Source: Nemertoderma westbladi (lineage: Eukaryota > Animalia > Xenacoelomorpha). From it: a stretch of 64,000 nt of DNA. Below, piece by piece: positions 1 through 64,000 of the stretch. Numbering within the stretch: the first letter of the stretch is position 1; the number at the start of each line of letters is the position of its first letter. The stretch covers positions 1-64,000 of the forward strand of contig JAUCBJ010008823.1 of the NCBI GenBank assembly GCA_032718475.1. The letters run 5' to 3'. The notes under the pieces are model-generated. The model saw only the letters and a list, made by a program, of their open reading frames with translations. It was not told the DNA's origin and made no database searches. The position numbers and the translations under genes were made by a program.

Positions 1-126
1 GTGTTCCGCAAACCAGTCCAATACGGGTATTGGGTGGGTTGCAGGGTTACCCCGCGGATCGGATGGTTCTGCCACAACGAAACGACCCAGAACGATGAAA
101 ACTGTGGAGATTAAGAGCGGGGACAT
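1..126 (-). CDS. Possible first coding segment of a neighbouring gene for a secreted or membrane protein (runs off the window)
   Basis: ATG at 126 with A at -3; open to the window edge: MSPLLISTVFIVLGRFVVAEPSDPRGNPATHPIPVLDWFAEH, which resembles a signal peptide. No family recognised. Confidence 0.3.
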   Translation of the reverse strand, partial: MSPLLISTVFIVLGRFVVAEPSDPRGNPATHPIPVLDWFAEH

Positions 127-258
127 TGTGCTGTCTGGCTGTAGTCTGACTCAGGGATAAAAACTGTATAGGCCTAGTACCGGTATCTTTCTTGGTCTTA
201 TTGTCGGCAGGCCTACAGCTACCTACTTATTTCTGAGAAGTACATGAAGTACATTCGG

Positions 259-1371
259 GAAGTACATGAGGATCTGTGGGGGGTGTGAGAGACGGAGTGG
301 GAAGTACAGGAGGATCTGTGGAGGGTGTGGGAGACATGGTGAGAAGTACAGAAGGATCTGTGGAGGGTGTGGGAGACAGGGTGAGATGAGAAGTACAGAA
401 GGATCTGTGGAGGGTGTGGGAGACGGAGTGGGAAGTACAGGAGGATCTGTGGAGGGTGTGGGAGACGGAGTGGGAAGTACAGGAGGATCTGTGGAGGGCG
501 TGGGAGACGGAGTGGGAAGTACATGAGGATCTGTGGGGGGTGTGAGAGACGGAGTGGGAAGTACAGGAGGATCTGTGGAGGGTGTGGGAGACATGGTGAG
601 AAGTACAGAAGGATCTGTGGAGGGTGTTGGAGACAGGGTGAGAAGTACAGAAGGATCTGTGGAGGGTGTGGGAGACAGGGTGAGAAGTACAGAAGGATCT
701 GTGGAGGGTGTTGGAGACAGGGTGAGAAGTACAGGAGGATCTGTGGAGGGTGTGGGAGACGGAGTGAGAAGTACAGGAGGATCTGTGGAGGGTGTGGGAG
801 ATAGGGTGAGAAGTACAGGAGGATCTGTGGAGGTGTGGGAGACTGAGTGGGAAGTACAGGAGGATCTGTGGAGGGTGTGGGAGACAGGGTGAGAAGTACA
901 GGAGGATCTGTGGAGGGTGTGGGAGACGGAGTGAGAAGTACAGGAGGATCTGTGGAGGGTGTGGGAGATAGGGTGAGAAGTACAGGAGGATCTGTGGAGG
1001 GTGTGGGAGACGGAGTGAGAAGTACAGGAGGATCTGTGGAGGGTGTTGGAGACAGGGTGAGAAGTACAGAAGGATCTGTGGAGGGTGTGGGAGATAGGGT
1101 GAAAAGTACAGGAGGATCTGTGGAGGGTGTGGGAGACGGAGTGAGAAGTACAGGAGGATCTGTGGAGGGTGTGGGAGACAGGGTGAGAAGTGCAGGAGGA
1201 TCTGTGGAGGGTGTGGGAGACGGAGTGAGAAGTACAGGAGGATCTGTGGAGGGTGTGGGAGATAGGGTGAGAAGTACAGGAGGATCTGTGGAGGGTGTGG
1301 GAGACGGAGTGAGAAGTACAGGAGGATCTGTGGAGGGTGTGGGAGACAGGGTGAGAAGTACAAGAGGATCT
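259..1371. repeat. 42-bp G-rich minisatellite, about 26 copies
   Basis: Unit AAGTACAGGAGGATCTGTGGAGGGTGTGGGAGACGGAGTGAG; period 42 (e.g. 901 and 943); gives 14-aa periodic ORFs in all frames. Confidence 0.95.
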
Positions 1372-1460
1372 GATGATATATAATATTACATACTTTGGGA
1401 AATTTTTTTTTTTTACAAAAAAAAAAATTTTTTTTGGCCACTCTTTGTGATTTTGAGCCA

Positions 1461-1837
1461 GGGTTGATACGAGAATGAGGTGAGATAGGGAGGGGGGGGG
1501 GGGAGGGTAGCAGAAACGGAGGGTTGATACGAGAATGAGGTGAGTTATGGGGGGGGGGGGGGTCGCAGAAACGGAGGGTTGATACGAGAATGAGGTGAGT
1601 TAGGGGGGAGGGTAGCAGAAACTGAGGGTTGATACGAGAATGAGGTGAGTTAGGGGGGGGGGGGGGGGGGGTCGCAGAAACGGAGGGTTGATACGAGAAT
1701 GAGGTGAGTTAGGGGGGGGGGGGGGGTTCGCAGAAACTGAGGGTTGATACAAGAATGAGGTGAGTTAGGGGGGGGGGGGGTCGCAGAAACGGAGGGTTGA
1801 TACGAGAATGAGGTGAGTTAGGGGGGGGGGGGGGGGG
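1461..1837 (+). repeat. 7 tandem copies of a TBC1D30 exon end + splice donor + poly-G
   Basis: Unit TCGCAGAAACGGAGGGTTGATACGAGAATGAG|GTGAGTTA(G)n encodes SQKRRVDTRMR. Donors at 1480, 1540, 1595, 1645, 1704, 1760 and 1813. The phase-2 end joins the exon at 26010 (AG|A TTC AGT = R-F-S), matching the SQKRRVDTKLKFTLEP segment I recall from vertebrate TBC1D30. Confidence 0.85.
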
Positions 1838-2559
1838 TGGAGGGTTGGGGGAGTGTACGTTTGGGGTGAAGAAGAGTTACGGATTGTTCAACCTTGGGAG
1901 TGGTTTCTTGTTCGCCGATTCTGAATGAAAAGTGAAACATTACTTTACGAGTTGTAACTTTAATGGGACCATTACACCCCAAATCAATTTTTTTTATATA
2001 AAGTTACTATTGTAAAATTCTAACACAATAATCTATGATCTTTTACTAAGAAAACTGATTATGGATAGCTTCGTAAACAGTTTGTTCGAAAAATATGGCA
2101 CTTTTTGTGCAGGTCGGTTTTTTAAAAAATTGTATACATTTTCCGGCTTGGGTTTGAAGTTATCTGTCCAAGGCTACAAGTGTTTAGCACAATGGACCTA
2201 GACGGTCAGGGCCCCAACCGCAGGTTATCATGTTCGGAGAACACGTATCCATGCCCGGCCACAGTACTAGTCATTGCAACGCCTTTATAGATTGGCCGGA
2301 ATTTGGGGGAGAAGCTTTTCTCGGAAACTAGGCGAAAACCAACAATAGGATGTTCCTAGACCCCCCCCCCAAATTTATCCAGAAGACTTTTTCCCATATA
2401 CATTACGTTTCAAAAGTCTACGGTTCTCCGTCTAGGGCCAATTTGAGTCAAAAAGTCCGCTTCCCTAGCAACCTCGTTGCTATGCGCCGATCTCCAGAAC
2501 CGCTAATGCTACGGACTTGGGACCGGCGCCAATCGATAGGCAGCATAGGGTTTACATTC

Positions 2560-3960
2560 AAAAAACTTTTTTTGGAGCGATCAGATCATGATCTTGACCA
2601 TGATCAGCAAAGATCAGTTTTGATCAGGATTCGGACACTCAAGGCTTGCCCCAATCGAAAAACTTAACATTACAAAAAGATTCAGCGACCCCACATTAGT
2701 CATGATTCCCGTTAAAGATTTTAAAAAAAAGTGAATTCTTCCTGATCAAAACGCAAGATCATGATCGCGCAAAGATCGGACTGTCGTAAAATCGTAACTA
2801 AGCATTTTGGATATAAACAATTACTGTAGGAAACGTTCAGAACACCGCCCTGAGTCGATTAAAAAAAAAATTGGCTCGATCGGACAACCGGTTCTCGAGA
2901 TCTGATACCTGATCATTAAAGATCGTGTTTTTCGGTTTTTTCGAATTTTCTCGAAAACTTTGTTTGAGACCCCCGATTTTTTTTTTACGAATCGACTTCT
3001 ATGATGAAGGGGCAACTTTTGAGCATTTCGAAATTTTCAAAAAGCGATTTGATCAGGCCACGATCAGAAAAGATCGTGTTTTCGGTTTTATTTCGAAGAC
3101 CAAGTCCTGGGAGTTCACCGTATGGAAAAACTTAACATCACAAAAAGATTCCTCACCCTCGAATTATGGGGGGTAGCCAAAATTTGGGCATAAAAAAGTT
3201 CAAGTCTAGTGGGTCAAAACTCAAGATCATGATCGCGAAAAGATCAGTATATTTAAAATCTAATCTAAGCATTTTTTAAATAAACATTCATTGTAAGAAA
3301 TGTTCAATGGTCTATTCTGAGTTGATTAAAAAAAAATTGGCTCGATCGGACAACCGGTTCTCGAGATCTGATACCTGATCATAAAAGATCGTGTTTTTCG
3401 GTTTTTCCCGATTTTCTCGAAAATTTTGTTTGAGACCCCCGATTTTTTTTTTACTAATCGACTTCTATTAAGAAGGGGCAACTTTTGAGCATTTCGAAAT
3501 TTTCAAAAAGCGATTTGATCAGGCCATGATCAGGAAAGATCATGTTTTCGGTTTTATTTCGAAGACCAAGTCCTGTGAGTTCACCGTATGAAAAAACTTA
3601 ACATTACAAAAAGATTCCTCACCCTCGAATTAGGGGGGGTAGCCAAAATTTGACCATAAAAAAGTACAATTCTAGGGGGTCAAAAGATCATGATCGCGAA
3701 ATGATCAGTTTTTTCGAAATTACTTCTAAGCATTTTGGGGCAAAACTTTCAAACTAAAAAACATTCACTGGAGTGTTCTAAGTAGATTAAAAAAAAATTC
3801 GACTCAATAGGCCTACCGGTACCGGAGATATGGTCGTCCAAAGTCTGCTTCCGGTAATTCGAAAATATTTCGAAAACCCTTGATCGAATTTTTTCCTTGA
3901 AAATATGTGAACGTACAGTTAGTAGACCCGCATCTAACGATATATCACAATCCATATTTC
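2560..3960. repeat. Interspersed repeat with an internal ~466-bp tandem duplication (probable non-autonomous DNA transposon)
   Basis: CTCGATCGGACAACCGGTTCTCGAGATCTGATACCTGATCAT at 2875 and 3341; degenerate further copies on both sides; no coding capacity. Confidence 0.6.
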
Positions 3961-5029
3961 GGATGATAGGTACCGGTGAAATCAGACTTTACCGAAAAAA
4001 AATTCAAATTTTAGCTACTCATGTCTGACTATCTCGAAAACTATAAGTATGGTACTTTCACTGCAAGAAATGTTCGCCTTCCATGCGCTTCTACTCTGTG
4101 CTCGGATTTTGCATAGTGTCAAAACCTACTACTTAACCCCCCCAGCGGAGGGAACGGAGTGACCAGAGCGCCAGTACTATCTTTCATTATAATGAAGTAA
4201 TAAGGGCGGTGGGTGGGGTAGGTGGTGAACACTATTTATAGGGTGGAGGGAGGGTTTGTATATTACTTTAGGATATTTGATTTCTTTGCAATATAGTTTA
4301 ACTGCCTCAGTCTTATTTGTAATGTTATACATTATACCAAATTATATCAAGTTTTAACATACAACTTTGTCTACCTGTGGGATAAATATACAATGTAGGG
4401 CTCATTATATATTTATAAATAGATTTAGTATATTTACATTGTATAACAGAGTGAATTGATACTATTACGGTATTATACTAAAGACGCCGCTTTGATATAT
4501 CTGATCAAATATCAATTTCTGGTATATTATCTATTTCACTATCTTGGGTATATCATTCAATTTCTAAAACTATAATAATAAACATTTACTTCAGTTCTTG
4601 TTTACTCGCATGGATATATTAATATAAAATACGTCAGTAAAATATCTTATGAGGCCAAACCCAGCGTAATCAGAGTAATGTTTAATTATTATTACAATTG
4701 GCACATTGAAGTAAGTAGTACATGAGTTTGATAAAATAATTATGAATCCGCATCTTATTCTACTCTACTCCCTCTCAGTCTCTCTCTTTCTCTCTCTCTT
4801 TCTCACTCTTATTCTACTTACTACCACTACTACATAACTACTATTACTACTACTACTGACTACTGCAGAGTTAGGTGTATATTATAAGAGGACGGGGTTC
4901 GTGATTATTAGTTATTAAACAAGTGCCCCTCGGCTATAGAGAGTCCACCCTCGGTTGCTTACTGGATAGATAAGTAGGCAATCTTTTATAAAACTTTTAG
5001 TATCAAATTATTGTTTTTAAAAATTGATT

Positions 5030-5404
5030 GGGCCTTTAGTATTTCCGGACTATATTTTTGTCTGGGTGGGCCTTTAGTATCGGACTATATTTTTGTCTGG
5101 GTGGGCCTTTAGTATTTCCGGACTATATTTTTGTCTGGGTGGGCCTTTAGTATTTCCGGATTATATTTTTGTCTTGGTGGGCCTTTAGTATTTCCGGACT
5201 ATATTTTTGTCTGGGTGGGCCTTTAGTATTTCCGGATTATATTTTTGTCTGGGTGGGCCTTTAGTATTTCCGGACTATATTTTTGTCTTGGTGGGCCTTT
5301 AGTATTTCCAGACTATATTTTTGTCTGGGTGGGCCTTTAGTATTTCCGGACTATATTTTTGTCTGGGTGGGCCTTTAGTATTTCCGGATTATATTTTTGT
5401 CTGG
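5030..5404. repeat. 38-bp minisatellite, about 10 copies
   Basis: Unit GGGCCTTTAGTATTTCCGGACTATATTTTTGTCTGGGT. Confidence 0.95.
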
Positions 5405-7009
5405 GGATTATATATTTTGAGATAGACAAAAGAGTAGCAGTTACCGAAATCGGTTCTGATCCAAATGGCCATGTTTTACAAAACCAATCATCTGTTATAC
5501 CTGATCATTTGTTATCTGTTTAATGAAAATTTTGTGTTAGCGCTTTAGTAAAATATGTTCTTTCAATCTCAATTTCATATATTTTGACTCTTTTGATACT
5601 TGGCGCAGGGATTTTATGCATTTAGGGCCTTTAGATACTGTCTGATACAATAAACGGGATTGCGCTAGTGTACCTGTCAACAAGGACCGCTCACTGTATC
5701 GATCGCTTCCCCTTTGCCTTCCTCTCATAAGTTGGTTTACTCTATAATTTATTTGGTTCAATACGGTATTTGATTATCTATTGTATTTAACTGAGATACA
5801 GTACTATACCGGGAGGGTGTGACAACAAAGATAACAAGTAAATGACTGACTAATTAATTCTGTAAGGACTCAAGTTCAGTGTTTGTGTTTCCCTTTAGGG
5901 GAAACGTATTTTGACTTGTCTTTATTAGAAGACCGTCAGGGCTTCTTGCTGTCAAAAAAAAACGTCTGTGTGTTTGTCTGTATGTTTGTGCACATTGATA
6001 TTGGCTTGGAAGGGTAAGAAGTGCTCTACTTCATGGCCAACTATACAAAGAAATGTATCGATTATTTGGGTTATTATTTCAGTTATTAATTATTTAAGCT
6101 GGTGAAATTAAGCTCTTGCTGTATAAAAATAGCACAGTTCGATTCTCCGTGTCCCATTCTCACAAAGTTTTTATTATATTCGAGTGTTTAATATAAAGAT
6201 GTATGATTATTTATTGATTGAAAATAAAATAGTGTATAAATATGTAATATTCCCTCATGCAGCTTGAACTTTGCCTATGGTAGCGAATAGGGAAGGATTT
6301 TCTCTGTATCATAGCAACGGTTGTATAACTAGAGAGCCAGCAAGCTGGCTGGAAGGAGCCCGGGGGGAAGAATCCTAGCCAATACTAAACTAAACAATTG
6401 TCTAAATGGTGTGATGATACATAGCTGACTTTGTGGCTTGCCCCACATAATAAAAAATGAAACTTTGCTGCCACTAACAACCGAATATTTATAAGAAAAT
6501 GCCCATGATTCACAACCAGATAAATAACAAGTTAGATTTACCAGTACAGGTACGGTTACCTTTCTTTTTGAAAACCATTCGATTTAACAATTAATAGAAG
6601 TCTAGGTCGCGGCGAAAAATAATAACGCAAATTAAACAACCATACAATCGGCCTACACACTTTTTTATTATTCGAAATAAATTCGCTAACAGAAAATATC
6701 TAAACTAATTTATTTATTTACTAATTAATCTAAACGAGAAGGTGAACAATTGTTTCTACACAATTAATTATGACGACTTTTATGGGATATGTAATATTTA
6801 CTGTTCAATAATAATTTACAATCTCCCATTCCAACACATTCCCAGAGAGTAATAATATCATCAATATAACAAACTAAGTGGATTATAATTCGATTTCTTC
6901 AGCCAAGTCCGATAGCTATTTTTCTGAAATTTATATTGCTAATTTAATTATTTGGCATATTCTGTTTGTGGCGCAGACTATAATAATAATAACATTGTTG
7001 ACATACAGT

Positions 7010-7548
7010 AGTAGTAGGGTCTTGGGCGGCTCTGCGACAGTTGGACCTAACTGACACCCATTGGGTGTCATATGACACCCAATTATCACCCTATGGGTGT
7101 CATTGGGTGTCATTGGCGCCAGACTGTCTGGGTGACACCTCCCAATTAGGCTAATTAGACCCTAATTGACAGGTGTCATCAATTAATTAGTACAATTAAA
7201 CCCTAACAGGTGTCATATGACTCCTAATTAGGGTTTAATTGATTATCCTAATTAATCAGACTGATTAGCGCCCTGACACACAATGGTTCATCAGTGATGT
7301 CCAACTGTCGCAGAGCCGGCTCAAGAGGGTGTCATAAGTGACACCGCAGCTCTTTTATTCATTAATACTTATTTATTTATATTTAATTTTAATTAATTAT
7401 TTGCATTTTATTTTACTTTATTTATTCATTTGTACTTTATTTTAAATTAATTAATTGTATTACTTTTATTTTATACATTGATTTCTATTTTTAGATTAAT
7501 TAGTTTTTATATTACCAATGAGATCACTATGACATAATGTCTATTTTT
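7010..7548 (+). repeat. Left terminal inverted repeat of the Polinton-like element
   Basis: Reverse complement of 22339-22770; the inner part (about 7370-7548) also matches about 21866-22040. Confidence 0.9.
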
Positions 7549-8038
7549 AACTTTATAATGGCTATGGTATACGGCTCCCTACTGGCAACTATCAACTAGG
7601 TTCATCGGCGGGGGCCCCTCCTCTGTCCTCATTATTCATTAACTAGATACGACAGGCAGTGAATCTACACGTATACCCCCAAGGCAAATATAAATGAGCA
7701 GTCCCGTCTATTAGCAGCCCCTTCGTTGACTCACTAATAATCCCATCGCGGCCTTGACTACAGCAAATCCGTATATCGCCCAAGGCTAATGCTCAAGCGG
7801 CCCTCCATTGTTCCCACTATAACCGGCGTCGCTTTGTCCCTTTCCTATATCCAGGCAGCCCGTATCATAACAATGAAGCGCCACTAATCACGCATTCCTC
7901 TCTACTAATCCCTTTCCTTTGCACCAGACCTGCTTCTGTTATACAGCCAACTCAACATAATTAGTCAAGATGCTTACAAGAGTTTTCTAATATAGAATCA
8001 ACACGAGAAGTTGCCTTGGTAACCGCTTTTGCGCGAAC

Positions 8039-8130
8039 AGCCAATCAGCGGGCTTCATTTCTGCTGCTGCGCTCTGATTGGCTCATTTAAGAGACAAGGG
8101 CCTCCCCTACTAACCGAATTGCTATTTAAT
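8039..8130 (+). promoter_or_regulatory. Putative Pol II promoter of the pPolB transcript
   Basis: Inverted CCAAT boxes AGCCAATCAG (8039) and CTGATTGGCT (8074); TATA-like TATTTAA at about 8123. Confidence 0.5.
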
Positions 8131-8282
8131 ACATCCCCACTAATATATTAGATCATTATTTCAATTGCAAGTTACGATTAACATCATTTACCATTATTTT
8201 GTTTTCGAATTTAATATTATTTATTTAAGAATATTTATTTGTTATCATCGATCAACAACCCACTTGTATAGTTGTATTATTG

Positions 8283-9075
8283 TCATTTCGCCGCGTTATC
8301 GCTCATCGTCGACAACAAACTTTCCGCGTATCCGCCGTGTAATATTCTTCCGATACCATTCCGTTCTATCGGTAAATAAACTCTCTCGTCGTCCACGTCA
8401 ACCAACTTCCTCATCGCCACCGAACTTCCAAACTTCTTCTTTCCGTGAATATTTACTAATACCGTAAGTAAAATCTGCCTTCCACCATCTGACGGTACTA
8501 TCGATGCCGCTAGCAAACAATTTACATTTATTATCTACCGGTACAACAGTATTGCAGTAAGTTCATTATTAATTACTGTCAGACTGTGGTGGTACCGATA
8601 GCCTAAACCGTGATCGAAGCACTCGATCATTAGGCCTACATCCGCCTATCTGCTTACAGTATTTTTTATCTTTTTACAAATAATCAACTTATTTTTCTAG
8701 TATCATTTCGCCGCGTTATCGCTCATCGTCGACAACAAACTTTCCGCATATTCGTCGCGTAATATTCCAATATTTCTAATTTCAGATATCATTCCGTTCT
8801 ATCGATTAATAAACTCTCTCGTCGTCCACGTCAACCAACTTCTTCGCGAACATCCAAACTTCTTCTTTCCGTGAATATTTACTAACACCGTAAGTAAAAT
8901 CTGCCTTCCACCATCTCCATCGATGCCAGTAGCAAACAATTTACATTTAATGTCTACCGGTACAACAGTATTGCAGTAGGCTCATTATTAATTACTGTCA
9001 GACTGCGGAGATACCGATAGCCTAAACCGTGATCGAAGTAATCGATCAATAGGCCTACATCTGTCTATCTGCTTG
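8283..9075 (+). repeat. ~380-bp direct duplication in the spliced 5' leader of pPolB
   Basis: About 8283-8655 matches about 8703-9075; both copies contain CC|GTAAGT donors; near-identical acceptors (...TTTTTCTAG) end at 8700 and 9564. Confidence 0.75.
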
Positions 9076-9571
9076 TCTACCTGACTACCGATACCGCATC
9101 ATTCGAGTTAGCCTAGATCCTACTGAACAACAATGAATACTGCAGTTTTCACTATATATCCTACTGACTAACTGAGATCTCACACAGCGATTAGCTAGGC
9201 CTATCGTTGATTTCTATTGGTTAACGCTACCGGTACGTCTGACTTGTAGCAGACTATATCACTAGCACTACTGCACTGACTGACTGCTGTTTATAGACCC
9301 TCTTTCCACGAATAATAACTGCCATCGCTATTGCGTCTTGACTATCGCCACTATCTAACCGCTGGTACACTAGCACTACTACACTAGACACTGCCGACTG
9401 TCTGCTTTATGTTTCACTGACTGATTGCTACAATACAGCAATAGGCCTAACTATACAAACACAGTATTGTTGCCTAGTAACCAATTAATACCTACTGTTT
9501 TACTTTATTTTTAGCACGTATACAGTATTTTTTATTTTTATAAATAATCAACATATTTTTCTAGATTCAAC

Positions 9572-12500
9572 ATGCCAAGATCAACCAATAAAGTTAGCTG
9601 CCCCATCTCCGACAAAGAGATGCGGAGCGATAATCTAAAATCACATATTAAAATTCATTTCGCGCAATACAGATGCGACTGTTGCTCGACTTGGTCTTCG
9701 GAAAAGAAGACGCTGGTTGGCCATCTTGTTTCGTGTCCTCAGGGGGGAACAGGATTTAGTTACATAAACGAGCCAGCCGATTGCCGCTGCGGGGATTCGC
9801 TCACCCTGTCATCCTTTACTGAGCATGAATGCTACACTCGACTTTTTTCGCGGAAACGCAAAACTCCGACTACCTCCCACTCATCCCCCATCAACTCTAC
9901 TCCAGAACAAGTCGGCGGCGGCGGCTCCAATAATGAACCTTCAACTTCACGAGATTCTATTTCCCCAAACAATCCCTTTAAACCCCCCTCCAACGGAAGC
10001 GCACACGGACGACTGTTTACCTATAACAATGACCTCGCAGAAACAAGACTCGACGCAGAATTAACATTAAACGAAAATTTTCCACATATTCAAGAACATG
10101 TTAGTAGCCATTTACGTAGTGCCATGGGAACTTTTTTAAGAGTCTGGCTTACAATCAATATCGTAATGGAGCGTGAAACCAGCGAGGGATTTCAAATTGA
10201 ATCTTTCTGTTTTAAATCTAGCGGTAACAATAATCAAATTCTAAATAATAGCGACTTTAATAACTGGTTTTCTGGCGCCGTCAATCGTATCGATCAACTG
10301 TTAAGCGTGTTTCTCTGCCTCGGCTCGGGTTGGCGCATAATAGCCATCGAGCGACTAACTATTGAGATTGCGCGGTCCCAACGCAACCCCTATTTAAAGG
10401 GTCAAGGCTTCAATAATTCTAAATTATTATTAAATAAAAAATGTACCGTAAGCGTAGACTGCCCGCTGGGGGAATGCTTTAAATACGCAGTATTGGCCGC
10501 CGCAAATTATAAGAAAATTGATAGAAAACAAAATAATATTAGTAGAATTTCAACGTTTACTCCTTTCCTAAACATGTTTGATTTTTCGAATTTAAGTTTT
10601 CCGGTGGACAGAGTAACTGGTATTCCCCAGTTTCTGAAAGCCAACCCTATATACTGCATAAACCTTCTTTATTGGAGTAATACGGAAGAACTCTCCATTT
10701 TAAGTCAGCCTGATAGCGCGCACTGTTCCGGTAAAACTGTACTAAACTTATTATTTATCGAAGCCACAAACAAAAACCCCGCCCACTACGTAGCTATTAC
10801 TAACATAGATAGATTAATAAATACAAAAGCTACTTCTAAAGGCAACAAGACGCACTGCGAACACTGTCTCAGAGCCTTTTACACTGACAAATCATTGGAA
10901 GAACATCGAGAGCGTTGCTATACGGGTAAATGCCAACTCGAGTATATGCCCGAAAATCTCTTGGTTAAATTTGACAGGTACGATAAGACTCTATCCCCAC
11001 CTTTCTGTATATACGCCGACATTGAAACTATTCTAGAACCTACAAACAATATTAAACTCCCACAGAAACATATAGCTAGCGCGGCAGCCTTTTATACAGT
11101 ACCAAATCAGAAATTAATTAACCCTCCTAAAACAGATGTTCAAATTTTCCGCGACGATGGCAGTAACCACGTAATGCGCGACTTTCTAACCGCTATGGAA
11201 AGTCATTGTAGGGAGTTATACGATTGGTCCATTTCTAGTACAAACACACGCGCCCCCATGCAACTCACTACTAGCCAACAAACTGACTTTAATAACGCTA
11301 CACGTCTGCAACTGTAATTTAACCCCCGATTCTCATAATTTAAACCTCAATGACAATCTCAGCACCAAAGTCCGCGATCACGATCATTATAGCGGGGAGT
11401 ATCGAGGGGCTGCTTGCGTCAGCTGCAACAGGAAACTTTCCCTAAAACGGAATAATTTTTATATTATATTTCATAACTTGAGGAAATTCGATATGCATTT
11501 ACTACTAAAAGAAGGAATGACCGATAGTTCTAGAACACACTGGAAAATGACTGTAATACCAAAAAACACCGAAACTTATATTCACCTTAAAGTTAGCTTC
11601 CCAATCGATCCGAGTACACCAACAGCCAACGCTAAAGAAAGTATCTCCATTAATTTTCTAGATTCCTATCAGTTTATGACTGCCAGCCTAGATAATCTTA
11701 GTAGTTATCTCACTAAAAATAACAGTAACCTAGCAACAGCCATACCCCATACACTAGCTCAAATGACCCGACTCTATCCCATCATTAGCGATAACACAAT
11801 AAAAAACAAGGGCGTATTCCCATATTCCTACATTCAAAATATTTCAAACCTATACGAAACTACACTCCCCCCAATAGAAAGCTTCTATAATGATCTCAAA
11901 TTGGAACAATGTAGCGCAGAGAACTATCAGCGCGCGCTTACTACTTGGGATGAATTAAACTGCACAACAATCTTCGACTATATGATTGGCTATTTGGTTC
12001 TAGACGTTACCCTATTGGCTGATACTTTCGAGCAGTTCCGATCCCTCTGTCTTACTAATTATGGACTCGAGCCCGTAATGTACTTCACTGCCCCTGGATT
12101 AACTTACGACGCGGCGCTGAAATTCACGCAATCAGAAATTCAATTACTATCAGACGCTTCCATCTACTCAGACTTTGAAACAAATATTAGGGGTGGTCTA
12201 GTTTTCTTGAATACGCATTCCGTAGACGCAAATATTCCCGATAAACCCGACTACGACTCCAGTCTCCCCGAGAAATATCTAATTCCCATCGATGCGAATA
12301 ACCTTTACGGCTGCGCCCTGAGCCAGAAACTTCCCTACGCTAATATTAAACTCGTAACTACCCCCATAGACCTAGCTACAGTAGACGCGAGTGGGGATAC
12401 TGGTTATTATTGCATAGTTGATCTACATTATCCGAAAGAAATTCATGATTTGACCGCCGATCTGCCTCTAGGAGTGGAGAAGATGTCAGTCCCTAAATCC

Positions 12501-13469
12501 TTTCTTAGCGAATACATGGAAGATCTTTGGGAGCATTACAATCTCACCGATAAGGCTACCTGTAGACCATACAACGATACCTGTACTAAGCTACTACTAC
12601 ATCAGTTTAATAAGGTTGAATACGGTATCCATATTAAGCTACTTCAACTCTATTTGAAGCTCGGTCTTAAACTTACACAAGTACATAGGGTCTACTCTTT
12701 CTCGCAAAAATATATTTTCAAGGACTACATTAGTTTTAATACAAATAAAAGACAGTCGGCAAATAACCCATTCGAGGTCCTATTTTATAAGTTGATGAAC
12801 AATGCCTTGTATGGGAAATGCCTCCAAAAGGTTAGAGACCGCGTTTCTTTCAGGTTATGCAATAGCGACGAACAATGCGATTTGCTCTTAGCCAAGCCCA
12901 ATCACGAATCGTTTGTTGTATTTACCCCCAACTTGAGTGGTCATACTTTCACTAAAGAGGCTGTTTGCCTAAATCAGGGCGTGTTCATCGGTTGCACTAT
13001 ACTAGATCTATCTAAGCTACAGATGTACGACCTATTTTACAACAAACTGAAGCCTCTAGAACAAAAACTGGGTTGCCAGATTCGCTGTCTAGCCGGTGAC
13101 ACGGATTCTCTAATGCTAAGCGTAACTAATACACCACAGCTAACCTTTCTACGGGCAATGTTTGAGGGTGGTTTCCTAGATACTTCCAACTACAGTACAA
13201 CACATCCACTCTATACCATTAAACACAAAGCGGATCTCGGCTTCGTAAAAGATGAGAGCTGCGGTTTGCAGTATAAACAGTGGGTTTTCCTTAAACCAAA
13301 GGTCTACAGTTTTCAATCCTATGATGCCCCAATCAAGAAAACCGCCAAAGGTGTATCTAGATCGGTTGTCGCTAAGCAACTAACACACGAGGATTATGCA
13401 GACTGTTTTGAAAACGAGGCAATGCTCTTCCGCTATAACTCTACCTTCACTTCTAGAATAAGAAATTGA
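9572..13469 (+). pseudogene. Protein-primed family B DNA polymerase (Polinton/adintovirus type); frameshift at about 11300, C-terminus truncated
   Basis: N-terminal Zn-finger-like RSDNLKSHIKIH; exonuclease motifs YADIE and FHNLRKFD; EndoVII-like VRDHDHYSGEYRGAACVSCN in the shifted frame (about 11370-11430); polymerase motifs DANNLYG, KLMNNALYGK, GDTDS, KPKVY, KTAKGV. The usual terminal 'LS..DDKR...GH' segment is missing. Confidence 0.9.
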
Positions 13470-13973
13470 ACAACAAAATAGAAATAACCAATAAACAGTT
13501 TACCGGAAAAAACATTGCCAAATTTGAACTAGATAAAATTTCACAGCAAATTACAGGTCAAAGTTGCTTAAAACCAAACATGTTTATCTACAAAGGTGAC
13601 GATTCAACTATAATGCTATTTCCCAGCGGCGCAGTAACAATTGTAGGCCTGTGCAATAATTTAGCTAGTGAATTGCTTTATTTAAAACAAACTATCGGGA
13701 TGCAATTACAAAATTTGAAACTTAATACCGAAACACGAACTATTATTTTTCCAAGCGTTAATTTTAAATTATTAATGAAAAAATGTGGACATCATACAAT
13801 TAATAATAAAGCAATATTTATTAGCTATACCCCCCGAATTATTTTGCGCGATTAGAATATATATAGGACGTGCATATTTCAGTGTATTTCATAGTAATAA
13901 AATCGTTTCCATGTGTCCTGCCGGTGTATTCCCCGGATCATTATCTATTTTACAAACTATATTATTAAATTAG
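13466..13973 (+). pseudogene. TATA-binding-protein-like (TBP fold) gene; one extra C in the run at 13830-13835, no ATG
   Basis: Repeat 1: STIMLFPSGAVTIVG (cf. TBP TALIFSSGKMVCTG). Removing one C gives repeat 2: SYTPELFCAIRIYIGRAYFSVFHSNKIVSM (cf. SYEPELFPGLIYR...LLIFVSGKVVL). About 168 aa, roughly the size of the TBP core. Confidence 0.7.
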
Positions 13974-14029
13974 TTTATTTACTATGGTATACATGAAAGT
14001 TTACTATATTATTTATTTTGTGTTGGTTT

Positions 14030-15500
14030 TTATTTTTCCGTGAGTAGGGTTTGAATCCGTGACCATCCGTGTTACCTACTTTTTATAATTGCATTAGTAG
14101 GACTCGAACCCTGGTTTAACTTATTTTGGGTTGGTTTTATAATGGACGCGAGTAGGGATTGAACCCGTGACCTTCTGTTTATTTTCCATAAAACGGGATA
14201 CGAGAAGGGGTCGAACCTGCGAGCATATATTTTTCCTATTTTATGTTTAGTTTAGGTACTCTAATTATTCTATGTTTACTTTTTATATTTTCATGATTAG
14301 GATTCGAACCCTGGTTTATCTTATTTTGTGTTGGATTTATAATGGTCGCGAGTAGGGATTGAACCTATGACCTCCTGTTTATTTTCCATAAAACGGGATA
14401 CGAGTAGGGATTGAGCCCGTGACCTTCTGTTTTTCCTATTTTATGTTTAGTTTAGTTACTCTAGTTATTCTATGTTTACTTTTTATATTTTCATGATTAG
14501 GATTCGAACCCTGGTTTAACTTATTTTGTGTTGGATTTATAATGGTCGCGAGTAGGGATTGAACCCGTGACCTTCTGTTTTTCCTAATTTATGTTTAGTT
14601 TAGTTACTCTAGTTATTCTATGTTTACTTTTTATATTTTCATGATTAGGATTCGAACCCTGGTTTAACTTATTTTGTGTTGGATTTATAATGGTCGCGAG
14701 TAGGGATTGAACCTATGACCTCCTGTTTATTTTCCATAAAACTGGATACGAGTAGGGATTGAGCCCGTGACCTTCTGTTTTTCCTATTTTGTGTTTAGTT
14801 TAGTTACTCTATGTTAAAGTGAATTTTCACCTTTTATTTATATGTTAAATTATAAATTTATGTTACAATTATTATTTATATTATAAAAACAGAAATATTC
14901 GAGTTATATTGCATTATATATTTTACATTGAAGTGGAATACTTTAGATGTTGGGGGGGACTCTGGTTTGCGAGGGATATTTGAATGGTGAGTATAACTAT
15001 CCTTGAGAGCTAGTGCAACGCTATCTCACCATGGATGAGCTTTACCACTGTACTCGCATCTGCTCTCTCATTGGCTGCTCGATGCCTCCGATTAAGGGTC
15101 TAAGACCTTCAAGCTGATTATTTGCTTAGTTCTCTAATTGGAGGGATGTGAGTTTGGACGCTAGAAGAGCATTATTCTTTTTCCTAGCTCTTGGTTAACT
15201 CTAGCATACACTCTAGCTTTGACTCTCCCGCCAGCTATAGTTATAGTATGCAACCTTGGGAGTTAATGTGAGAATATATTTCAGTGTATTTCATAGTAAT
15301 AAAATCGTTTCCATGTGTCCTGCCGGTCCCTGGTTTAACTTATTTTGTGTTGGATTTATAATGGACGCGAGTAGAGATTGAACCCGTGACCATCTGTTTA
15401 TCCTATTTTGTGTTTAGTTTAGTCTAGTTATTCTATGTTTACTTTTTATAATTCCCATAAAACGGGATACGAGTAGGGATTGAGCCTGTGAGCATATGTT
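14030..15500 (-). repeat. Complex tandem array of about 14 tRNA T-arm/B-box motifs
   Basis: Minus-strand GGTCAYRGGTTCAATCCCTACTCGCG(A/T)CCA and CCAGGGTTCGAATCCTA at about 14041, 14096, 14148, 14200, 14296, 14348, 14401, 14496, 14548, 14644, 14696, 14749, 15367 and 15469; no A box or 5' tRNA half. Confidence 0.8.
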
Positions 15501-16400
15501 TTTCCTATTTTACCTCTTCTTCTCCATCTTTCTCACTCAAATTTTCCTCATTTTCTAGGGGTAACTGTTTTTGTATCCCTTTCAAAATATTCACAACTTT
15601 ATGAAATTTATTTTCCATTGGCTGTTTTATATTTAATATATCACGCTCATCTCTCTTTTTCTTTTCATCTTCACTAAAAATATCTTCGGATTTTTTAAAT
15701 TTTTTGGTAACGGAGCCATTAGTTTTCCTTTCTATATGTTTCCATATGACGAGATAAATTGTCTTGTCTCATTTCTTTATTACAAACCAAACAACTTTCA
15801 TGGCTATGCATTATATAGCAATGTCATTTGATAATATTGAATTTTCACATTATATTTATATGTTAAATTATAAATTTATGCTACAATTATTATTTATATT
15901 ATTATATCAGAAATAAAATTGCCATAAAACTAAATATAAAACTGCACCAGCATCCCACCACCAATCAGAACAATACAATTAAGACAATAAGGTTTAACAT
16001 ACATTATTTATATTATAAAAACAGAAATATTCGAGTTATATTGCATTATATATTTTACATTGAAGTGGAATACTTTAGATGTTGGGGGAATCTGGTTTGC
16101 GAGGGATATTTGAATGGTGAGTATAACTATCCTTGAGAGCTAGTGCAACGCTATCTCACTATGGATGGGCTTTACCACTGTACTCGCATCTGCTCTCTCA
16201 TTGGCTGCTCGATGCCTCCGATTAAGGGTCTAAGACCTTCAAGCTGATTATTTGCTTAGTTCTCTAATTGGAGGGATATGAGTTTGCACGCTAGAAGAGC
16301 TTTATTCTTTTTCCTAGCTCTTGGTTAACTCTAGCATACACTCTAGCTTTGACTCCCCCCGGCTATAGTGATAGTATGCAACCTTGGGAGTTAATGTGAG
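14820..16400. repeat. ~450-bp direct duplication inside the Polinton
   Basis: About 14870-15271 is nearly identical to about 16003-16400; the leading segment at 14820 matches 15838. Confidence 0.85.
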
Positions 16401-17198
16401 TAAAGACCAAGAGAATAGACTTCAGGCTCCCTCTATTGGTTCATTCTTCTTAACTTTATAAAATAACTCAACCCGTATTTAAAGTTTTAAAAATTATGAC
16501 TTAGTCGACTAATTTTCCAAAGTATATTATAAAAACATATAATTTCTTGAATAGATAGACCTAATAGTAATAAATAATGTGGGGGTAAATACATTTATAA
16601 TTAAGGTAACTGTAGCTCGAGACTGGGGCAATCAAGTGTTCTAACTAAGGTTCTATAGCAACTCCGATAGGCAATGATCGATAATGGTGGGGTCCCTGAG
16701 AGTAGATAGAGTGTATTATTCTCCAAATAGTTCCCAGGAAGTAAGAGGCCACGTTGCACCTTGCGGTGGTAGGCGTCAAGTTTGTCGATATCCTTTCGGC
16801 GTAGGGATCCAATAGTCAGAGTTAATCTGTGGCATCATGGCTATTGTCTGGATAACATTGTGGAGGTTGCTAGCGGGGTTAGAATTTCCCAGTTTGTGTC
16901 CGAGGAATTTCAGATGATTCGACATAGGCAAATACTGTAAGGAGTAACTGTAAGGGACAACTGCGCTCCCAATCTCGCTCGCCGGCCGGTCCTCACGCAA
17001 ATTTAGCCTATGAGAAAATAAATAAATTATTTTATAATTAAATAATAATTTATTATTTAAGTAATTGCTTTATAGCCATCTTGGTAATTCTTATAACGTT
17101 AAAATTATTGTAATTACTCAAATTAATTTCTATTCAAACTGCATATTGCTTTAACCTATTTTATTATATCATATTATATAAAGGAATGTTAGTATTAA

Positions 17199-17624
17199 TT
17201 AAAACTTACACCATGGTTCCTCCCTAAAATCCTCTGTTTCCTCCCAGTTTTCCTGGGGAAAAGGGTGAAGGAAACGCTGTTCCTCAGCCGCTGCTTTCTC
17301 TTTCAGAACATATTCCTGGTACAAATACTGGTCGTACCAGTTGGAGGAGGTCCGAAGCCCTTCCACACGCGCTTCCTCCAATGCTCGAATCTCGAGCTCT
17401 CGATTAACCAGATCCTCCTCCCAGGCCATCTCCTCTTCCTGATCCCTCATATAACGGCCATAGGGAGTGGCCGCTTCCGACCTGCTCTCCATGGTCTGTG
17501 TACCGACGCTTCTGGTCATGGTTGTGTTGATAGCGTTGGAAGCAGTGGTGATGGATGTAGCTGTGGTGGTGATGGAGACCGATGCCACGGGGGCAGCTAG
17601 CTGAGTGTTGGAGGTGGAATCCAT
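17199..17624 (-). CDS. Polinton-encoded 141-aa Thr-rich/acidic protein of unknown function
   Basis: ATG at 17624 in ACCATGG context; TATATAAA on the - strand at about 17755; GC-rich coding-like composition; acidic/Trp-rich C-terminus. Confidence 0.6.
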   Translation of the reverse strand: MDSTSNTQLAAPVASVSITTTATSITTASNAINTTMTRSVGTQTMESRSEAATPYGRYMRDQEEEMAWEEDLVNRELEIRALEEARVEGLRTSSNWYDQYLYQEYVLKEKAAAEEQRFLHPFPQENWEETEDFREEPWCKF

Positions 17625-19805
17625 GGTATTGATTAATTGGTAAATTAACAAGTTTAAAATTGTAAACGCAAAAGTTTAAAATGTAGAATAAATCACATAA
17701 AATTTTTCGAGCTCAAAACTGATTGACGAATGAAGGCCCCAACTCGGTTTATATAGCATCAGCGCAGAGGGAGCAACACAACAGTTTCAACGAGCGGCGG
17801 CTTTAATTAAAGGGCTCCCCAGTGATAAGTCGTTAGGAGCCAGTAGTAATTATATATCGGTAATAACTATGGGATATAGCATATGAATGTTAGCCTTATT
17901 TGGGCCCTCAAGCTTATTAGCAATAGAGATATCTCGCTTGCCGGCCGGCCCTCATGCAGATTTAGCGGCGCCAAGGCTAACGGGGCACCTCAAAGACAGT
18001 CTGGCTATAGTAGAGTAGAATGGATATACGAGTCCATAGCTAAAATACATCTGCCATGGAGCCTTCGCGTAGCACTATGCTCACCAATTATATTTATAAT
18101 TCTCTATCCGCGAAATTTTCAGGAATTTTAAATTTTGGCCGTCGCTTCATGGAAAAAATAAAAAGTAAACACAAAATAGGATATACAGATTGTCATAGAT
18201 TTGATTCCCTATCTCGACCAGGGTCATTATGACCCTCCCCCGTTATTTATACAATATTTTATAGGCCGGTAGTATTGGGGTTATTATGTGACTCATGAAA
18301 ATAAATCTTAAATACAATACAAATGCTCCATCTGGGTAAAAGTGGATGCAATGTATTTACAAATCGAGTGTGGATCAGGATAGTTTTCGTTAAGGTTTCA
18401 CCTTGATGAAGTGGAAGCATTGTATTCACATTTCGAGTACCATTTTTATTGAAACTATGGGGCATTTTATATTAGCCGATTTTTCAAAATTTGTAAAGTT
18501 TTGAGGGTTTTTATGAAAAATATAGGGATTTAGGGATTATCATTCAAATTGACTACGAAGAAGGCATAGGGATCATTAATGGTGTGCTGAGACTCAGAAA
18601 TTTTCAGGAAATTTAAATTTTTGCCCTCGCTTCGCGGCATTATGACCCTCCACCCCGATATTTATACAACATTTTATAGCCCGGTAGTATTATGATTAAA
18701 GCTACTAAACTAAAACATAACAAAGTGCAATTATCCTATCTGTTCCAACTCGGTGTCACTAGTTTAGATAATATACTATAATAATAGTGATAGCAGATGC
18801 TTTTAATTTCGCGATGAAATAATGTCAGCAAACGAAATATAGTGAATACATCATAGATAGAATTTTAAATTTTGCAGTTGCATGGAGTGATAACCCTTAG
18901 GTGAAAGCTAAATTTGCTCTACTTTAATCAAATGGGGCATTAAAGCTACGAGTATATTTTCCTCTACATCCTCCTCGAACTTACACAAATCTGGGCAAAG
19001 GCAGTTGAAAGGCTATCATTCCCATCATATGCGGTCCTCCCTTTAATGTTTCATTGTTCTATTCATAGTCGCCTTTAAGAATTTCTCGGGAAAATAAGGA
19101 TGAGGGGCTATCACTTTCAACCCCATGCGACCCTCCCTTTCATGATTTCATTGAACTATCCATAGTACGAACAATCAAACCAAAGCCTTTGAATATCCTC
19201 GCGGCTTATCAGCGGCGCCATGGCTAACGGCTTAATATTAACAGTGAAGCATCTAAAAGACAGAGTGTCTATGATAGGACAGAACAGCGTACTTACAGCC
19301 TAGAGGTGGTCGCCCTGAAAACTTTGCTCGCCATCAATACATACAAAGCATCGCTTGATGGATAGAGTAATAGGGTGGATATTTTCATTTTGGTGAATAT
19401 AATTTATAGCATTAATCACGAAAATCGCTAAATAATATATTTTAATTAAAATCAGCTCTGATAAACAACTTGCATATCGAGTTTGTAAAGAATTCATAGG
19501 GATTGGCTGTTTATTTAGGGGTTAACATTCAAATTGATTACGAAGAAGCAGTAGGGGTCATTAATGATATGCTGAGACTCACTTACTTCATGGCTCGCTC
19601 TCATAGAATAGATTAACTAGTAGAGAAAAATGAAAAATAAGTGGTTAAACAAGAATAAATAATTTACCGACAACATCAATATTAAATAATATAACAACAA
19701 CAGATAAATAATTTACCAACAACATTGAAAATAAATAATATAAGAACATCGACAATAACAAAAGATATAGTGAGAACAGTTTTTATTAAATAGAGACTGT
19801 TTATA

Positions 19806-21515
19806 TTAATAGGGTTGCTGGTCTCCGAGAATAACTGGTTTAACCCTTTTAGGGTCCGATACTATTAATGGTTGCGATAATTTTCTCTTTAATAGTTTGT
19901 TGAGATAACCTTTTCTTGGGGGGTGAAATAGATTAAGGTGTGTTTGCTGCGGGAGTAATATGCCTTCTCTGAGAGAACGTTTTAGTAATTCGAAAAGGCG
20001 CGCGATGGTAAAGTCGTTGGATAGGGTGATAGTGTTGGTATTTTTCGTATTGGTGAATATAATTTCTGCTGGTTTGTTCTCGATATGAATGTAAGGACTG
20101 AGATAGTAGTGAGAGTTGGGTGGGTTGGTTATATTTATCGCGAGAAAATCGCTGCCCCTAATATTGAGACCGTTGGTGAACTGAAAAGTGGTATTCTCTT
20201 CGTCTTTCATTAAAATGGGCCAGATACCAACATATTTTTCGGATTTGAACTTATAGATAAAGGCTGCGATACTGTTATTTATGAGATAGCGCTGGTGATT
20301 GGGGATTGTAATCTGCTTCGGTTTGAAAGCAAATTGTATAGCCATAGCCTTGAATCTGATTAGAGCCTCGCGCGCTTGAATCGTGTTAGCTATAGTAAAG
20401 GATTCGTTAAATTTTCTCTCGGTTATCTGTAAATCAATTTCTGAATCGCTGATACAACTTTGTATCGATATTCGCTCGGAAATGTTGTCTTTGTATACGT
20501 CAAGTTCATCGTAGCAGACACATTCACTATCCTCGACGGTTGAATCGAACCATTTCAATTCGCCGACCTCGGTTGGTGTAAAAAGAATCATGCCCCTAGA
20601 AGAAACAATAGCCTTTCCATCGTCAACCTCGTAGCCATTGGTGATCGCTAAATTGCGCTCGTTCCGAATATTTGTAACAAACCCAAAAGTGCAATAGTCA
20701 AAAGCAACCCAATTTCCCGGTTTTAGGAAAAGGTGAGTAGTAGGATTAATAAAAGGGCGACAGATGTTTACATATTGTTGAAATAAATTGGCGCAGGTGA
20801 CGGAAAATGTGATCCATGAACTGTTTACAGTGTCTTCCAGCTTTATTAACTCGAGTGGTTTCACTGGGTTAATACTTCCATAGGTGCCAACTCTATAATT
20901 GAATCCAAAGTAATAGGAGACTTTATTTGCGAAAAAGCATGTGAGCTCATTCAATTTCTCGCCGAAAGCGAGAACATCCTTGTCGAAAAGTTTAAAGAAA
21001 CGAGTCTCCTCTTCCTCGGTCGGAGTCGACGAGTTCCAGATGAGAAGAAGAATCGAGTTTGCGATACTATGAAAATCAAATAAGCGATCATCGGAGAAGA
21101 AGGAGGTTACGAGAGTGGTTAAACCCAGTAGACGATTTGCCACATTTTGGTTGATGTTTTCTCGAATAAAATCGACTATACTAGTTGGAATCGTAAACGT
21201 CTCGGGCGAAGTAGTTAGATTGAACGTGATTTTGTTGTCCCTTTTTAAAAGTTTGAAACCGTGGTTGGAGGAATGAAGTTTATTATCGTCGAGGGTTTGA
21301 TATTGTCCATCGTGAAGTTCGTAGCAGGCGCGGAAAATAAAGTGCGCGTAGTTTGCCGGAATCGGGATGGGTTGGTTTAAGGTTGTATTTATCGTTAACG
21401 GGAAGAGTTTGTTCGCCGAATCGAAATATAGACCAAACGAGTTGTCTTGTAGCATAAACTGATTTTCGTTGCAAACCAAATCGTTGCTTGAATAGCTGAT
21501 TTCTGAATGTGCCAT
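19806..21515 (-). CDS. Polinton-encoded 569-aa protein, possibly with PC4/Sub1-like repeats and a C-terminal NLS
   Basis: Intact long ORF with ACGATGG start and AATAAA just downstream; two segments resemble PC4; basic tail KRKL...PKRVK. Confidence 0.8.
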   Translation of the reverse strand: MAHSEISYSSNDLVCNENQFMLQDNSFGLYFDSANKLFPLTINTTLNQPIPIPANYAHFIFRACYELHDGQYQTLDDNKLHSSNHGFKLLKRDNKITFNLTTSPETFTIPTSIVDFIRENINQNVANRLLGLTTLVTSFFSDDRLFDFHSIANSILLLIWNSSTPTEEEETRFFKLFDKDVLAFGEKLNELTCFFANKVSYYFGFNYRVGTYGSINPVKPLELIKLEDTVNSSWITFSVTCANLFQQYVNICRPFINPTTHLFLKPGNWVAFDYCTFGFVTNIRNERNLAITNGYEVDDGKAIVSSRGMILFTPTEVGELKWFDSTVEDSECVCYDELDVYKDNISERISIQSCISDSEIDLQITERKFNESFTIANTIQAREALIRFKAMAIQFAFKPKQITIPNHQRYLINNSIAAFIYKFKSEKYVGIWPILMKDEENTTFQFTNGLNIRGSDFLAINITNPPNSHYYLSPYIHIENKPAEIIFTNTKNTNTITLSNDFTIARLFELLKRSLREGILLPQQTHLNLFHPPRKGYLNKLLKRKLSQPLIVSDPKRVKPVILGDQQPY

Positions 21516-21629
21516 CGTGATTGTGTACCGGTAACTCGTTTAGGAAATAAAAATAAATAAATACTTTTACGAAAATAATTAAAACTTTTCAGGAAAACAA
21601 AGAGACAATGATTGGGAATGTGGTGAACG

Positions 21630-21760
21630 GGGGCTATTATAGAGGGGGCTAGAATGGGTTAGCCAATCAGGGAACAGGAGGGAGAAAAGACTATATAATT
21701 AAACCAATCAGAGAGCAGCTTTGATGACGTCACATCAGGCGAGATAATGATTGCCCAATG
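21630..21760 (-). promoter_or_regulatory. Putative promoter of the 569-aa gene
   Basis: TATAATA (- strand, about 21636-21642), CCAAT boxes at about 21663, 21704 and 21755, CRE TGACGTCA at 21725. Confidence 0.55.
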
Positions 21761-21865
21761 TTATTCAATGGTAGACAGAATGGCGCCATTGAATAACGAA
21801 GACAAAGGGGCCGCGAGAGGAAAGATTATAAAGTTAACGATAAGGGATCTATAAACCATAGAGCT

Positions 21866-22770
21866 AAAAATAGACATTATGTCATAGTGATCTCATTGGT
21901 AATATAAAAACTAATTAATCTAAAAATAGAAATCAATGTATAAAATAAAAGTAATACAATTAATTAATTTAAAATAAAGTACAAATGAATAAATAAAGTC
22001 AAATAGAATACAAATAATTAATTAAAATTAGGTACAAATAAATAGTTAAATTGAAAATAACAAAGTTAGAGAAGATGTTAATTTTCAGATAATACGCCCT
22101 CTAGCGGCAGACTATGGAACTGCAGGCGGTTGGATATAGGTAAGAGTAATTAGTAATCAGAGCTGTCACGGGGTGGGGGCAGGGGTGCTTGGATACAACT
22201 ATCATTAATATGCTGTTGCTTGGTTAAAGCTAATTGGGGGGTCAAAGGTTAACGATAAAGCTGTCTGGATATAGATAAGAGTAATTAGTTACCAGTAAGG
22301 GAGCTGTATACCCATAAAGTACAAATGAATAATTAATATAAAATAAAGTACAAATGAATAAATAAAGTAAAATAAATGTACAATTAATTAAAATTAAATA
22401 TAAATAAATAGGTATTAATGAATAAAAGAGCTGCGGTGTCACTTATGACACCCTCTTGAGCCGGCTCTGCGACAGTTGGACATCACTGATGAACCATTGT
22501 GTGTCAGGGCGCTAATCAGTCTGATTAATTAGGATAATCAATTAAACCCTAATTAGGAGTCATATGACACCTGTTAGGGTTTAATTGTACTAATTAATTG
22601 ATGACACCTGTCAATTAGGGTCTAATTAGCCTAATTGGGAGGTGTCACCCAGACAGTCTGGCGCCAATGACACCCAATGACACCCATAGGGTGATAATTG
22701 GGTGTCATATGACACCCAATGGGTGTCAGTTAGGTCCAACTGTCGCAGAGCCGCCCAAGACCCTACTACT
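21866..22770 (-). repeat. Right terminal inverted repeat, with a ~300-bp internal interruption
   Basis: 22339-22770 and about 21866-22040 both match the left TIR; 22040-22320 is unique. Confidence 0.85.
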
Positions 22771-23423
22771 TACAGTCTTTGAACCTTTCAGTCTTTCTCA
22801 GCAGTACTTTGTGGCTCGTCCCACATAATAAAAACTGAAACTTTGCTATGACAACACACCCGGTTCTTTTAAATTTGCGTGATTTGATTTATGCTCGCAC
22901 CACTATTTGTAAGAAATATTAGAACTTATCTTACAGTATGCCAATGTAGTAATGGTATTAAAATATAATTAAATTAATTTACACTATTAATGCTTCAGCT
23001 AAAAAATCGTTTCAGCTAAAAAATCGTATGTAATAAAAAAAATAAGAATATTTTTAATATGTGTATATGTAATATAGGTATTACTGCTAAGTTAGGCAGT
23101 AGGCCAGAGCGGGCTCCTTAAATACATGCAACTACTGTATTATAGTGTAGGTCAACTATAAAACATTTTGCAATCCACAGTGAGTATCGACTGCAATAGG
23201 ACACAACACACTGCTTTGTGTAACTAAAATTCATTCTCCTGATCCACCCCCTAACATAGCAGAGTGAGTAACCTTATTGTAGATACTGTATACCCTTAGG
23301 AAGCACTGGGAGAGCAATCAGCTTATGGGGTAATACATTAGAAACCAACAGCTTATGTGTGAGTAAACATTGACTTTCCTTATAGCCTACTAGTAAAACT
23401 TGGCAACCAATACGTTTTACTAT

Positions 23424-24410
23424 GACTGTGTATAACATATTAAGCCATATTTCATCATGAACACCAGCTGTTATTTTACCATTGCTTTTAATTTCGCGAC
23501 AAAACAATGTCAAAAAACTAAATATATCGAATACCACACATAGAATCGATCTGAAATTTTGTAACGCGATTATGAACCTCAAAAGCAATGTACTTGCAAA
23601 ATTTCATCAAAATCGCCAGGCAGGAAGTGCCTTAACCTAGATAATTATCAGTCAGTCAGTGTCAGTCAATGTAATGTATCCTGAAGATTCTTACAGTAAG
23701 TATCCCGCTGTCAAGCGGGCTCCTAAGACTGTGTATAACATATTAAGCCATATTTCATCATGAACACCAGCTGTTATTTTACCATTGCTTTTAATTTCGC
23801 GACAAAACAATGTCAAAAAACTAAATATATCGAATACCACACATAGAATCGATCTGAAATTTTGTAACGCGATTATGAACCTCAAAAGCAATGTACAGTA
23901 CTTGCAAAATTTCATCAAAATCGCCAGGCAGGAAGTGCCTTAACCTAGATAATTATCAGTCAGTCAGTGTCAGTCAATGTAATGTATCCTGAAGATTCTT
24001 ACAGTAAGTATCCCGCTGTCAAGATAATTATCAGTCAGTCAGTGTCAGTCGATGTAATGTATCCTGAAGATTCTTACAGTAAGTATCCCGCTGTCAAGCG
24101 GGCTCCTAAGACTGTGTATAACATATTAAGCCATATTTCTTCATGAACACCAGCTGTTATTTTACCATTGCTTTTAATTTCGCGACAAAACAATGTCAAA
24201 AAACTAAATATATCGAATACCACACATAGAATCGATCTGAAATTTTGTAACGCGATTATGAACCTCAAAAGCAATGTACTTGCAAAATTTCATCAAAATC
24301 GCCAGGCAGGAAGTGCCTTAACCTAGATAATTATCAGTCAGTCAGTGTCAGTCAATGTAATGTATCCTGAAGATTCTTACAGTAAGTATCCCGCTGTCAA
24401 GCGGGCTCCT
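23424..24410 (-). repeat. Three tandem ~300-380-bp copies of the 5' end of the inner Helentron/DINE-like element
   Basis: GACTGTGTATAACATATTAAGCC at about 23424, 23727 and 24110; each unit ends with the hairpin CCCGCT-GTCA-AGCGGG. Confidence 0.85.
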
Positions 24411-26009
24411 TTAATTCTGCTTTATCCAAGGCTTGCATGGAGGGTGGGAGGAGTTTACATATTGATTGCGATTGATATTTGATTGGGGATTAGATTGTCT
24501 TTTAGTTTTTTGGTTTTGTTGTCTTATAGACGGTCTTCTTACAGCCAGCTTGCTGGCTTTCTAGTGTATAATTATATAAATATTTCTACCGCAATCAATT
24601 TATGACAACTCTCAATCGTGATGTAATTAATAATAAGGGCTTTGCTTATATTAATGGTCTGAAATATCGCCATATATTAATTATTTAGTAAATCAGAGGT
24701 AAGACAACACACGAATCTAATACAATTGTCCAGATTATCACTAATCTTAATTGTAGAGACCCACCTTGTTATGGCGCGTGTAAAACCTTCTTGATTTCGT
24801 AATATCGGCGATATATTAAACAAATAAGAGAGTAAATTGAGTTTAACGACAGAATATCAATTAATAATATTAAAATGTTAACGACAAAGATACAAAGCTT
24901 ACATAAAGGCATGTAATAAACACTGATCGTCAGTAATCTGATCAGTGTGTCTAAGGACCTGCATGGGAAGCAACTCTTCTGCAGGACACAAAGTAAACAA
25001 GTGGATAAATGGCCAACCAGCGAACATTATATACTAGGTTCACTTAATACAATAATTTGGACCAATAAGACATCACGTATCTCATTGAGGCTTAACAGGC
25101 TCAATAAATCAGTTCGAATATGGGTATAATAGCACTAGGTGGCGTAAGAACCCTTACTAAAGAATAATTCAATAGAAATAATTAATATGACACCGCAACT
25201 GGTCCTTTATCAATAAAAATATAGTTTTTGAATAAAATTGGTAAAATAAGTAATTTAAAGGCAGAATTTATGACTTCAGCAACATGTTGAGTGAAAATAT
25301 AAAAGTAGGGAATTTCAATTTAGTGATGAAAAACTTATTGGTGCAAACTGAGAAAATGGATTTTACATACAGAAGAGAGACATGAAATTCAGCCATAAAT
25401 ACTGTTGTTCATGTTTATTCAAATAAGATGTGCATTTTTGGTCTCTGCTGTTCTTATCCCTTTGGTAATTGTTTTAATTTTTCATATTAATTAATGAAAA
25501 TATTGTAAATTGCCAAAAATTTTCCAAAAAGGTTTTAAAAATTTGAATAATTTTTTATATATAGAAAAAGTAAATATAAATTTTTTAAAAATTTCCAATT
25601 TCAAAAGTATTGTATTCTTTTGAAAAAGCATTCGATATTGAAACTTATCTCACAACATGGAAGTCCGTTATCAATTTTCAAAAATTTCACTTATTGAATG
25701 TTTTTTGAGATAAAAGTTTTTTTTCACATAAGGAGATTATCGCAAATCCATCTCGGCAAATTAATTATGTTAATTTTCAATTAGGGGAAAGCCGCAGATT
25801 ACTATAGTACGATATTCTAACCAAAACCAAAAAATGTAATATATCATCTTACAGAGTTTCATTTTTGAGAGTAATCAGATGTTATTTACATAGATTTTCG
25901 ACTGCAGATGGATGTATGATTGTGTCGAAAATCCCCATCACAGCACAGCTATCTTTAAAATAAATCATTTATTAATAATTTACCAATTTATTGCTGATTA
26001 TTTATTTAG

Positions 26010-26368
26010 ATTCAGTTTGGATCCTCCGTCTATTAAGACAAAAGGCTACCGACAGTGGCTGGACGCCTTACGGGCGATGGCTCGGTTACCCCACGGTCTA
26101 CCCGGCCAATGGAGGAAGACCATATGGTTGAAGTTAGCTGAGAGTCACATAGTAGCCAGCGAGATCGACTGGCCTCGGTGTGTGCGGATCGCATTCAATG
26201 ACCGGAGTAATCCAGACGACGATAAACTTGGATCCCAAATCGTAAAAGATCTCCATCGGACTGGCTGCGCGGGTTTCTGTGAGGAAGATGATGAACAGAA
26301 CAGAGCGCTACTTAAACGGGTTCTATTGGCCTACGCTAGGTGGAACAAAATCATTGGATATTGCCAAG
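26010..26368 (+). CDS. TBC1D30: TBC1 domain family member 30-like Rab-GAP, internal exon
   Basis: TTTAG acceptor; FSLDPP...QWLDALRAMARLP.G.P..WRK.IW...IVKDLHRTGC...LKRVLLAYARWNK.IGYCQG (IxxDxxR and YxQ fingers); donor CAAG|GTAAGT at 26369. Confidence 0.93.
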
Positions 26369-29300
26369 GTAAGTGAGTTCTTTTAGTTGACGCTAGGTGG
26401 AACAAAATCATTGGATATTGCCAAGGAAAGTGAGTTCTTTTAGTTGACGCTAGGTGGAACAAAATCATTGGATATTGCCAAGGTAAGTGAGTTCTTTTAG
26501 TTGACGCTAGGTGGAACAAAATCATTGGATATTGCCAAGGTAAGTGAGTTCTTTTAGTTGACGCTAGGTGGAACAAAATCATTGGATATTGCCAAGGTAA
26601 GTGAGTTCTTTTAGTTGACGCTAGGTGAAACAAAATCATTGGATATTGCCAAGGTAAGTGAGTTCTTTTAGTTGACGCTAGGTGGAACAAAATCATTGGA
26701 TATTGCCAAGGTAAGTGAGTTCTTTTAGTTGACGCTAGGTGAAACAAAATCATTGGATATTGCCAAGGTAAGTGAGTTCTTTTAGTTGACGCTAGGTGGA
26801 ACAAAATCATTGGATATTGCCAAGGAAAGTGAGTTCTTTTAGTTGACGCTAGGTGGAACAAAATCATTGGATATTGCCAAGGTAAGTGAGTTCTTTTAGT
26901 TGACGCTAGGTGGAACAAAATCATTGGATATTGCCAAGGTAAGTGAGTTCTTTTAGTTGACGCTAGGTGGAACAAAATCATTGGATATTGCCAAGGAAAG
27001 TGAGTTCTTTTAGTTGACGCTAGGTGGAACAAAATCATTGGATATTGCCAAGGTAAGTGAGTTCTTTTAGTTGACGCTAGGTGGAACAAAATCATTGGAT
27101 ATTGCCAAGGTAAGTGAGTTCTTTTAGTTGACGCTAGGTGGAACAAAATCATTGGATATTGCCAAGGTAAGTGAGTTCTTTTAGTTGACGCTAGGTGGAA
27201 CAAAATCATTGGATATTGCCAAGGAAAGTGAGTTCTTTTAGTTGACGCTAGGTGGAACAAAATCATTGGATATTGCCAAGGTAAGTGTGTTCTTTTAGTT
27301 GACGCTAGGTGGAACAAAATCATTGGATATTGCCAAGGTAAGTGAGTTCTTTTAGTTGACGCTAGGTGGAACAAAATCATTGGATATTGCCAAGGTAAGT
27401 GAGTTCTTTTAGTTGACGCTAGGTGGAACAAAATCATTGGATATTGCCAAGGTAAGTGTGTTCTTTTAGTTGACGCTAGGTGGAACAAAATCATTGGATA
27501 TTGCCAAGGTAAGTGAGTTCTTTTAGTTGACGCTAGGTGGAACAAAATCATTGGATATTGCCAAGGTAAGTGAGTTCTTTTAGTTGACGCTAGGTGGAAC
27601 AAAATCATTGGATATTGCCAAGGAAAGTGAGTTCTTTTAGTTGACGCTAGGTGGAACAAAATCATTGGATATTGCCAAGGTAAGTGAGTTCTTTTAGTTG
27701 ACGCTAGGTGGAACAAAATCATTGCATATTGCCAAGGTAAGTGAGTTCTTTTAGTTGACGCTAGGTGGAACAAAATCATTGGATATTGCCAAGGAAAGTG
27801 AGTTCTTTTAGTTGACGCTAGGTGGAACAAAATCATTGGATATTGCCAAGGTAAGTGAGTTCTTTTAGTTGACGCTAGGTGGAACAAAATCATTGGATAT
27901 TGCCAAGGTAAGTGAGTTCTTTTAGTTGACGCTAGGTGTAACAAAATCATTGGATATTGCCAAGGTAAGTGAGTTCTTTTAGTTGACGCTAGGTGGAACA
28001 AAATCATTGGATATTGCCAAGGTAAGTGAGTTCTTTTAGTTGACGCTAGGTGGAACAAAATCATTGGATATTGCCAAGGTAAGTGAGTTCTTTTAGTTGA
28101 CGCTAGGTGGAACAAAATTATTGGATATTGCCAAGGTAAGTGAGTTCTTTTAGTTGACGCTAGGTGGAACAAAATCATTGGATATTGCCAAGGTAAGTGA
28201 GTTCTTTTAGTTGACGCTAGTTGGAACAAAATCATTGGATATTGCCAAGATAAGTGAGTTATTTTAGTTGACGCTAGGTGGAATAAAATCATCGGATATT
28301 GCCAAGGTAAGTGTGTTCTTTTAGTTGACGCTAGGTGGAACAAAATCATTGGATATTGCCAAGGTAAGTGAGTTCTTTTAGTTGACGCTAGGTGGAACAA
28401 AATCATTGGATATTGCCAAGGAAAGTGAGTTCTTTTAGTTGACGCTAGGTGGAACAAAATCATCGGATATTGCCAAGGAAAGTGAGTTCTTTTAGTTGAC
28501 GCTAGGTGGAACAAAATCATTGGATATTGCCAAGGTAAGTGAGTTCTCTTAGTTGACGCTAGGTGGAACAAAATCATTGGATATTGCCAAGGTAAGTGAG
28601 TTCTTTTAGTTGACGCTAGGTGGAACAAAATCGTTGGATAGTGCCAAGGTAAGTGAGTTCTTTTAGTTGACGCTAGGTGGAACAAAATCATTGGATATTG
28701 CCAAGGAAAGTGAGTTCTTTTATTTGACGCTAGGTGGAACAAAATCATTGGATATTGCCAAGGAAAGTGAGTTCTTTTAGTTGACGCTAGGTGGAACAAA
28801 ATCATTGGATATTGCCAAGGTAAGTGAGTTCTTTTAGTTGACGCTAGGTGGAACAAAATCATCGGATATTGCCAAGGTAAGTGAGTTCTTTTAGTTGACG
28901 CTAGGTGGAACAAAATCATTGGATAGTGCCAAGGTAAGTGAGTTCTTTTAGTTGACGCTAGGTGGAACAAAATCATTGGATATTGCCAAGGAAAGTGAGT
29001 TCTTTTAGTTGACGCTAGGTGGAACAAAATCATCGGATATTGCCAAGGAAAGTGAGTTCTTTTAGTTGACGCTAGGTGGAACAAAATCATTGGATATTGC
29101 CAAGGTAAGTGAGTTCTTTTAGTTGACGCTAGGTGGAACAAAATCATTGGATATTGCCAAGGAAAGTGAGTTCTTTTAGTTGACGCTAGGTGGAACAAAA
29201 TCATTGGATATTGCCAAGGTAAGTGAGTTCTTTTAGTTGACGCTAGGTGGAACAAAATCATTGGATAGTGCCAAGATAAGTGAGTTCTTTTAGTTGACGC

Positions 29301-32300
29301 TAGGTGGAACAAAATCATTGGATATTGCCAAGGAAAGTGAGTTCTTTTAGTTGACGCTAGGTGGAACAAAATCATCGGATATTGCCAAGGTAAGTGAGTT
29401 CTTTTAGTTGACGCTATGTGGAACAAAATCATTGGATATTGCCAAGGTAAGTGAGTTCTTTTAGTTGACGCTAGGTGGAACAAAATCATTGGATATTGCC
29501 AAGGAAAGTGAGTTCTTTTAGTTGACGCTAGGTGGAACAAAATCATTGGATAGTGCCAAGGTAAGTGAGTTCTTTTAGTTGACGCTAGGTGGAACAAAAT
29601 CATTGGATATTGCCAAGGAAAGTGAGTTCTTTTAGTTGACGCTAGGTGGAACAAAATCATTGGATATTGCCAAGGAAAGTGAGTTCTTTTAGTTGACGCT
29701 AGGTGGAACAAAATCATTGGATATTGCCAAGGTAAGTGAGTTCTTTTAGTTGACGCTAGGTGGAACAAAATCATTGGATATTGCCAAGGAAAGTGAGTTC
29801 TTTTAGTTGACGCTAGTTGGAACAAAATCATTGGATATTGCCAAGGAAAGTGAGTTCTTTTAGTTGACGCTAGGTGGAACAAAATCATTGGATAGTGCCA
29901 AGGTAAGTGAGTTCTTTTAGTTCACGCTAGGTGGAACAAAATCATTGGTTATTGCCAAGGTAAGTGAGTTCTTTTAGTTGACGCTAGGTGGAACAAAATC
30001 ATTGGATATTGCCAAGGTAAGTGAGTTCTTTTAGTTGACGCTAGGTGGAACAAAATCATTGGATAGTGCCAAGGTAAGTGAGTTCTTTTAGTTGACGCTA
30101 GGTGGAACAAAATCATTGGATATTGCCAAGATAAGTGAGTTCTTTTAGTTGACGCTAGGTGGAACAAAATCATTGGATATTGCCAAGGAAAGTGAGTTCT
30201 TTTAGTTGACGCTAGGTGGAACAAAATCATTGGATAGTGCCAAGGTAAGTGAGTTCTTTTAGTTGACGCTAGGTGGAACAAAATCATTGGATATTGCCAA
30301 GATAAGTGAGTTCTTTTAGTTGACGCTAGGTGGAACAAAATCATTGGATATTGCCAAGGAAAGTGAGTTCTTTTAGTTGACGCTAGGTGGAACAAAATCA
30401 TTGGATAGTGCCAAGGTAAGTGAGTTCTTTTAGTTGACGCTAGGTGGAACAAAATCATTGGATATTGCCAAGGAAAGTGAGTTCTTTTAGTTGACGCTAG
30501 GTGGAACAAAATCATTGGATAGTGCCAAGGTAAGTGAGTTCTTTTAGTTGACGCTAGGTGGAACAAAATCATTGGATATTGCCAAGGTAAGTGAGTTCTT
30601 TTAGTTGACGCTAGGTGGAACAAAATCATTGGATATTGCCAAGGTAAGTGAGTTCTTTTAGTTGACGCTAGGTGGAACAAAATCATTGGATATTGCCAAG
30701 GTAAGTGAGTTCTTTTAGTTGACGCTAGGTGGAACAAAATCATTGGATATTGCCAAGGTAAGTGAGTTCTTTTAGTTGACGCTAGGTGGAACAAAATCAT
30801 TGGATAGTGCCAAGGTAAGTGAGTTCTTTTAGTTGACGCTAGGTGGAACAAAATCATTGGATATTGCCAAGGTAAGTGAGTTCTTTTAGTTGACGCTAGG
30901 TGGAACAAAATCATTGGATAGTGCCAAGGTAAGTGAGTTCTTTTAGTTGACGCTAGGTGGAACAAAATCATTGGATATTGCCAAGGTAAGTGAGTTCTTT
31001 TAGTTGACGCTAGGTGGAACAAAATCATTGGATATTGCCAAGGTAAGTGAGTTCTTTTAGTTGACGCTAGGTGGAACAAAATCATTGGATATTGCCAAGG
31101 TAAGTGAGTTCTTTTAGTTGACGCTAGGTGGAACAAAATCATTGGATATTGCCAAGGTAAGTGAGTTCTTTTAGTTGACGCTAGGTGGAACAAAATCATT
31201 GGATAGTGCCAAGGTAAGTGAGTTATTTTAGTTGACGCTAGGTGGAACAAAATCATTGGATATTGCCAAGGAAAGTGAGTTCTTTTAGTTGACGCTAGGT
31301 GGAACAAAATCATCGGATATTGCCAAGGTAAGTGAGTTCTTTTAGTTGACGCTAGGTGGAACAAAATCATTGGATATTGCCAAGGTAAGTGAGTTCTTTT
31401 AGTTGACGCTAGGTGGAACAAAATCATTGGATATTGCCAAGGAAAGTGAGTTCTTTTAGTTGACGCTAGGTGGAACAAAATCATTGGATATTGCCAAGGT
31501 AAGTGAGTTCTTTTAGTTGACGCTAGGTGGAACAAAATCATTGGATAGTGCCAAGGTAAGTGAGTTCTTTTAGTTGACGCTAGGTGGAACAAAATCATTG
31601 GATATTGCCAAGGTAAGTGAGTTCTTTTAGTTGACGCTAGGTGGAACAAAATCATTGGATAGTGCCAAGGTAAGTGAGTTCTTTTAGTTGACGCTAGGTG
31701 GAACAAAATCATTGGATATTGCCAAGGAAAGTGAGTTCTTTTAGTTGACGCTAGGTGGAACAAAATCATCGGATATTGCCAAGGTAAGTGAGTTCTTTTA
31801 GTTGACGCTAGGTGGAACAAAATCATTGGATATTGCCAAGGAAAGTGAGTTCTTTTAGTTGACGCTAGGTGGAACAAAATCATTGGATATTGCCAAGGTA
31901 AGTGAGTTCTTTTAGTTGACGCTAGGTGGAACAAAATCATTGGATATTGCCAAGGTAAGTGAGTTCTTTTAGTTGACGCTAGGTGGAACAAAATCATTGG
32001 ATAGTGCCAAGGTAAGTGAGTTCTTTTAGTTGACGCTAGGTGGAACAAAATCATTGGATATTGCCAAGGAAAGTGAGTTCTTTTAGTTGACGCTAGGTGG
32101 AACAAAATCATCGGATATTGCCAAGGTAAGTGAGTTCTTTTAGTTGACGCTAGGTGGAACAAAATCATTGGATATTGCCAAGGAAAGTGAGTTCTTTTAG
32201 TTGACGCTAGGTGGAACAAAATCATCGGATATTGCCAAGGTAAGTGAGTTCTTTTAGTTGACGCTAGGTGGAACAAAATCATTGGATATTGCCAAGGTAA

Positions 32301-35300
32301 GTGAGTTCTTTTAGTTGACGCTAGGTGGAACAAAATCATTGGATAGTGCCAAGGTAAGTGAGTTCTTTTAGTTGACGCTAGGTGGAACAAAATCATTGGA
32401 TATTGCCAAGGAAAGTGAGTTCTTTTAGTTGACGCTAGGTGGAACAAAATCATCGGATATTGCCAAGGTAAGTGAGTTCTTTTAGTTGACGCTAGGTGGA
32501 ACAAAATCATTGGATATTGCCAAGGAAAGTGAGTTCTTTTAGTTGACGCTAGGTGGAACAAAATCATTGGATATTGCCAAGGTAAGTGAGTTCTTTTAGT
32601 TGACGCTAGGTGGAACAAAATCATTGGATAGTGCCAAGGTAAGTGAGTTCTTTTAGTTGACGCTAGGTGGAACAAAATCATTGGATATTGCCAAGGTAAG
32701 TGAGTTCTTTTAGTTGACGCTAGGTGGAACAAAATCATTGGATAGTGCCAAGGTAAGTGAGTTCTTTTAGTTGACGCTAGGTGGAACAAAATCATTGGAT
32801 ATTGCCAAGGAAAGTGAGTTCTTTTAGTTGACGCTAGGTGGAACAAAATCATTGGATATTGCCAAGGAAAGTGAGTTCTTTTAGTTGACGCTAGGTGGAA
32901 CAAAATCATTGGATATTGCCAAGGTAAGTGAGTTCTTTTAGTTGACGCTAGGTGGAACAAAATCATTGGATATTGCCAAGGTAAGTGAGTTCTTTTAGTT
33001 GACGCTAGGTGGAACAAAATCATCGGATATTGCCAAGGTAAGTGAGTTCTTTTAGTTGACGCTAGGTGGAACAAAATCATTGGATAGTGCCAAGGTAAGT
33101 GAGTTCTTTTAGTTGACGCTAGGTGGAACAAAATCATTGGATATTGCCAAGGAAAGTGAGTTCTTTTAGTTGACGCTAGGTGGAACAAAATCATCGGATA
33201 TTGCCAAGGAAAGTGAGTTCTTTTAGTTGACGCTAGGTGGAACAAAATCATTGGATATTGCCAAGGTAAGTGAGTTCTTTTAGTTGACGCTAGGTGGAAC
33301 AAAATCATTGGATATTGCCAAGGAAAGTGAGTTCTTTTAGTTGACGCTAGGTGGAACAAAATCATTGGATATTGCCAAGGTAAGTGAGTTCTTTTAGTTG
33401 ACGCTAGGTGGAACAAAATCATTGGATAGTGCCAAGGTAAGTGAGTTCTTTTAGTTGACGCTAGGTGGAACAAAATCATTGGATATTGCCAAGGAAAGTG
33501 AGTTCTTTTAGTTGACGCTAGGTGGAACAAAATCATTGGATATTGCCAAGGTAAGTGAGTTCTTTTAGTTGACGCTAGGTGGAACAAAATCATTGGATAT
33601 TGCCAAGGTAAGTGAGTTCTTTTAGTTGACGCTAGGTGGAACAAAATCATTGGATATTGCCAAGGAAAGTGAGTTCTTTTAGTTGACGCTAGGTGGAACA
33701 AAATCATTGGATATTGCCAAGGTAAGTGAGTTCTTTTAGTTGACGCTAGGTGGAACAAAATCATTGGATATTGCCAAGGTAAGTGAGTTCTTTTAGTTGA
33801 CGCTAGGTGGAACAAAATCATTGGATATTGCCAAGGAAAGTGAGTTCTTTTAGTTGACGCTAGGTGGAACAAAATCATTGGATATTGCCAAGGTAAGTGA
33901 GTTCTTTTAGTTGACGCTAGGTGGAACAAAATCATTGGATATTGCCAAGGAAAGTGAGTTCTTTTAGTTGACGCTAGGTGGAACAAAATCATTGGATATT
34001 GCCAAGGAAAGTGAGTTCTTTTAGTTGACGCTAGGTGGAACAAAATCATTGGATAGTGCCAAGGTAAGTGAGTTCTTTTAGTTGACGCTAGGTGGAACAA
34101 AATCATTGGATATTGCCAAGGTAAGTGAGTTCTTTTAGTTGACGCTAGGTGGAACAAAATCATTGGATATTGCCAAGGTAAGTGAGTTCTTTTAGTTGAC
34201 GCTAGGTGGAACAAAATCATTGGATAGTGCCAAGGTAAGTGAGTTCTTTTAGTTGACGCTAGGTGGAACAAAATCATTGGATATTGCCAAGGATAAGTGA
34301 GTTCTTTTAGTTGACGCTAGGTGGAACAAAATCATTGGATATTGCCAAGGAAAGTGAGTTCTTTTAGTTGACGCTAGGTGGAACAAAATCATTGGATAGT
34401 GCCAAGGTAAGTGAGTTCTTTTAGTTGACGCTAGGTGGAACAAAATCATTGGATATTGCCAAGGTAAGTGAGTTCTTTTAGTTGACGCTAGGTGGAACAA
34501 AATCATTGGATATTGCCAAGGAAAGTGAGTTCTTTTAGTTGACGCTAGGTGGAACAAAATCATTGGATAGTGCCAAGGTAAGTGAGTTCTTTTAGTTGAC
34601 GCTAGGTGGAACAAAATCATTGGATATTGCCAAGGAAAGTGAGTTCTTTTAGTTGACGCTAGGTGGAACAAAATCATTGGATAGTGCCAAGGTAAGTGAG
34701 TTCTTTTAGTTGACGCTAGGTGGAACAAAATCATTGGATATTGCCAAGGTAAGTGAGTTCTTTTAGTTGACGCTAGGTGGAACAAAATCATTGGATATTG
34801 CCAAGGTAAGTGAGTTCTTTTAGTTGACGCTAGGTGGAACAAAATCATTGGATATTGCCAAGGTAAGTGAGTTCTTTTAGTTGACGCTAGGTGGAACAAA
34901 ATCATTGGATATTGCCAAGGTAAGTGAGTTCTTTTAGTTGACGCTAGGTGGAACAAAATCATTGGATAGTGCCAAGGTAAGTGAGTTCTTTTAGTTGACG
35001 CTAGGTGGAACAAAATCATTGGATATTGCCAAGGTAAGTGAGTTCTTTTAGTTGACGCTAGGTGGAACAAAATCATTGGATAGTGCCAAGGTAAGTGAGT
35101 TCTTTTAGTTGACGCTAGGTGGAACAAAATCATTGGATATTGCCAAGGTAAGTGAGTTCTTTTAGTTGACGCTAGGTGGAACAAAATCATTGGATATTGC
35201 CAAGGTAAGTGAGTTCTTTTAGTTGACGCTAGGTGGAACAAAATCATTGGATATTGCCAAGGTAAGTGAGTTCTTTTAGTTGACGCTAGGTGGAACAAAA

Positions 35301-38300
35301 TCATTGGATATTGCCAAGGTAAGTGAGTTCTTTTAGTTGACGCTAGGTGGAACAAAATCATTGGATAGTGCCAAGGTAAGTGAGTTCTTTTAGTTGACGC
35401 TAGGTGGAACAAAATCATTGGATATTGCCAAGGAAAGTGAGTTCTTTTAGTTGACGCTAGGTGGAACAAAATCATCGGATATTGCCAAGGTAAGTGAGTT
35501 CTTTTAGTTGACGCTAGGTGGAACAAAATCATTGGATATTGCCAAGGTAAGTGAGTTCTTTTAGTTGACGCTAGGTGGAACAAAATCATTGGATATTGCC
35601 AAGGAAAGTGAGTTCTTTTAGTTGACGCTAGGTGGAACAAAATCATTGGATATTGCCAAGGTAAGTGAGTTCTTTTAGTTGACGCTAGGTGGAACAAAAT
35701 CATTGGATATTGCCAAGGTAAGTGAGTTCTTTTAGTTGACGCTAGGTGGAACAAAATCATTGGATATTGCCAAGGTAAGTGAGTTCTTTTAGTTGACGCT
35801 AGGTGGAACAAAATCATTGGATAGTGCCAAGGTAAGTGAGTTCTTTTAGTTGACGCTAGGTGGAACAAAATCATTGGATATTGCCAAGGAAAGTGAGTTC
35901 TTTTAGTTGACGCTAGGTGGAACAAAATCATCGGATATTGCCAAGGTAAGTGAGTTCTTTTAGTTGACGCTAGGTGGAACAAAATCATTGGATATTGCCA
36001 AGGAAAGTGAGTTCTTTTAGTTGACGCTAGGTGGAACAAAATCATTGGATATTGCCAAGGTAAGTGAGTTCTTTTAGTTGACGCTAGGTGGAACAAAATC
36101 ATTGGATATTGCCAAGGTAAGTGAGTTCTTTTAGTTGACGCTAGGTGGAACAAAATCATTGGATAGTGCCAAGGTAAGTGAGTTCTTTTAGTTGACGCTA
36201 GGTGGAACAAAATCATTGGATATTGCCAAGGAAAGTGAGTTCTTTTAGTTGACGCTAGGTGGAACAAAATCATCGGATATTGCCAAGGTAAGTGAGTTCT
36301 TTTAGTTGACGCTAGGTGGAACAAAATCATTGGATATTGCCAAGGAAAGTGAGTTCTTTTAGTTGACGCTAGGTGGAACAAAATCATCGGATATTGCCAA
36401 GGTAAGTGAGTTCTTTTAGTTGACGCTAGGTGGAACAAAATCATTGGATATTGCCAAGGTAAGTGAGTTCTTTTAGTTGACGCTAGGTGGAACAAAATCA
36501 TTGGATAGTGCCAAGGTAAGTGAGTTATTTTAGTTGACGCTAGGTGGAACAAAATCATTGGATATTGCCAAGGAAAGTGAGTTCTTTTAGTTGACGCTAG
36601 GTGGAACAAAATCATCGGATATTGCCAAGGTAAGTGAGTTCTTTTAGTTGACGCTAGGTGGAACAAAATCATTGGATATTGCCAAGGAAAGTGAGTTCTT
36701 TTAGTTGACGCTAGGTGGAACAAAATCATTGGATATTGCCAAGGTAAGTGAGTTCTTTTAGTTGACGCTAGGTGGAACAAAATCATTGGATAGTGCCAAG
36801 GTAAGTGAGTTCTTTTAGTTGACGCTAGGTGGAACAAAATCATTGGATATTGCCAAGGTAAGTGAGTTCTTTTAGTTGACGCTAGGTGGAACAAAATCAT
36901 TGGATAGTGCCAAGGTAAGTGAGTTCTTTTAGTTGACGCTAGGTGGAACAAAATCATTGGATATTGCCAAGGAAAGTGAGTTCTTTTAGTTGACGCTAGG
37001 TGGAACAAAATCATCGGATATTGCCAAGGTAAGTGAGTTCTTTTAGTTGACGCTAGGTGGAACAAAATCATTGGATATTGCCAAGGAAAGTGAGTTCTTT
37101 TAGTTGACGCTAGGTGGAACAAAATCATCGGATATTGCCAAGGTAAGTGAGTTCTTTTAGTTGACGCTAGGTGAAACAAAATCATTGGATATTGCCAAGG
37201 TAAGTGAGTTCTTTTAGTTGACGCTAGGTGGAACAAAATCATTGGATATTGCCAAGGAAAGTGAGTTCTTTTAGTTGACGCTAGGTGAAACAAAATCATT
37301 GGATATTGCCAAGGTAAGTGAGTTCTTTTAGTTGACGCTAGGTGAAACAAAATTATTGGATATTGCCAAGGTAAGTGAGTTCTTTTAGTTGACGCTAGGT
37401 GAAACAAAATCATTGGATATTGCCAAGGTAAGTGAGATCTTTTAGTTGACGCTAGGTGGAACAAAATCATCGGATATTGCCAAGATAAGTGAGTTCTTTT
37501 AGTTGACGCTAGGTGGAACAAAATCATTGGATATTGCCAAGGTAAGTGAGTTCTTTTAGTTGACGCTAGGTGAAACAAAATCATTGGATATTGCCAAGGT
37601 AAGTGAGTTCTTTTAGTTGACGCTAGGTGGAACAAAATCATTGGATATTGCCAAGGTAAGTGAGTTCTTTTAGTTGACGCTAGGTGAAACAAAATCATTG
37701 GATATTGCCAAGGTAAGTGAGTTCTTTTAGTTGACGCTAGGTGAAACAAAATCATTGGATATTGCCAAGGTAAGTGAGTTCTTTTAGTTGACGCTAGGTG
37801 GAACAAAATCATTGGATATTGCCAAGGTAAGTGAGTTCTTTTAGTTGACGCTAGGTGAAACAAAATCATTGGATATTGCCAAGGTAAGTGAGTTCTTTTA
37901 GTTGACGCTAGGTGAAACAAAATCATTGGATATTGCCAAGGTAAGTGAGTTCTTTTAGTTGACGCTAGGTGGAACAATTTCATTGGATATTGCCAAGGTA
38001 AGTGAGTTCTTTTAGTTGACGCTAGGTGAAACAAAATCATTGGATATTGCCAAGGTAAGTGAGTTCTTTTAGTTGACGCTAGGTGGAACAAAATCATTGG
38101 ATATTGCCAAGGTAAGTGAGTTCTTTTAGTTGACGCTAGGTGGAACAAAATCATCGGATATTGCCAAGATAAGTGAGTTATTTTAGTTGACGCTAGGTGG
38201 AACAAAATAATTGGATATTGCCAAGGTAAGTGAGTTCTTTTAGTTGACGCTAGGTGGAACAAAATCATTGGATATTGCCAAGGTAAGTGAGTTCCTTTAG

Positions 38301-40270
38301 TTGACGCTAGGTGGAACAAAATCATTGGATATTGCCAAGGTAAGTGAGTTCTTTTAGTTGACGCTAGGATGTGGAAAATCATTGGATATTGCCAAGGTAA
38401 GTGAGTTCTTTTAGTTGACGCTAGGTGGAACAAAATCATTGGATATTGCCAAGGTAAGTGAGTTCTTTTAGTTGACGCTAGGTGGAACAAAATCATTGGA
38501 TATTGCCAAGGTAAGAAGTGAGTTCTTTTAGTTGACGCTAGGTGGAACAAAATCATTGGATATTGCCAAGGTAAGTGAGTTCATTTAGTTGACGCTAGGT
38601 GGAACAAAATCATTGGATATTGCCAAGGAAAGTGAGTTCATTTAGTTGACGCTAGGTGGAACAAAATCATTGGATATTGCCAAGGTAAGTGAGTTCTTTT
38701 AGTTGACGCTAGGATGTGGAAAATCATTGGATATTGCCAAGGTAAGTGAGTTCTTTTAGTTGACGCTAGGTGGAACAAAATCATTGGATATTGCCAAGGT
38801 AAGTGAGTTCTTTTAGTTGACGCTAGGTGAAACAAAATCATTGGATATTGCCAAGGTAAGTGAGTTCTTTTAGTTGACGCTAGGTGGAACAAAATCATTG
38901 GATATTGCCAAGGTAAGTGAGTTCTTTTAGTTGACGCTAGGTGAAACAAAATCATTGGATATTGCCAAGGTAAGTGAGTTCTTTTAGTTGACGCTAGGTG
39001 GAACAAAATCATTGGATATTGCCAAGGTAAGTGAGTTCTTTTAGTTGACGCTAGGTGGAACAAAATCATTGGATATTGCCAAGGTAAGTGAGTTCATTTA
39101 GTTGACGCTAGGTGGAACAAAATCATTGGATATTGCCAAGGAAAGTGAGTTCATTTAGTTGACGCTAGGTGGAACAAAATCATTGGATATTGCCAAGGTA
39201 AGTGAGTTCTTTTAGTTGACGCTAGGATGTGGAAAATCATTGGATATTGCCAAGGTAAGTGAGTTCTTTTAGTTGACGCTAGGTGGAACAAAATCATTGG
39301 ATATTGCCAAGGTAAGTGAGTTCTTTTAGTTGACGCTAGGATGTGGAAAATCATTGGATATTGCCAAGGTAAGTGAGTTCTTTTAGTTGACGCTAGGTGG
39401 AACAAAATCATTGGATATTGCCAAGGTAAGTGAGTTCTTTTAGTTGACGCTAGGTGGAACAAAATCATTGGATATTGCCAAGGTAAGTGAGTTCTTTTAG
39501 TTGACGCTAGGTGGAACAAAATCATTGGATATTGCCAAGGTAAGTGAGTTCTTTTAGTTGACGCTAGGTGGAACAAAATCATTCGATATTGCCAAGGTAA
39601 GTGAGTTCTTTTAGTTGACGCTAGGTGGAACAAAATCATTGGATATTGCCAAGGTAAGTGAGTTCTTTTATTTGACGCTAGGTGGAACAAATTCATTGGA
39701 TATTGCCAAAGAAAGTGAGTTCTTTTATTTGACGCTAGGTGGAACAAAATCATTGGATATTGCCAAGGTAAGTGAGTTCTTTTAGTTGACGCTAGGTGGA
39801 ACAAAATCATTGGATATTGCCAAGGTAAGTGAGTTCTTTTAGTTGACGCTAGGTGGAACAAAATCATTGGATATTGCCAAGGTAAGTGAGTTCTTTTAGT
39901 TGACGCTAGGTGGAACAAAATCATTGGATATTGCCAAGGTAAGTGAGTTCTTTTATTTGACGCTAGGTGGAACAAATTCATTGGATATTGCCAAAGAAAG
40001 TGAGTTCTTTTATTTGACGCTAGGTGGAACAAAATCATTGGATATTGCCAAGGTAAGTGAGTTCTTTTATTTGACGCTAGGTGGAACAAATTCATTGTAT
40101 ATTGCCAAAGAAAGTGAGTTCTTTTATTTGACGCTAGGTGGAACAAAATCATTGGATATTGCCAAGGAAAGTGAGTTCTTTTAGTTGACGCTAGGTGGAA
40201 CAAAATCATTGGATATTGCCAAGATAAGTGAGTTCTTTTAGTTGACGCTAGGGTGGGCAAAATCATTGGA
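26333..40270 (+). repeat. 57-bp tandem array (about 244 copies) built from the exon end and intron start
   Basis: Unit ACGCTAGGTGGAACAAAATCATTGGATATTGCCAAG|GTAAGTGAGTTCTTTTAGTTG; the first copy is the real exon end. Confidence 0.98.
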
Positions 40271-40879
40271 ATTGCCCAGACATTGCCGAGGCCCGAGGTA
40301 AGTAATATCTTTTAGTTAGAATGGGCAAAATAATTGTTATAGAAAGGCCAGATATAAAATACAGAACAGAATAATTAATGCACATTTAAATAATAATAAA
40401 ATACATGACATAATACAATTAACGAACAAAGCAACACAAAAACAGCACTGACAATGGGAAACAACAAAGAGTTAAAATTCGTCTGCCAGTCCAACACCGC
40501 GCAGACCCACCCCGTCACCAAATCCGAGAGCCCGCCAAGACCGACGTCCCCCTCGGAGGCAGAGGGAGTTGGACCGGAGGAGCGCGAACTGCAGCCGCCG
40601 GCGAACACCCCCCAGAACGCACGCGAGGCCCCTCTCTCTCATACCATCCCGCCTCGACACAAGTGTCTCGGCGAGTTGGCGGATTAGGATCTGGGCCTCA
40701 TCGCACCATACTCCATCAGTGGTGCCGACCAATGGGGTGAACGCCATCCTCCGGTCCTCGCAAAATAATTGGATATTACCAATATTAACTTCAAGGTTTT
40801 AGTTGATGCTTGGTATATGTAATAACATAAACATTTTTATAATTATAATTAAAAAATAAATAAACAACAATCTTTACAG

Positions 40880-41236
40880 GTTTTAACGTGTTGGCGGCCC
40901 TGATACTTGAGATTGTTGACCGCAGTGAGACCGACGCGCTAAAGGTGATGATCTACCTCATCGACAACGTTCTCCCTGCCAACTACTTCAGCAACAACCT
41001 CCGCGCTCTCTCCGTCGACATGGCTGTCTTCCGGGATCTCCTGCAGGATAAACTCCCCGAACTGAGCGGCCATCTGGAGACCCTGCAACGCCGATCCAAC
41101 GCCTCCTGCTGCACTCCAACGAGCTACGAACCCCCGCTCACCAACGTATTCACCATGCAGTGGTTTCTAACGCTATTCGCTACTTGTCTCCCAAAGTCTA
41201 CCGTTTTGCGGGTTTGGGATTCCATTTTACTAGAAG
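40880..41236 (+). CDS. TBC1D30: TBC1D30-like internal exon
   Basis: TTTACAG acceptor; phase 1 continues CQG-FNVLAALILE...LRALSVDMAVFRDLL...YEPPLTNVFTMQWFLTLFATCLP...WDSILLEG; donor GTCAGT at 41237. Confidence 0.95.
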
Positions 41237-41358
41237 GTCAGTTTACTTAGATTTATTTTAACTATTAGTGCTGCAGCTGCACAAATTACACATGTTACCT
41301 ATTTACTCAGCATTTCTTCCTAGGAATCCCCTTATGATTAATAGTTTAGTTTAGTTAA

Positions 41359-41729
41359 CTAAATAAGTCATTGAGGGCTATAGCGCCTAGGGCACCATTG
41401 AAGGCAAAGGCTTGATACGCATCTGCATTAGAGATGATACACGCCCCGCCCTGTCTATACTGGATGCTCCTCTACCAGTGTTAGGTAACCTAACCCAGGA
41501 GGCCACTTGGTTCATGGTGTAACAAATGGACCCCTACAGTCGGCAGCAGGGCTGTAGGCCGTGGATAGGCGGAAGGTAATCAACCAACGGCTAGACATGC
41601 TGACAAGGTCGGCGGAAGGTAATCAACCAACGGCGATCCACTGCGAAGACGCTTGTAGGAGTTGCGACCACAAGCGGTTTACTCCCGCAACTGAAAGATA
41701 TTGTCCGAGTTCGCTCGACCTAGTAGTAG
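41359..41729 (+). mobile_element. ~370-bp SINE-like / non-LTR retroposon fragment with (TAG)n tail
   Basis: 12-bp TSD TAGTTTAGTTAA (41347-41358 and 41730-41741); 3' (TAG)n tail; internal duplication GGCGGAAGGTAATCAACCAACGGC. Confidence 0.6.
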
Positions 41730-42678
41730 TAGTTTAGTTAATAGTAAACGTTAAAAAAACAGTTTTGGAAGGAGACCACCACAAGGCTCACGGCACTTAC
41801 AGTGTAGGTTAGAGTAAAATAGTACTTTATTAAGACAAACATTTACAATACAATACAATTATATAAAATACGATCTCTCACGGACGAAGTAAATAACGGT
41901 CAATAAAATAAAGTAAAAAAAAGTGCTCTAAAAAATGTAGGTCAGTAAAATGCAAATATTGTAGATACTGTAGTTCTTGGGTTATTTATCGGAACAATAA
42001 CAATGAGGTAGTTAAAAAAATTCCTGAGCCACGACGAGTAATTAAATCGCATTTAAGTAAAACGAAAGGCAGTGACTTAAAAAGTTGTTTAGTCAGTTTT
42101 ACCACCCAGCTGCTTATCACTCTCGGGTTCCCGATTTTCGGGACCGGGATTGCAATTTTGGATTAAATTCCTTAAAGTTATTATTATATGTGGCGGGTTT
42201 TGGGTAACACTCACTTTATCTTAAAGTCCTAAAATATTAGTAAGATAAAGTTATATTAAAATTATTTTGCAATTGATTACTGGATGGTTTACTGACATAA
42301 AAATTATTTCTAATATATAAATTTCCGTTCTGTTGGAACTATTTATCAGATTGTTCAAGAAATTTACTTTCAACTATCTTCCGGATCCCGGCCCAAATAA
42401 GTTGGGATCGGGATCGGAACCGGGTTTGCTTTTTTTGCCGCGATCCCGGTTTTTCGGGATCGGGATCCTGTTTAAACTAGTCTCTATACCAACAAATCGT
42501 TCTAATGGCTTTACTAAACTTAGAGAAGCATTAGTTTGCGAAATAAAGAAGTTAGTTTAATTGGCGCGGGAAACAGTATACTGTAAACATAATTCCTATT
42601 TATTCCATGTTCTTAATTTTAATTATTATTCTATTCATGTTCTAAGGGAGATTGAAAGAAACTTTTATTACCTCACAG

Positions 42679-43769
42679 GTTCCGAGGTTCTCCTCAGGGT
42701 GGCGCTGGCGATTTGGGCGCGATTGGGCGAGCGAATCATCGTCGTCCAATCAGCTGATGAGTTCTACTCGATCATGGGGGTTCTGGCCAATGAGATGCTC
42801 CATCTTAACCTAATGCCTGGGGAGGAACTCTTGCACACGATCTACAACATGGCGGGATTCCCTTATCCAACGCTAAACGAGCTGCGCGAGAAGTACACGT
42901 ACAATATAACTCCTTTTAGTAACAAACGGAGCAGTCAATCGGCAACCGTTGCCGCGTCTACCACCGTTGCTAAGCAGCACGCGGAGTTAGCGGAAGACGA
43001 TTTGATGGTTTCGTGTTTCGCCGGTATGCTACTCCCCGGGTTCGGTCGGAGCGCGCCAAGCAGACCGGAGACAGCGCGCAACGCGGACGCCGCCGACGTC
43101 GGACAGGCGAGTCCGGGGGCGTACGCCTCCAGCGGCGAGAGTGTGAGCGAGAGAACCGCGCCGATGGAACGCATGAGCACCGATATAAACGCCCTGCAGA
43201 AACAGTACGGGAAGATACAGAAGCGACAACGTCAAGTGCAGGTCTGCTACGATAAGCGGAACAACGATTGGGTTGCCGCCAGTAGGTTTCCCGATCGGGC
43301 TAGCCGGTTGCCAGATCGGGTTAATTTGTTGCAGCATCGGGGTAATACGATGCCGGATCGGGCAGACTCTGGGAGTCCTCTAAACGCGTCGCTCGCCGTC
43401 AATCATTTGTTTTTAGGGAATAGGGTGCGTAGCAACGGCGAGATAAAAATGCGTTGCGCCACTATCGATTACTCGAATAATGTTCTCAACCATCTCAAAC
43501 TCAAAGCGCCGGTCAGCGTGGAGTCGTTGAACGCCGCGAAACGAACGCGATGGAAAGGCGACGGGGACGAGTCAACGAGACGGCGACACTCCGCTAGTCG
43601 GCGTGCACAGAGAGGCAATAAAGAGGGTTGCTCGGCAACCGATAAGGTCTCTACAGACCCCAACAGAAACCCCGGTCGTTCCTTGTCTTTAGCTATTAAA
43701 TACACGCAACTCAAACCCAATATTAAACCCAATATCGGTATTAATGGCCTCCCCTACTTTAATAGTTAA
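42679..43769 (+). CDS. TBC1D30: TBC1D30-like last coding exon
   Basis: CCTCACAG acceptor; G-SEVLLRVALAIWARLGE...ADEFYSIMG...LREKYTYNITPF...ERMSTDINALQKQY; stop at 43767-43769. Confidence 0.92.
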
Positions 43770-43787
43770 TCATCGGGATACAGGATA

Positions 43788-45828
43788 CTAAACTTTAGCT
43801 ATGCTAACACTGAACTTTAGCTATGCTAACACTGAACTTTAGCTATGTCATCACTGAACTTTAGCTATGTCATCACTGAACTTTAGCTATGCTAACACTA
43901 AACTTTAGCTATGTTATCACTGAACTTTAGCTATGCTAACACTGAACTTTAGCTATGTTATCACTGAACTTTAGCTATGTTATCACTGAACTTTAGCTAT
44001 GCTAACACTGAACTTTAGCTATGTTATCACTGAACTTTAGCTATGTTATCACTGAACTTTAGCTATGCTATCACTGAACTTTAGCTATGCTAACACTGAA
44101 CTTTAGCTATGCTAACACTGAACTTTAGCTATTTTATCACTGAACTTTAGGTATGCTATCACTGAACTTTAGCTATGCTAACACTGAACTTTAGCTATGC
44201 TAACACTGAACTTTAGCTATTTTATCACTGAACTTTAGCTATGCTATCACTGAACTTTAGCTATGCTAACACTGAACTTTAGCTATGCTAACACAAACTT
44301 TAGCTATGTTATCACTGAACTTTAGCTATGCTATCTCTAAACGTTAGCTATGCTAACACTGAACTTCAGCTATGCTAACACTGAACTTTAGCTATGTTAT
44401 CACTGAACTTTAGCTATGTTATCACTGAACTTTAGCTATGCTATCACTGAACTTTAGCTATGCTAACACTGAACTTTAGCTATGCTAACACTGAACTTTA
44501 GCTATTTTATCACTGAACTTTAGCTATGTTATAACTGAACTTTAGCTATGCTATCACTGAACTTTAGCTATGCTAACACTGAACTTTAGCTATGCTAACA
44601 CTGAACTTTAGCTATTTTATCACTGAACTTTAGCTATGCTAACACTGAACTTTAGCTATTTTATCACTGAACTTTAGCTATGCTATCACTGAACTTTAGC
44701 TATGCTAACACTGAACTTTAGCTATGCTAACACAAACTTTAGCTATGTTATCACTGAACTTTAGCTATGTTATCACTGAACTTTAGCTATGCTAACACTG
44801 AACTTTAGCTATTTTATCACTGAACTTTAGCTATGCTATCACTGAACTTTAGCTATGCTATCACTGAACTTTAGCTATGCTAACACTGAACTTTAGCTAT
44901 TTTATCACTGAACTTTAGCTATGCTATCACTGAACTTTAGCTATGCTATCACTGAACTTTAGCTATGCTACCACTGAACTTTAGCTATGCTAACACTAAA
45001 CTTTAGCTATGTTATCACTGAACTTTAGCTATGTTATCACTGAACTTTAGCTATGCTAACACTGAACTTTAGCTATGCTAACACTGAACTTTAGCTATGC
45101 TATTACTGAACTTTAGCTATGCTACCACTGAACTTTAGCTATGTCATCACTGAACTTTAGCTATGCTAACACTAAACTTTAGCTATGTTATCACTGAACT
45201 TTTGCTATGCTAACACTGAACGTTAGCTATGCTAACACTAAACTTTAGCTATGCTAACACTAAACTTTAGCTATGTTATCACTGAACTTTAGCTATGCTA
45301 ATACTGAACTTTAGCTATGCTAACACTAAACTTTAGCTATGCTAACACTAAACTTTAGCTATGTTATCACTGAACTTTAGCTATGCTAACACTAAACTTT
45401 AGCTATGCTATCGCTGAACTTTAGCTATGCTAACACTGAACTTTAGCTATGCTAACACTGAACTTTAGCTATGCTAACACTGAACTTTAGCTATGTTATC
45501 ACTGAACTTTAGCCATGCTATCACTGAACTTTAGCTATGCTAACACTGAACTTTAGCTATGCTAACACTGAACTTTAGCTATGTTATCACTGAACTTTTA
45601 GCTATGTTATCACTGAACTTTAGCTATGCTATCACTGAACTTTAGCTATGCTAACACTGAACTTTAGCTATGTTATCACTGAACTTTAGCTATTTTATCA
45701 CTGAACTTTAGCTATGCTATCACTGAACTTTAGCTATGCTAACACTGAACTTTAGCTATGCTAATACTGAACTTTAGCCAAGCTAACACTGAACTTTAGC
45801 TATGCTAACACTGAACTTTAGCTATGTT
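43788..45828. repeat. 20-bp satellite, about 100 copies, starting about 20 nt after the stop codon
   Basis: Unit ACTGAACTTTAGCTATGCTAAC-type with TTATC/CTATC variants; period 20. Confidence 0.97.
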
Positions 45829-47885
45829 AATTTAATATTGTCTTTAGCTACGTAACTCTTTCTCCTACTATAGGGAATCTTATAGTATATTATTATGTCA
45901 CTAAAAAAAATAATTTAATCACATTATTAATTTATGAAATTTACATACTATTTAATTTAATTAATTAAATCACCAAATTAATTATTCATGTATTTATAAT
46001 TTTTATTATGTGGCGTAAAGGTATGGAATATGTATAATGTCCTAGCGGTGCCCCCCCCCCCCCCCGCCCCCCATCTATTGATTTTTATTTCACAATTACA
46101 GTAGAAATTAATATTTACAGTATTTACTAAAAATTTAAAATTAATAGGCTGAAAAATTTCACTCATGGCTAATTATTATAACGAAGGATTTAAATTTAAA
46201 ACTATTGAAAGACAAACGTAGATGTTAAAAAAATTAATAAAATATGTAATAAATAATATATTTATATTAAAAATACAGTTCCCGCTTCTTTATTTCCTGC
46301 TGATGCTAACGAGACGTTACTTTCTTTAAACTTCAAAGGTACAAATTTCCAGTCTTTAGTTCCCGCATCCGTTATTTAACATTTTAATTTCAACTTGGAT
46401 CGTTTATGATTAAGAAATATATTAACCTCGGTTAGACAAGGTAGCATTTATATTATTTGGTTTTGCAGTAAAGTCTTCAAGGAATGAGGATTAAGCAACG
46501 GCGTTTCATTGTTTATAAATATCCTTCTTTTGATTGAGTATATTTGAAGAGACAGTAACAATACCTGCAATATCTTACTGTAAAGTTTGTGAATCAAATC
46601 ATAAATCCGACCTTCTCACCAAAACAGTAAACTCCAAGTAAGCGACTATATTGCAGTATCGATCTCTTATAACCGGTGAGGCAGAAAACAGTCTACGAGC
46701 AGACAAACTTCGATAAAACAAAATCCCGCGCAGCGAATCCTAAAATCAGGCTGACTCACTGACGGACTAAGAGGCTCGTATACTTTGCCGCGGTGTGATT
46801 TATATGGTTGGGCAAAAGAGACGCTAGCTAGGTGCAGAGATTTGGAGATGTCTAACTAGCGGGCAAAGCGCAGTACGGACAAAAGTTAAATTTTATATAT
46901 TTTGAGGTGTAAATAATTTCTAACGCGCGCGTGTGTTAATTCTAAACGGTCAAAGCAGTTTTGCTCCTTCATATATATAATTACTGGGTACGGTGTGCAT
47001 TTTACAAATATTCTAATTTTGTAACTTGTAGGTCCAATACTCACGAATGATAAGGCTCCTTCCCCTCTTGCGTATTTCCAGGACTCAAATTCAGGCATAA
47101 GGTTAATGCTACGCCCAGAATTCGGCAATTTTAATTTACCAGGCCCCTAATACTAAGAAGAAATGTGTTAGTTTACTACAGTAGGCGTACTGTTACTAAT
47201 AGCTAGCCTGGCGTCCTATCTAGAATTTTGGTTACCTAGGTGGGCTTGGTAACTTCCTATCAGGACGTTGGCGGGGACACGGTAGATGTTAGTATATCCC
47301 TAATAGCCTCAATTTATTTGCGCCTAGTCGTAAACTGCCCTACCGCCTGAACGGTACAATCCCAATTCAGGTGAAACACAGCAACCCTCCTGGCCTACAA
47401 GTTCTAATGCAATGGACACCGTTGTACTACAAATAGTCGCAAACGCACCTGTACTTAGCAAGAGTTAGGCGTACAGTTTGCTGCACCCTACCAATGTGTA
47501 TGCTTTGTACCGGTGTGCCTACGTCCTATCTGCGTACTAGTATCTCTGCCTGCTCTCCCCCCCCCCGTAGGAATATGAAGGTCTACTGCGGTTTTTTCCT
47601 GAATTAAAACGGTACAGTCCCTAAGATGTAATTTTAGGCTTACAGCGTGTCACTACTTCTACCTTTGATCTTTGGTCTTACGCTTAGGTAGCAAGGCATC
47701 GAACGCTGTCTAACCTTTCAGGCGATGGGCGAATAACTAAGATGGTATTGCGGGTTGTCTCCTGTCTACATTCCCTTGATGTTCCCGTTCATTGCTGCGG
47801 CCCGATCTCTAGCCGGCCATCCTGTTCCTAAGTGTGTTCACCGTAGTGAATCATGGTGAAAAGAAAATGCAGGTAGCGGTATTTC

Positions 47886-48190
47886 TGAATTTATTGCAGA
47901 TAATAATACAAAATGTAATCTGAAAACTAATGACAGAATAAACAAATATCAGATAACTCAGAATAATTGTGTAAGTGAAGAGTTAAGATTGAGAGATTGA
48001 GAAGTTGAGAGATTGATAACTAATGAACGAATCGCACCTTTATATAGCAAATTTGTGCTGCAATCAATCGAGAAAATTCTCGATTGTTCTATAGGTTCTA
48101 ACAGGTTTTTAAAGATAGCTATTGGTCCAGCTAATATATAACTTGCACGACATTGGTTACAATCTAATAACTGCAGTCTCATTGGTTAAT
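47886..48190 (-). promoter_or_regulatory. LTR-like promoter and polyadenylation block
   Basis: On the - strand: three ACCAAT boxes (about 48185, 48156, 48125), TATATAAA (about 48046-48039), a pyrimidine-rich initiator region and AATAAA (about 47895-47890). Confidence 0.6.
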
Positions 48191-48264
48191 CTAGGTACAG
48201 ACAAATACAATTTAATTTGTAGCGGTCAATTTAAATGAGTTGAAATTCTGTACAAAATATAATT

Positions 48265-48338
48265 CGCACTTACTAGGATTCGAACTCAATACACACTACA
48301 TATAATTTCCAACGCTCTACCGACTGAGCTACTGAACC
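48265..48338 (-). pseudogene. tRNA-like Pol III unit (A and B boxes, non-pairing acceptor and anticodon stems)
   Basis: GGTTCAG-TAGCTCAGTCGGTAGAGCG...GAGTTCGAATCCTAG on the - strand. Confidence 0.55.
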
Positions 48339-50029
48339 ACTTGAACAATAGGCGTACAAATAGATATAGTAAATACAAATGAGGACTTAATGTAATCTTT
48401 AATAAAGTTAATTCGAATAAAATAAAATTTTGAAAATCCACGGCATTTAGGGAATATAATTCTATACCACTCCATGAAAACAGGATATTATCGTGCATAA
48501 AATATACGGTTTTCACCAATAATCAATCAAACTATAGAATACTTAGGGCGTACTTACGTATTTACAAATTAAATTTCAAACAATACTTCCTTTCTACATA
48601 ATGATTCGATACAAAAATAATTACAAATTCAAACTTTACATATTTGAGGCTTTACTAAGTAAGTACAATATAAATCTAAATTAAATTCACCAATATAAAT
48701 CTATTGCATCTCAATATTGCATAAATTCAAATAATTACAAATACTTTCGTGCCTAAATGTAGATTGCATAAGTTCGGAATAATTACAAATATGAGTCTTT
48801 CTAAGCACAAAACTTTCTAACTATAAAACTTTCTAAATACAAAATATAACACTTTACAAATGAAACTATAAGAAAGGCCCACGAGTCTTCCATCTACTCT
48901 TACTTTCTATTTCACTGTAAATACAAATACTGCTTATAAGATATAAATTGCATAGTATTCGGAACAATATAAATTGCATAAGTTCGGAATAATCACAAAT
49001 ATAAAATAATAATCTTGCAAAATATAAATTCTTACTAAATATAAGTCTTACTAAATATAAATCTTACTAAATATAAATCTTACTAAATATGAGTTTTCCA
49101 GAATACAAAACTTACTAAATATAAAACATATAATTCAAATAAATCACAAATTCACAAGAAAGGCTCACGAGTCTTCCGTCCACCCTTGCCCTCCCTTTTA
49201 TCGCTTAGTTGATCGAGCCCTGCCGCGTCCTCGAAAACTGCGCACAGGGGACTTTGCTCGCGATATGGGACTCGTGGGGCGAGTCACTGGTTTCGCTTGG
49301 ACGTTGAGAGACGGTGCGACTATTTCCTCGCAAATTCGTCTATTTGGCATCCCAAAACCTCGACCGATTCCTCGTGACCGATCAGTTGTCACTACAGTTG
49401 GTAGAACGTCTGGGAACGCGCGGGAAGCGGACGACGCAGACCCAAGAGTAGCTTGCGCCCCCTTTTGATCAGCTGGTGTATGTCCCGATCCTCCTGTTGG
49501 TTCTCTAGGAAGCGATACCGTATCCCGAGTAATTCGAATGGTCGGCTCAGCTCCCTTGCGTTCTTCTATATTAATAGACTTCTTTAACTGTTGGCCCACT
49601 TTCTGGACCCGTATGATCCTACCCTGTCCGTCCTCCCGAGGGTGACGTGCAGACGGCGCAACCGGAGTGGCTGATATATTTGTCGCCTCTAGGACCTCCT
49701 CTTCCTCGAATACGCTCGCTCGTATACGTTTGTGGTAAAACGCGGCTCGGTACGCCCATGCGACGGTTAACCAAGCTCCTTTATTCCGCTTCTCAGTTCG
49801 GAAACGATCGAATTCACCATACGTGATGCGATTAACGACTTTCTGAAAATTCCACGTGTTTTTGTTATCCGGGTGAATCTGTAATAGATACTCGCGCACT
49901 ACTCAGAATCCACTGTCGTGGGGCAAAATATCGACTACCTCGATAAGTTCGTCATATTGGGGCATAGCGGAGATGTATGGTGGCCGACTGCTGCCACATA
50001 AACCATCAATGTCTAATAAAAATAATCGG

Positions 50030-50240
50030 TTAAAAAATCAATAAAAAAATTCAATAAAAAAAATTTCAATAAAAAATTTCAATAAAAAATTAAATAAAAA
50101 AAATTTCAATAAAAAAAATTAAAAAAAAATTCAATAAAAAAAATTCAATAAAAAAATTCAATAAAAAAAAATTCAATAAAAAAAATTACAAAAAAATTCA
50201 ATAAAAAAATTCAATAAAATAAATTCAATAAAAAAATATG
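50030..50240. repeat. A-rich degenerate microsatellite (TTCAATAAAAAAA)n inside the IS3EU-like element
   Basis: About 15 copies of TTCAAT(A)n. Confidence 0.9.
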
Positions 50241-50662
50241 TTAAATTTTTTTCTGAAACCCACCGTGGCCTACAGCTGCCAGGTATTCATTTAATACTAA
50301 CCACTGCAGTTATATTATACTGTATAGGTGGCAGTACTCGGCCACAGCGAAATAGAAAAAAAAATTGCAAAGTAAAATTGAATTCACACGTGGCCGACTG
50401 CTGCCAAATACTTTCAAACACATGGAAACATGGCCTACAGCTGCCAAAATGTGTATTTCCTGCAGTATCATTAACTAACATACTGTTTTGCTGTACCGGT
50501 AGGCTTCCAGTATCCTGTAGTTCGAGATTAGTTTCAGTATTCCGGTACTGAAATTCAAGCTACGAGCCTACATCAGTAGGCCTACATACAAATCTTGTAG
50601 GTACAATGCGGCAGCAGTGATCAGGCCCGGGACGGTAGGTAATTTAAGGGTTTCTGCTAATA

Positions 50663-51345
50663 ATGGCATGGAATAGTGATTATGGTTTAAAATCATTTCT
50701 CAGTGAAGCTGTTGCGCAAAATTGGTCTAGAAAAGAGTTGCTGCCTGCAGCAAAATCTAAATTTGGTCAGTATCCTTGGTCAATGAGAAGTTTGGATCGG
50801 CGTCTGAAGTTTTTTGAAATCAGTTACATCAATTATAATGTTGATATTCAAACTATTCGCAAGGCTTTAAAGAAGGAGATGGAGGGTCCTGGAAAACATT
50901 TAGGATATAGAGCCATGAATTTGAAGCTTCGCACTGTTTACAATATATGTGTTCCTCGTGATATTGTATATGAAATAATGAGAGAAGAGTACCCGGATGT
51001 GCTGGAAAAACGACGACTAGAAAACCGTAAACGGGTCCGCACTGGAGCTTTCAATTCAAAGGGCAGAAGGGTCCTTTGTGGTTAGTATCCGGGGATGGGC
51101 ACGATAAATTGTGCGGTTATCAGAACTCAACATTCAGCTACTGTATTTATGGTTTCCAAGATTCGTATTCAAGAAAATTATTACTGCTGAGAGTTATGAA
51201 GTCAAACTCCTGTCCTAAGGTTATTTCGCGACTGTATATTGAATTGATTACTACTTTGCAGTATTGCATGCCTGTTTTTCTTCGATTTGATAAAGGGACT
51301 GAAACAACAACAATGGCGATAATGCATTCTTATTTGCATTCGATA
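50663..51345 (+). pseudogene. IS3EU-type DDE transposase (HTH + integrase core), frameshifted and truncated
   Basis: SMRSLDRRL, GPGKHLGYRAM..KLR, VPRD.VY, GDGHDKL, IYGFQDSYSRK, LRFDKGTE. Confidence 0.8.
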
Positions 51346-54300
51346 AGTAGTAGGAGAAGCATAGCCCTCGGCCAACTCCTCCCTAGCCTGGGCTACGGGC
51401 CACATCTCAGAGGGCTATTAAAAATGCCAAATTTCGGTGCTAAATTGCGGTGTTTAATGACCATCTGTCACCAACAGTATTGATGCCTTCAACCAATCGC
51501 TGCGTATCACCTACGCGTAGCCTAACCTCACGATGCCTACCTTACTCGACAACTGTTACCACTCGCGAGTATTGATTCGCGTCGTTGCATCAACCAACCA
51601 TCGCATATTCATCTTCGCGTACCCAAACTTCTCATCGCATGGCTAGCCCCCACTATGCTATTATATCGAATCGATTACCAACTCACCACGGCTACTCTTC
51701 GACGGCTGTCACCAAACCAACCAACCGAGCGGCCTACCAGTCCAGCAGTAGGATACGTGTTGAAATTCCGCCACGTTTCCGGCTACACGTATACGAACAT
51801 TTCCATAGTTATTTCCTATCCATGCAACCAACCACTGTATACTGTATATGCAGACAACGTGGCCACCAACTACACGCATCACGCATATATTATATTGATT
51901 GCCAACTCCACAACTGCTGTCGCCAAATCAACCAACCAAGCAGTATGATACATGAGATTCCATCACGTTCTAGCTACGTGTATACGAGCATTAGTGATTA
52001 TTACGCAATAATTTTTTTTGTTTATACAGTAGTTACCCACCAGCTAATCAACCAATCAATAAACCGAATTTAGGCTATTTTCCAGTTTAAGACCTGTATT
52101 ATTTTTGAAAATATCTTATATATAATCTCTTGCTTTAATAGAGATGTATCCTTCCGACATCATCGTTTGGGGATTTACCGCCCAAAATCCAAGATGCGCC
52201 CTCATCGGAAATCGTCTTCTTTGTGCCGATACATGTTCGTCGGCTAAATCTTCCCACTCATCGAATAATTTTCTCACGAGTTTTACAGATTCGTGTTCAT
52301 AGGGTATGTCTCTTAGTTGGCATTCAGATGCTCGATGCCCTTTTATATTGCAATAAGTACATTGAGCCATAAATCTCCAGCAAGTATAAAAGGTATGAGA
52401 CCCTTGATCTCCACACCATCCACAGATTAGCTGAGTCGTAGTAATGTGCTTTCCACTGCACTTGGTCGAATGATGTCCAGCGACGCCACATTTACCACAC
52501 ATCGTATTGGCAGGGTACCACACTCGTTCGTATATAAGATCTCCAATCGGTCGAGCGCTTCCTCCCACACTATAATCGTAATCATCTGGATCTATGGGTT
52601 GGTAGGTTTCTGAGGGTTGTATACAAACTATAGCATCTGTTGCTTCAAGTTGTCGAATCTCCGTCTGAGATTTCTTCGGGAGGTTCCTTTCTATCTCAAG
52701 AAGTTCCTCTAAAGGATCGTCAGTGATCGTAGTAGTTACTTCGAAATCATCACCAAGGTGACCGATAGGCGCGCGCGTCTGCCGTGATTCATCCGTAATC
52801 TCCACGATACGTTCTCCTTCATAGGGTAACAATGTAAACATAGATGGTCTTTCGATAAGAGATCCCGCACAGCGAAGATACACGTCTCGAAATATACTAA
52901 ATCCTGCTCGAGTAAAGGCATTACACTGAGCGTCGGAGTTGTAGAAGGGTTCAAGGAATCGTCTAAACACGTCGGTATGAATTCTCCCTTCCATGTAGAA
53001 CGTATGATCTTCTCCGAGACAAAGTGGATGTCTTTTGAGAGTCCGAGACACAATGTCGGCGATTAGGCAAACATTCACTGACGACTCTATTGCTAAATAA
53101 TATTGTAGGACCGCTCTTGGAGGTGACGTAATAGCCCAATACACGCATCCTCTCCATTTAAGCTGTGATTCAAACTCACTCATATCTGGAGTATCACCTT
53201 CTCCATAAGTCTCAATATACTTGGTTCTCTTACTTTCCTTATAATCCCAATTGAATAACAGGTAGGAAATGTATCCAGTTCCAGTCTTCTGAGTATTATA
53301 CTCACGAAAATATCCCTGTTCTATAGACCACAAAATAAGAGGTCGAGTGTCGACGTAAGGTGTCGGTAGTCGGTCATCGCTGTCCGTCATGCCGGCGAAG
53401 TCGCTAATTAAGTCCTCCCTTACTCCTGATCCAATCTTTACAACAGTTTTATCTAAAATCATGTTTCTTACCATCTTCGGTAGCATTCTAGCGTCGATAT
53501 TACAAGCTTGGTCCATCTTCTTTACTATGTCAGTGATAAGATGGTGTCGCTTTGTATTCGCTGGAGGTATCGGCATTCGTTTGTCGCTCCTCTGTCTACT
53601 GAAAATGTGCAGGACTCCGTCCGCCGCTCTAATCTGTACAGTCTTAGAAGTCAAACTCTGTTGATGACTGCCGCCCTCGTTATCGTAAAACATGTAACCA
53701 TTTTCCTGAAACGATCTAAACGTCCTATTCCATTTATCCAACAATTCTTCCGAAGGTTGCCAAATCTTCTCTATGTCCTTATCATCTTCGAAACGAATAA
53801 CCTTACCTCGCCAATCCGCGGCAATGTCTGTATCCGACTCGAAGGTTCCGGTTCCAATCCATAAACGAATCGTCTTGGTTAAATATCCTTTCAAATTACT
53901 CGGAGCTATATCGGCACCAGCTCTATCCAGTTCCTTAAAGTCTTGAATATGAGGTGGAACGTTGTACACGACCTTTTGAGTAATATGTCTACGTAAATCA
54001 TATATCTTACTCATATCGCTGAAAACAACTGCAGGAAGAAACTCCAAGTTTGAAATGATTTCTGGATGATCCACGATGGGTATTTCGTACGTCGTATCCT
54101 GTCGGACTGGTATACTAATAGGAAAATTGAGTGTCGTACTCAATGGTTTCGTAGTCGAAGTACTATATGGTTGCATTTCTCTTGTCCTCTCCGGGGATGC
54201 AATCTGTAGTCTCTGAATAACGTTTTGAGCAAAGTTTATGCTCTCGAAAACTTCCGGTGTCATCTCCTTAGCTGGGGTTTGATCGTGTGACGTCCAATGG

Positions 54301-55742
54301 TAAGGTAGGCTCGCGAGTCTTCCGCCCCATTCTTCCATCTCACCTTTCTCGAAAGCCTTGTAGGCTCTGTATAGGCTAAGAGCTTCTTTCTTTTCGCGGG
54401 TTGACTGATTTGCCTCGTCCAGCGTAAGTTCAAATACATCGGGTTCAACAACCTTAGGTGGGTAAACGACAGTTTCTCCCGCCTTTGGTCCGGTCATAGC
54501 AAATGAATGATATGGATTCTATAAAGGATACCCTCCTTCCTGGTAGCGTAGTTGTTGATGGTTCGAACACCTCGCCAATATCGGTTCGGGATTTTCCTTA
54601 TTCAAACGCATCGGAATCGCATTTCGTTGTTCGCGCATACAAGAACCGCATTGATAATAAAGTTTATAAACTGAAAATGCTTCCTTGGTTTCTCTATCGT
54701 CTGTAAAGGTGCATTCCATCGAATTCATCGCGTACCGCGGGCATAGGTTCGTGCGCCTTCAGGTATTGCATGGTATGATACAAACGACTAATTTCAGTAT
54801 CGGGGTCTTCGCTAATGTCTCCCGTATCACACAAAGCGTCGTACGGGTACAGTTCATTGAAGGTTTTGCGCAAACTTTCGATTCTTTCATTTAATGCGTT
54901 TTGTCTTCTCTTTAATACATTTGAGTCATATTTAGTTCTCGCGAGTTTCGCTGTACTTTCTGATAATTCTTTTATACCAAATATAGTGTAGTCCTTGGCT
55001 CCAAATCTTTCGAATGGTGCTGCTGCCTCCTCTTGGATATCATATCCCCATCTCGGCTCTCCTTGTATCCCCTTTTCCATAATTAGAGGTGTAGTTACAT
55101 AATCATTACTACTAGAGGGAATACAACAGAGTTTGTAGTTAGTTGTGAGGAGACGTGAGAGTTTCGTCTGCCCTTTTGGCTCGACAACGCTCTAACCTCC
55201 TACCCATAGCCTAAGATCTAGGGTTTCTTTAATGACACGCTGCTTCTTATCTAAAATTTTTTGCCGAAATAAAAAACGAATTTGGGCTAAACTGGCTGTG
55301 AGTCTAAAATACTCACCTTTTGATCCCAAACTATTATCAGAAAATAAGCAATCAAGAATTAGTAATAAATATAGGGGAGTCTATTTATTGACGTAACTTA
55401 TTGAAACAAGACCGTGTAAAATTTAATTAAAATTTTAAGAAAGGCTCGCAAGTCTTCCTCTCTTGTTTCTCTAATTTTAAGTTCCACCCGACTGTACCCT
55501 GAAATCTATTCACTGGAGAAAATTTTAAAATTTTTCAAATCCAAATGGATTGTCTAAAATTTCGAAAATGTCTCAATATTGTGAGTTCCAAGTAGAATTC
55601 CATTTCTTATACCTACAAATCCCGCTCCTATGTGACACATAAGGGTACTACCCTCAATGTTCACATATAAAAGACAATGGAATTCTACCGCTGTCCTTAC
55701 TACGGTGTACAGGTACGTGGAAATCTATTTGTAAACTCCTAA

Positions 55743-58700
55743 TTATTTACTAATATTAGTTGGAGATTTGTAGTCTCCAGACTCGTTACGAGTCTCTTCA
55801 AGAAGTACGAGACGTTGAGTCGGTCTGTCTACTGTACGACCGTCAATTGTCCGTACCGTTACATTTCTTGTCACTCCATCCATAGATGGATGTGTGTCTA
55901 AAATTACACCTGTTATCCAGAAGCGTCTTTTTAGATTCACTTCTGCTAACAGCACGTGATCTCCCGGCTTTAATGCGCGGGTGTTATTGTACCAGTTTGT
56001 TCTGGCAGAAATAGAGGGCAAATAATGGTTTTGCCATATTTCCCAGAATTTGTTAGCTAGTAGTTGCGTGATTTTCCACGCTTTTCTACCGTAGCTATCG
56101 CCTTCCATTGGAATAGAAATAGGCGTCAAAGTTGTCGGTGCCTGCATAAGCAGGTGTGCCGGTGTCAAAGCAAACTGAGATTGTTTGTCATCGGGTACTA
56201 ATACTATTGGTCTAGTATTTAGTATTGCCTCGATTTCAACAAACAGTGTTGTCAGTTGGTCGTCTGTCAATATGTGGTTTACTGGAATGACCTTTGCCAT
56301 TGCCGTTTTGATAGATCTAATCAATCTCTCCCAGACTCCGCCTCTCCATGGACTATCTGGAGGATTAAACTTCCAAACAATCTTGTAAGGATGTAGTTCG
56401 TTTGAGATTTGATCATGATCTAATTTCTTAAAGGCTCTAGCAATCTCATTTCGAGCACCAACAAAGTTTGTCCCTTGGTCTGAGTACAAGCACTTCACTA
56501 GTCCGCGTCTAGCGATAAATCGCCGCAATGCTAGTATAAACGCGTTGGTGGAAAGATCCATCACACGTTCAATATGAACTGCCCTACTGGACATACATGT
56601 GAAAATCAGTCCCCAGCGTTTTACTAGTATACGTCCACGTTTCGTATGTATGGGACCAAAGCAATCAATTCCAGTCTCTGTAAAAGGTGGTCTGAATGCT
56701 TGAAGTCGTGCTTGTGGAAGTTCACTCATTTCTTGGGTACCTATTCTAGAATGTACCTTTTTACAAATAATACACGTACGTGTCACTGAACTTAACGCTT
56801 TACTGGGTCTAATTAATACAAATCTTGTACGTAAGTAGGAAAGACAGTGGTGTCTTCCAGCGTGTTTCAGATGTAAATGTGCGTCCAGTATCATTGCACG
56901 TTGTAGTTCGTGATGCTGTGGTATTATTATTGGGTATCTAAAGTTTGTGTTAAAGTCAATGTTTTGAAGCCGAGATTTATGACAAATTAAGCCATTATAA
57001 ATAATCGGACTCCAACTCAGTATTGGTGACGACTTGATTGGTTGACCTTGATTTATAGATGTGAATTCGCGCGCGAAATATCGCAGTTGGTAATGGCGAA
57101 TTAATTTAATTTCACACCTGTCAATCTCAGCCAATGTAAGCCGACGTGTAAAGTCTCGTTTGCCTTTAACGTATTGTACAAAACGTACAATCCACGCTAA
57201 TTTTCGGCAAGCGTTTGTCCAAGAGTCTGTTAAGTTTACAATACGGTCGACGTGAGTATTTGTGACGTCATCAGGTAAGTCAATGGAGAATTTGGAAGGT
57301 TTTGATTTACTAGAAGGGCCCACGGGTCCGCCGGTAAGTATTCCCTTGTTGACTGTTGATCCGTCCGGGTCTACAAGTAATTTGTCCTTCTTCGTCTTCT
57401 TACCTTGGTTGTCAGTACTTTGTAAGTCGATCGTTAATGGTGGTTTGAACTCTATGGGGTCAGTGGGTTTCGGTAAACTTATTTTTCTGCCGATATTAAT
57501 CCCGGGTCTCACCATAGGTTGCAAGTTTGGTATGTCTCTTGAGCGCAAAGTAACACCTGTATTTACAATAGCGTAGGTACTACCCACATCTGTAATACAT
57601 GAGGTTTCACCGTGCTTATGGTTGCTCAAGTGTGTCAAAATTGGTAGTTTGTCAATACAAGGCCGCTCCAATAGGGAAACTGCGGCTTTACTATTTGTCA
57701 ATATGTTACTAGTGTCTGGTAGAACATTTTGTGACATGTCTGGTAAAATGTTTCGCGGAACATCCGGCGAAATATCTAGTGATGTGTCTGGCAAAACGTC
57801 TGGTTGACCGTCTAGTAACGTATCTGGTTGTTTGTCAATAGAAGGCCGCTCCAATAGAGAAACTGCGGCTTTACTATTTGTCAGTATGTCACTAGTGTCT
57901 GGTAGAACATTTTGTGACATGTCTGGCAAAATGTCTGGTTGAACGTCTGGTAATGTGTCTGTTTGACCGTCTGGCGATATGTCTGGTGTAGAAAGGCTCG
58001 TAAGTCTTCCGTTCTTGACCTTTGAAGTTATCGCTTTCCATTTCGCCTTCGGTTTTTTCTTGAGTTTAGCCGCCGTCCTTTTCTTTGCTTTCCCTTTCTT
58101 TGGTTTTTTAATTTCCGCGTCTTTAGGGATATTGTTAGACTTGTTGTCGTATAGTGGCGGCCAATGTTGTATTGATCCCTGCAAGAACCGTGGTCCGTGC
58201 TGCCAAAATTCTTTGTTCTCCGGTTTACAGAATTCCTCAGGCATCATTCCTCGCGACGCAATATCGGCTGGGTTTTGTGGTCCGGGACAATGTCGCCAAT
58301 CTTCTTTTATTGAACGGTCTAGAATTTCCGCGCGACGGTTAGCTACGAATGTCTTGAATTCAAGTATGTCGTTGTTTATGTAAAATAAAACCAACGTCGC
58401 GTCAGTCCAATAAAATATCTGTAAACTTGACTGTAGTTCTGTCTGTATAAGGTTCACAATTGTGGTTGACAGGGTTGCGGCTTGTAGCTCAGCTCGTGGT
58501 GTCGTCATATACTTAGTAGGCATTGTTTTTGCCTTAGAAGTAATGAGCGAAACATCGAATTCTTCTGAGTCTACTTGTCTGCGCAAGTACGCTGCCACAC
58601 CAAAGCCGTTGTCACTGGCGTCGGAAAAACAATGTAATTCCAAGTTGTCAGGAAATGTTGTTTGTAATGGAAAGTATACTCTGGGTATGGAATAATCCTC

Positions 58701-61700
58701 TAACGAAGATAATTCTGCCTCCCAGGTTTTCCATAAGTCCACTTGGTCTGATGAGATCGGCTCGTCCCATGTTAGTCCATCCTTCCAAATACTGCGCATA
58801 TAAATTCTGGCTTGCAGTATTATTGGACTGATGAATCCTAATGGATCGAACAATCGGCTCAATTTTGACAAGCATGATCTCTTTGTCAGTGTGTTTTCTT
58901 GACTGTCCAGTCTCACCTTCACTCGAAAGTTGTCCGTGTTTGGGTCCCAAAAGAGCCCCAACACCTTGGTCGTCGGTAGTGGTTCGAACTCTAGGTCTAT
59001 GTCACCACCTCCACGCTCAGTCGTTCCGAATGAGTCTACTAATTCGGCACTGTTTGAGGCGAATTTGGTGAGGTTGAAACCTCCGCCCGCTAAGCAGTCC
59101 CGTAATTGATGTGCTACTGTTATAGCACGTTCTACTGTGTCACAACTCTGTAAACCGTCGTCGACGTAAAAGTCACGTTCCACAATCTTAATTATCTCTG
59201 GGTCATACATGTGTTTCTGATCCCTAGCGGCTTGCTTTAGGGCGTACATCGTACAGTTTGGGCTGTCCCTGGCACCGAAAACGCGAACTTGCATTTGGTA
59301 AGTCGCCGGTGGTAGACTTAAGTCTCCTTCCGGGTACCAGAGGAACCTCAAACTGTCTCTGTCTCGCTCTAACGCTCTCACTTGGTGAAACATAGCTTCG
59401 ACGTCGCAAGTAAAAGCTACTTGACGCTGACGGAAGCGCATAATCACCCCCATAAGATAATTATTCATGTTTGGTCCATCCATCAACTCGCTATTGAGGG
59501 ACATTCCCTCAAACAGAGCCGCACAGTCATTGACTACACGTACTTTGTCTGGTTTGTCGGGGTGTCTCACGAAGTGATGTGGCAAGTAGTATGTTTGGTC
59601 AGTCACTATCTCCGGGTTAGTCATTCGGATAGCGTATCCCTTGGACAAATACGTCTCCATCTGAGTGTTATACTGCAGATGGGCTTTCTCGTCCTTTAAT
59701 AGACGTTGTCGTATTGAGTGTAGTCGTCTTAAAGCTAGTGGATAGTTATTTATAAGTTTAGGACTTTGGCTACGCCATAACATCCCTACCTCATAATGTC
59801 CGTCTTTCGTCTGGCGGATAGTATCTTCCATGATCTTCAAAGATTGTTTCTCCTGTTCCGACATACATGGTTCGTAGCTACCAGGTTCAGCTGTATCTTG
59901 TTCTAACCACCTGATAGTCTTCTCCGTTAATTCTTTGTCCAGTGCAGCTTGTTCCACTTGATGATTTCTTAACGCGTCATCATCGATATCGACGGGTATT
60001 GTTGAGGTTATTGGGGTAGGTAGACTCGCAAGCCTTCCGGCGTTATCATCTGTCGTCGATGGAATCTCTGGCTGACTCGTCTTCTCCCCAAGTTCTAAAC
60101 TCACCTGGTTGATTAGCTGCTCCTTGTGACTTATCATACTAGTTACACATCTGTCATGTTTTGTCAAATGTAGTGTAGTATGGTCCACGTCGTGTGAAAA
60201 GGAATGAATTGAATTTGTAGTTAATAAACTACATGTACTTTGTACATCGTCTTCCTCGTCACTTATGTCTAGTGTGCGCACAGGCGCTCGAGTATACCAC
60301 CCTATCGGTGTTCTACAGGCGTATGCGTTTCCCGCTACGACTGCCGATGGTCTGGTTTCCCACACTTGATGTAGGTTGAATTGGTCTGTCCCGATCAGCA
60401 TGGCTACCGATCTATAATTGACAGGACATTCAGGTACACCAAGGTGTCTGAAATACTTACGGTCCTCCAAGGATTGTTCTGGGACAGGACCTAGTAGGTT
60501 ACTAAAGTCCTTGGTGGCCGCAAAAGTCAAATCCTTAAAGGGTAACAAAGACCTCTCCTTTTCGCTGTGTTGCGATTTCGGAAGAAGAGTGTCTAAGTTT
60601 AACTTAACTCGTGTCACTGGTATTGCACGTTGTCCGTGCATACTACTTACGGTGTAACTGACGCGCTTACCTTGTCTGAGATCCGTCACGACATCAGCTA
60701 TCTGCTCATCCACGTAGCTGTGAGATGAGGCTGAATCCAGGATAGCGTAGATTCTCTTGCTCCCTTTTGTGCCAGTAATCTTAATCGGAATTACACTGAA
60801 ACCCTTTAGTTGGTCAGTCGTCAGAAGCGCGATCGATGGTTGTTCGTCTCCATCTGAATATACGTCGTCGTCTTCCGACTCTTCGTCCGACGATCCGGAT
60901 TGTTCTGAGAAGCAATCCTTAATATGTGTCACGAAGGTTGGAGTCATTTTCGATTCTCGATTCTTGTAGGCCGTATTACATTTCGCTGCTGCTTCCGGGT
61001 GTTCCCTGGCGAAGCGTTTTGTCGGCGTGTGGCTGTCTGTGTGGAGCAGACCGTCGTGGTTGCGTCCACAGGATGGACAAGTGTCGGTATTTGGGCAATC
61101 TTTGCGGACGTGTCCGTGTCGCGTACACCGCCAACAAGAGTCCAATGGTCGTATCTGCAGCCGTCGTTCTTCCGAGTTTAACTCGCGAAACTGTCGACAA
61201 CCTCTCAACTTGTGACCGATATACCGCTTGCCTAAATGCTCGCAGTATTGGCAGCTGCTGAAGTCTGTACTGAGTTGCTGTCTAGTCTGTTTTATTCCAA
61301 TGGGCGCGGATACCCTACTACCGTCCGAGAATTGTCGTGTTTCCGTCAGTGTGGCGTAAGTGGCCGTCTTGGTGGATGTTGTCTGGGGTTTTTGTCGGTT
61401 TGAGGATGGCAAGGTGATTCCTTCTGCTATGATGTGCTGGTCAGTGTAGTTGGATCGAGTTTCTACCACTGCTTCCCTGGATATCAAAAGGTACACATCT
61501 TCCAGTTTTAAGAATCCACCCCGCTCTTCCCGCTGGTATTCGATCTTCCTCCACTCCCGACGAAGTCGATGGTGGAGTCGTCCTATGATCTTTAATAGGA
61601 CTGTAGGGGTATTCCCGTAGTCAAGTTGTCCAATGGATCTCAAAGTAGTGATAGCGTTCTTTATTTCGTCAGCCAGTTTCAATAAGTCGACGGGTTTAGT

Positions 61701-63170
61701 AATAGCCCCTCCCTTACAGAGTTCCTCTATCACTGACCTGGCCATGCTGACTGTACCTCCGTAGATCGAAGTTAAACGATCGTACGCTAGTTCGAAGGCG
61801 TCCGGTACACCAATGAAGGTCTCCGCCAAACGTTTAGGTTCTCCCGACAACGTTTGAAGCAGGTAATTAAACTTCTCCCGTGATGTAAAGGCGCACACGG
61901 CGATCTGAGATTCGATATAGTCTACGAAAGTGTGCCAGTGTTTTGAGCTACCGGAAAACTTAGGTGGTTGTTGCACCGGTAGTCCTTGTCTAGCTGCGAA
62001 TTTCGCTATTTCCTCGGCAACGTTCAGAGTTTCACGTCCTTGGTTGGTAATCTGGTTGATGTCCCTTCTTGGCGCTTTTCCCTGATACGAAGTATTGGTC
62101 GATGGTATTTGTCTTTGCAGAACCTTTGGGTTTCTATTGTGTTCGAATTCGGAATTTCTCGAACTGTCGGTGTGAACTTCCTCCAAGCGTTCCTCGATCT
62201 GGGCCAACTTGTTGACAACTGGTCGCAGAATGTCGGCAAACTGTTGTGAACTGATTGCGTCCGTTGGTTGTAACGCCTTCTGTGTTGGTGTATTTTGTGG
62301 AGGATTGTCTACAAAGGAGTTATCTGAACGCTCGCGTTTATATTCATCGGCCGCCCCTGTTCTAAATACCTCGCGTTTCGGGTAATCCGATTCGCTCGAA
62401 GTACTACTATCATCTGGATATGGTGGTCGACGTGCTCGCGTCCATTGCGTCGTACGAATTCTAACGTTTCGTTTCGGAACATCGTCCACTGTTCTCCGTT
62501 GTTCGGTAGGCTCACAAGTCTTCCTCGAAGTCGTAGATTGCGATGTAAACTGGTTGAACGGTCGCTTATCCACTGGTCTCCGTTGTTCGGTAGGCTCACA
62601 AGTCTTCCTCGAAGTCGTAGATTGCGATGTAAACTGGTTGAACGGTCGCGTATCCACTAGTCTCCGTTGTTCGGTAGGCTCACAAGTCTTCCTCGAAGTC
62701 GTAGATTGCGATGTAAACTGGTTGAACGGTCGCGTATCCACTGGTCTCCGTTGTTCGGTAGGCTCACAAGTCTTCCTCGAAGTCGTAGATTGCGATGTAA
62801 ACTGGTTGAACGGTGGTCGGACAACAGCGTTTGAATCCAAAGGCCTTGTAGGCCTAAACGTCATTGGGTACGTGTAGTGCGTAACGAGTTTTGGTGTCGA
62901 AGGTGGACTCACCTGTTTTGTCGTCAGTAGTGCAGGTCCAGTCAACAAACTACTACGATCTGTAATCGGTGGGTTACTTACCTTGACTTTCAAAATAGGC
63001 GACGACGTTGCTCTTGAATTTGTCCGGAATAACCAACCTGTGTTCCATCGCACCATGGATAGGAGAAATATCACTACTACCCGCAATCGAAACAGGTTCC
63101 TTAGTTGTAACTGGTGCGAACATAGGGGTTCACTTGTGTCTTTCTGGGCTCCTCCCCGAGGCGCACCCAC
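55743..63170 (-). CDS. BEL/Pao gag-pol polyprotein (Gag, Zn knuckles, aspartic protease, RT, RNase H, integrase); true start uncertain
   Basis: PPKFSG..HW.TF Gag; CWRCTRHGHVRKDC and CPSCGRNHDGLLH; LDSAS; YLPHH.V, SLN..LMDGP, DVEAMFHQV, FYVDD; FDPLG, FSDAS, PRAELQAA, NPADIASRG; H..H..C..C, GIDCFGP, SDQGTNF, GGVWERLI. Confidence 0.97.
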   Translation of the reverse strand: MGAPRGGAQKDTSEPLCSHQLQLRNLFRLRVVVIFLLSMVRWNTGWLFRTNSRATSSPILKVKVSNPPITDRSSLLTGPALLTTKQVSPPSTPKLVTHYTYPMTFRPTRPLDSNAVVRPPFNQFTSQSTTSRKTCEPTEQRRPVDTRPFNQFTSQSTTSRKTCEPTEQRRLVDTRPFNQFTSQSTTSRKTCEPTEQRRPVDKRPFNQFTSQSTTSRKTCEPTEQRRTVDDVPKRNVRIRTTQWTRARRPPYPDDSSTSSESDYPKREVFRTGAADEYKRERSDNSFVDNPPQNTPTQKALQPTDAISSQQFADILRPVVNKLAQIEERLEEVHTDSSRNSEFEHNRNPKVLQRQIPSTNTSYQGKAPRRDINQITNQGRETLNVAEEIAKFAARQGLPVQQPPKFSGSSKHWHTFVDYIESQIAVCAFTSREKFNYLLQTLSGEPKRLAETFIGVPDAFELAYDRLTSIYGGTVSMARSVIEELCKGGAITKPVDLLKLADEIKNAITTLRSIGQLDYGNTPTVLLKIIGRLHHRLRREWRKIEYQREERGGFLKLEDVYLLISREAVVETRSNYTDQHIIAEGITLPSSNRQKPQTTSTKTATYATLTETRQFSDGSRVSAPIGIKQTRQQLSTDFSSCQYCEHLGKRYIGHKLRGCRQFRELNSEERRLQIRPLDSCWRCTRHGHVRKDCPNTDTCPSCGRNHDGLLHTDSHTPTKRFAREHPEAAAKCNTAYKNRESKMTPTFVTHIKDCFSEQSGSSDEESEDDDVYSDGDEQPSIALLTTDQLKGFSVIPIKITGTKGSKRIYAILDSASSHSYVDEQIADVVTDLRQGKRVSYTVSSMHGQRAIPVTRVKLNLDTLLPKSQHSEKERSLLPFKDLTFAATKDFSNLLGPVPEQSLEDRKYFRHLGVPECPVNYRSVAMLIGTDQFNLHQVWETRPSAVVAGNAYACRTPIGWYTRAPVRTLDISDEEDDVQSTCSLLTTNSIHSFSHDVDHTTLHLTKHDRCVTSMISHKEQLINQVSLELGEKTSQPEIPSTTDDNAGRLASLPTPITSTIPVDIDDDALRNHQVEQAALDKELTEKTIRWLEQDTAEPGSYEPCMSEQEKQSLKIMEDTIRQTKDGHYEVGMLWRSQSPKLINNYPLALRRLHSIRQRLLKDEKAHLQYNTQMETYLSKGYAIRMTNPEIVTDQTYYLPHHFVRHPDKPDKVRVVNDCAALFEGMSLNSELMDGPNMNNYLMGVIMRFRQRQVAFTCDVEAMFHQVRALERDRDSLRFLWYPEGDLSLPPATYQMQVRVFGARDSPNCTMYALKQAARDQKHMYDPEIIKIVERDFYVDDGLQSCDTVERAITVAHQLRDCLAGGGFNLTKFASNSAELVDSFGTTERGGGDIDLEFEPLPTTKVLGLFWDPNTDNFRVKVRLDSQENTLTKRSCLSKLSRLFDPLGFISPIILQARIYMRSIWKDGLTWDEPISSDQVDLWKTWEAELSSLEDYSIPRVYFPLQTTFPDNLELHCFSDASDNGFGVAAYLRRQVDSEEFDVSLITSKAKTMPTKYMTTPRAELQAATLSTTIVNLIQTELQSSLQIFYWTDATLVLFYINNDILEFKTFVANRRAEILDRSIKEDWRHCPGPQNPADIASRGMMPEEFCKPENKEFWQHGPRFLQGSIQHWPPLYDNKSNNIPKDAEIKKPKKGKAKKRTAAKLKKKPKAKWKAITSKVKNGRLTSLSTPDISPDGQTDTLPDVQPDILPDMSQNVLPDTSDILTNSKAAVSLLERPSIDKQPDTLLDGQPDVLPDTSLDISPDVPRNILPDMSQNVLPDTSNILTNSKAAVSLLERPCIDKLPILTHLSNHKHGETSCITDVGSTYAIVNTGVTLRSRDIPNLQPMVRPGINIGRKISLPKPTDPIEFKPPLTIDLQSTDNQGKKTKKDKLLVDPDGSTVNKGILTGGPVGPSSKSKPSKFSIDLPDDVTNTHVDRIVNLTDSWTNACRKLAWIVRFVQYVKGKRDFTRRLTLAEIDRCEIKLIRHYQLRYFAREFTSINQGQPIKSSPILSWSPIIYNGLICHKSRLQNIDFNTNFRYPIIIPQHHELQRAMILDAHLHLKHAGRHHCLSYLRTRFVLIRPSKALSSVTRTCIICKKVHSRIGTQEMSELPQARLQAFRPPFTETGIDCFGPIHTKRGRILVKRWGLIFTCMSSRAVHIERVMDLSTNAFILALRRFIARRGLVKCLYSDQGTNFVGARNEIARAFKKLDHDQISNELHPYKIVWKFNPPDSPWRGGVWERLIRSIKTAMAKVIPVNHILTDDQLTTLFVEIEAILNTRPIVLVPDDKQSQFALTPAHLLMQAPTTLTPISIPMEGDSYGRKAWKITQLLANKFWEIWQNHYLPSISARTNWYNNTRALKPGDHVLLAEVNLKRRFWITGVILDTHPSMDGVTRNVTVRTIDGRTVDRPTQRLVLLEETRNESGDYKSPTNISK
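62488..62815 (-). repeat. 84-bp in-frame tandem repeat (about 4 copies) in the gag N-terminal region
   Basis: PFNQFTSQSTTSRKTCEPTEQRRPVDTR x4. Confidence 0.95.
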
Positions 63171-64000
63171 GAGGCAGACACCTTTCCACCACCCCTGGGG
63201 CCAGTCCGACAGATGTTATTATCAGACCGGGCCAGAGGGTGGCCTGATGCTTCCCGGGTTCTGTTTTCGGTCCCCCGATCACACCAGCACAGCTCGTCGA
63301 ACGTGTAGCCAGATGGGCGGCTACTGTCAACTTACTGTGGCCTGACTGTACATTGAGCCAACTCAAAGTATAACAAAGAGTCAACCGGCAGGTGAACCAG
63401 TCGATAGCGATCGAGCACCAAGGTCGCCCTTGGGCCTAACCGACGGTCTTGTCCCAAGCGGGCTTGCGCTACCCAACATGGAATATTGACACGTTTTCAC
63501 CTGCCTCGCCGGCAATATTGAGGGGAAGTAAGTTCCACAAACAATATTGACTAGCTCGAAAGCTAGGAACAAGTAACCACTTACCCGTCCTGTACACGTG
63601 TACTCAACAGATGTTCACGAAATCAAGTACACTATGGTAAACACAAAATCTGACACATACCATGCACACACAAATGACATAATCGGGTAAGACAAAATCG
63701 GGGTCAAAATCGGGAAAGACAAAATCGGAAGGGACAAAATTGTATCGACCGGAGGCAAATCGAGAGTACTTTATTTTACCGACAGGGTAAAATAACTTTG
63801 TGTGCACAAAGTATGCTGGGGCGCAGTAAAGTATGGTCCTACTAATACCAGCGGCGTCTGGTCCAACTGACAAGGGTTCCCATACCCACTCGCAGTGGCC
63901 ACACATACAATCACGTGTACTCACGTACCCACAGCAACAGAAAACTCAAGACCCGACGGTTTATTCCAATGCCACCAAAGACCAAGTCAGCTGAACATGG

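Follow-up and report, generated by a model that had tools for sequence, protein, structure and literature searches.

A divergent TBP-like gene in a decayed Polinton-derived element of Nemertoderma westbladi and an intact relative in a canonical Polinton

Do Polintons carry a TBP of their own, and if so, which promoters would it serve? The question is raised by a 64,000-nucleotide stretch of the genome of Nemertoderma westbladi (GenBank assembly GCA_032718475.1, contig JAUCBJ010008823.1, positions 1 to 64,000 of the forward strand; hereafter, the window), in which a pPolB gene is followed by reading frames with TBP-type motifs. A preliminary description, made from the sequence alone, had placed a Polinton-like element there and had taken its divergent TBP-fold protein for the element's own promoter-recognition factor.

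Anatomy and decay of the window element

An element of 15.8 kb occupies positions 7010 to 22770 of the window; it is bounded by terminal inverted repeats and a 6-bp target duplication and encodes a Polinton-type pPolB. The following features are referred to below.

7004..7009, no strand: left target-site duplication, TACAGT; identical 6 bases at 22771-22776
7010..7453, no strand: left terminal inverted repeat, first bases AGTAGT; 98.4% over 444 nt
9572..11317, plus strand: N-terminal part of pPolB, in the first of its two frames, opening with the ATG at 9572; matched by BLASTP in 105 of 120 pPolB homologues
11190..13469, plus strand: polymerase part of pPolB with an endonuclease VII-like zinc motif (Pfam), C terminus truncated
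13451..13458, no strand: presumed junction left by a deletion, with pPolB on one side and the TBP-like gene on the other, from loose contig ends
13457..13831, plus strand: TBP-like piece 1, covering repeat 1 and the N-terminal half of repeat 2; earliest ATG at residue 42
13830..13835, plus strand: frameshift breaking the TBP-like gene; two frames, with a length difference in 4 of 4 runs
13836..13973, plus strand: TBP-like piece 2, with the second stirrup ELF, F144, the last helix, and the stop; in register with P0243 (see below)
14013..14830, minus strand: tandem array of 148- to 200-nt units with a B-box-like motif, GGTTCRANNCC
15276..15327, plus strand: 52-nt exact duplicate of a segment of piece 2 (13874-13925), from self-BLAST
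17199..17624, minus strand: orphan ORF, with an ordinary TATATAA box at about 17755
19806..21515, minus strand: orphan ORF, a long open frame of 577 aa inside the element
22330..22770, no strand: right terminal inverted repeat, pairing with the left repeat
22771..22776, no strand: right target-site duplication, TACAGT, from self-comparison

The inverted repeats are 100% complementary over 389 nt (7010-7398 versus 22382-22770), and their inner parts are A/T-rich. Polinton/Maverick elements are assigned by AG(T) repeat ends together with a 6-bp target duplication, and both are found here. In its long AGT-starting repeats, its 6-bp duplication, and its pPolB with an endonuclease VII-like motif, the element resembles the Polinton/Maverick group (Polintoviricetes), from which the window copy differs in showing no integrase, ATPase, protease, or capsid gene. 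No integrase match was found within the element, either by tblastn with the integrase of L084 (a canonical Polinton described below) or with the cluster profile; given the target duplication, the integrase either acted in trans or has since been lost. For ATPase, protease, and major and minor capsid proteins, none of 22 cluster profiles matched the element, the antisense strand of pPolB aside, and 866 ORFs from the loci described below gave no tblastn match to it at 1e-4. The 577-aa ORF had no match in Pfam, NCBIfam, or the Polinton cluster profiles and only weak matches in PHROGs (E of 0.13) and the PDB (E of about 0.4); it may be a very divergent Polinton gene that escapes these searches. 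Motifs of the CCAAT and CRE types can be seen ahead of it. As a whole, the element behaves like a non-autonomous, internally deleted Polinton derivative.

The polymerase part of pPolB matched the Pfam families DNA_pol_B_2 (1e-19) and Endonuclease_7 (6e-4), and 584 homologues were found at an E value of 1e-20 or below among 7996 candidates, the named ones coming from spider, mussel, pseudoscorpion, oyster, and dragonfly. The gene is damaged in two places: a frameshift lies near 11300, where contigs from 4 of 4 sequencing runs differ in length, and the C terminus is about 38 residues short (median over 113 of 120 homologues). Part of the stretch is contained in 6 of the 9 runs listed, and we compared its copies in four of them, X1 to X4, from three studies; the summed contig depths lie in the thousands, which is not a copy number. 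Loose contig ends were found before position 13451 in X1, X3, and X4 and behind position 13458 in X1, X2, and X3, so that all four runs point to other copies carrying sequence that is missing from the window; the pPolB shortfall agrees with a deletion at this place. The adjoining of pPolB and the TBP-like gene, which had been described as lying directly after pPolB, is thus a property of the window copy only.

The TBP-type motifs are present where they had first been noted. LFPSGAVTIVG sits in a plus-strand frame of 132 residues (13457-13855), and ELF and SVFHSNKIV sit in an overlapping frame (13779-13973) with a stop at its end. The homopolymer-region frameshift proposed between them was borne out, with the length difference at the break affecting all of the contig depth in X3 and X4 and a third to half of it in X1 and X2. 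Read through with an X at the break, the frame gives 171 aa, compared with 169 aa for the intact homologue P0243. Its start is another matter. The stretch first described opens with TTG at 13466, which is at most a candidate start; the first ATG is residue 42, and translation from there would leave out the initial strand and helix. Just before the TBP frame, at 13451-13456, lie an in-frame stop and a splice acceptor-like TTCTAG, so that translation probably began in an upstream exon that went with the deletion. A stretch resembling the TTCTAG site also precedes the pPolB start. The loose end at 13925 in X1 fits the junction of the 52-nt duplicate at 15276-15327.

Frameshifts, loose ends, and a short pPolB together show the window copy to be decayed and internally deleted. 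The contigs of the four runs indicate that other copies are free of the breaks in pPolB and in the TBP-like gene, and the copy of the latter in the window, frameshifted and with its 5' end apparently lost, is probably non-functional; the earlier view that this copy encodes a working factor is not supported. Run X4, recorded as "DNA?", gave contigs covering 13485-14070 and no cover at 11776-12927, a gap to which no weight is given. Two of its loose ends match a template-switch cDNA adapter, and X4 looks like cDNA; its cover of the TBP-like gene is a weak hint of transcription. No RNA data set is among the runs listed for the stretch, which has no bearing on expression.

Several other features of the window were recorded. 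Within the element, a 402-nt direct repeat (14871-15272 and 16003-16400) is 96.8% identical, and at 8283-9074 a 419-nt unit is duplicated in tandem (87% matches); the short broken frames on the minus strand there are perhaps the remains of a small gene. Repeated minus-strand motifs that are B-box-like and resemble a tRNA T arm occur at 14013-14830 and 15328-15512; the array was considered as a tRNA or Rfam RNA, and this was rejected, with no tRNA or Rfam match. Possible readings of the array are a TFIIIC-binding insulator and a SINE-derived minisatellite. Just outside the element, at 23483-24232, three 64-nt stretches are 82% identical to pPolB bases 11789-11854. Further on, at 26200-40400, a 57-bp sequence of strong GC skew is repeated in tandem in about 245 near-identical units, giving minus-strand open frames of up to 1455 codons. 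The remainder includes a plus-strand 402-aa frame with DUF4682 (42561-43769; E of 1e-7), a minus-strand 800-aa frame with a weak zinc-knuckle match (52116-54518), and an apparently intact BEL/Pao retrotransposon polyprotein of 2490 aa on the minus strand (55743-63215; Peptidase_A17, DUF1759, DUF5641). The Pao-type retrotransposon and the DUF4682 frame speak for an animal host, probably an invertebrate.

Relationship of the window protein to TBP

Direct evidence for the identity of the protein is modest but consistent. TBP was the sole Pfam family matched, with an E value of 0.12 (12.7 bits) for piece 1 alone and 0.016 (15.5 bits) with piece 2, below the 22.9-bit cut-off of PF00352; it was also the only NCBIfam family matched (E of 0.056). 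In the ESM Atlas, TBP clusters made up 29 of 30 matches, with a top score of 0.96; recognition of the protein by ESM was low, at 1655 versus 2300 for most known families. Against a shallow, mostly haloarchaeal TBP alignment, hhalign returned 2.7% probability, and the score of the protein on the haloarchaeal TBP profile was reached by 12 of 2000 shuffles.

The strongest evidence is transitive, by way of an intact protein of 169 aa, P0243, encoded at positions 14633-15139 of L084. P0243 passes the Pfam cut-off with 56.7 bits (E of 2e-15) and matches yeast TBP in the PDB at 1e-11; by sequence, it is an unambiguous TBP. The window protein aligned with it by BLASTP at an E value of 6e-8, with 21% identity over 129 residues, and none of 2000 shuffles reached the phmmer score of the whole window protein against P0243, piece 1 giving 17.8 bits. 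On this similarity, we regard the window protein as homologous to an unambiguous member of the TBP family, and its homology to TBP as very probable.

Two TBP repeats had been proposed, and they fare differently. Repeat 1 is well supported and, like the whole protein, exceeds chance in the shuffle test. Repeat 2 is recognizable only by motifs and register: in the alignment with P0243, piece 2 falls in step with YEPELF and VFTTGK, a match that is weak by itself. The score of the second frame alone against P0243 was reached by 60 of 2000 shuffles, that of the second half of the protein by 290, and that of the half-versus-half self match by 1567.

Searches for closer relatives of the window protein gave few results. 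No candidate among 38 emerged from the homologue search with the X-read-through protein, piece 1 had no phmmer match among 1.84 billion representatives, plasmids gave no match for the gene, and PHROGs gave nothing below an E value of 0.18. Scans of viral contigs found no locus with the window pPolB alone, no new locus with P0243, and none among 96 with the two-sequence alignment; the ATPase alignment found five distant loci, and the TBP alignment found one, on a 140-kb contig. PF00352 was absent from all six viral records, of 31, that were searched with it. No PDB sequence matched the window protein by phmmer at an E value of 10 or below, and its identity to cellular TBPs is 11 to 22% (11 to 20% to solved TBPs in structural alignments), in keeping with the suggestion that the gene is not a recent host capture.

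A fold prediction from the single sequence was uninformative (pLDDT of 33.7). For piece 1 (residues 1 to 125), the input alignment included five TBP rows, so the fold test is partly circular; one of five models reached a pLDDT of 60.9, with residues 99 to 125 below 50, and about 100 residues were modelled with confidence. The top three VIA rows for this model were TBPs (Z of 10.7, 10.7, and 9.3; rmsd of 3.1 to 4.9 over 98 to 116 residues), compared with a Z of 7.3 for the best non-TBP row, and the best Foldseek match had an E value of 1.6e-3. Within that circularity, the model agrees with the family matches and the P0243 alignment on the TBP fold first proposed for the protein.

Residues N12, F55, Y124, E127, F129, and F144 are invariant in a comparison with P0243 and eight archaeal TBPs. 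By alignment with yeast TBP, three of them, F55, F129, and F144, fall on three of the four DNA-kinking phenylalanine sites (F99, F116, F190, and F207 in yeast). The first of these sites is occupied by Asn (N41) in the window protein and Tyr in P0243; an alternative alignment gives F43. The first hairpin is shortened in both proteins. The acidic second stirrup of TBP serves TFIIB. Its YEPELF is complete in P0243, and the window protein keeps Y124, E127, L128, and F129, with one Glu retained and the other replaced by Thr; the frameshift falls in this stirrup. Helix 2, on the convex face, is basic in TBP and provides contacts for TFIIA, TAF1, Mot1, and Brf1; it is Lys/Arg-rich in yeast TBP, acidic in P0243, and nearly uncharged, with one Lys, in the window protein. 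These features would suit a DNA-binding protein that may still accept TFIIB but no longer answers host regulators of TBP. Relative to cellular TBP/TRF (PF00352), then, the core length, probably the two-repeat layout, three of four kinking phenylalanine sites, and part of the stirrup are kept; the short first hairpin, the replaced first phenylalanine, the non-basic helix 2, and halves that are not detectably alike set the window protein apart.

An intact TBP gene and a CATAAAC box in a canonical Polinton

L084 is one of 111 loci around pPolB relatives (31 viral, and 80 of 486 confirmed metagenome stretches), from which 5078 ORFs were translated. With the window protein as query, the best ORF was L084:14633-15139, that of P0243, at an E value of 3.2e-4 (next, 0.61); an independent haloarchaeal TBP profile picked the same ORF at 1.7e-5 (next, 4). 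One locus with a TBP in 111 is a minimum: the majority of the loci are fragments, just 46 of them having at least six ORFs, and the profile used for the screen gives only 4.1 bits to a gene with the divergence of that in the window. The gene lies directly upstream of the packaging ATPase, in a locus that also encodes pPolB, a PLA2-like protein, a zinc finger protein, an rve-chromo integrase, and a minor capsid-like protein, with the same core gene order as loci L104 and L018. An intact homologue within a canonical Polinton upholds the linkage of the gene to Polintons that the preliminary description had drawn from the window. The accessory gene set of L084 is unusual: it comprises two paralogous ORFs with 32% identity that are unmatched in the other loci (L084:12917-13489 and 17647-18141), a KilA-N gene, and an unmatched 155-aa ORF.

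The heptamer CATAAAC occurs 10 times in L084, always on the coding strand, compared with 1.74 expected. It stands 11 to 73 bases ahead of the start codon in 7 of 14 ORFs. Across the 110 remaining loci, 4 of 650 ORFs have it upstream, and TATAAA or TATATA is found there instead in many cases. The genes it precedes include those for the ATPase, the integrase, the PLA2-like protein, and the minor capsid-like protein; no CATAAAC box lies upstream of the TBP gene or pPolB. Within L084:11153-18144, the coding-strand form of the box is CATAAAC(A/G). The motif was first noticed by eye and tested afterwards, a post-hoc choice for which the shuffles control: only 1 of 2000 gave any 7-mer in seven upstream regions of L084. 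In 12 of the 46 loci with at least six ORFs, two of the 12 being the same element, no more than 1 of 150 shuffles matched the top upstream 7-mer; in 11 of these 12 the word is pure A/T, and L084 alone has one that contains C.

The box of L084, although its association with a TBP gene is one of a single element, favours a private promoter factor. The proposal that the protein is such a factor thus gains indirect support from L084, but not from the window element, in which no private box was found and an ordinary TATA box precedes one of the surviving genes; CATAAA is not in excess in the window (44 versus 66 expected), and the structural genes, before which a box would be expected, are absent from the element.

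Possible roles of a Polinton TBP

We lean, by a little, toward the view that the TBP of an intact element binds a nonstandard TATA-like box and recruits host TFIIB and Pol II to the packaging, integration, and capsid genes. In such a scheme, the host machinery would read pPolB and TBP first, as early genes. The Polinton TBP would then bind its private box (in L084, the TATA variant CATAAAC) and, together with TFIIB and Pol II of the host, would switch on the packaging, integrase, and capsid genes. Recruitment would proceed through the partly kept second stirrup, the loss of the basic helix 2 would allow escape from host regulators of TBP, and the lineage of the window element would follow the same logic as L084. 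A broader version, which we put forward tentatively and do not consider probable as yet, is that a subset of animal Polintons uses a bare TBP of 170 residues, present across distant Polinton lineages, which has evolved jointly with a private TATA variant and guides host Pol II to the genes for packaging, integrase, and capsid proteins; it might then be the smallest known viral late-gene switch.

The same protein could instead be directed at the host, as a decoy for TFIIB and TBP partners or an occupant of host TATA boxes, with no box of its own. Retention of second-stirrup residues while helix 2 lost the basic residues of yeast TBP would suit such a mimic, as would the want of a private box in the window element, but the phenylalanines of the DNA face have been retained and the L084 box precedes exactly the genes that a late programme needs, and we consider this reading unlikely. 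Slightly less likely still is a protein that binds or bends A/T-rich DNA, such as the terminal repeats, for replication, integration, or packaging and plays no part at promoters. The position of the L084 gene next to the packaging ATPase, the A/T-rich inner parts of the window repeats, and the eroded partner surfaces would all accord with it; against it, a box confined to the coding strand and to the 11 to 73 bases before start codons fits a promoter element.

Doubt of a different kind attaches to the resemblance itself, which might be partly fortuitous, the protein being half a TBP or an unrelated alpha/beta protein whose second part is no TBP repeat. The Pfam score below threshold, the weak hhalign result, and the nonsignificant second repeat speak for this, but Pfam, NCBIfam, and ESM agree with the independent pick of the L084 TBP, the motifs are in register, the lengths are 171 and 169 aa, and other copies appear to lack the break; we consider such a partly fortuitous resemblance very improbable. 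We give least credence to a role with RNA polymerase III, in which the protein would act as TBP does in TFIIIB and the neighbouring B-box-like array would be its template. All nine exact B-box-like matches of the window do lie at 14100-14713, within 750 bases behind the gene, but they are copies within one tandem array and not independent (chance mean, 0.64); L084 is without such an array, its two matches being one palindromic site 4 kb from the TBP gene, and the basic helix 2 surface, which Brf1 uses, is missing.

TBP-like genes are not unreported in Polinton-like viruses: Starrett et al. (bioRxiv 10.1101/697771; PMC8502044) name them in figure legends for MELD viruses with an adintovirus-like PolB, that is, in mid-size linear double-stranded DNA elements of the Polinton/adintovirus kind. 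There, TBP is a label in the legends, in a section on non-animal data sets; the text passages on these viruses (10.1101/697771; PMC8502044) discuss no function or promoter box, and the supplement text, as available under PMC8502044, has no match for TBP. The present case differs in comprising an integrated element in an animal genome and a canonical Polinton with a private box. TBPs are also mentioned for algal mobile elements without a DNA polymerase (PMC10675990). The TBP-like late activators of herpesviruses (BcRF1 of EBV, ORF24 of KSHV and MHV68, and UL87 of CMV) use TATT boxes and act within a six-protein viral complex (PMC4893493). What L084 shares with them is a divergent viral TBP fold and a noncanonical TATA variant before structural genes. 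The herpesvirus proteins are large, with extra Pol II-binding domains, whereas in the Polinton protein only the core is present, about 170 aa, and its presumed box is CATAAAC, not TATT. TBPs of Nucleocytoviricota and nudivirus/nimavirus-like viruses were several among the weak BFVD fold matches (E of 0.04 to 0.18; rows named TBP/TFIID); these viruses are far larger than the window element, and many bring their own RNA polymerase. No report of a TBP in an animal Polinton, or of a box to go with it, came up in a literature search that had most subscription journals outside its scope.

Do animal Polintons pass through a virus stage that is regulated? The question has long been open. A dedicated TBP with a private promoter box would, if true, be direct evidence of a late-gene programme in Polintons, and the box would then mark endogenous Polintons that still have a programmed virion stage. 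The value of the window copy is that it adds a second, very distant lineage carrying a TBP gene. One small natural protein and a 7-base motif allow the hypothesis to be tested, and it would show, in parallel to the herpesviruses, how far a TBP can be stripped down and re-targeted.

Follow-up and report, generated by a model that had tools for sequence, protein, structure and literature searches.

The 64,000-nucleotide stretch of Nemertoderma westbladi DNA analyzed here (the window) carries a retrotransposon on the minus strand. Its gag-pol gene (55743..63215, minus strand) runs for 2,490 codons with no interruption. Pfam matches to Peptidase_A17 (E 2.5e-42), DUF5641 (E 2.3e-20), DUF1759 (E 8.4e-11) and Integrase_H2C2 (E 1.6e-4) mark four domains that lie, from N to C terminus, at aa 420-557, 1444-1605, 2102-2156 and 2379-2472, with the integrase last in the Pao-type order. 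Database searches returned 396 relatives of gag-pol at E<=1e-50, the best of which are 42-44% identical. These domains and relatives bear out the BEL/Pao identity proposed in a sequence-only reading of the DNA. A candidate 3' LTR lies at 47820..48347 (minus strand; approximate boundaries) with TATAAA at 48044, AATAAA at 47895 and TG / ACA ends read by eye. There is no second LTR copy inside the 64-kb window, and the 5' end of the element lies beyond 64000.

Three minus-strand ORFs follow pol, at 54694-55191 (165 codons), 52116-54518 (800 codons) and 49198-49902 (234 codons), beyond a spacer of ~660 nt (55081..55742, minus strand) that extends from the pol stop to the first Met of the upstream piece. 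In 200 shuffles of 46000-55740 no stop-free frame is longer than 193 codons, and the ORF list confirms an 800-codon, same-strand ORF ending in three CCHC knuckles behind the intact gag-pol. The main accessory ORF (52147..54518, minus strand) has ~790 codons up to an insertion. It is a free ORF behind pol with no transmembrane-like stretch (best 19-residue hydropathy 1.38) and no env features, and it is not classed as env-like because it lacks a hydrophobic stretch. Directly upstream, a 70-codon minus-strand piece in the main-ORF frame (54519..54731) ends in a stop and holds a CxxC-x19-CxxH motif. This stop is absent from other copies of the family, in which all depth differs inside the codon in X1 (15 contigs), X2 (10) and X4 (1). 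The probable N-terminal piece (54694..55080, minus strand) is open in a frame different from that of the main ORF; its own frame has the best codon score of the three, and 2 of 2 listed differences are synonymous in that frame. Both upstream pieces are arranged as first described. The C-terminal piece (49198..49975, minus strand) consists of 24 codons, a stop at 49903-49905 and a basic 234-codon frame rich in Pro/Ser/Thr and RG (R+K 43, D+E 22, 8 RG/GR). It has no Pfam match, and 3 of its 7 listed differences are synonymous. The differences listed from the contig comparison include none at the stop at 49903-49905 or at the frame change near 54700-54730; a further 327 substitution and 47 indel rows lie outside this list.

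The main ORF and the C-terminal piece are separated by a 2,165-bp insertion (49976..52140) between GAGATG copies at 49970-49975 and 52141-52146, a direct repeat for which a 9-nt reading is also possible. The insertion contains a broken plus-strand transposase (50648-51483; rva_4, E 1.2e-5). IS3EU DNA transposons are defined for fungal families by a 6-bp target duplication, TAYGG / CCRTA ends and TIRs longer than 30 bp (PMC12730594). The insertion has the 6-bp duplication and TAYGG at one end and is classed as IS3EU-like only, because CCRTA was not found at the other end and TIRs >30 bp are absent, the two ends sharing three letters only. Removal of the insertion joins the flanking frames, as had been proposed; by arithmetic they are in register and give 1,049 codons in total with the one stop at 49903-49905. 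The predicted size of the accessory protein is about 1,000-1,240 aa. Other copies lack the insertion; at the empty site, 49978, 9 contigs of X1 and 6 of X2 have loose ends. The accessory gene in this copy was broken by a later insertion, and its nuclease and knuckle stretch is uninterrupted.

The other copies are contigs from three runs of three studies, one of which may be the source of the window itself. In the three runs 483, 162 and 9 contigs align to a 721-nt nuclease stretch with no indel listed, and contigs only 83-84% identical to it have 0 gaps (X2 record 14, X1 record 6). Among 40 listed differences (of 63), 27 are synonymous compared to an expected fraction of 0.33 (P 8e-6), none is a stop, and the crude N/S is 0.24. 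The accessory gene is a family gene, present in many copies and under purifying selection. The test on other copies called for in the sequence-only reading came out in favor of the gene: the nuclease stretch is uninterrupted, synonymous changes are in excess, and neither the upstream stop nor the insertion is shared. A passenger that lies behind pol by chance, whether a host gene that was captured or an insertion of separate origin, would be a very unlikely explanation. No single contig spanning pol to the accessory ORF was found in the contig sets, the 5' LTR is outside the window, and some copies among the contigs have lost internal parts of the gene, all of which would fit a passenger. Against it, overlapping contigs in other runs extend over the end of pol, the spacer and the ORF, and X4 record 23 and X5 record 31 bridge the junction of the pol end and spacer. 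Summed depths in X4, which are not copy numbers, are of the same order for the pol end (455-633) and the ORF (290-498). Purifying selection on the nuclease stretch also argues against a passenger, as does the search of 1.84 billion representatives, which returned no cellular or other real homolog (the one match is a C2-repeat protein); further database searches found none either.

Three CCHC knuckles (52320..52499, minus strand; aa 674, 699 and 720, counted as throughout from 54518) have the spacings CX2CX4HX4C, CX2CX5HX4C and CX2CX4HX4C. The region matches Pfam zf-CCHC (E 0.0041), which agrees with their assignment from the DNA. Weak PDB matches of the array are retroviral NC, Air2 and TbRND.

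A probable DEDDy 3'-5' exonuclease domain precedes the knuckles (53030..53780, minus strand; aa ~247-496). The motifs DNE (53684-53676, aa 279), KIGSGVRED (53438-53412, aa 361) and YLAIE (53099-53085, aa 474), all on the minus strand, were located in the translated ORF where they had been reported. A language-model search (Atlas) gave PF01612 as the best named cluster (score 0.94, 174 shared features), with 29/30 matches in this family, or 24/30 unfiltered, where the top three are unnamed clusters; the query was part of a protein, for which the error rates of the tool are unmeasured. With a profile built from 85 bacterial DEDDy domains, only the ExoII stretch is found, at a score reached by 6/2,000 shuffles and 0/228 real control pieces. 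A WRN-like-only profile is weak (35/2,000 shuffles and 4/228 controls score as high), and the hhalign probability for DEDDy is 10% at best. A five-block motif chain, with spacing limits set when the query was already known, scores 22.4 and chooses D279, D369 and D390; 0/300 shuffles and 1/228 real pieces score as high, and its Q block is placed at 304, not 295. In a MAFFT alignment D279, E281, Q295 and D369 fall in invariant columns at 12-21% identity to the aligned bacterial members. Because they share one training set, the HMM, hhalign, MAFFT and motif chain together amount to roughly a single line of evidence in addition to Atlas.

A single-sequence structure prediction has a pLDDT of 32. 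A second model, fed with DEDDy homologs, has EXD2 as its best fold match (E 3e-4, TM 0.30, rmsd about 20 A), a result that is partly circular because of that input; the last helix of the model appears undocked. These tests are weak but concordant, and the domain likely has a DEDDy fold of the WRN/EXD2 type. The proposed WRN/EXD/Mut-7-like exonuclease is probable as a fold; Pfam and PDB matches by sequence and a canonical ExoIII are missing from it. The motifs could instead be chance resemblances in an orphan knuckle protein, which is quite unlikely. There is no significant curated-profile or database match (no Pfam DEDDy match even at E<=10, no DEDDy match in PDB by sequence), and the one control piece that beats the motif chain also points this way. 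The language-model search, HMM, hhalign, MAFFT and motif chain nevertheless agree on the stretch and the order of its motifs.

The likeness to the PF01612 group (EXD2, WRN-exo, Mut-7/Nibbler, EXD1 and Egalitarian) lies in ExoI F/Y-D-x-E, ExoII K-x-G-x-G...D and a downstream D. ExoI D279/E281, the D-x-E expected at the end of the first core strand, is picked by the motif chain and lies on strand E29-35 of the predicted model. ExoII D369, taken as the Asp of the helix that follows the K-x-G/H strand, has a block score of 17.8 bits and is in the sole stretch that the profiles find. The domain differs from the group in insertions of ~30 residues ahead of ExoII and, probably, of ExoIII as well, in the absence of a canonical ExoIII and in lacking a Pfam-level score. 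All ExoIII candidates score below zero in the motif chain (E478 -7.6, D442 -11.5, best -5.9 at 487). Y474-x3-E478 begins a long helix in the predicted model. Y438-x3-D442 is formally canonical (Y-x3-D) and is chosen by MAFFT, but it scores below E478 and lies in a low-confidence stretch of the model. ExoI and ExoII are placed and ExoIII is not, so that catalytic activity is a prediction: provided that the DEDDy fold is correct, two-metal 3'-5' activity in which Glu478 supplies the fourth acidic side chain would be slightly favored.

A DEDDy fold that is catalytically dead or weak could serve as an adaptor in the manner of Egalitarian, EXD1 or Maelstrom, binding element RNA in order to package it, transport it or put it into germ granules. 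The below-zero scores of all ExoIII candidates would fit this, the fold matches include Egalitarian (ranks 18, 20 and 29), and the knuckles and basic RG-rich tail suit binding without cutting. Maelstrom and EXD1 are named as inactive DEDD derivatives in the passages on DEDD proteins of Rodriguez et al. 2017 (PMC5408684). This adaptor is the less likely outcome, though a serious one: D279, E281 and D369 are all present, the sole change in these codons among the 40 listed of 63 differences being synonymous (aa 369), and natural D-to-E variants (DEED) occur in element DEDDy ORFs.

We favor, with a probability of roughly 0.45, a selected-for accessory gene of a BEL/Pao family behind pol, whose knuckles and likely EXD2/WRN-type DEDDy domain are predicted to grip and 3'-trim single-stranded RNA. 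The knuckles would hold the RNA while the nuclease domain trims its 3' end, and the protein may work in trans in cytoplasmic RNA-protein particles, aided by the basic RG-rich tail. RNA as the substrate is inferred by analogy with Trypanosoma brucei RNase D (TbRND). CCHC knuckles bind ssDNA too, and the nearest fold and profile matches are of the WRN/EXD2 type, a group that includes DNases. For the DEDDy domain of Dada DNA transposons, a role in 3'-end processing has been proposed (PMC3706591). A nuclease active on DNA, which trims or proofreads cDNA ends in reverse transcription or clears single-stranded cDNA by-products, is still improbable: multi-knuckle nucleases of known substrate act on RNA, as TbRND does, and cDNA synthesis does not need the gene, because it is separate from pol and 0/72 related BEL loci encode a counterpart.

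For an RNA 3'-trimming enzyme, the target that we would prefer is the unprotected 3' end of a small RNA or slicer product derived from transcripts of the element itself, and trimming there would weaken silencing; this is unlikely as the evidence stands, and the alternative, that the enzyme trims the RNA of its own element, has a similar probability. The bolder proposal, equally speculative, is that a BEL/Pao-encoded, knuckle-guided DEDDy enzyme degrades the precursors of piRNAs directed against the element or trims them too far. Such an anti-silencing enzyme would, on this doubtful premise, share the fold with which hosts make piRNAs (Nibbler/Mut-7, EXD1). If the anti-piRNA reading is true, the env slot would, together with the rotifer cases, be a place that LTR superfamilies have filled more than once with counter-defence nucleases. 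If the domain lacks activity, or its substrate is nucleic acid of the element itself, the gene adds usefully but modestly to the accessory-gene catalogue.

The Juno, Vesta, TelKA and Mag clades are gypsy-like. These are the four clades in Rodriguez et al. 2017, whose passages name no BEL/Pao element and describe DEDDy ORF3s in the bdelloid LTR elements Juno and Vesta and in Athena/Terminon retroelements (PMC5408684). The ORF3s behind pol in Juno and Vesta are a described case of the kind that the sequence-only reading did not know of, and the paper already considers for them a part in processing RNA 3' ends or in silencing of the mut-7 type (PMC5408684). Like the Nemertoderma gene, the Juno/Vesta/Athena ORF3 is a separate same-strand ORF behind pol in the env slot, DEDDy-like and with no transmembrane segment. 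A D-to-E change in one acidic residue may be common to both; bdelloid ORF3 has the motif DEED, whereas ExoII here keeps D369 with E368 adjoining. In the passages on domain content, knuckles are mentioned only for gag and pol, with a Cys-His-Cys motif in two Vesta ORFs, and the ORF3s show no clear departure from neutrality, in contrast to the purifying selection found here (PMC5408684). The comparison is by description; bdelloid ORF3 sequences were not among the matches of database searches with the accessory protein. TbRND (PDB 7c42) also has a DEDDy domain followed by a C-terminal CCHC finger array, which raises RNA binding and cleavage, and acts on small RNAs; as described, it is an enzyme of the cell's mitochondria, is about 350 aa long and carries four fingers (PMC7797062). 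It is a working analogy, not kinship, because the knuckle-array similarity is not significant (E 9.5). Dada is likewise a mobile element with a DEDDy 3'-5' exonuclease, which its description places within a DDE transposase and which has the full set of four catalytic residues (PMC3706591), whereas the gene here is a free-standing retrotransposon gene. No DEDDy-type accessory ORF described for BEL/Pao was found in the literature. The present case extends the DEDDy ORF3s of 2017 to a second LTR superfamily and provides evidence of selection that the rotifer study did not find. New here are the BEL/Pao host element, the protein size and the fusion of the nuclease-like domain to a predicted RNA-binding knuckle array.

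The BEL/Pao element carries on its minus strand a gag-pol frame of 2,490 codons (ORF scan, 55743-63215), and the polyprotein has Pao marker domains in Pfam (Peptidase_A17, E 2.5e-42; DUF5641; DUF1759). Its RT region is matched by 396 proteins at E<=1e-50, the closest 42-44% identical, with named relatives in sea urchins, sea cucumbers, a jellyfish, molluscs, tunicates and fish. Gag-pol contains an in-frame repeat near the N-terminus (62485-62814, an 84-nt unit about four times) and an in-frame duplication between RNase H and integrase (57642-57950, 183-nt offset). The scan finds further minus-strand frames behind gag-pol at 54694-55191, 52116-54518 (the main accessory ORF, 800 codons) and 49198-49902 (the C-terminal frame, 234 codons); the longest frame by chance in 200 shuffles of 46000-55740 was 193 codons. 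The exonuclease-type motifs (DNE, KIGSGVRED, YLAIE) and three CCHC knuckles were found where the sequence-only reading had placed them. Its in-frame joining across a 2,165-bp insertion (49976-52140, flanked by two GAGATG copies as a 6-bp duplication) also held, with both sides in register and 1,049 codons in total, including one stop at 49903-49905. A hydropathy scan found no transmembrane-like stretch in any accessory piece, and an env identity was rejected on this basis. AT-rich degenerate repeats with many length variants among copies follow the gene (48700-49190). The candidate 3' LTR contains RNA polymerase III A-box/B-box-like motifs (48331-48277, minus strand) that gave no hit in tRNA and Rfam searches; they may be a promoter internal to the LTR or the head of a SINE derived from a tRNA.

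The insertion starts with TATGG and carries a disrupted transposase fragment (rva_4, E 1.2e-5). Such an end, a 6-bp duplication and a transposase are features of IS3EU (PMC12730594). Comparison of the ends showed that the opposite one is not CCRTA and that there is no TIR, and the insertion is therefore termed IS3EU-like, not IS3EU. Summed contig depth in X1, a contig set from public sequencing, is 357-401 over 50487-51120 versus 34,000-44,000 over 51438-52071. Given the uneven depth and non-matching ends, the insertion looks composite.

Elsewhere in the window, a ~15.8-kb element at 7010-22770, which we take to be Polinton/Maverick-like, has 389-nt terminal inverted repeats that are 100% complementary and encodes a protein-primed PolB across two frames that overlap (9548-13469; DNA_pol_B_2, E 1e-19); its 577-codon ORF at 19806-21539 has no Pfam matches. 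About 245 tandem copies of a 57-bp repeat, 98-100% alike, occupy 26200-40300; the array is open in one minus-strand frame for >1,000 codons per stretch and is probably a satellite. A second tandem array (43787-45830, ~92% alike) gives self-alignment offsets mainly in 88-nt steps and some of 22. The 402-codon plus-strand frame at 42561-43769 matches DUF4682 (E 1.1e-7) and looks like host-gene exons, presumably of a TBC1D30-like gene.

Contigs from three public runs of three studies were aligned to the window, one run possibly being the window's source. Loose contig ends at 49978 (n = 9 in X1, n = 6 in X2) run on into sequence beyond the insertion, and the empty site is therefore present in other copies. 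The entire depth differs at the stop codon 54519-54521 in X1 (15 contigs), X2 (10) and X4 (1); the stop is thus private to the window copy, and the 70 codons upstream of it very probably belong to the accessory gene. Two upstream pieces had been named as possible parts of the gene: 54519-54728 is very probably one on these grounds, and 54694-55080 lies in another frame, the frame change near 54700-54730 being either private to the window copy or shared by the family. Absence of the ORF from other copies of the BEL family had been named as the outcome that would make it an unrelated insertion; the ORF is present in the contigs of other copies. The contigs overlap one another: X4 record 23 and X5 record 31 run from the end of pol into the spacer, X4 record 22 and X5 record 30 from the spacer to where the gene starts, and X4 record 21 spans 53149-55021. 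Among the contigs listed, none reaches from the pol end through the accessory gene, and 55021-55088 is unbridged by the listed X4 records. Joints skipping 2,018 nt (X1, X4) and 2,114 nt (X2) show that the nuclease part is missing in some copies; the deletion derivatives (52810-54941) have short filler sequence and retain the knuckles. A weak joint with a 22-letter side skips the entire gene. These joints are evidence against a uniform family. Near-fixed differences occur at 49674 and 49792 and none, among the differences listed, at the stop 49903-49905, which may be family-wide; the protein would then end 24 residues past the insertion site.

Over 53040-53760, 483, 162 and 9 contigs aligned in the three runs with no indel rows, and contigs 83-84% identical to the window show no gaps. 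Among the 40 best-supported of 63 differences, counted over sites that are not independent and with two-change codons handled one change at a time, 27 are synonymous, where even the most lenient null predicts a share of 0.33 (P 8e-6); 25 lie at third codon positions and none creates a stop. The crude N/S for these 40 is 0.24. Minority variants alone are synonymous in 16 of 24 cases (P 7e-4). Among the differences listed for other parts, 7/9 are synonymous elsewhere in the main ORF, 2/2 in the upstream piece and just 3/7 in the 234-codon tail. The synonymous excess across the ORF indicates that the protein was useful to the element during the family's spread. In view of this excess, a mere passenger is very improbable. 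By these results the accessory gene is genuine, has been kept by selection and belongs to a BEL/Pao family of many copies; the window copy of it is interrupted.

Pfam finds zf-CCHC alone in the accessory protein, which has no homologs in the protein and contig collections searched. Atlas, a language-model protein-cluster search, places aa 270-500 (counted from 54518) next to clusters of PF01612, the DEDDy exonuclease family (score 0.94, with 174 features in common; 29 of the 30 named matches fall in this family); unfiltered, three unnamed clusters rank on top and PF01612 supplies 24 of 30 matches. A mixed HMM, built from 85 bacterial members of PF01612 (RNase D, NrnC, Pol I and 16 WRN-like domains), matches aa 348-391 alone at 2.6 bits, equalled by 6/2,000 shuffles and 0/228 real 800-aa pieces. 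The WRN-like-only HMM is weaker (35/2,000 and 4/228 score equally high), a 69-sequence profile is equalled by 6/1,000 shuffles, and the best hhalign result has E 0.003 and a probability of 10%. MAFFT puts D279, E281, Q295 and D369 in invariant columns. A five-block motif chain, its spacing limits chosen with knowledge of the query, reaches 22.4 against a shuffle mean of 5.2 (sd 4.3) and is equalled by 0/300 shuffles and 1/228 controls; it selects D279, D369 and D390, puts the Q block in the wrong place and gives no ExoIII site a positive score. AlphaFold, given 40 homologs truncated before ExoIII, gave a model of pLDDT 65 in which aa 468-496 form a long helix containing E478, an ExoIII candidate. 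Foldseek on this model, which is partly circular because homologs were supplied, ranks EXD2 on top (E 3e-4, rmsd ~20 A) and other DEDD nucleases next, and most of its viral matches are Pol I or DnaQ-like exonucleases. Each single test is weak, and the domain probably has a DEDDy fold. That it is something else, a reading consistent with the Pfam result, is unlikely in view of the Atlas and motif-chain scores. Given the fold, nuclease activity is slightly favored. The protein, which bears a knuckle array, is likely a divergent member of the DEDDy nucleases.

The knuckles read CX2CX4HX4C, CX2CX5HX4C and CX2CX4HX4C and do not derive from the element's own gag. Every PDB match to the array is a zinc-knuckle protein, none significant; among these, Air2 and TbRND (Trypanosoma brucei RNase D) align along its entire length. 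In TbRND, C-terminal fingers strongly enhance both the binding of RNA and its cleavage by the DEDDy domain (PMC7797062). The accessory tail piece is basic and RG-rich. A CxxC-x19-CxxH motif in the N-terminal part (54522-54731, minus strand) is possibly a further zinc site. The simplest working model, with a probability of roughly 0.45, is a knuckle-guided 3'-5' exoribonuclease that would work in trans, and copies lacking the gene could then persist. A catalytically dead nuclease serving as an RNA adaptor would fit the knuckles and the negative scores of the ExoIII candidates, and is a lesser possibility beside the predicted activity. A DNase acting on cDNA would share the DEDDy fold and is improbable. 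For the exoribonuclease, mature piRNAs are poor candidates as substrates: they carry 2'-O-methyl and resist such 3'-5' exonucleases. A putative anti-piRNA role would therefore be restricted to precursors or slicer products, and is doubtful.

The sequence-only reading knew of no described case; a DEDDy precedent exists in ORF3 of the bdelloid rotifer retroelements Juno and Vesta. Rodriguez et al. 2017 report DEDDy ORF3s behind pol in Juno, Vesta and Athena with the motif DEED; the study leaves their function untested and suggests that they might process the 3' ends of RNA or act in the manner of mut-7 (PMC5408684). The rotifer case is restated in two reviews (PMC6431247, PMC5718144), a 2019 paper treats the DnaQ-like domain as a well-known LTR-element accessory domain (PMC6338049), and Dada transposases also have a DEDDy domain (PMC3706591). 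A search of open-access article texts found no BEL/Pao DEDDy case and no knuckle-fused element DEDDy gene. A relative was found in 0/72 other BEL loci, just 19 of them with at least 1 kb behind pol, and because of this absence the gene looks lineage-specific. Like the bdelloid ORF3s it stands behind pol, but its host is BEL/Pao and it has a knuckle array. The accessory gene resembles a known type of add-on, and what sets it apart is that both its superfamily and its architecture are new.

Follow-up and report, generated by a model that had tools for sequence, protein, structure and literature searches.

A self-complementary 20-nt motif repeated along a BEL/Pao retrotransposon, possibly a set of RNA-RNA pairing sites

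In this work we ask why a single short word should recur ten times along one retrotransposon, inside and outside of its genes, and on which molecule it acts. The window, i.e. the whole 64,000-nt stretch of DNA that was analysed, had been described in a sequence-only reading as carrying a conserved 17-nt stem-loop, proposed to be a repeated RNA signal. The host element is a BEL/Pao LTR retrotransposon, the sense strand of which is the minus strand of the window. The following features were delimited:

55743..63215, minus strand: BEL/Pao gag-pol ORF, 2490 aa from stop to stop, recognised by Pfam domains, motif positions and homologues
54519..55191, minus strand: two short frames upstream of ORF3, one of 165 aa and a Cys/His-containing one of 79 aa
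52116..54518, minus strand: extra ORF (ORF3), 800 aa, separate, downstream of pol and on the same strand
about 52908-53780, minus strand: likely DEDDy/EXD-type exonuclease domain in ORF3 (ESM Atlas, homologue P0122)
52320-52499, minus strand: three CCHC knuckles in ORF3
49979..52149, unstranded: ~2.17-kb nested insertion, flanked by 9-bp direct repeats and containing an rva_4 integrase-core remnant; motif-free
49198..49902, minus strand: 234-aa frame ending in a basic tail rich in Arg/Ser (R+S make up 31% of the final 80 residues)
46588..47770, minus strand: candidate 3' LTR, TG...CA ends set by eye, partner LTR past the window edge

The single gag-pol frame has the order protease-RT-RNase H-integrase and three Gag Cys-His knuckles (aa 655, 694 and 713). 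It matches the Pfam families DUF1759 (E-value 8e-11), Peptidase_A17 (2.5e-42), Integrase_H2C2 and DUF5641 (2.3e-20), and its best homologues reach 44% over RT-RH. DUF1759, Peptidase_A17 and DUF5641 are domains specific to BEL elements, found in Gag, RNase H and the integrase tail. We read the protease motif at position 825, YVDD at 1350, RNase H at 1528 and the integrase at 2183-2329. The window holds no long direct repeat, the 5' end of the element falls past it, and the element is not depleted of CpG (o/e 1.08-1.36).

ORF3 looks like a DEDDy-type exonuclease followed by three zinc knuckles. ESM Atlas scores to PF01612 clusters were 0.88 and 0.92 (for the 0.92 query PF01612 was found in 24 of 30 matches and 162 of 256 features), and the acidic motifs can be aligned by eye with homologue P0122; Pfam gave no PF01612 match, HMM and PDB comparison gave no support, and the predicted folds were uninformative. 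The 165-aa and 79-aa frames are probably pieces of the ORF3 gene, broken in this copy, and the 234-aa frame is probably its end, which a stop and the nested insertion have split off here. Searches with the extra frames returned no match to a DNA-binding family, and domains of no known family remain in them.

The scan for the motif recovers every site of the sequence-only reading at the position it gave:

62757..62776, minus strand: gag repeat copy 1, core TGTG, 3' ACC
62673..62692, minus strand: gag repeat copy 2
62589..62608, minus strand: gag repeat copy 3
62505..62524, minus strand: gag repeat copy 4
62485..62814, minus strand: tandem array of 84-bp units (3.9 copies, 98%) within the N-terminal extension of Gag, holding these four sites
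60019..60038, minus strand: protease-RT linker, G6/T15 replacing A6/C15; predicted pairing hub
57991..58010, minus strand: start of a ~280-aa RNase H-integrase (RH-IN) insertion, core TACG
55439..55458, minus strand: non-coding spacer after pol, core TGCG
54304..54323, minus strand: N-terminal portion of ORF3, core CGCG
49158..49177, minus strand: directly past the stop that ends the 234-aa frame; its core is CGTG
48872..48891, minus strand: AT-rich 3' UTR; local duplicate of the preceding site, 1 mismatch, G13

The loops and peptides had been read rightly (RKTCEP in gag, GRLASL or GRLTSL in pol and ORF3), and the accessory gene is indeed tied to the element through its motif site. The length has to be corrected from 17 to 20 nt: the motif is dyad-symmetric end to end and is its own reverse complement, GRWAGRCTYRYRAGYCTWYC, the supposed loop being included in the self-complementarity. 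On the element sense (minus) strand GGAAGACTNNNNAGCCT has eight exact matches, while the site at 48875 departs from it at one position and that at 60022 at two. Against the symmetric pattern nine of the ten sites have no mismatch and the remaining one has a single mismatch, while the next best 20-mer of the window has three; 100 dinucleotide shuffles gave a mean of 0.01 matches, and none equalled the observed 20 strand-hits. The motif had not been noticed outside the element, and it is indeed absent from bases 1-48871 at up to 2 mismatches, a region of which 13.9 kb is satellite. The candidate LTR has no site at up to 4 mismatches, and none of the ten sites lies in 63216-64000, the part of the sequence before gag (785 nt) that falls within the window. 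In an unbiased word search of the element the top ten words were all the motif (5-7 separate clusters); once it was masked, no other word was found in more than three clusters, and the same kind of search found no comparably dispersed word inside gag-pol of 7 relatives. None of 11 distant BEL loci carries the motif.

The copies had been counted as ten, but the four in gag belong to one array, which 0-1 of 120 homologues align, and the two 3' copies lie within a local duplication of 72% identity, so that there are seven distinct sites and about six independent placements, at intervals of 1.1-3.1 kb. With the nested insertion subtracted the spacing is more even than random (CV 0.33, P 0.016, post hoc), and with it kept the spacing is unremarkable (P 0.14, post hoc). 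Seven of the ten copies, or four of the seven distinct sites, are ORF-borne. All three independent placements in gag-pol are in linkers to which no more than about 12 of 120 homologues align, and stretches so poorly aligned make up 28% of the protein. The presence of the motif in two reading frames and in non-coding DNA bears out the earlier view that the constraint is on the nucleic acid.

Site boundaries are sharp at 20 nt, with unrelated flanks at most sites; two flank classes were noted (TTTCT at four sites, TACC at three), and the RH-IN and post-pol sites have 28 nt in common. Among family contigs, X1 and X3 skip ORF3 (48744 to 55425) and X1 skips one 3' unit (48790 to 49152), the joins falling 6-14 nt from a motif site. 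At 60035 nine nt are missing at all depth in X4, at 42% in X3 and at 11% in X1; worked by hand, this deleted variant would match the symmetric pattern at 20/20 if its other letters are the same. Position 9 of the post-pol site varies T/C among family contigs, and the sole substitution listed at this site (55450) keeps the symmetric pattern.

Five symmetric pairs of the motif are nearly invariant in sequence. The four central bases are YRYR at all seven distinct sites, and at six of these they are able to pair when two strands form a duplex. Position 6/15 is symmetric at none of the seven; outside it, departures from symmetry on the sense strand amount to 12 G.U cells vs 1 A.C, a trend among cells that share ancestry. 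Position 12 is G at 7/7 sites, its mirror position 9 is T at 4/7, and one orientation is shared by 6/7, site 60019-60038 matching also on the opposite strand with 1 mismatch. It had been claimed that the variants keep pairing, but we found no covariation: none of the eight pairs is altered on both sides. Both changes at 60022 are at third codon positions, and an inverted copy would look identical.

Folded in isolation, the sense 20-mer has the local hairpin as its structure of lowest energy at 7/7 distinct sites. The stem of this hairpin has at most 8 pairs and symmetric mismatches only, and its energy is -0.4 to -2.0 kcal/mol at six of the sites. The antisense-strand hairpin is more stable at 6/7 sites, sense z-scores range from +0.92 to -1.20 with none significant, and Rfam gave no match at E up to 5. 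In context, the probability of the hairpin is at most 0.21 at all eight sites tested with 50-nt flanks and exceeds 0.1 at one of the eight with 150-nt flanks. Because of the z-scores, the low in-context probability, the stronger antisense fold and the self-complementary central bases, the part of the earlier proposal that makes each copy a stable local stem-loop with a free 4-nt loop is poorly supported, while its other part, an RNA-level role for the motif, is on balance probable.

Duplexes between different direct sites are predicted at -11.8 to -20.2 kcal/mol, and those with site 60019-60038 at -24.2 to -30.7 kcal/mol. This site is predicted to act as the complement of the others: when the 16-kb sense strand is searched from end to end, 6/6 of them find their best partner here (-26 to -32 kcal/mol), with 18-19 of 20 positions paired. 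Its self-hairpin (-4.9) and self-duplex (-25.3) are also more stable than those of any other site. Self-duplexes range from -8.2 to -25.3 kcal/mol and are weak for two of the seven sites, namely gag (-8.2, equalled by 39% of element 20-mers) and RH-IN (-10.5, equalled by 24%). The mean duplex energy gives the sense strand a slight edge (-19.2 vs -17.2 antisense).

The reading we favour, tentatively and with a probability of roughly 0.36, is that the motif is a set of repeated RNA-RNA pairing sites which serve to dimerise and pack the long genome RNA. The self-complementary word along the transcribed interior would act on the RNA in the manner of the dimer-linkage palindromes of Ty1 and retroviruses, though at sites every 1-3 kb; each copy would be a marginal hairpin, predicted to pair far better with another copy and best with 60019-60038, whose G6/U15 would convert the A6.C15 mismatch of the others to Watson-Crick pairs in trans. 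A zinc-knuckle chaperone, either the Gag nucleocapsid or the ORF3 knuckles, may anneal the sites within and between two genome RNAs, which would hold a genome of >15 kb in register, condense it for packaging and favour template switches beside the sites. We prefer this reading because the loop of a hairpin needs no self-complementary YRYR centre, because departures are of wobble type where a DNA site read alike on both strands should show the two kinds equally often, and because the duplexes are far stronger than the hairpins, with the hub as universal best partner. The motif-free candidate LTR, the even spacing, the linker placement, the contig joins near sites and the post-pol substitution that stays within the pattern also argue for it. 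It is weakened by the lack of double-sided changes, the two ordinary self-duplexes and the small sense-strand energy edge. The hub effect is automatic for any inverted copy, functional or not, and depends on two synonymous third-position changes at a single site; pairing needs no identical sequence at all sites, whereas protein recognition does; the spacing test is post hoc and loses its signal with the insertion kept; and the motif is missing from the distant BEL loci.

The main rival, possible though doubtful, is that the motif serves as double-stranded DNA, its two inverted 10-bp halves being the target of a dimeric element or host protein; it would then label the integrated element along its length, e.g. 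against silencing, as VANC targets do in VANDAL transposons. The perfect dyad pattern with its five near-invariant pairs and no compensatory swaps is what such a site would give, as are the opposite-strand match of 60019-60038 and the 20/20 symmetry that contigs lacking 9 nt would keep; the core varies by CpG-type transitions, and copies were multiplied by tandem duplication, as reported for VANC targets (PMC5735166). But six of seven sites keep a single orientation, variation is strand-biased (G.U over A.C; position 12 vs 9), position 6/15 is nowhere symmetric, CpG is not depleted, and the candidate LTR is motif-free. VANC sites are, moreover, mainly non-coding while most copies here are ORF-borne, and the extra frames have no DNA-binding family, their recognisable parts suggesting RNA. 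A local weak hairpin with a 6/15 wobble and a tetraloop that contains G, kept stable by the Gag nucleocapsid or by ORF3 and involving no pairing between copies, would lead to packaging, export or protection from silencing, and we hold it to be unlikely. A.C and G.U are known to be isosteric, and both leave the purine on the same side at 6/15; the hairpin is also the best fold of every isolated sense 20-mer. For RSV, binding of the nucleocapsid to the G residues in a UGCG tetraloop has been reported (PMC5035970), and 2/7 sites have this loop; an LTR element, Cer1, has a Rev-like export protein (PMC10309623). Against it are the in-context probabilities, z-scores, missing covariation and missing Rfam match given above, the self-complementary loop that it leaves unexplained, and the observation that changing UGCG left RSV Gag specificity unreduced (PMC5035970).

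Could 60019-60038 instead pair with just one of the other sites at any moment, so that 2-9 kb of RNA is looped out and one of several spliced forms (full length, Gag-only, ORF3 message) is selected? The docking/selector mechanism was defined for Dscam1, where several sites are complementary to one and pairings compete (PMC6071210), as is predicted here. A perfect 5' splice-site match (60107) precedes the hub by 69 nt, the sense strand has nine copies of the donor-like AGGTRAG and the antisense strand has one, and 3/7 sites follow a strong donor by at most 139 nt (post hoc P about 0.02). However, a pyrimidine-rich acceptor follows within 200 nt at just 2/7 sites, the nearest upstream strong donor is 0.9-5.5 kb away for 4/7, and the self-hairpin and self-duplex of the hub compete. 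Dscam1 selectors are intronic, beside duplicated alternative exons, while the sites here are in unrelated coding linkers and UTRs, most without a nearby acceptor; we judge such a switch distinctly unlikely. At similarly long odds, an element-encoded exonuclease-fold zinc-knuckle protein might read or remodel the long-range helices of a network of one hub and many spokes, and so switch the RNA between splicing, ORF3 expression and packaging, which, if true, would be a Dscam-like competing-pairing switch in a retrotransposon with its own captured reader. On this view the nine near-identical sites would be designed to pair poorly with themselves and well with the protease-RT linker site. Very unlikely, finally, are neutral scars of a palindrome that stalls or attracts RT, spread by template switching and surviving where proteins tolerate it: the two flank classes and the 28 common nt show copying from two ancestors, local duplications carry sites, and linker placement is equally expected, but edges are sharp with flanks mostly unrelated, variation including the 55450 polymorphism stays within one symmetric pattern, and no other word is so dispersed in the element or in gag-pol of the relatives.

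Several known systems resemble the motif or the extra ORF in part. In Ty1, PAL1/PAL2 fold into a hairpin while the RNA is monomeric, and in the dimer they pair one RNA with the other (PMC6844567); they are likewise self-complementary LTR-retrotransposon RNA with alternative contacts. They are 6-7 nt long, mutually different and located in the 5' UTR/leader, while here one 20-nt word with fixed asymmetry and one complementary site occupies seven distinct sites over 14 kb of ORFs and spacers, with none in the 785 nt before gag, which weakens the pairing reading. Long RNA genomes use dispersed packaging signals (10.64898/2026.06.18.733228), and those of ssRNA viruses are also many along the genome RNA, in coding sequence, cooperative and possibly with one dominant; they are stem-loops of loose consensus, whereas our motif is near-invariant, dyad-symmetric and weak as a predicted hairpin. 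The VANC targets of Arabidopsis VANDAL share with it a short element-specific, tandem-amplified motif and an element with an extra gene, but are 8-9 bp non-coding DNA words of a DNA transposon (PMC5735166); here the motif is 20 bp, symmetric and mostly ORF-borne, no VANC-like protein was found, and element-specificity refers to the window. Egalitarian binds RNA helices through an exonuclease-homology domain, with retrotransposon cargo including the I-factor ILS; it is a host protein that recognises long, bent and bulged stems whose sequence is poorly conserved (PMC13186709), in contrast to the stem of at most 8 bp, the conserved sequence and the absence of a long bent stem with 3' bulges here. 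A post-pol extra ORF with a DEDDy-like domain and Cys/His motifs is known from bdelloid Juno/Vesta ORF3 and Terminons, and for the Juno/Vesta LTR elements no dispersed motif is reported in the available parts of these papers (PMC5408684, PMC6431247). The hosts of DEDDy ORF3 are there the bdelloid Juno and Vesta LTR lineages, while here the host is BEL/Pao, and three CCHC knuckles follow the likely domain.

A scan of the minus strand, which is the sense strand of the BEL/Pao LTR retrotransposon, recovered the 17-nt pattern of the sequence-only reading at all the places where it had been reported: 8 matches are exact, and the remaining two copies have 1 and 2 mismatches. The conserved stretch, though, is 20 nt long, not 17. 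Its symmetric form, GRWAGRCTYRYRAGYCTWYC, equals its own reverse complement and is matched with 0 mismatches at 9 sites and with 1 mismatch at one site. In the whole 64-kb window the next best 20-mer already has 3 mismatches, which bears out the earlier impression that the motif is confined to the element, and shuffled sequence gave 0.01 matches on average. Since the pattern had come from the sites themselves, an unbiased word search of the element was added. Its top 10 words were all the motif, found in as many as 7 clusters separated by 300 nt or more; once the motif was masked, no other word of the element occurred in more than 3 clusters. The four gag copies form one 84-bp array and the two 3' copies lie in a duplication of 72% identity, so that there are 7 distinct sites and about 6 placements. 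The motif is a real feature, described here from one element copy and fragments of its family. The sites, and the extra frame that follows pol, are as follows:

62505-62776, minus strand, four motif copies in gag
60019-60038, minus strand, protease-RT (PR-RT) site
57991-58010, minus strand, RNase H-integrase (RH-IN) site
55439-55458, minus strand, post-pol site
54304-54323, minus strand, site in ORF3
49158-49177 and 48872-48891, minus strand, two 3' sites
52116-54518, minus strand, ORF3 (800 aa)

Constraint at the peptide level was rejected, as the motif is read in two frames and also stands at non-coding sites. Polypurine tracts were rejected as well: the upstream purine fraction is 0.8-0.85 at the four 3' sites and 0.45-0.6 at the others, and there is no common TG start. 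Ribozyme, Roquin CDE, histone stem-loop, IRE and BANP-type sites, compared by eye, do not fit. Against Rfam, positions 46000-64000 had no match with E as high as 5, and a tRNA search found none.

The host element has a 2490-aa gag-pol frame (55743-63215) with BEL/Pao domains, whose best relatives reach 44% identity over RT-RNase H and, where named, are mostly from marine invertebrates. Three stretches set it apart from 120 homologues: Gag is extended at its N-terminus by a long segment, the protease-RT linker aligns poorly, and ~280 aa are inserted between RNase H and integrase. All three motif placements in gag-pol fall within them, and together they account for 28% of the protein (0.28 cubed = 0.02). 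At 57640-57990, within the RNase H-integrase insertion, there is a 126-nt duplication together with 24-nt repeats that code for low-complexity sequence rich in Pro and Asp, adjoining a Lys-rich stretch. No motif site was found in the candidate 3' LTR (46588-47770), and the 5' LTR lies beyond the window end, so the element exceeds 15 kb without the insertion nested in it. Public contigs under this organism's code give deep coverage from 46.5 kb up to where the window ends, except for lower depth at 50128-51335, inside this 2.17-kb insertion, which carries an rva_4 remnant between 9-bp direct repeats. Among the sequencing runs listed as containing the sequence, none is of RNA. As depth is low only over that rva_4 part of the insertion (49979-52149, with its 9-bp target duplication) and 51336-52149 is deep in two of the contig sets carrying the family (X1 and X3), the insertion may consist of two nested elements.

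As a local hairpin the motif is only weakly predicted. The isolated sense 20-mer does fold as the sequence-only reading had proposed, but its energy is between -0.4 and -2.0 kcal/mol at six of the 7 distinct sites (the PR-RT site gives -4.9 kcal/mol), and at those same six the antisense strand folds better. With 50-nt flanks the stem probability was 0.21 or less at 8 of 8 sites tested (two of the four gag copies and six others), with 150-nt flanks the stem formed at the post-pol site only (0.92), and z-scores ranged from +0.92 to -1.20. Variants previously taken as pairing-preserving did not amount to covariation, as a double-sided change occurs at no pair among the 7 sites of 20 nt; the two changes of the PR-RT site are synonymous, at third codon positions, and the same as inversion would give. 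We consider local hairpins stabilised by a protein improbable. All sites have YRYR as their four central bases, a feature that speaks for a duplex, of either RNA or DNA.

Between copies, the predicted pairing is stronger. Position 6/15 is never Watson-Crick, being A.C at six sites and G.U at one, and for this reason the six direct sites, that is, the distinct sites other than the PR-RT one, are predicted to pair better with the PR-RT site (-24.2 to -30.7 kcal/mol) than with themselves (-8.2 to -20.5) or each other (-11.8 to -20.2). In the entire sense strand the PR-RT site is the best predicted partner for 6 of 6 direct sites, at -25.7 to -32.2 kcal/mol against -18.7 to -24.8 for the next best, with 18-19 of 20 positions paired. 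Such a hub pattern is expected of any inverted copy, and the self-duplexes of the gag and RH-IN sites do not stand out: leaving the insertion aside, 39% and 24% of the element's 20-mers do as well. We rate it as very improbable that the copies are neutral scars.

Whether the duplex is one of RNA or of DNA was approached through the 70 mirror-position cells, which on the sense strand hold 47 Watson-Crick, 13 G.U, 7 A.C and 3 A.A combinations. A DNA site should split G.U and A.C without regard to strand, and a sense RNA duplex should prefer G.U; outside position 6/15 there are 12 G.U cells against 1 A.C, but because cells share ancestry, perhaps reducing them to 5-7 events against 2, the excess is only a trend. 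Mean duplex energy differs little between sense (-19.2) and antisense (-17.2). The G.U excess tells against a DNA dyad label, a reading that the near-invariant symmetric positions favour, as does tandem amplification of the kind known for VANC targets (PMC5735166), and that we hold to be rather unlikely. Also in its favour, a variant within the family that lacks 9 nt at 60035 would, as worked by hand, still fit the symmetric pattern if nothing else differs. Variation seen in other family copies conforms to the pattern as well: at the post-pol site, position 9 varies between T and C (2%, 43% and 12% of depth in X1, X2 and X3), and a loose end beside 48744 in contig set X4 bears the 3' part of a canonical site. 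None of the 40 differences listed of 1249 among family contigs lies in a motif site (0.4 expected), and the comparison of motif with flank has no power, since it lists one substitution in 211 bases and its table leaves out contigs that carry other letters.

The six clusters are 2612, 2028, 2552, 1135 and 3127 nt apart after subtraction of the insertion (CV 0.33, P 0.016) and give P 0.14 with it left in, both post hoc. Donor-like AGGTRAG occurs nine times on the sense strand and once on the antisense, and a strong donor precedes three of the seven sites by 23-139 nt (P about 0.02, post hoc) but not the other four; a Dscam-like splicing switch seems to us more improbable than protein-stabilised hairpins.

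Taking the RNA readings together, the motif probably acts at the RNA level. The one we favour, at a probability of roughly 0.36, is that of repeated pairing sites: copies on the genome RNA would pair with one another, a zinc-knuckle chaperone would anneal them, and the annealed sites would dimerise and condense the long genome RNA. Both the binding protein and the purpose are what we infer. The nearest precedent is Ty1 PAL1/PAL2 (PMC6844567), alongside dispersed packaging signals; in the proposed role the motif would work like a dimer-linkage or packaging signal, but its location does not qualify it as one, no copy lying in the part of the 5' leader that the window covers. A sharp 20-nt word at seven sites offers a direct handle on dimerising, packaging or protection of a genome RNA of over 15 kb, and short oligonucleotides can distinguish the RNA from the DNA readings.

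As far as can be seen, the motif is lineage-specific, given its absence from viral contigs (0 matches) and from eleven distant BEL/Pao loci (best match 3 mismatches in 89,387 bases), and 37 single matches in metagenome contigs that we treated as unrelated. The latter were rejected as element relatives, as none contained another site within 2 mismatches or gave a tblastn match to gag-pol or ORF3. No related loci were found in viral contigs. The eleven pol loci (35-42% identity) come from assemblies labelled as bacteria, are probably animal host DNA carried into them, and hold no ORF3 relative. An unbiased word search covered the seven over 5 kb, six of which have no word in more than 4 clusters. 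In the seventh, L044, the repeated words lie outside gag-pol, and a dispersed same-strand repeat (104-5855 and 13188-19961; 10-14 copies, 0 inside the ORF) flanks the BEL gag-pol (7057-11983). The literature searched described no cis-acting RNA signal in BEL/Pao, and neither a dispersed palindromic motif nor a DEDDy ORF in BEL/Pao surfaced, all of these being weak negatives.

ORF3 carries three CCHC knuckles and, likely, a DEDDy-type exonuclease domain. A protein language model placed the whole protein at 0.88 to DNA_pol_A_exo1 (PF01612) clusters, the top match being an exonuclease plus zf-CCHC, and the domain alone at 0.92, with 24 of 30 matches to PF01612 and 162 of 256 common features, below the tool's guide of 170. 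Word searches matched only P0122, a homologue with a matching layout (E 4e-5 in 1.8 billion, 24% identity over 440 aa), which had no match in phages or plasmids; HMMER gave 3 matches, 2 of them knuckle-only. The pairwise alignment keeps D-x-E, a second Asp and Tyr-x3-acid in both proteins, at the places that these residues occupy in DEDDy enzymes. The call goes no further than likely because Pfam did not confirm the domain, PDB sequence searches gave weak knuckle or chance matches only, and AlphaFold models (pLDDT 31 and 32) did not confirm the fold; Foldseek returned nothing at E up to 0.001. DEDDy ORF3s are known in bdelloid LTR elements and Terminons (PMC5408684; PMC6431247), and PMC5408684 leaves the role of the rotifer proteins open. 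The motif is a candidate ligand for such proteins, and if the domain call holds, DEDDy ORF3s extend to BEL/Pao.

In this copy the ORF3 gene appears broken, with short upstream frames, a stop apparently private to the copy, the insertion and a downstream 234-aa basic Arg/Ser-rich frame. Upstream, at 55250-55390, AATAAA at 55389 is followed at 55319 by a perfect donor that has acceptor-like AGs to either side (by eye), a layout that suggests a short intron or micro-exon in the ORF3 message. In some family contigs (X1 and X3, about 2% of depth) the entire ORF3 block is missing and 48744 is joined directly to 55425, which lies 14 nt beyond the post-pol site; others skip one 3' unit with the joint 6 nt from a motif site. 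Internal deletions of 2.0-2.1 kb (52922 to 54941 in X1 and X4; 52810 to 54925 in X3) take out both the exonuclease-like domain and the motif site of ORF3.

Elsewhere in the window we observed:

259-1372, 42-bp G-rich tandem array of 26 copies, all three minus frames open
7010-22770, Polinton/Maverick-like element with 389-nt inverted repeats at 100% (7010-7398, 22382-22770), extending to about 550 nt; inside it a type B DNA polymerase ORF (11190-13469, DNA_pol_B_2 E 1e-19) and unassigned ORFs of 589 and 577 aa
14077-14728, 148-200-bp tandem units with tRNA T-arm-like words, no tRNA by ARAGORN
26333-40276, 57-bp satellite of 245 copies (97% matches), one minus frame open over runs of more than 1,000 codons
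40864-43769, plus strand, host-gene-like pieces, RabGAP-TBC (E 1.5e-20) and DUF4682 (E 1e-7)
43787-45826, 22-bp minisatellite of 93 copies, directly beyond the 3' end of the element
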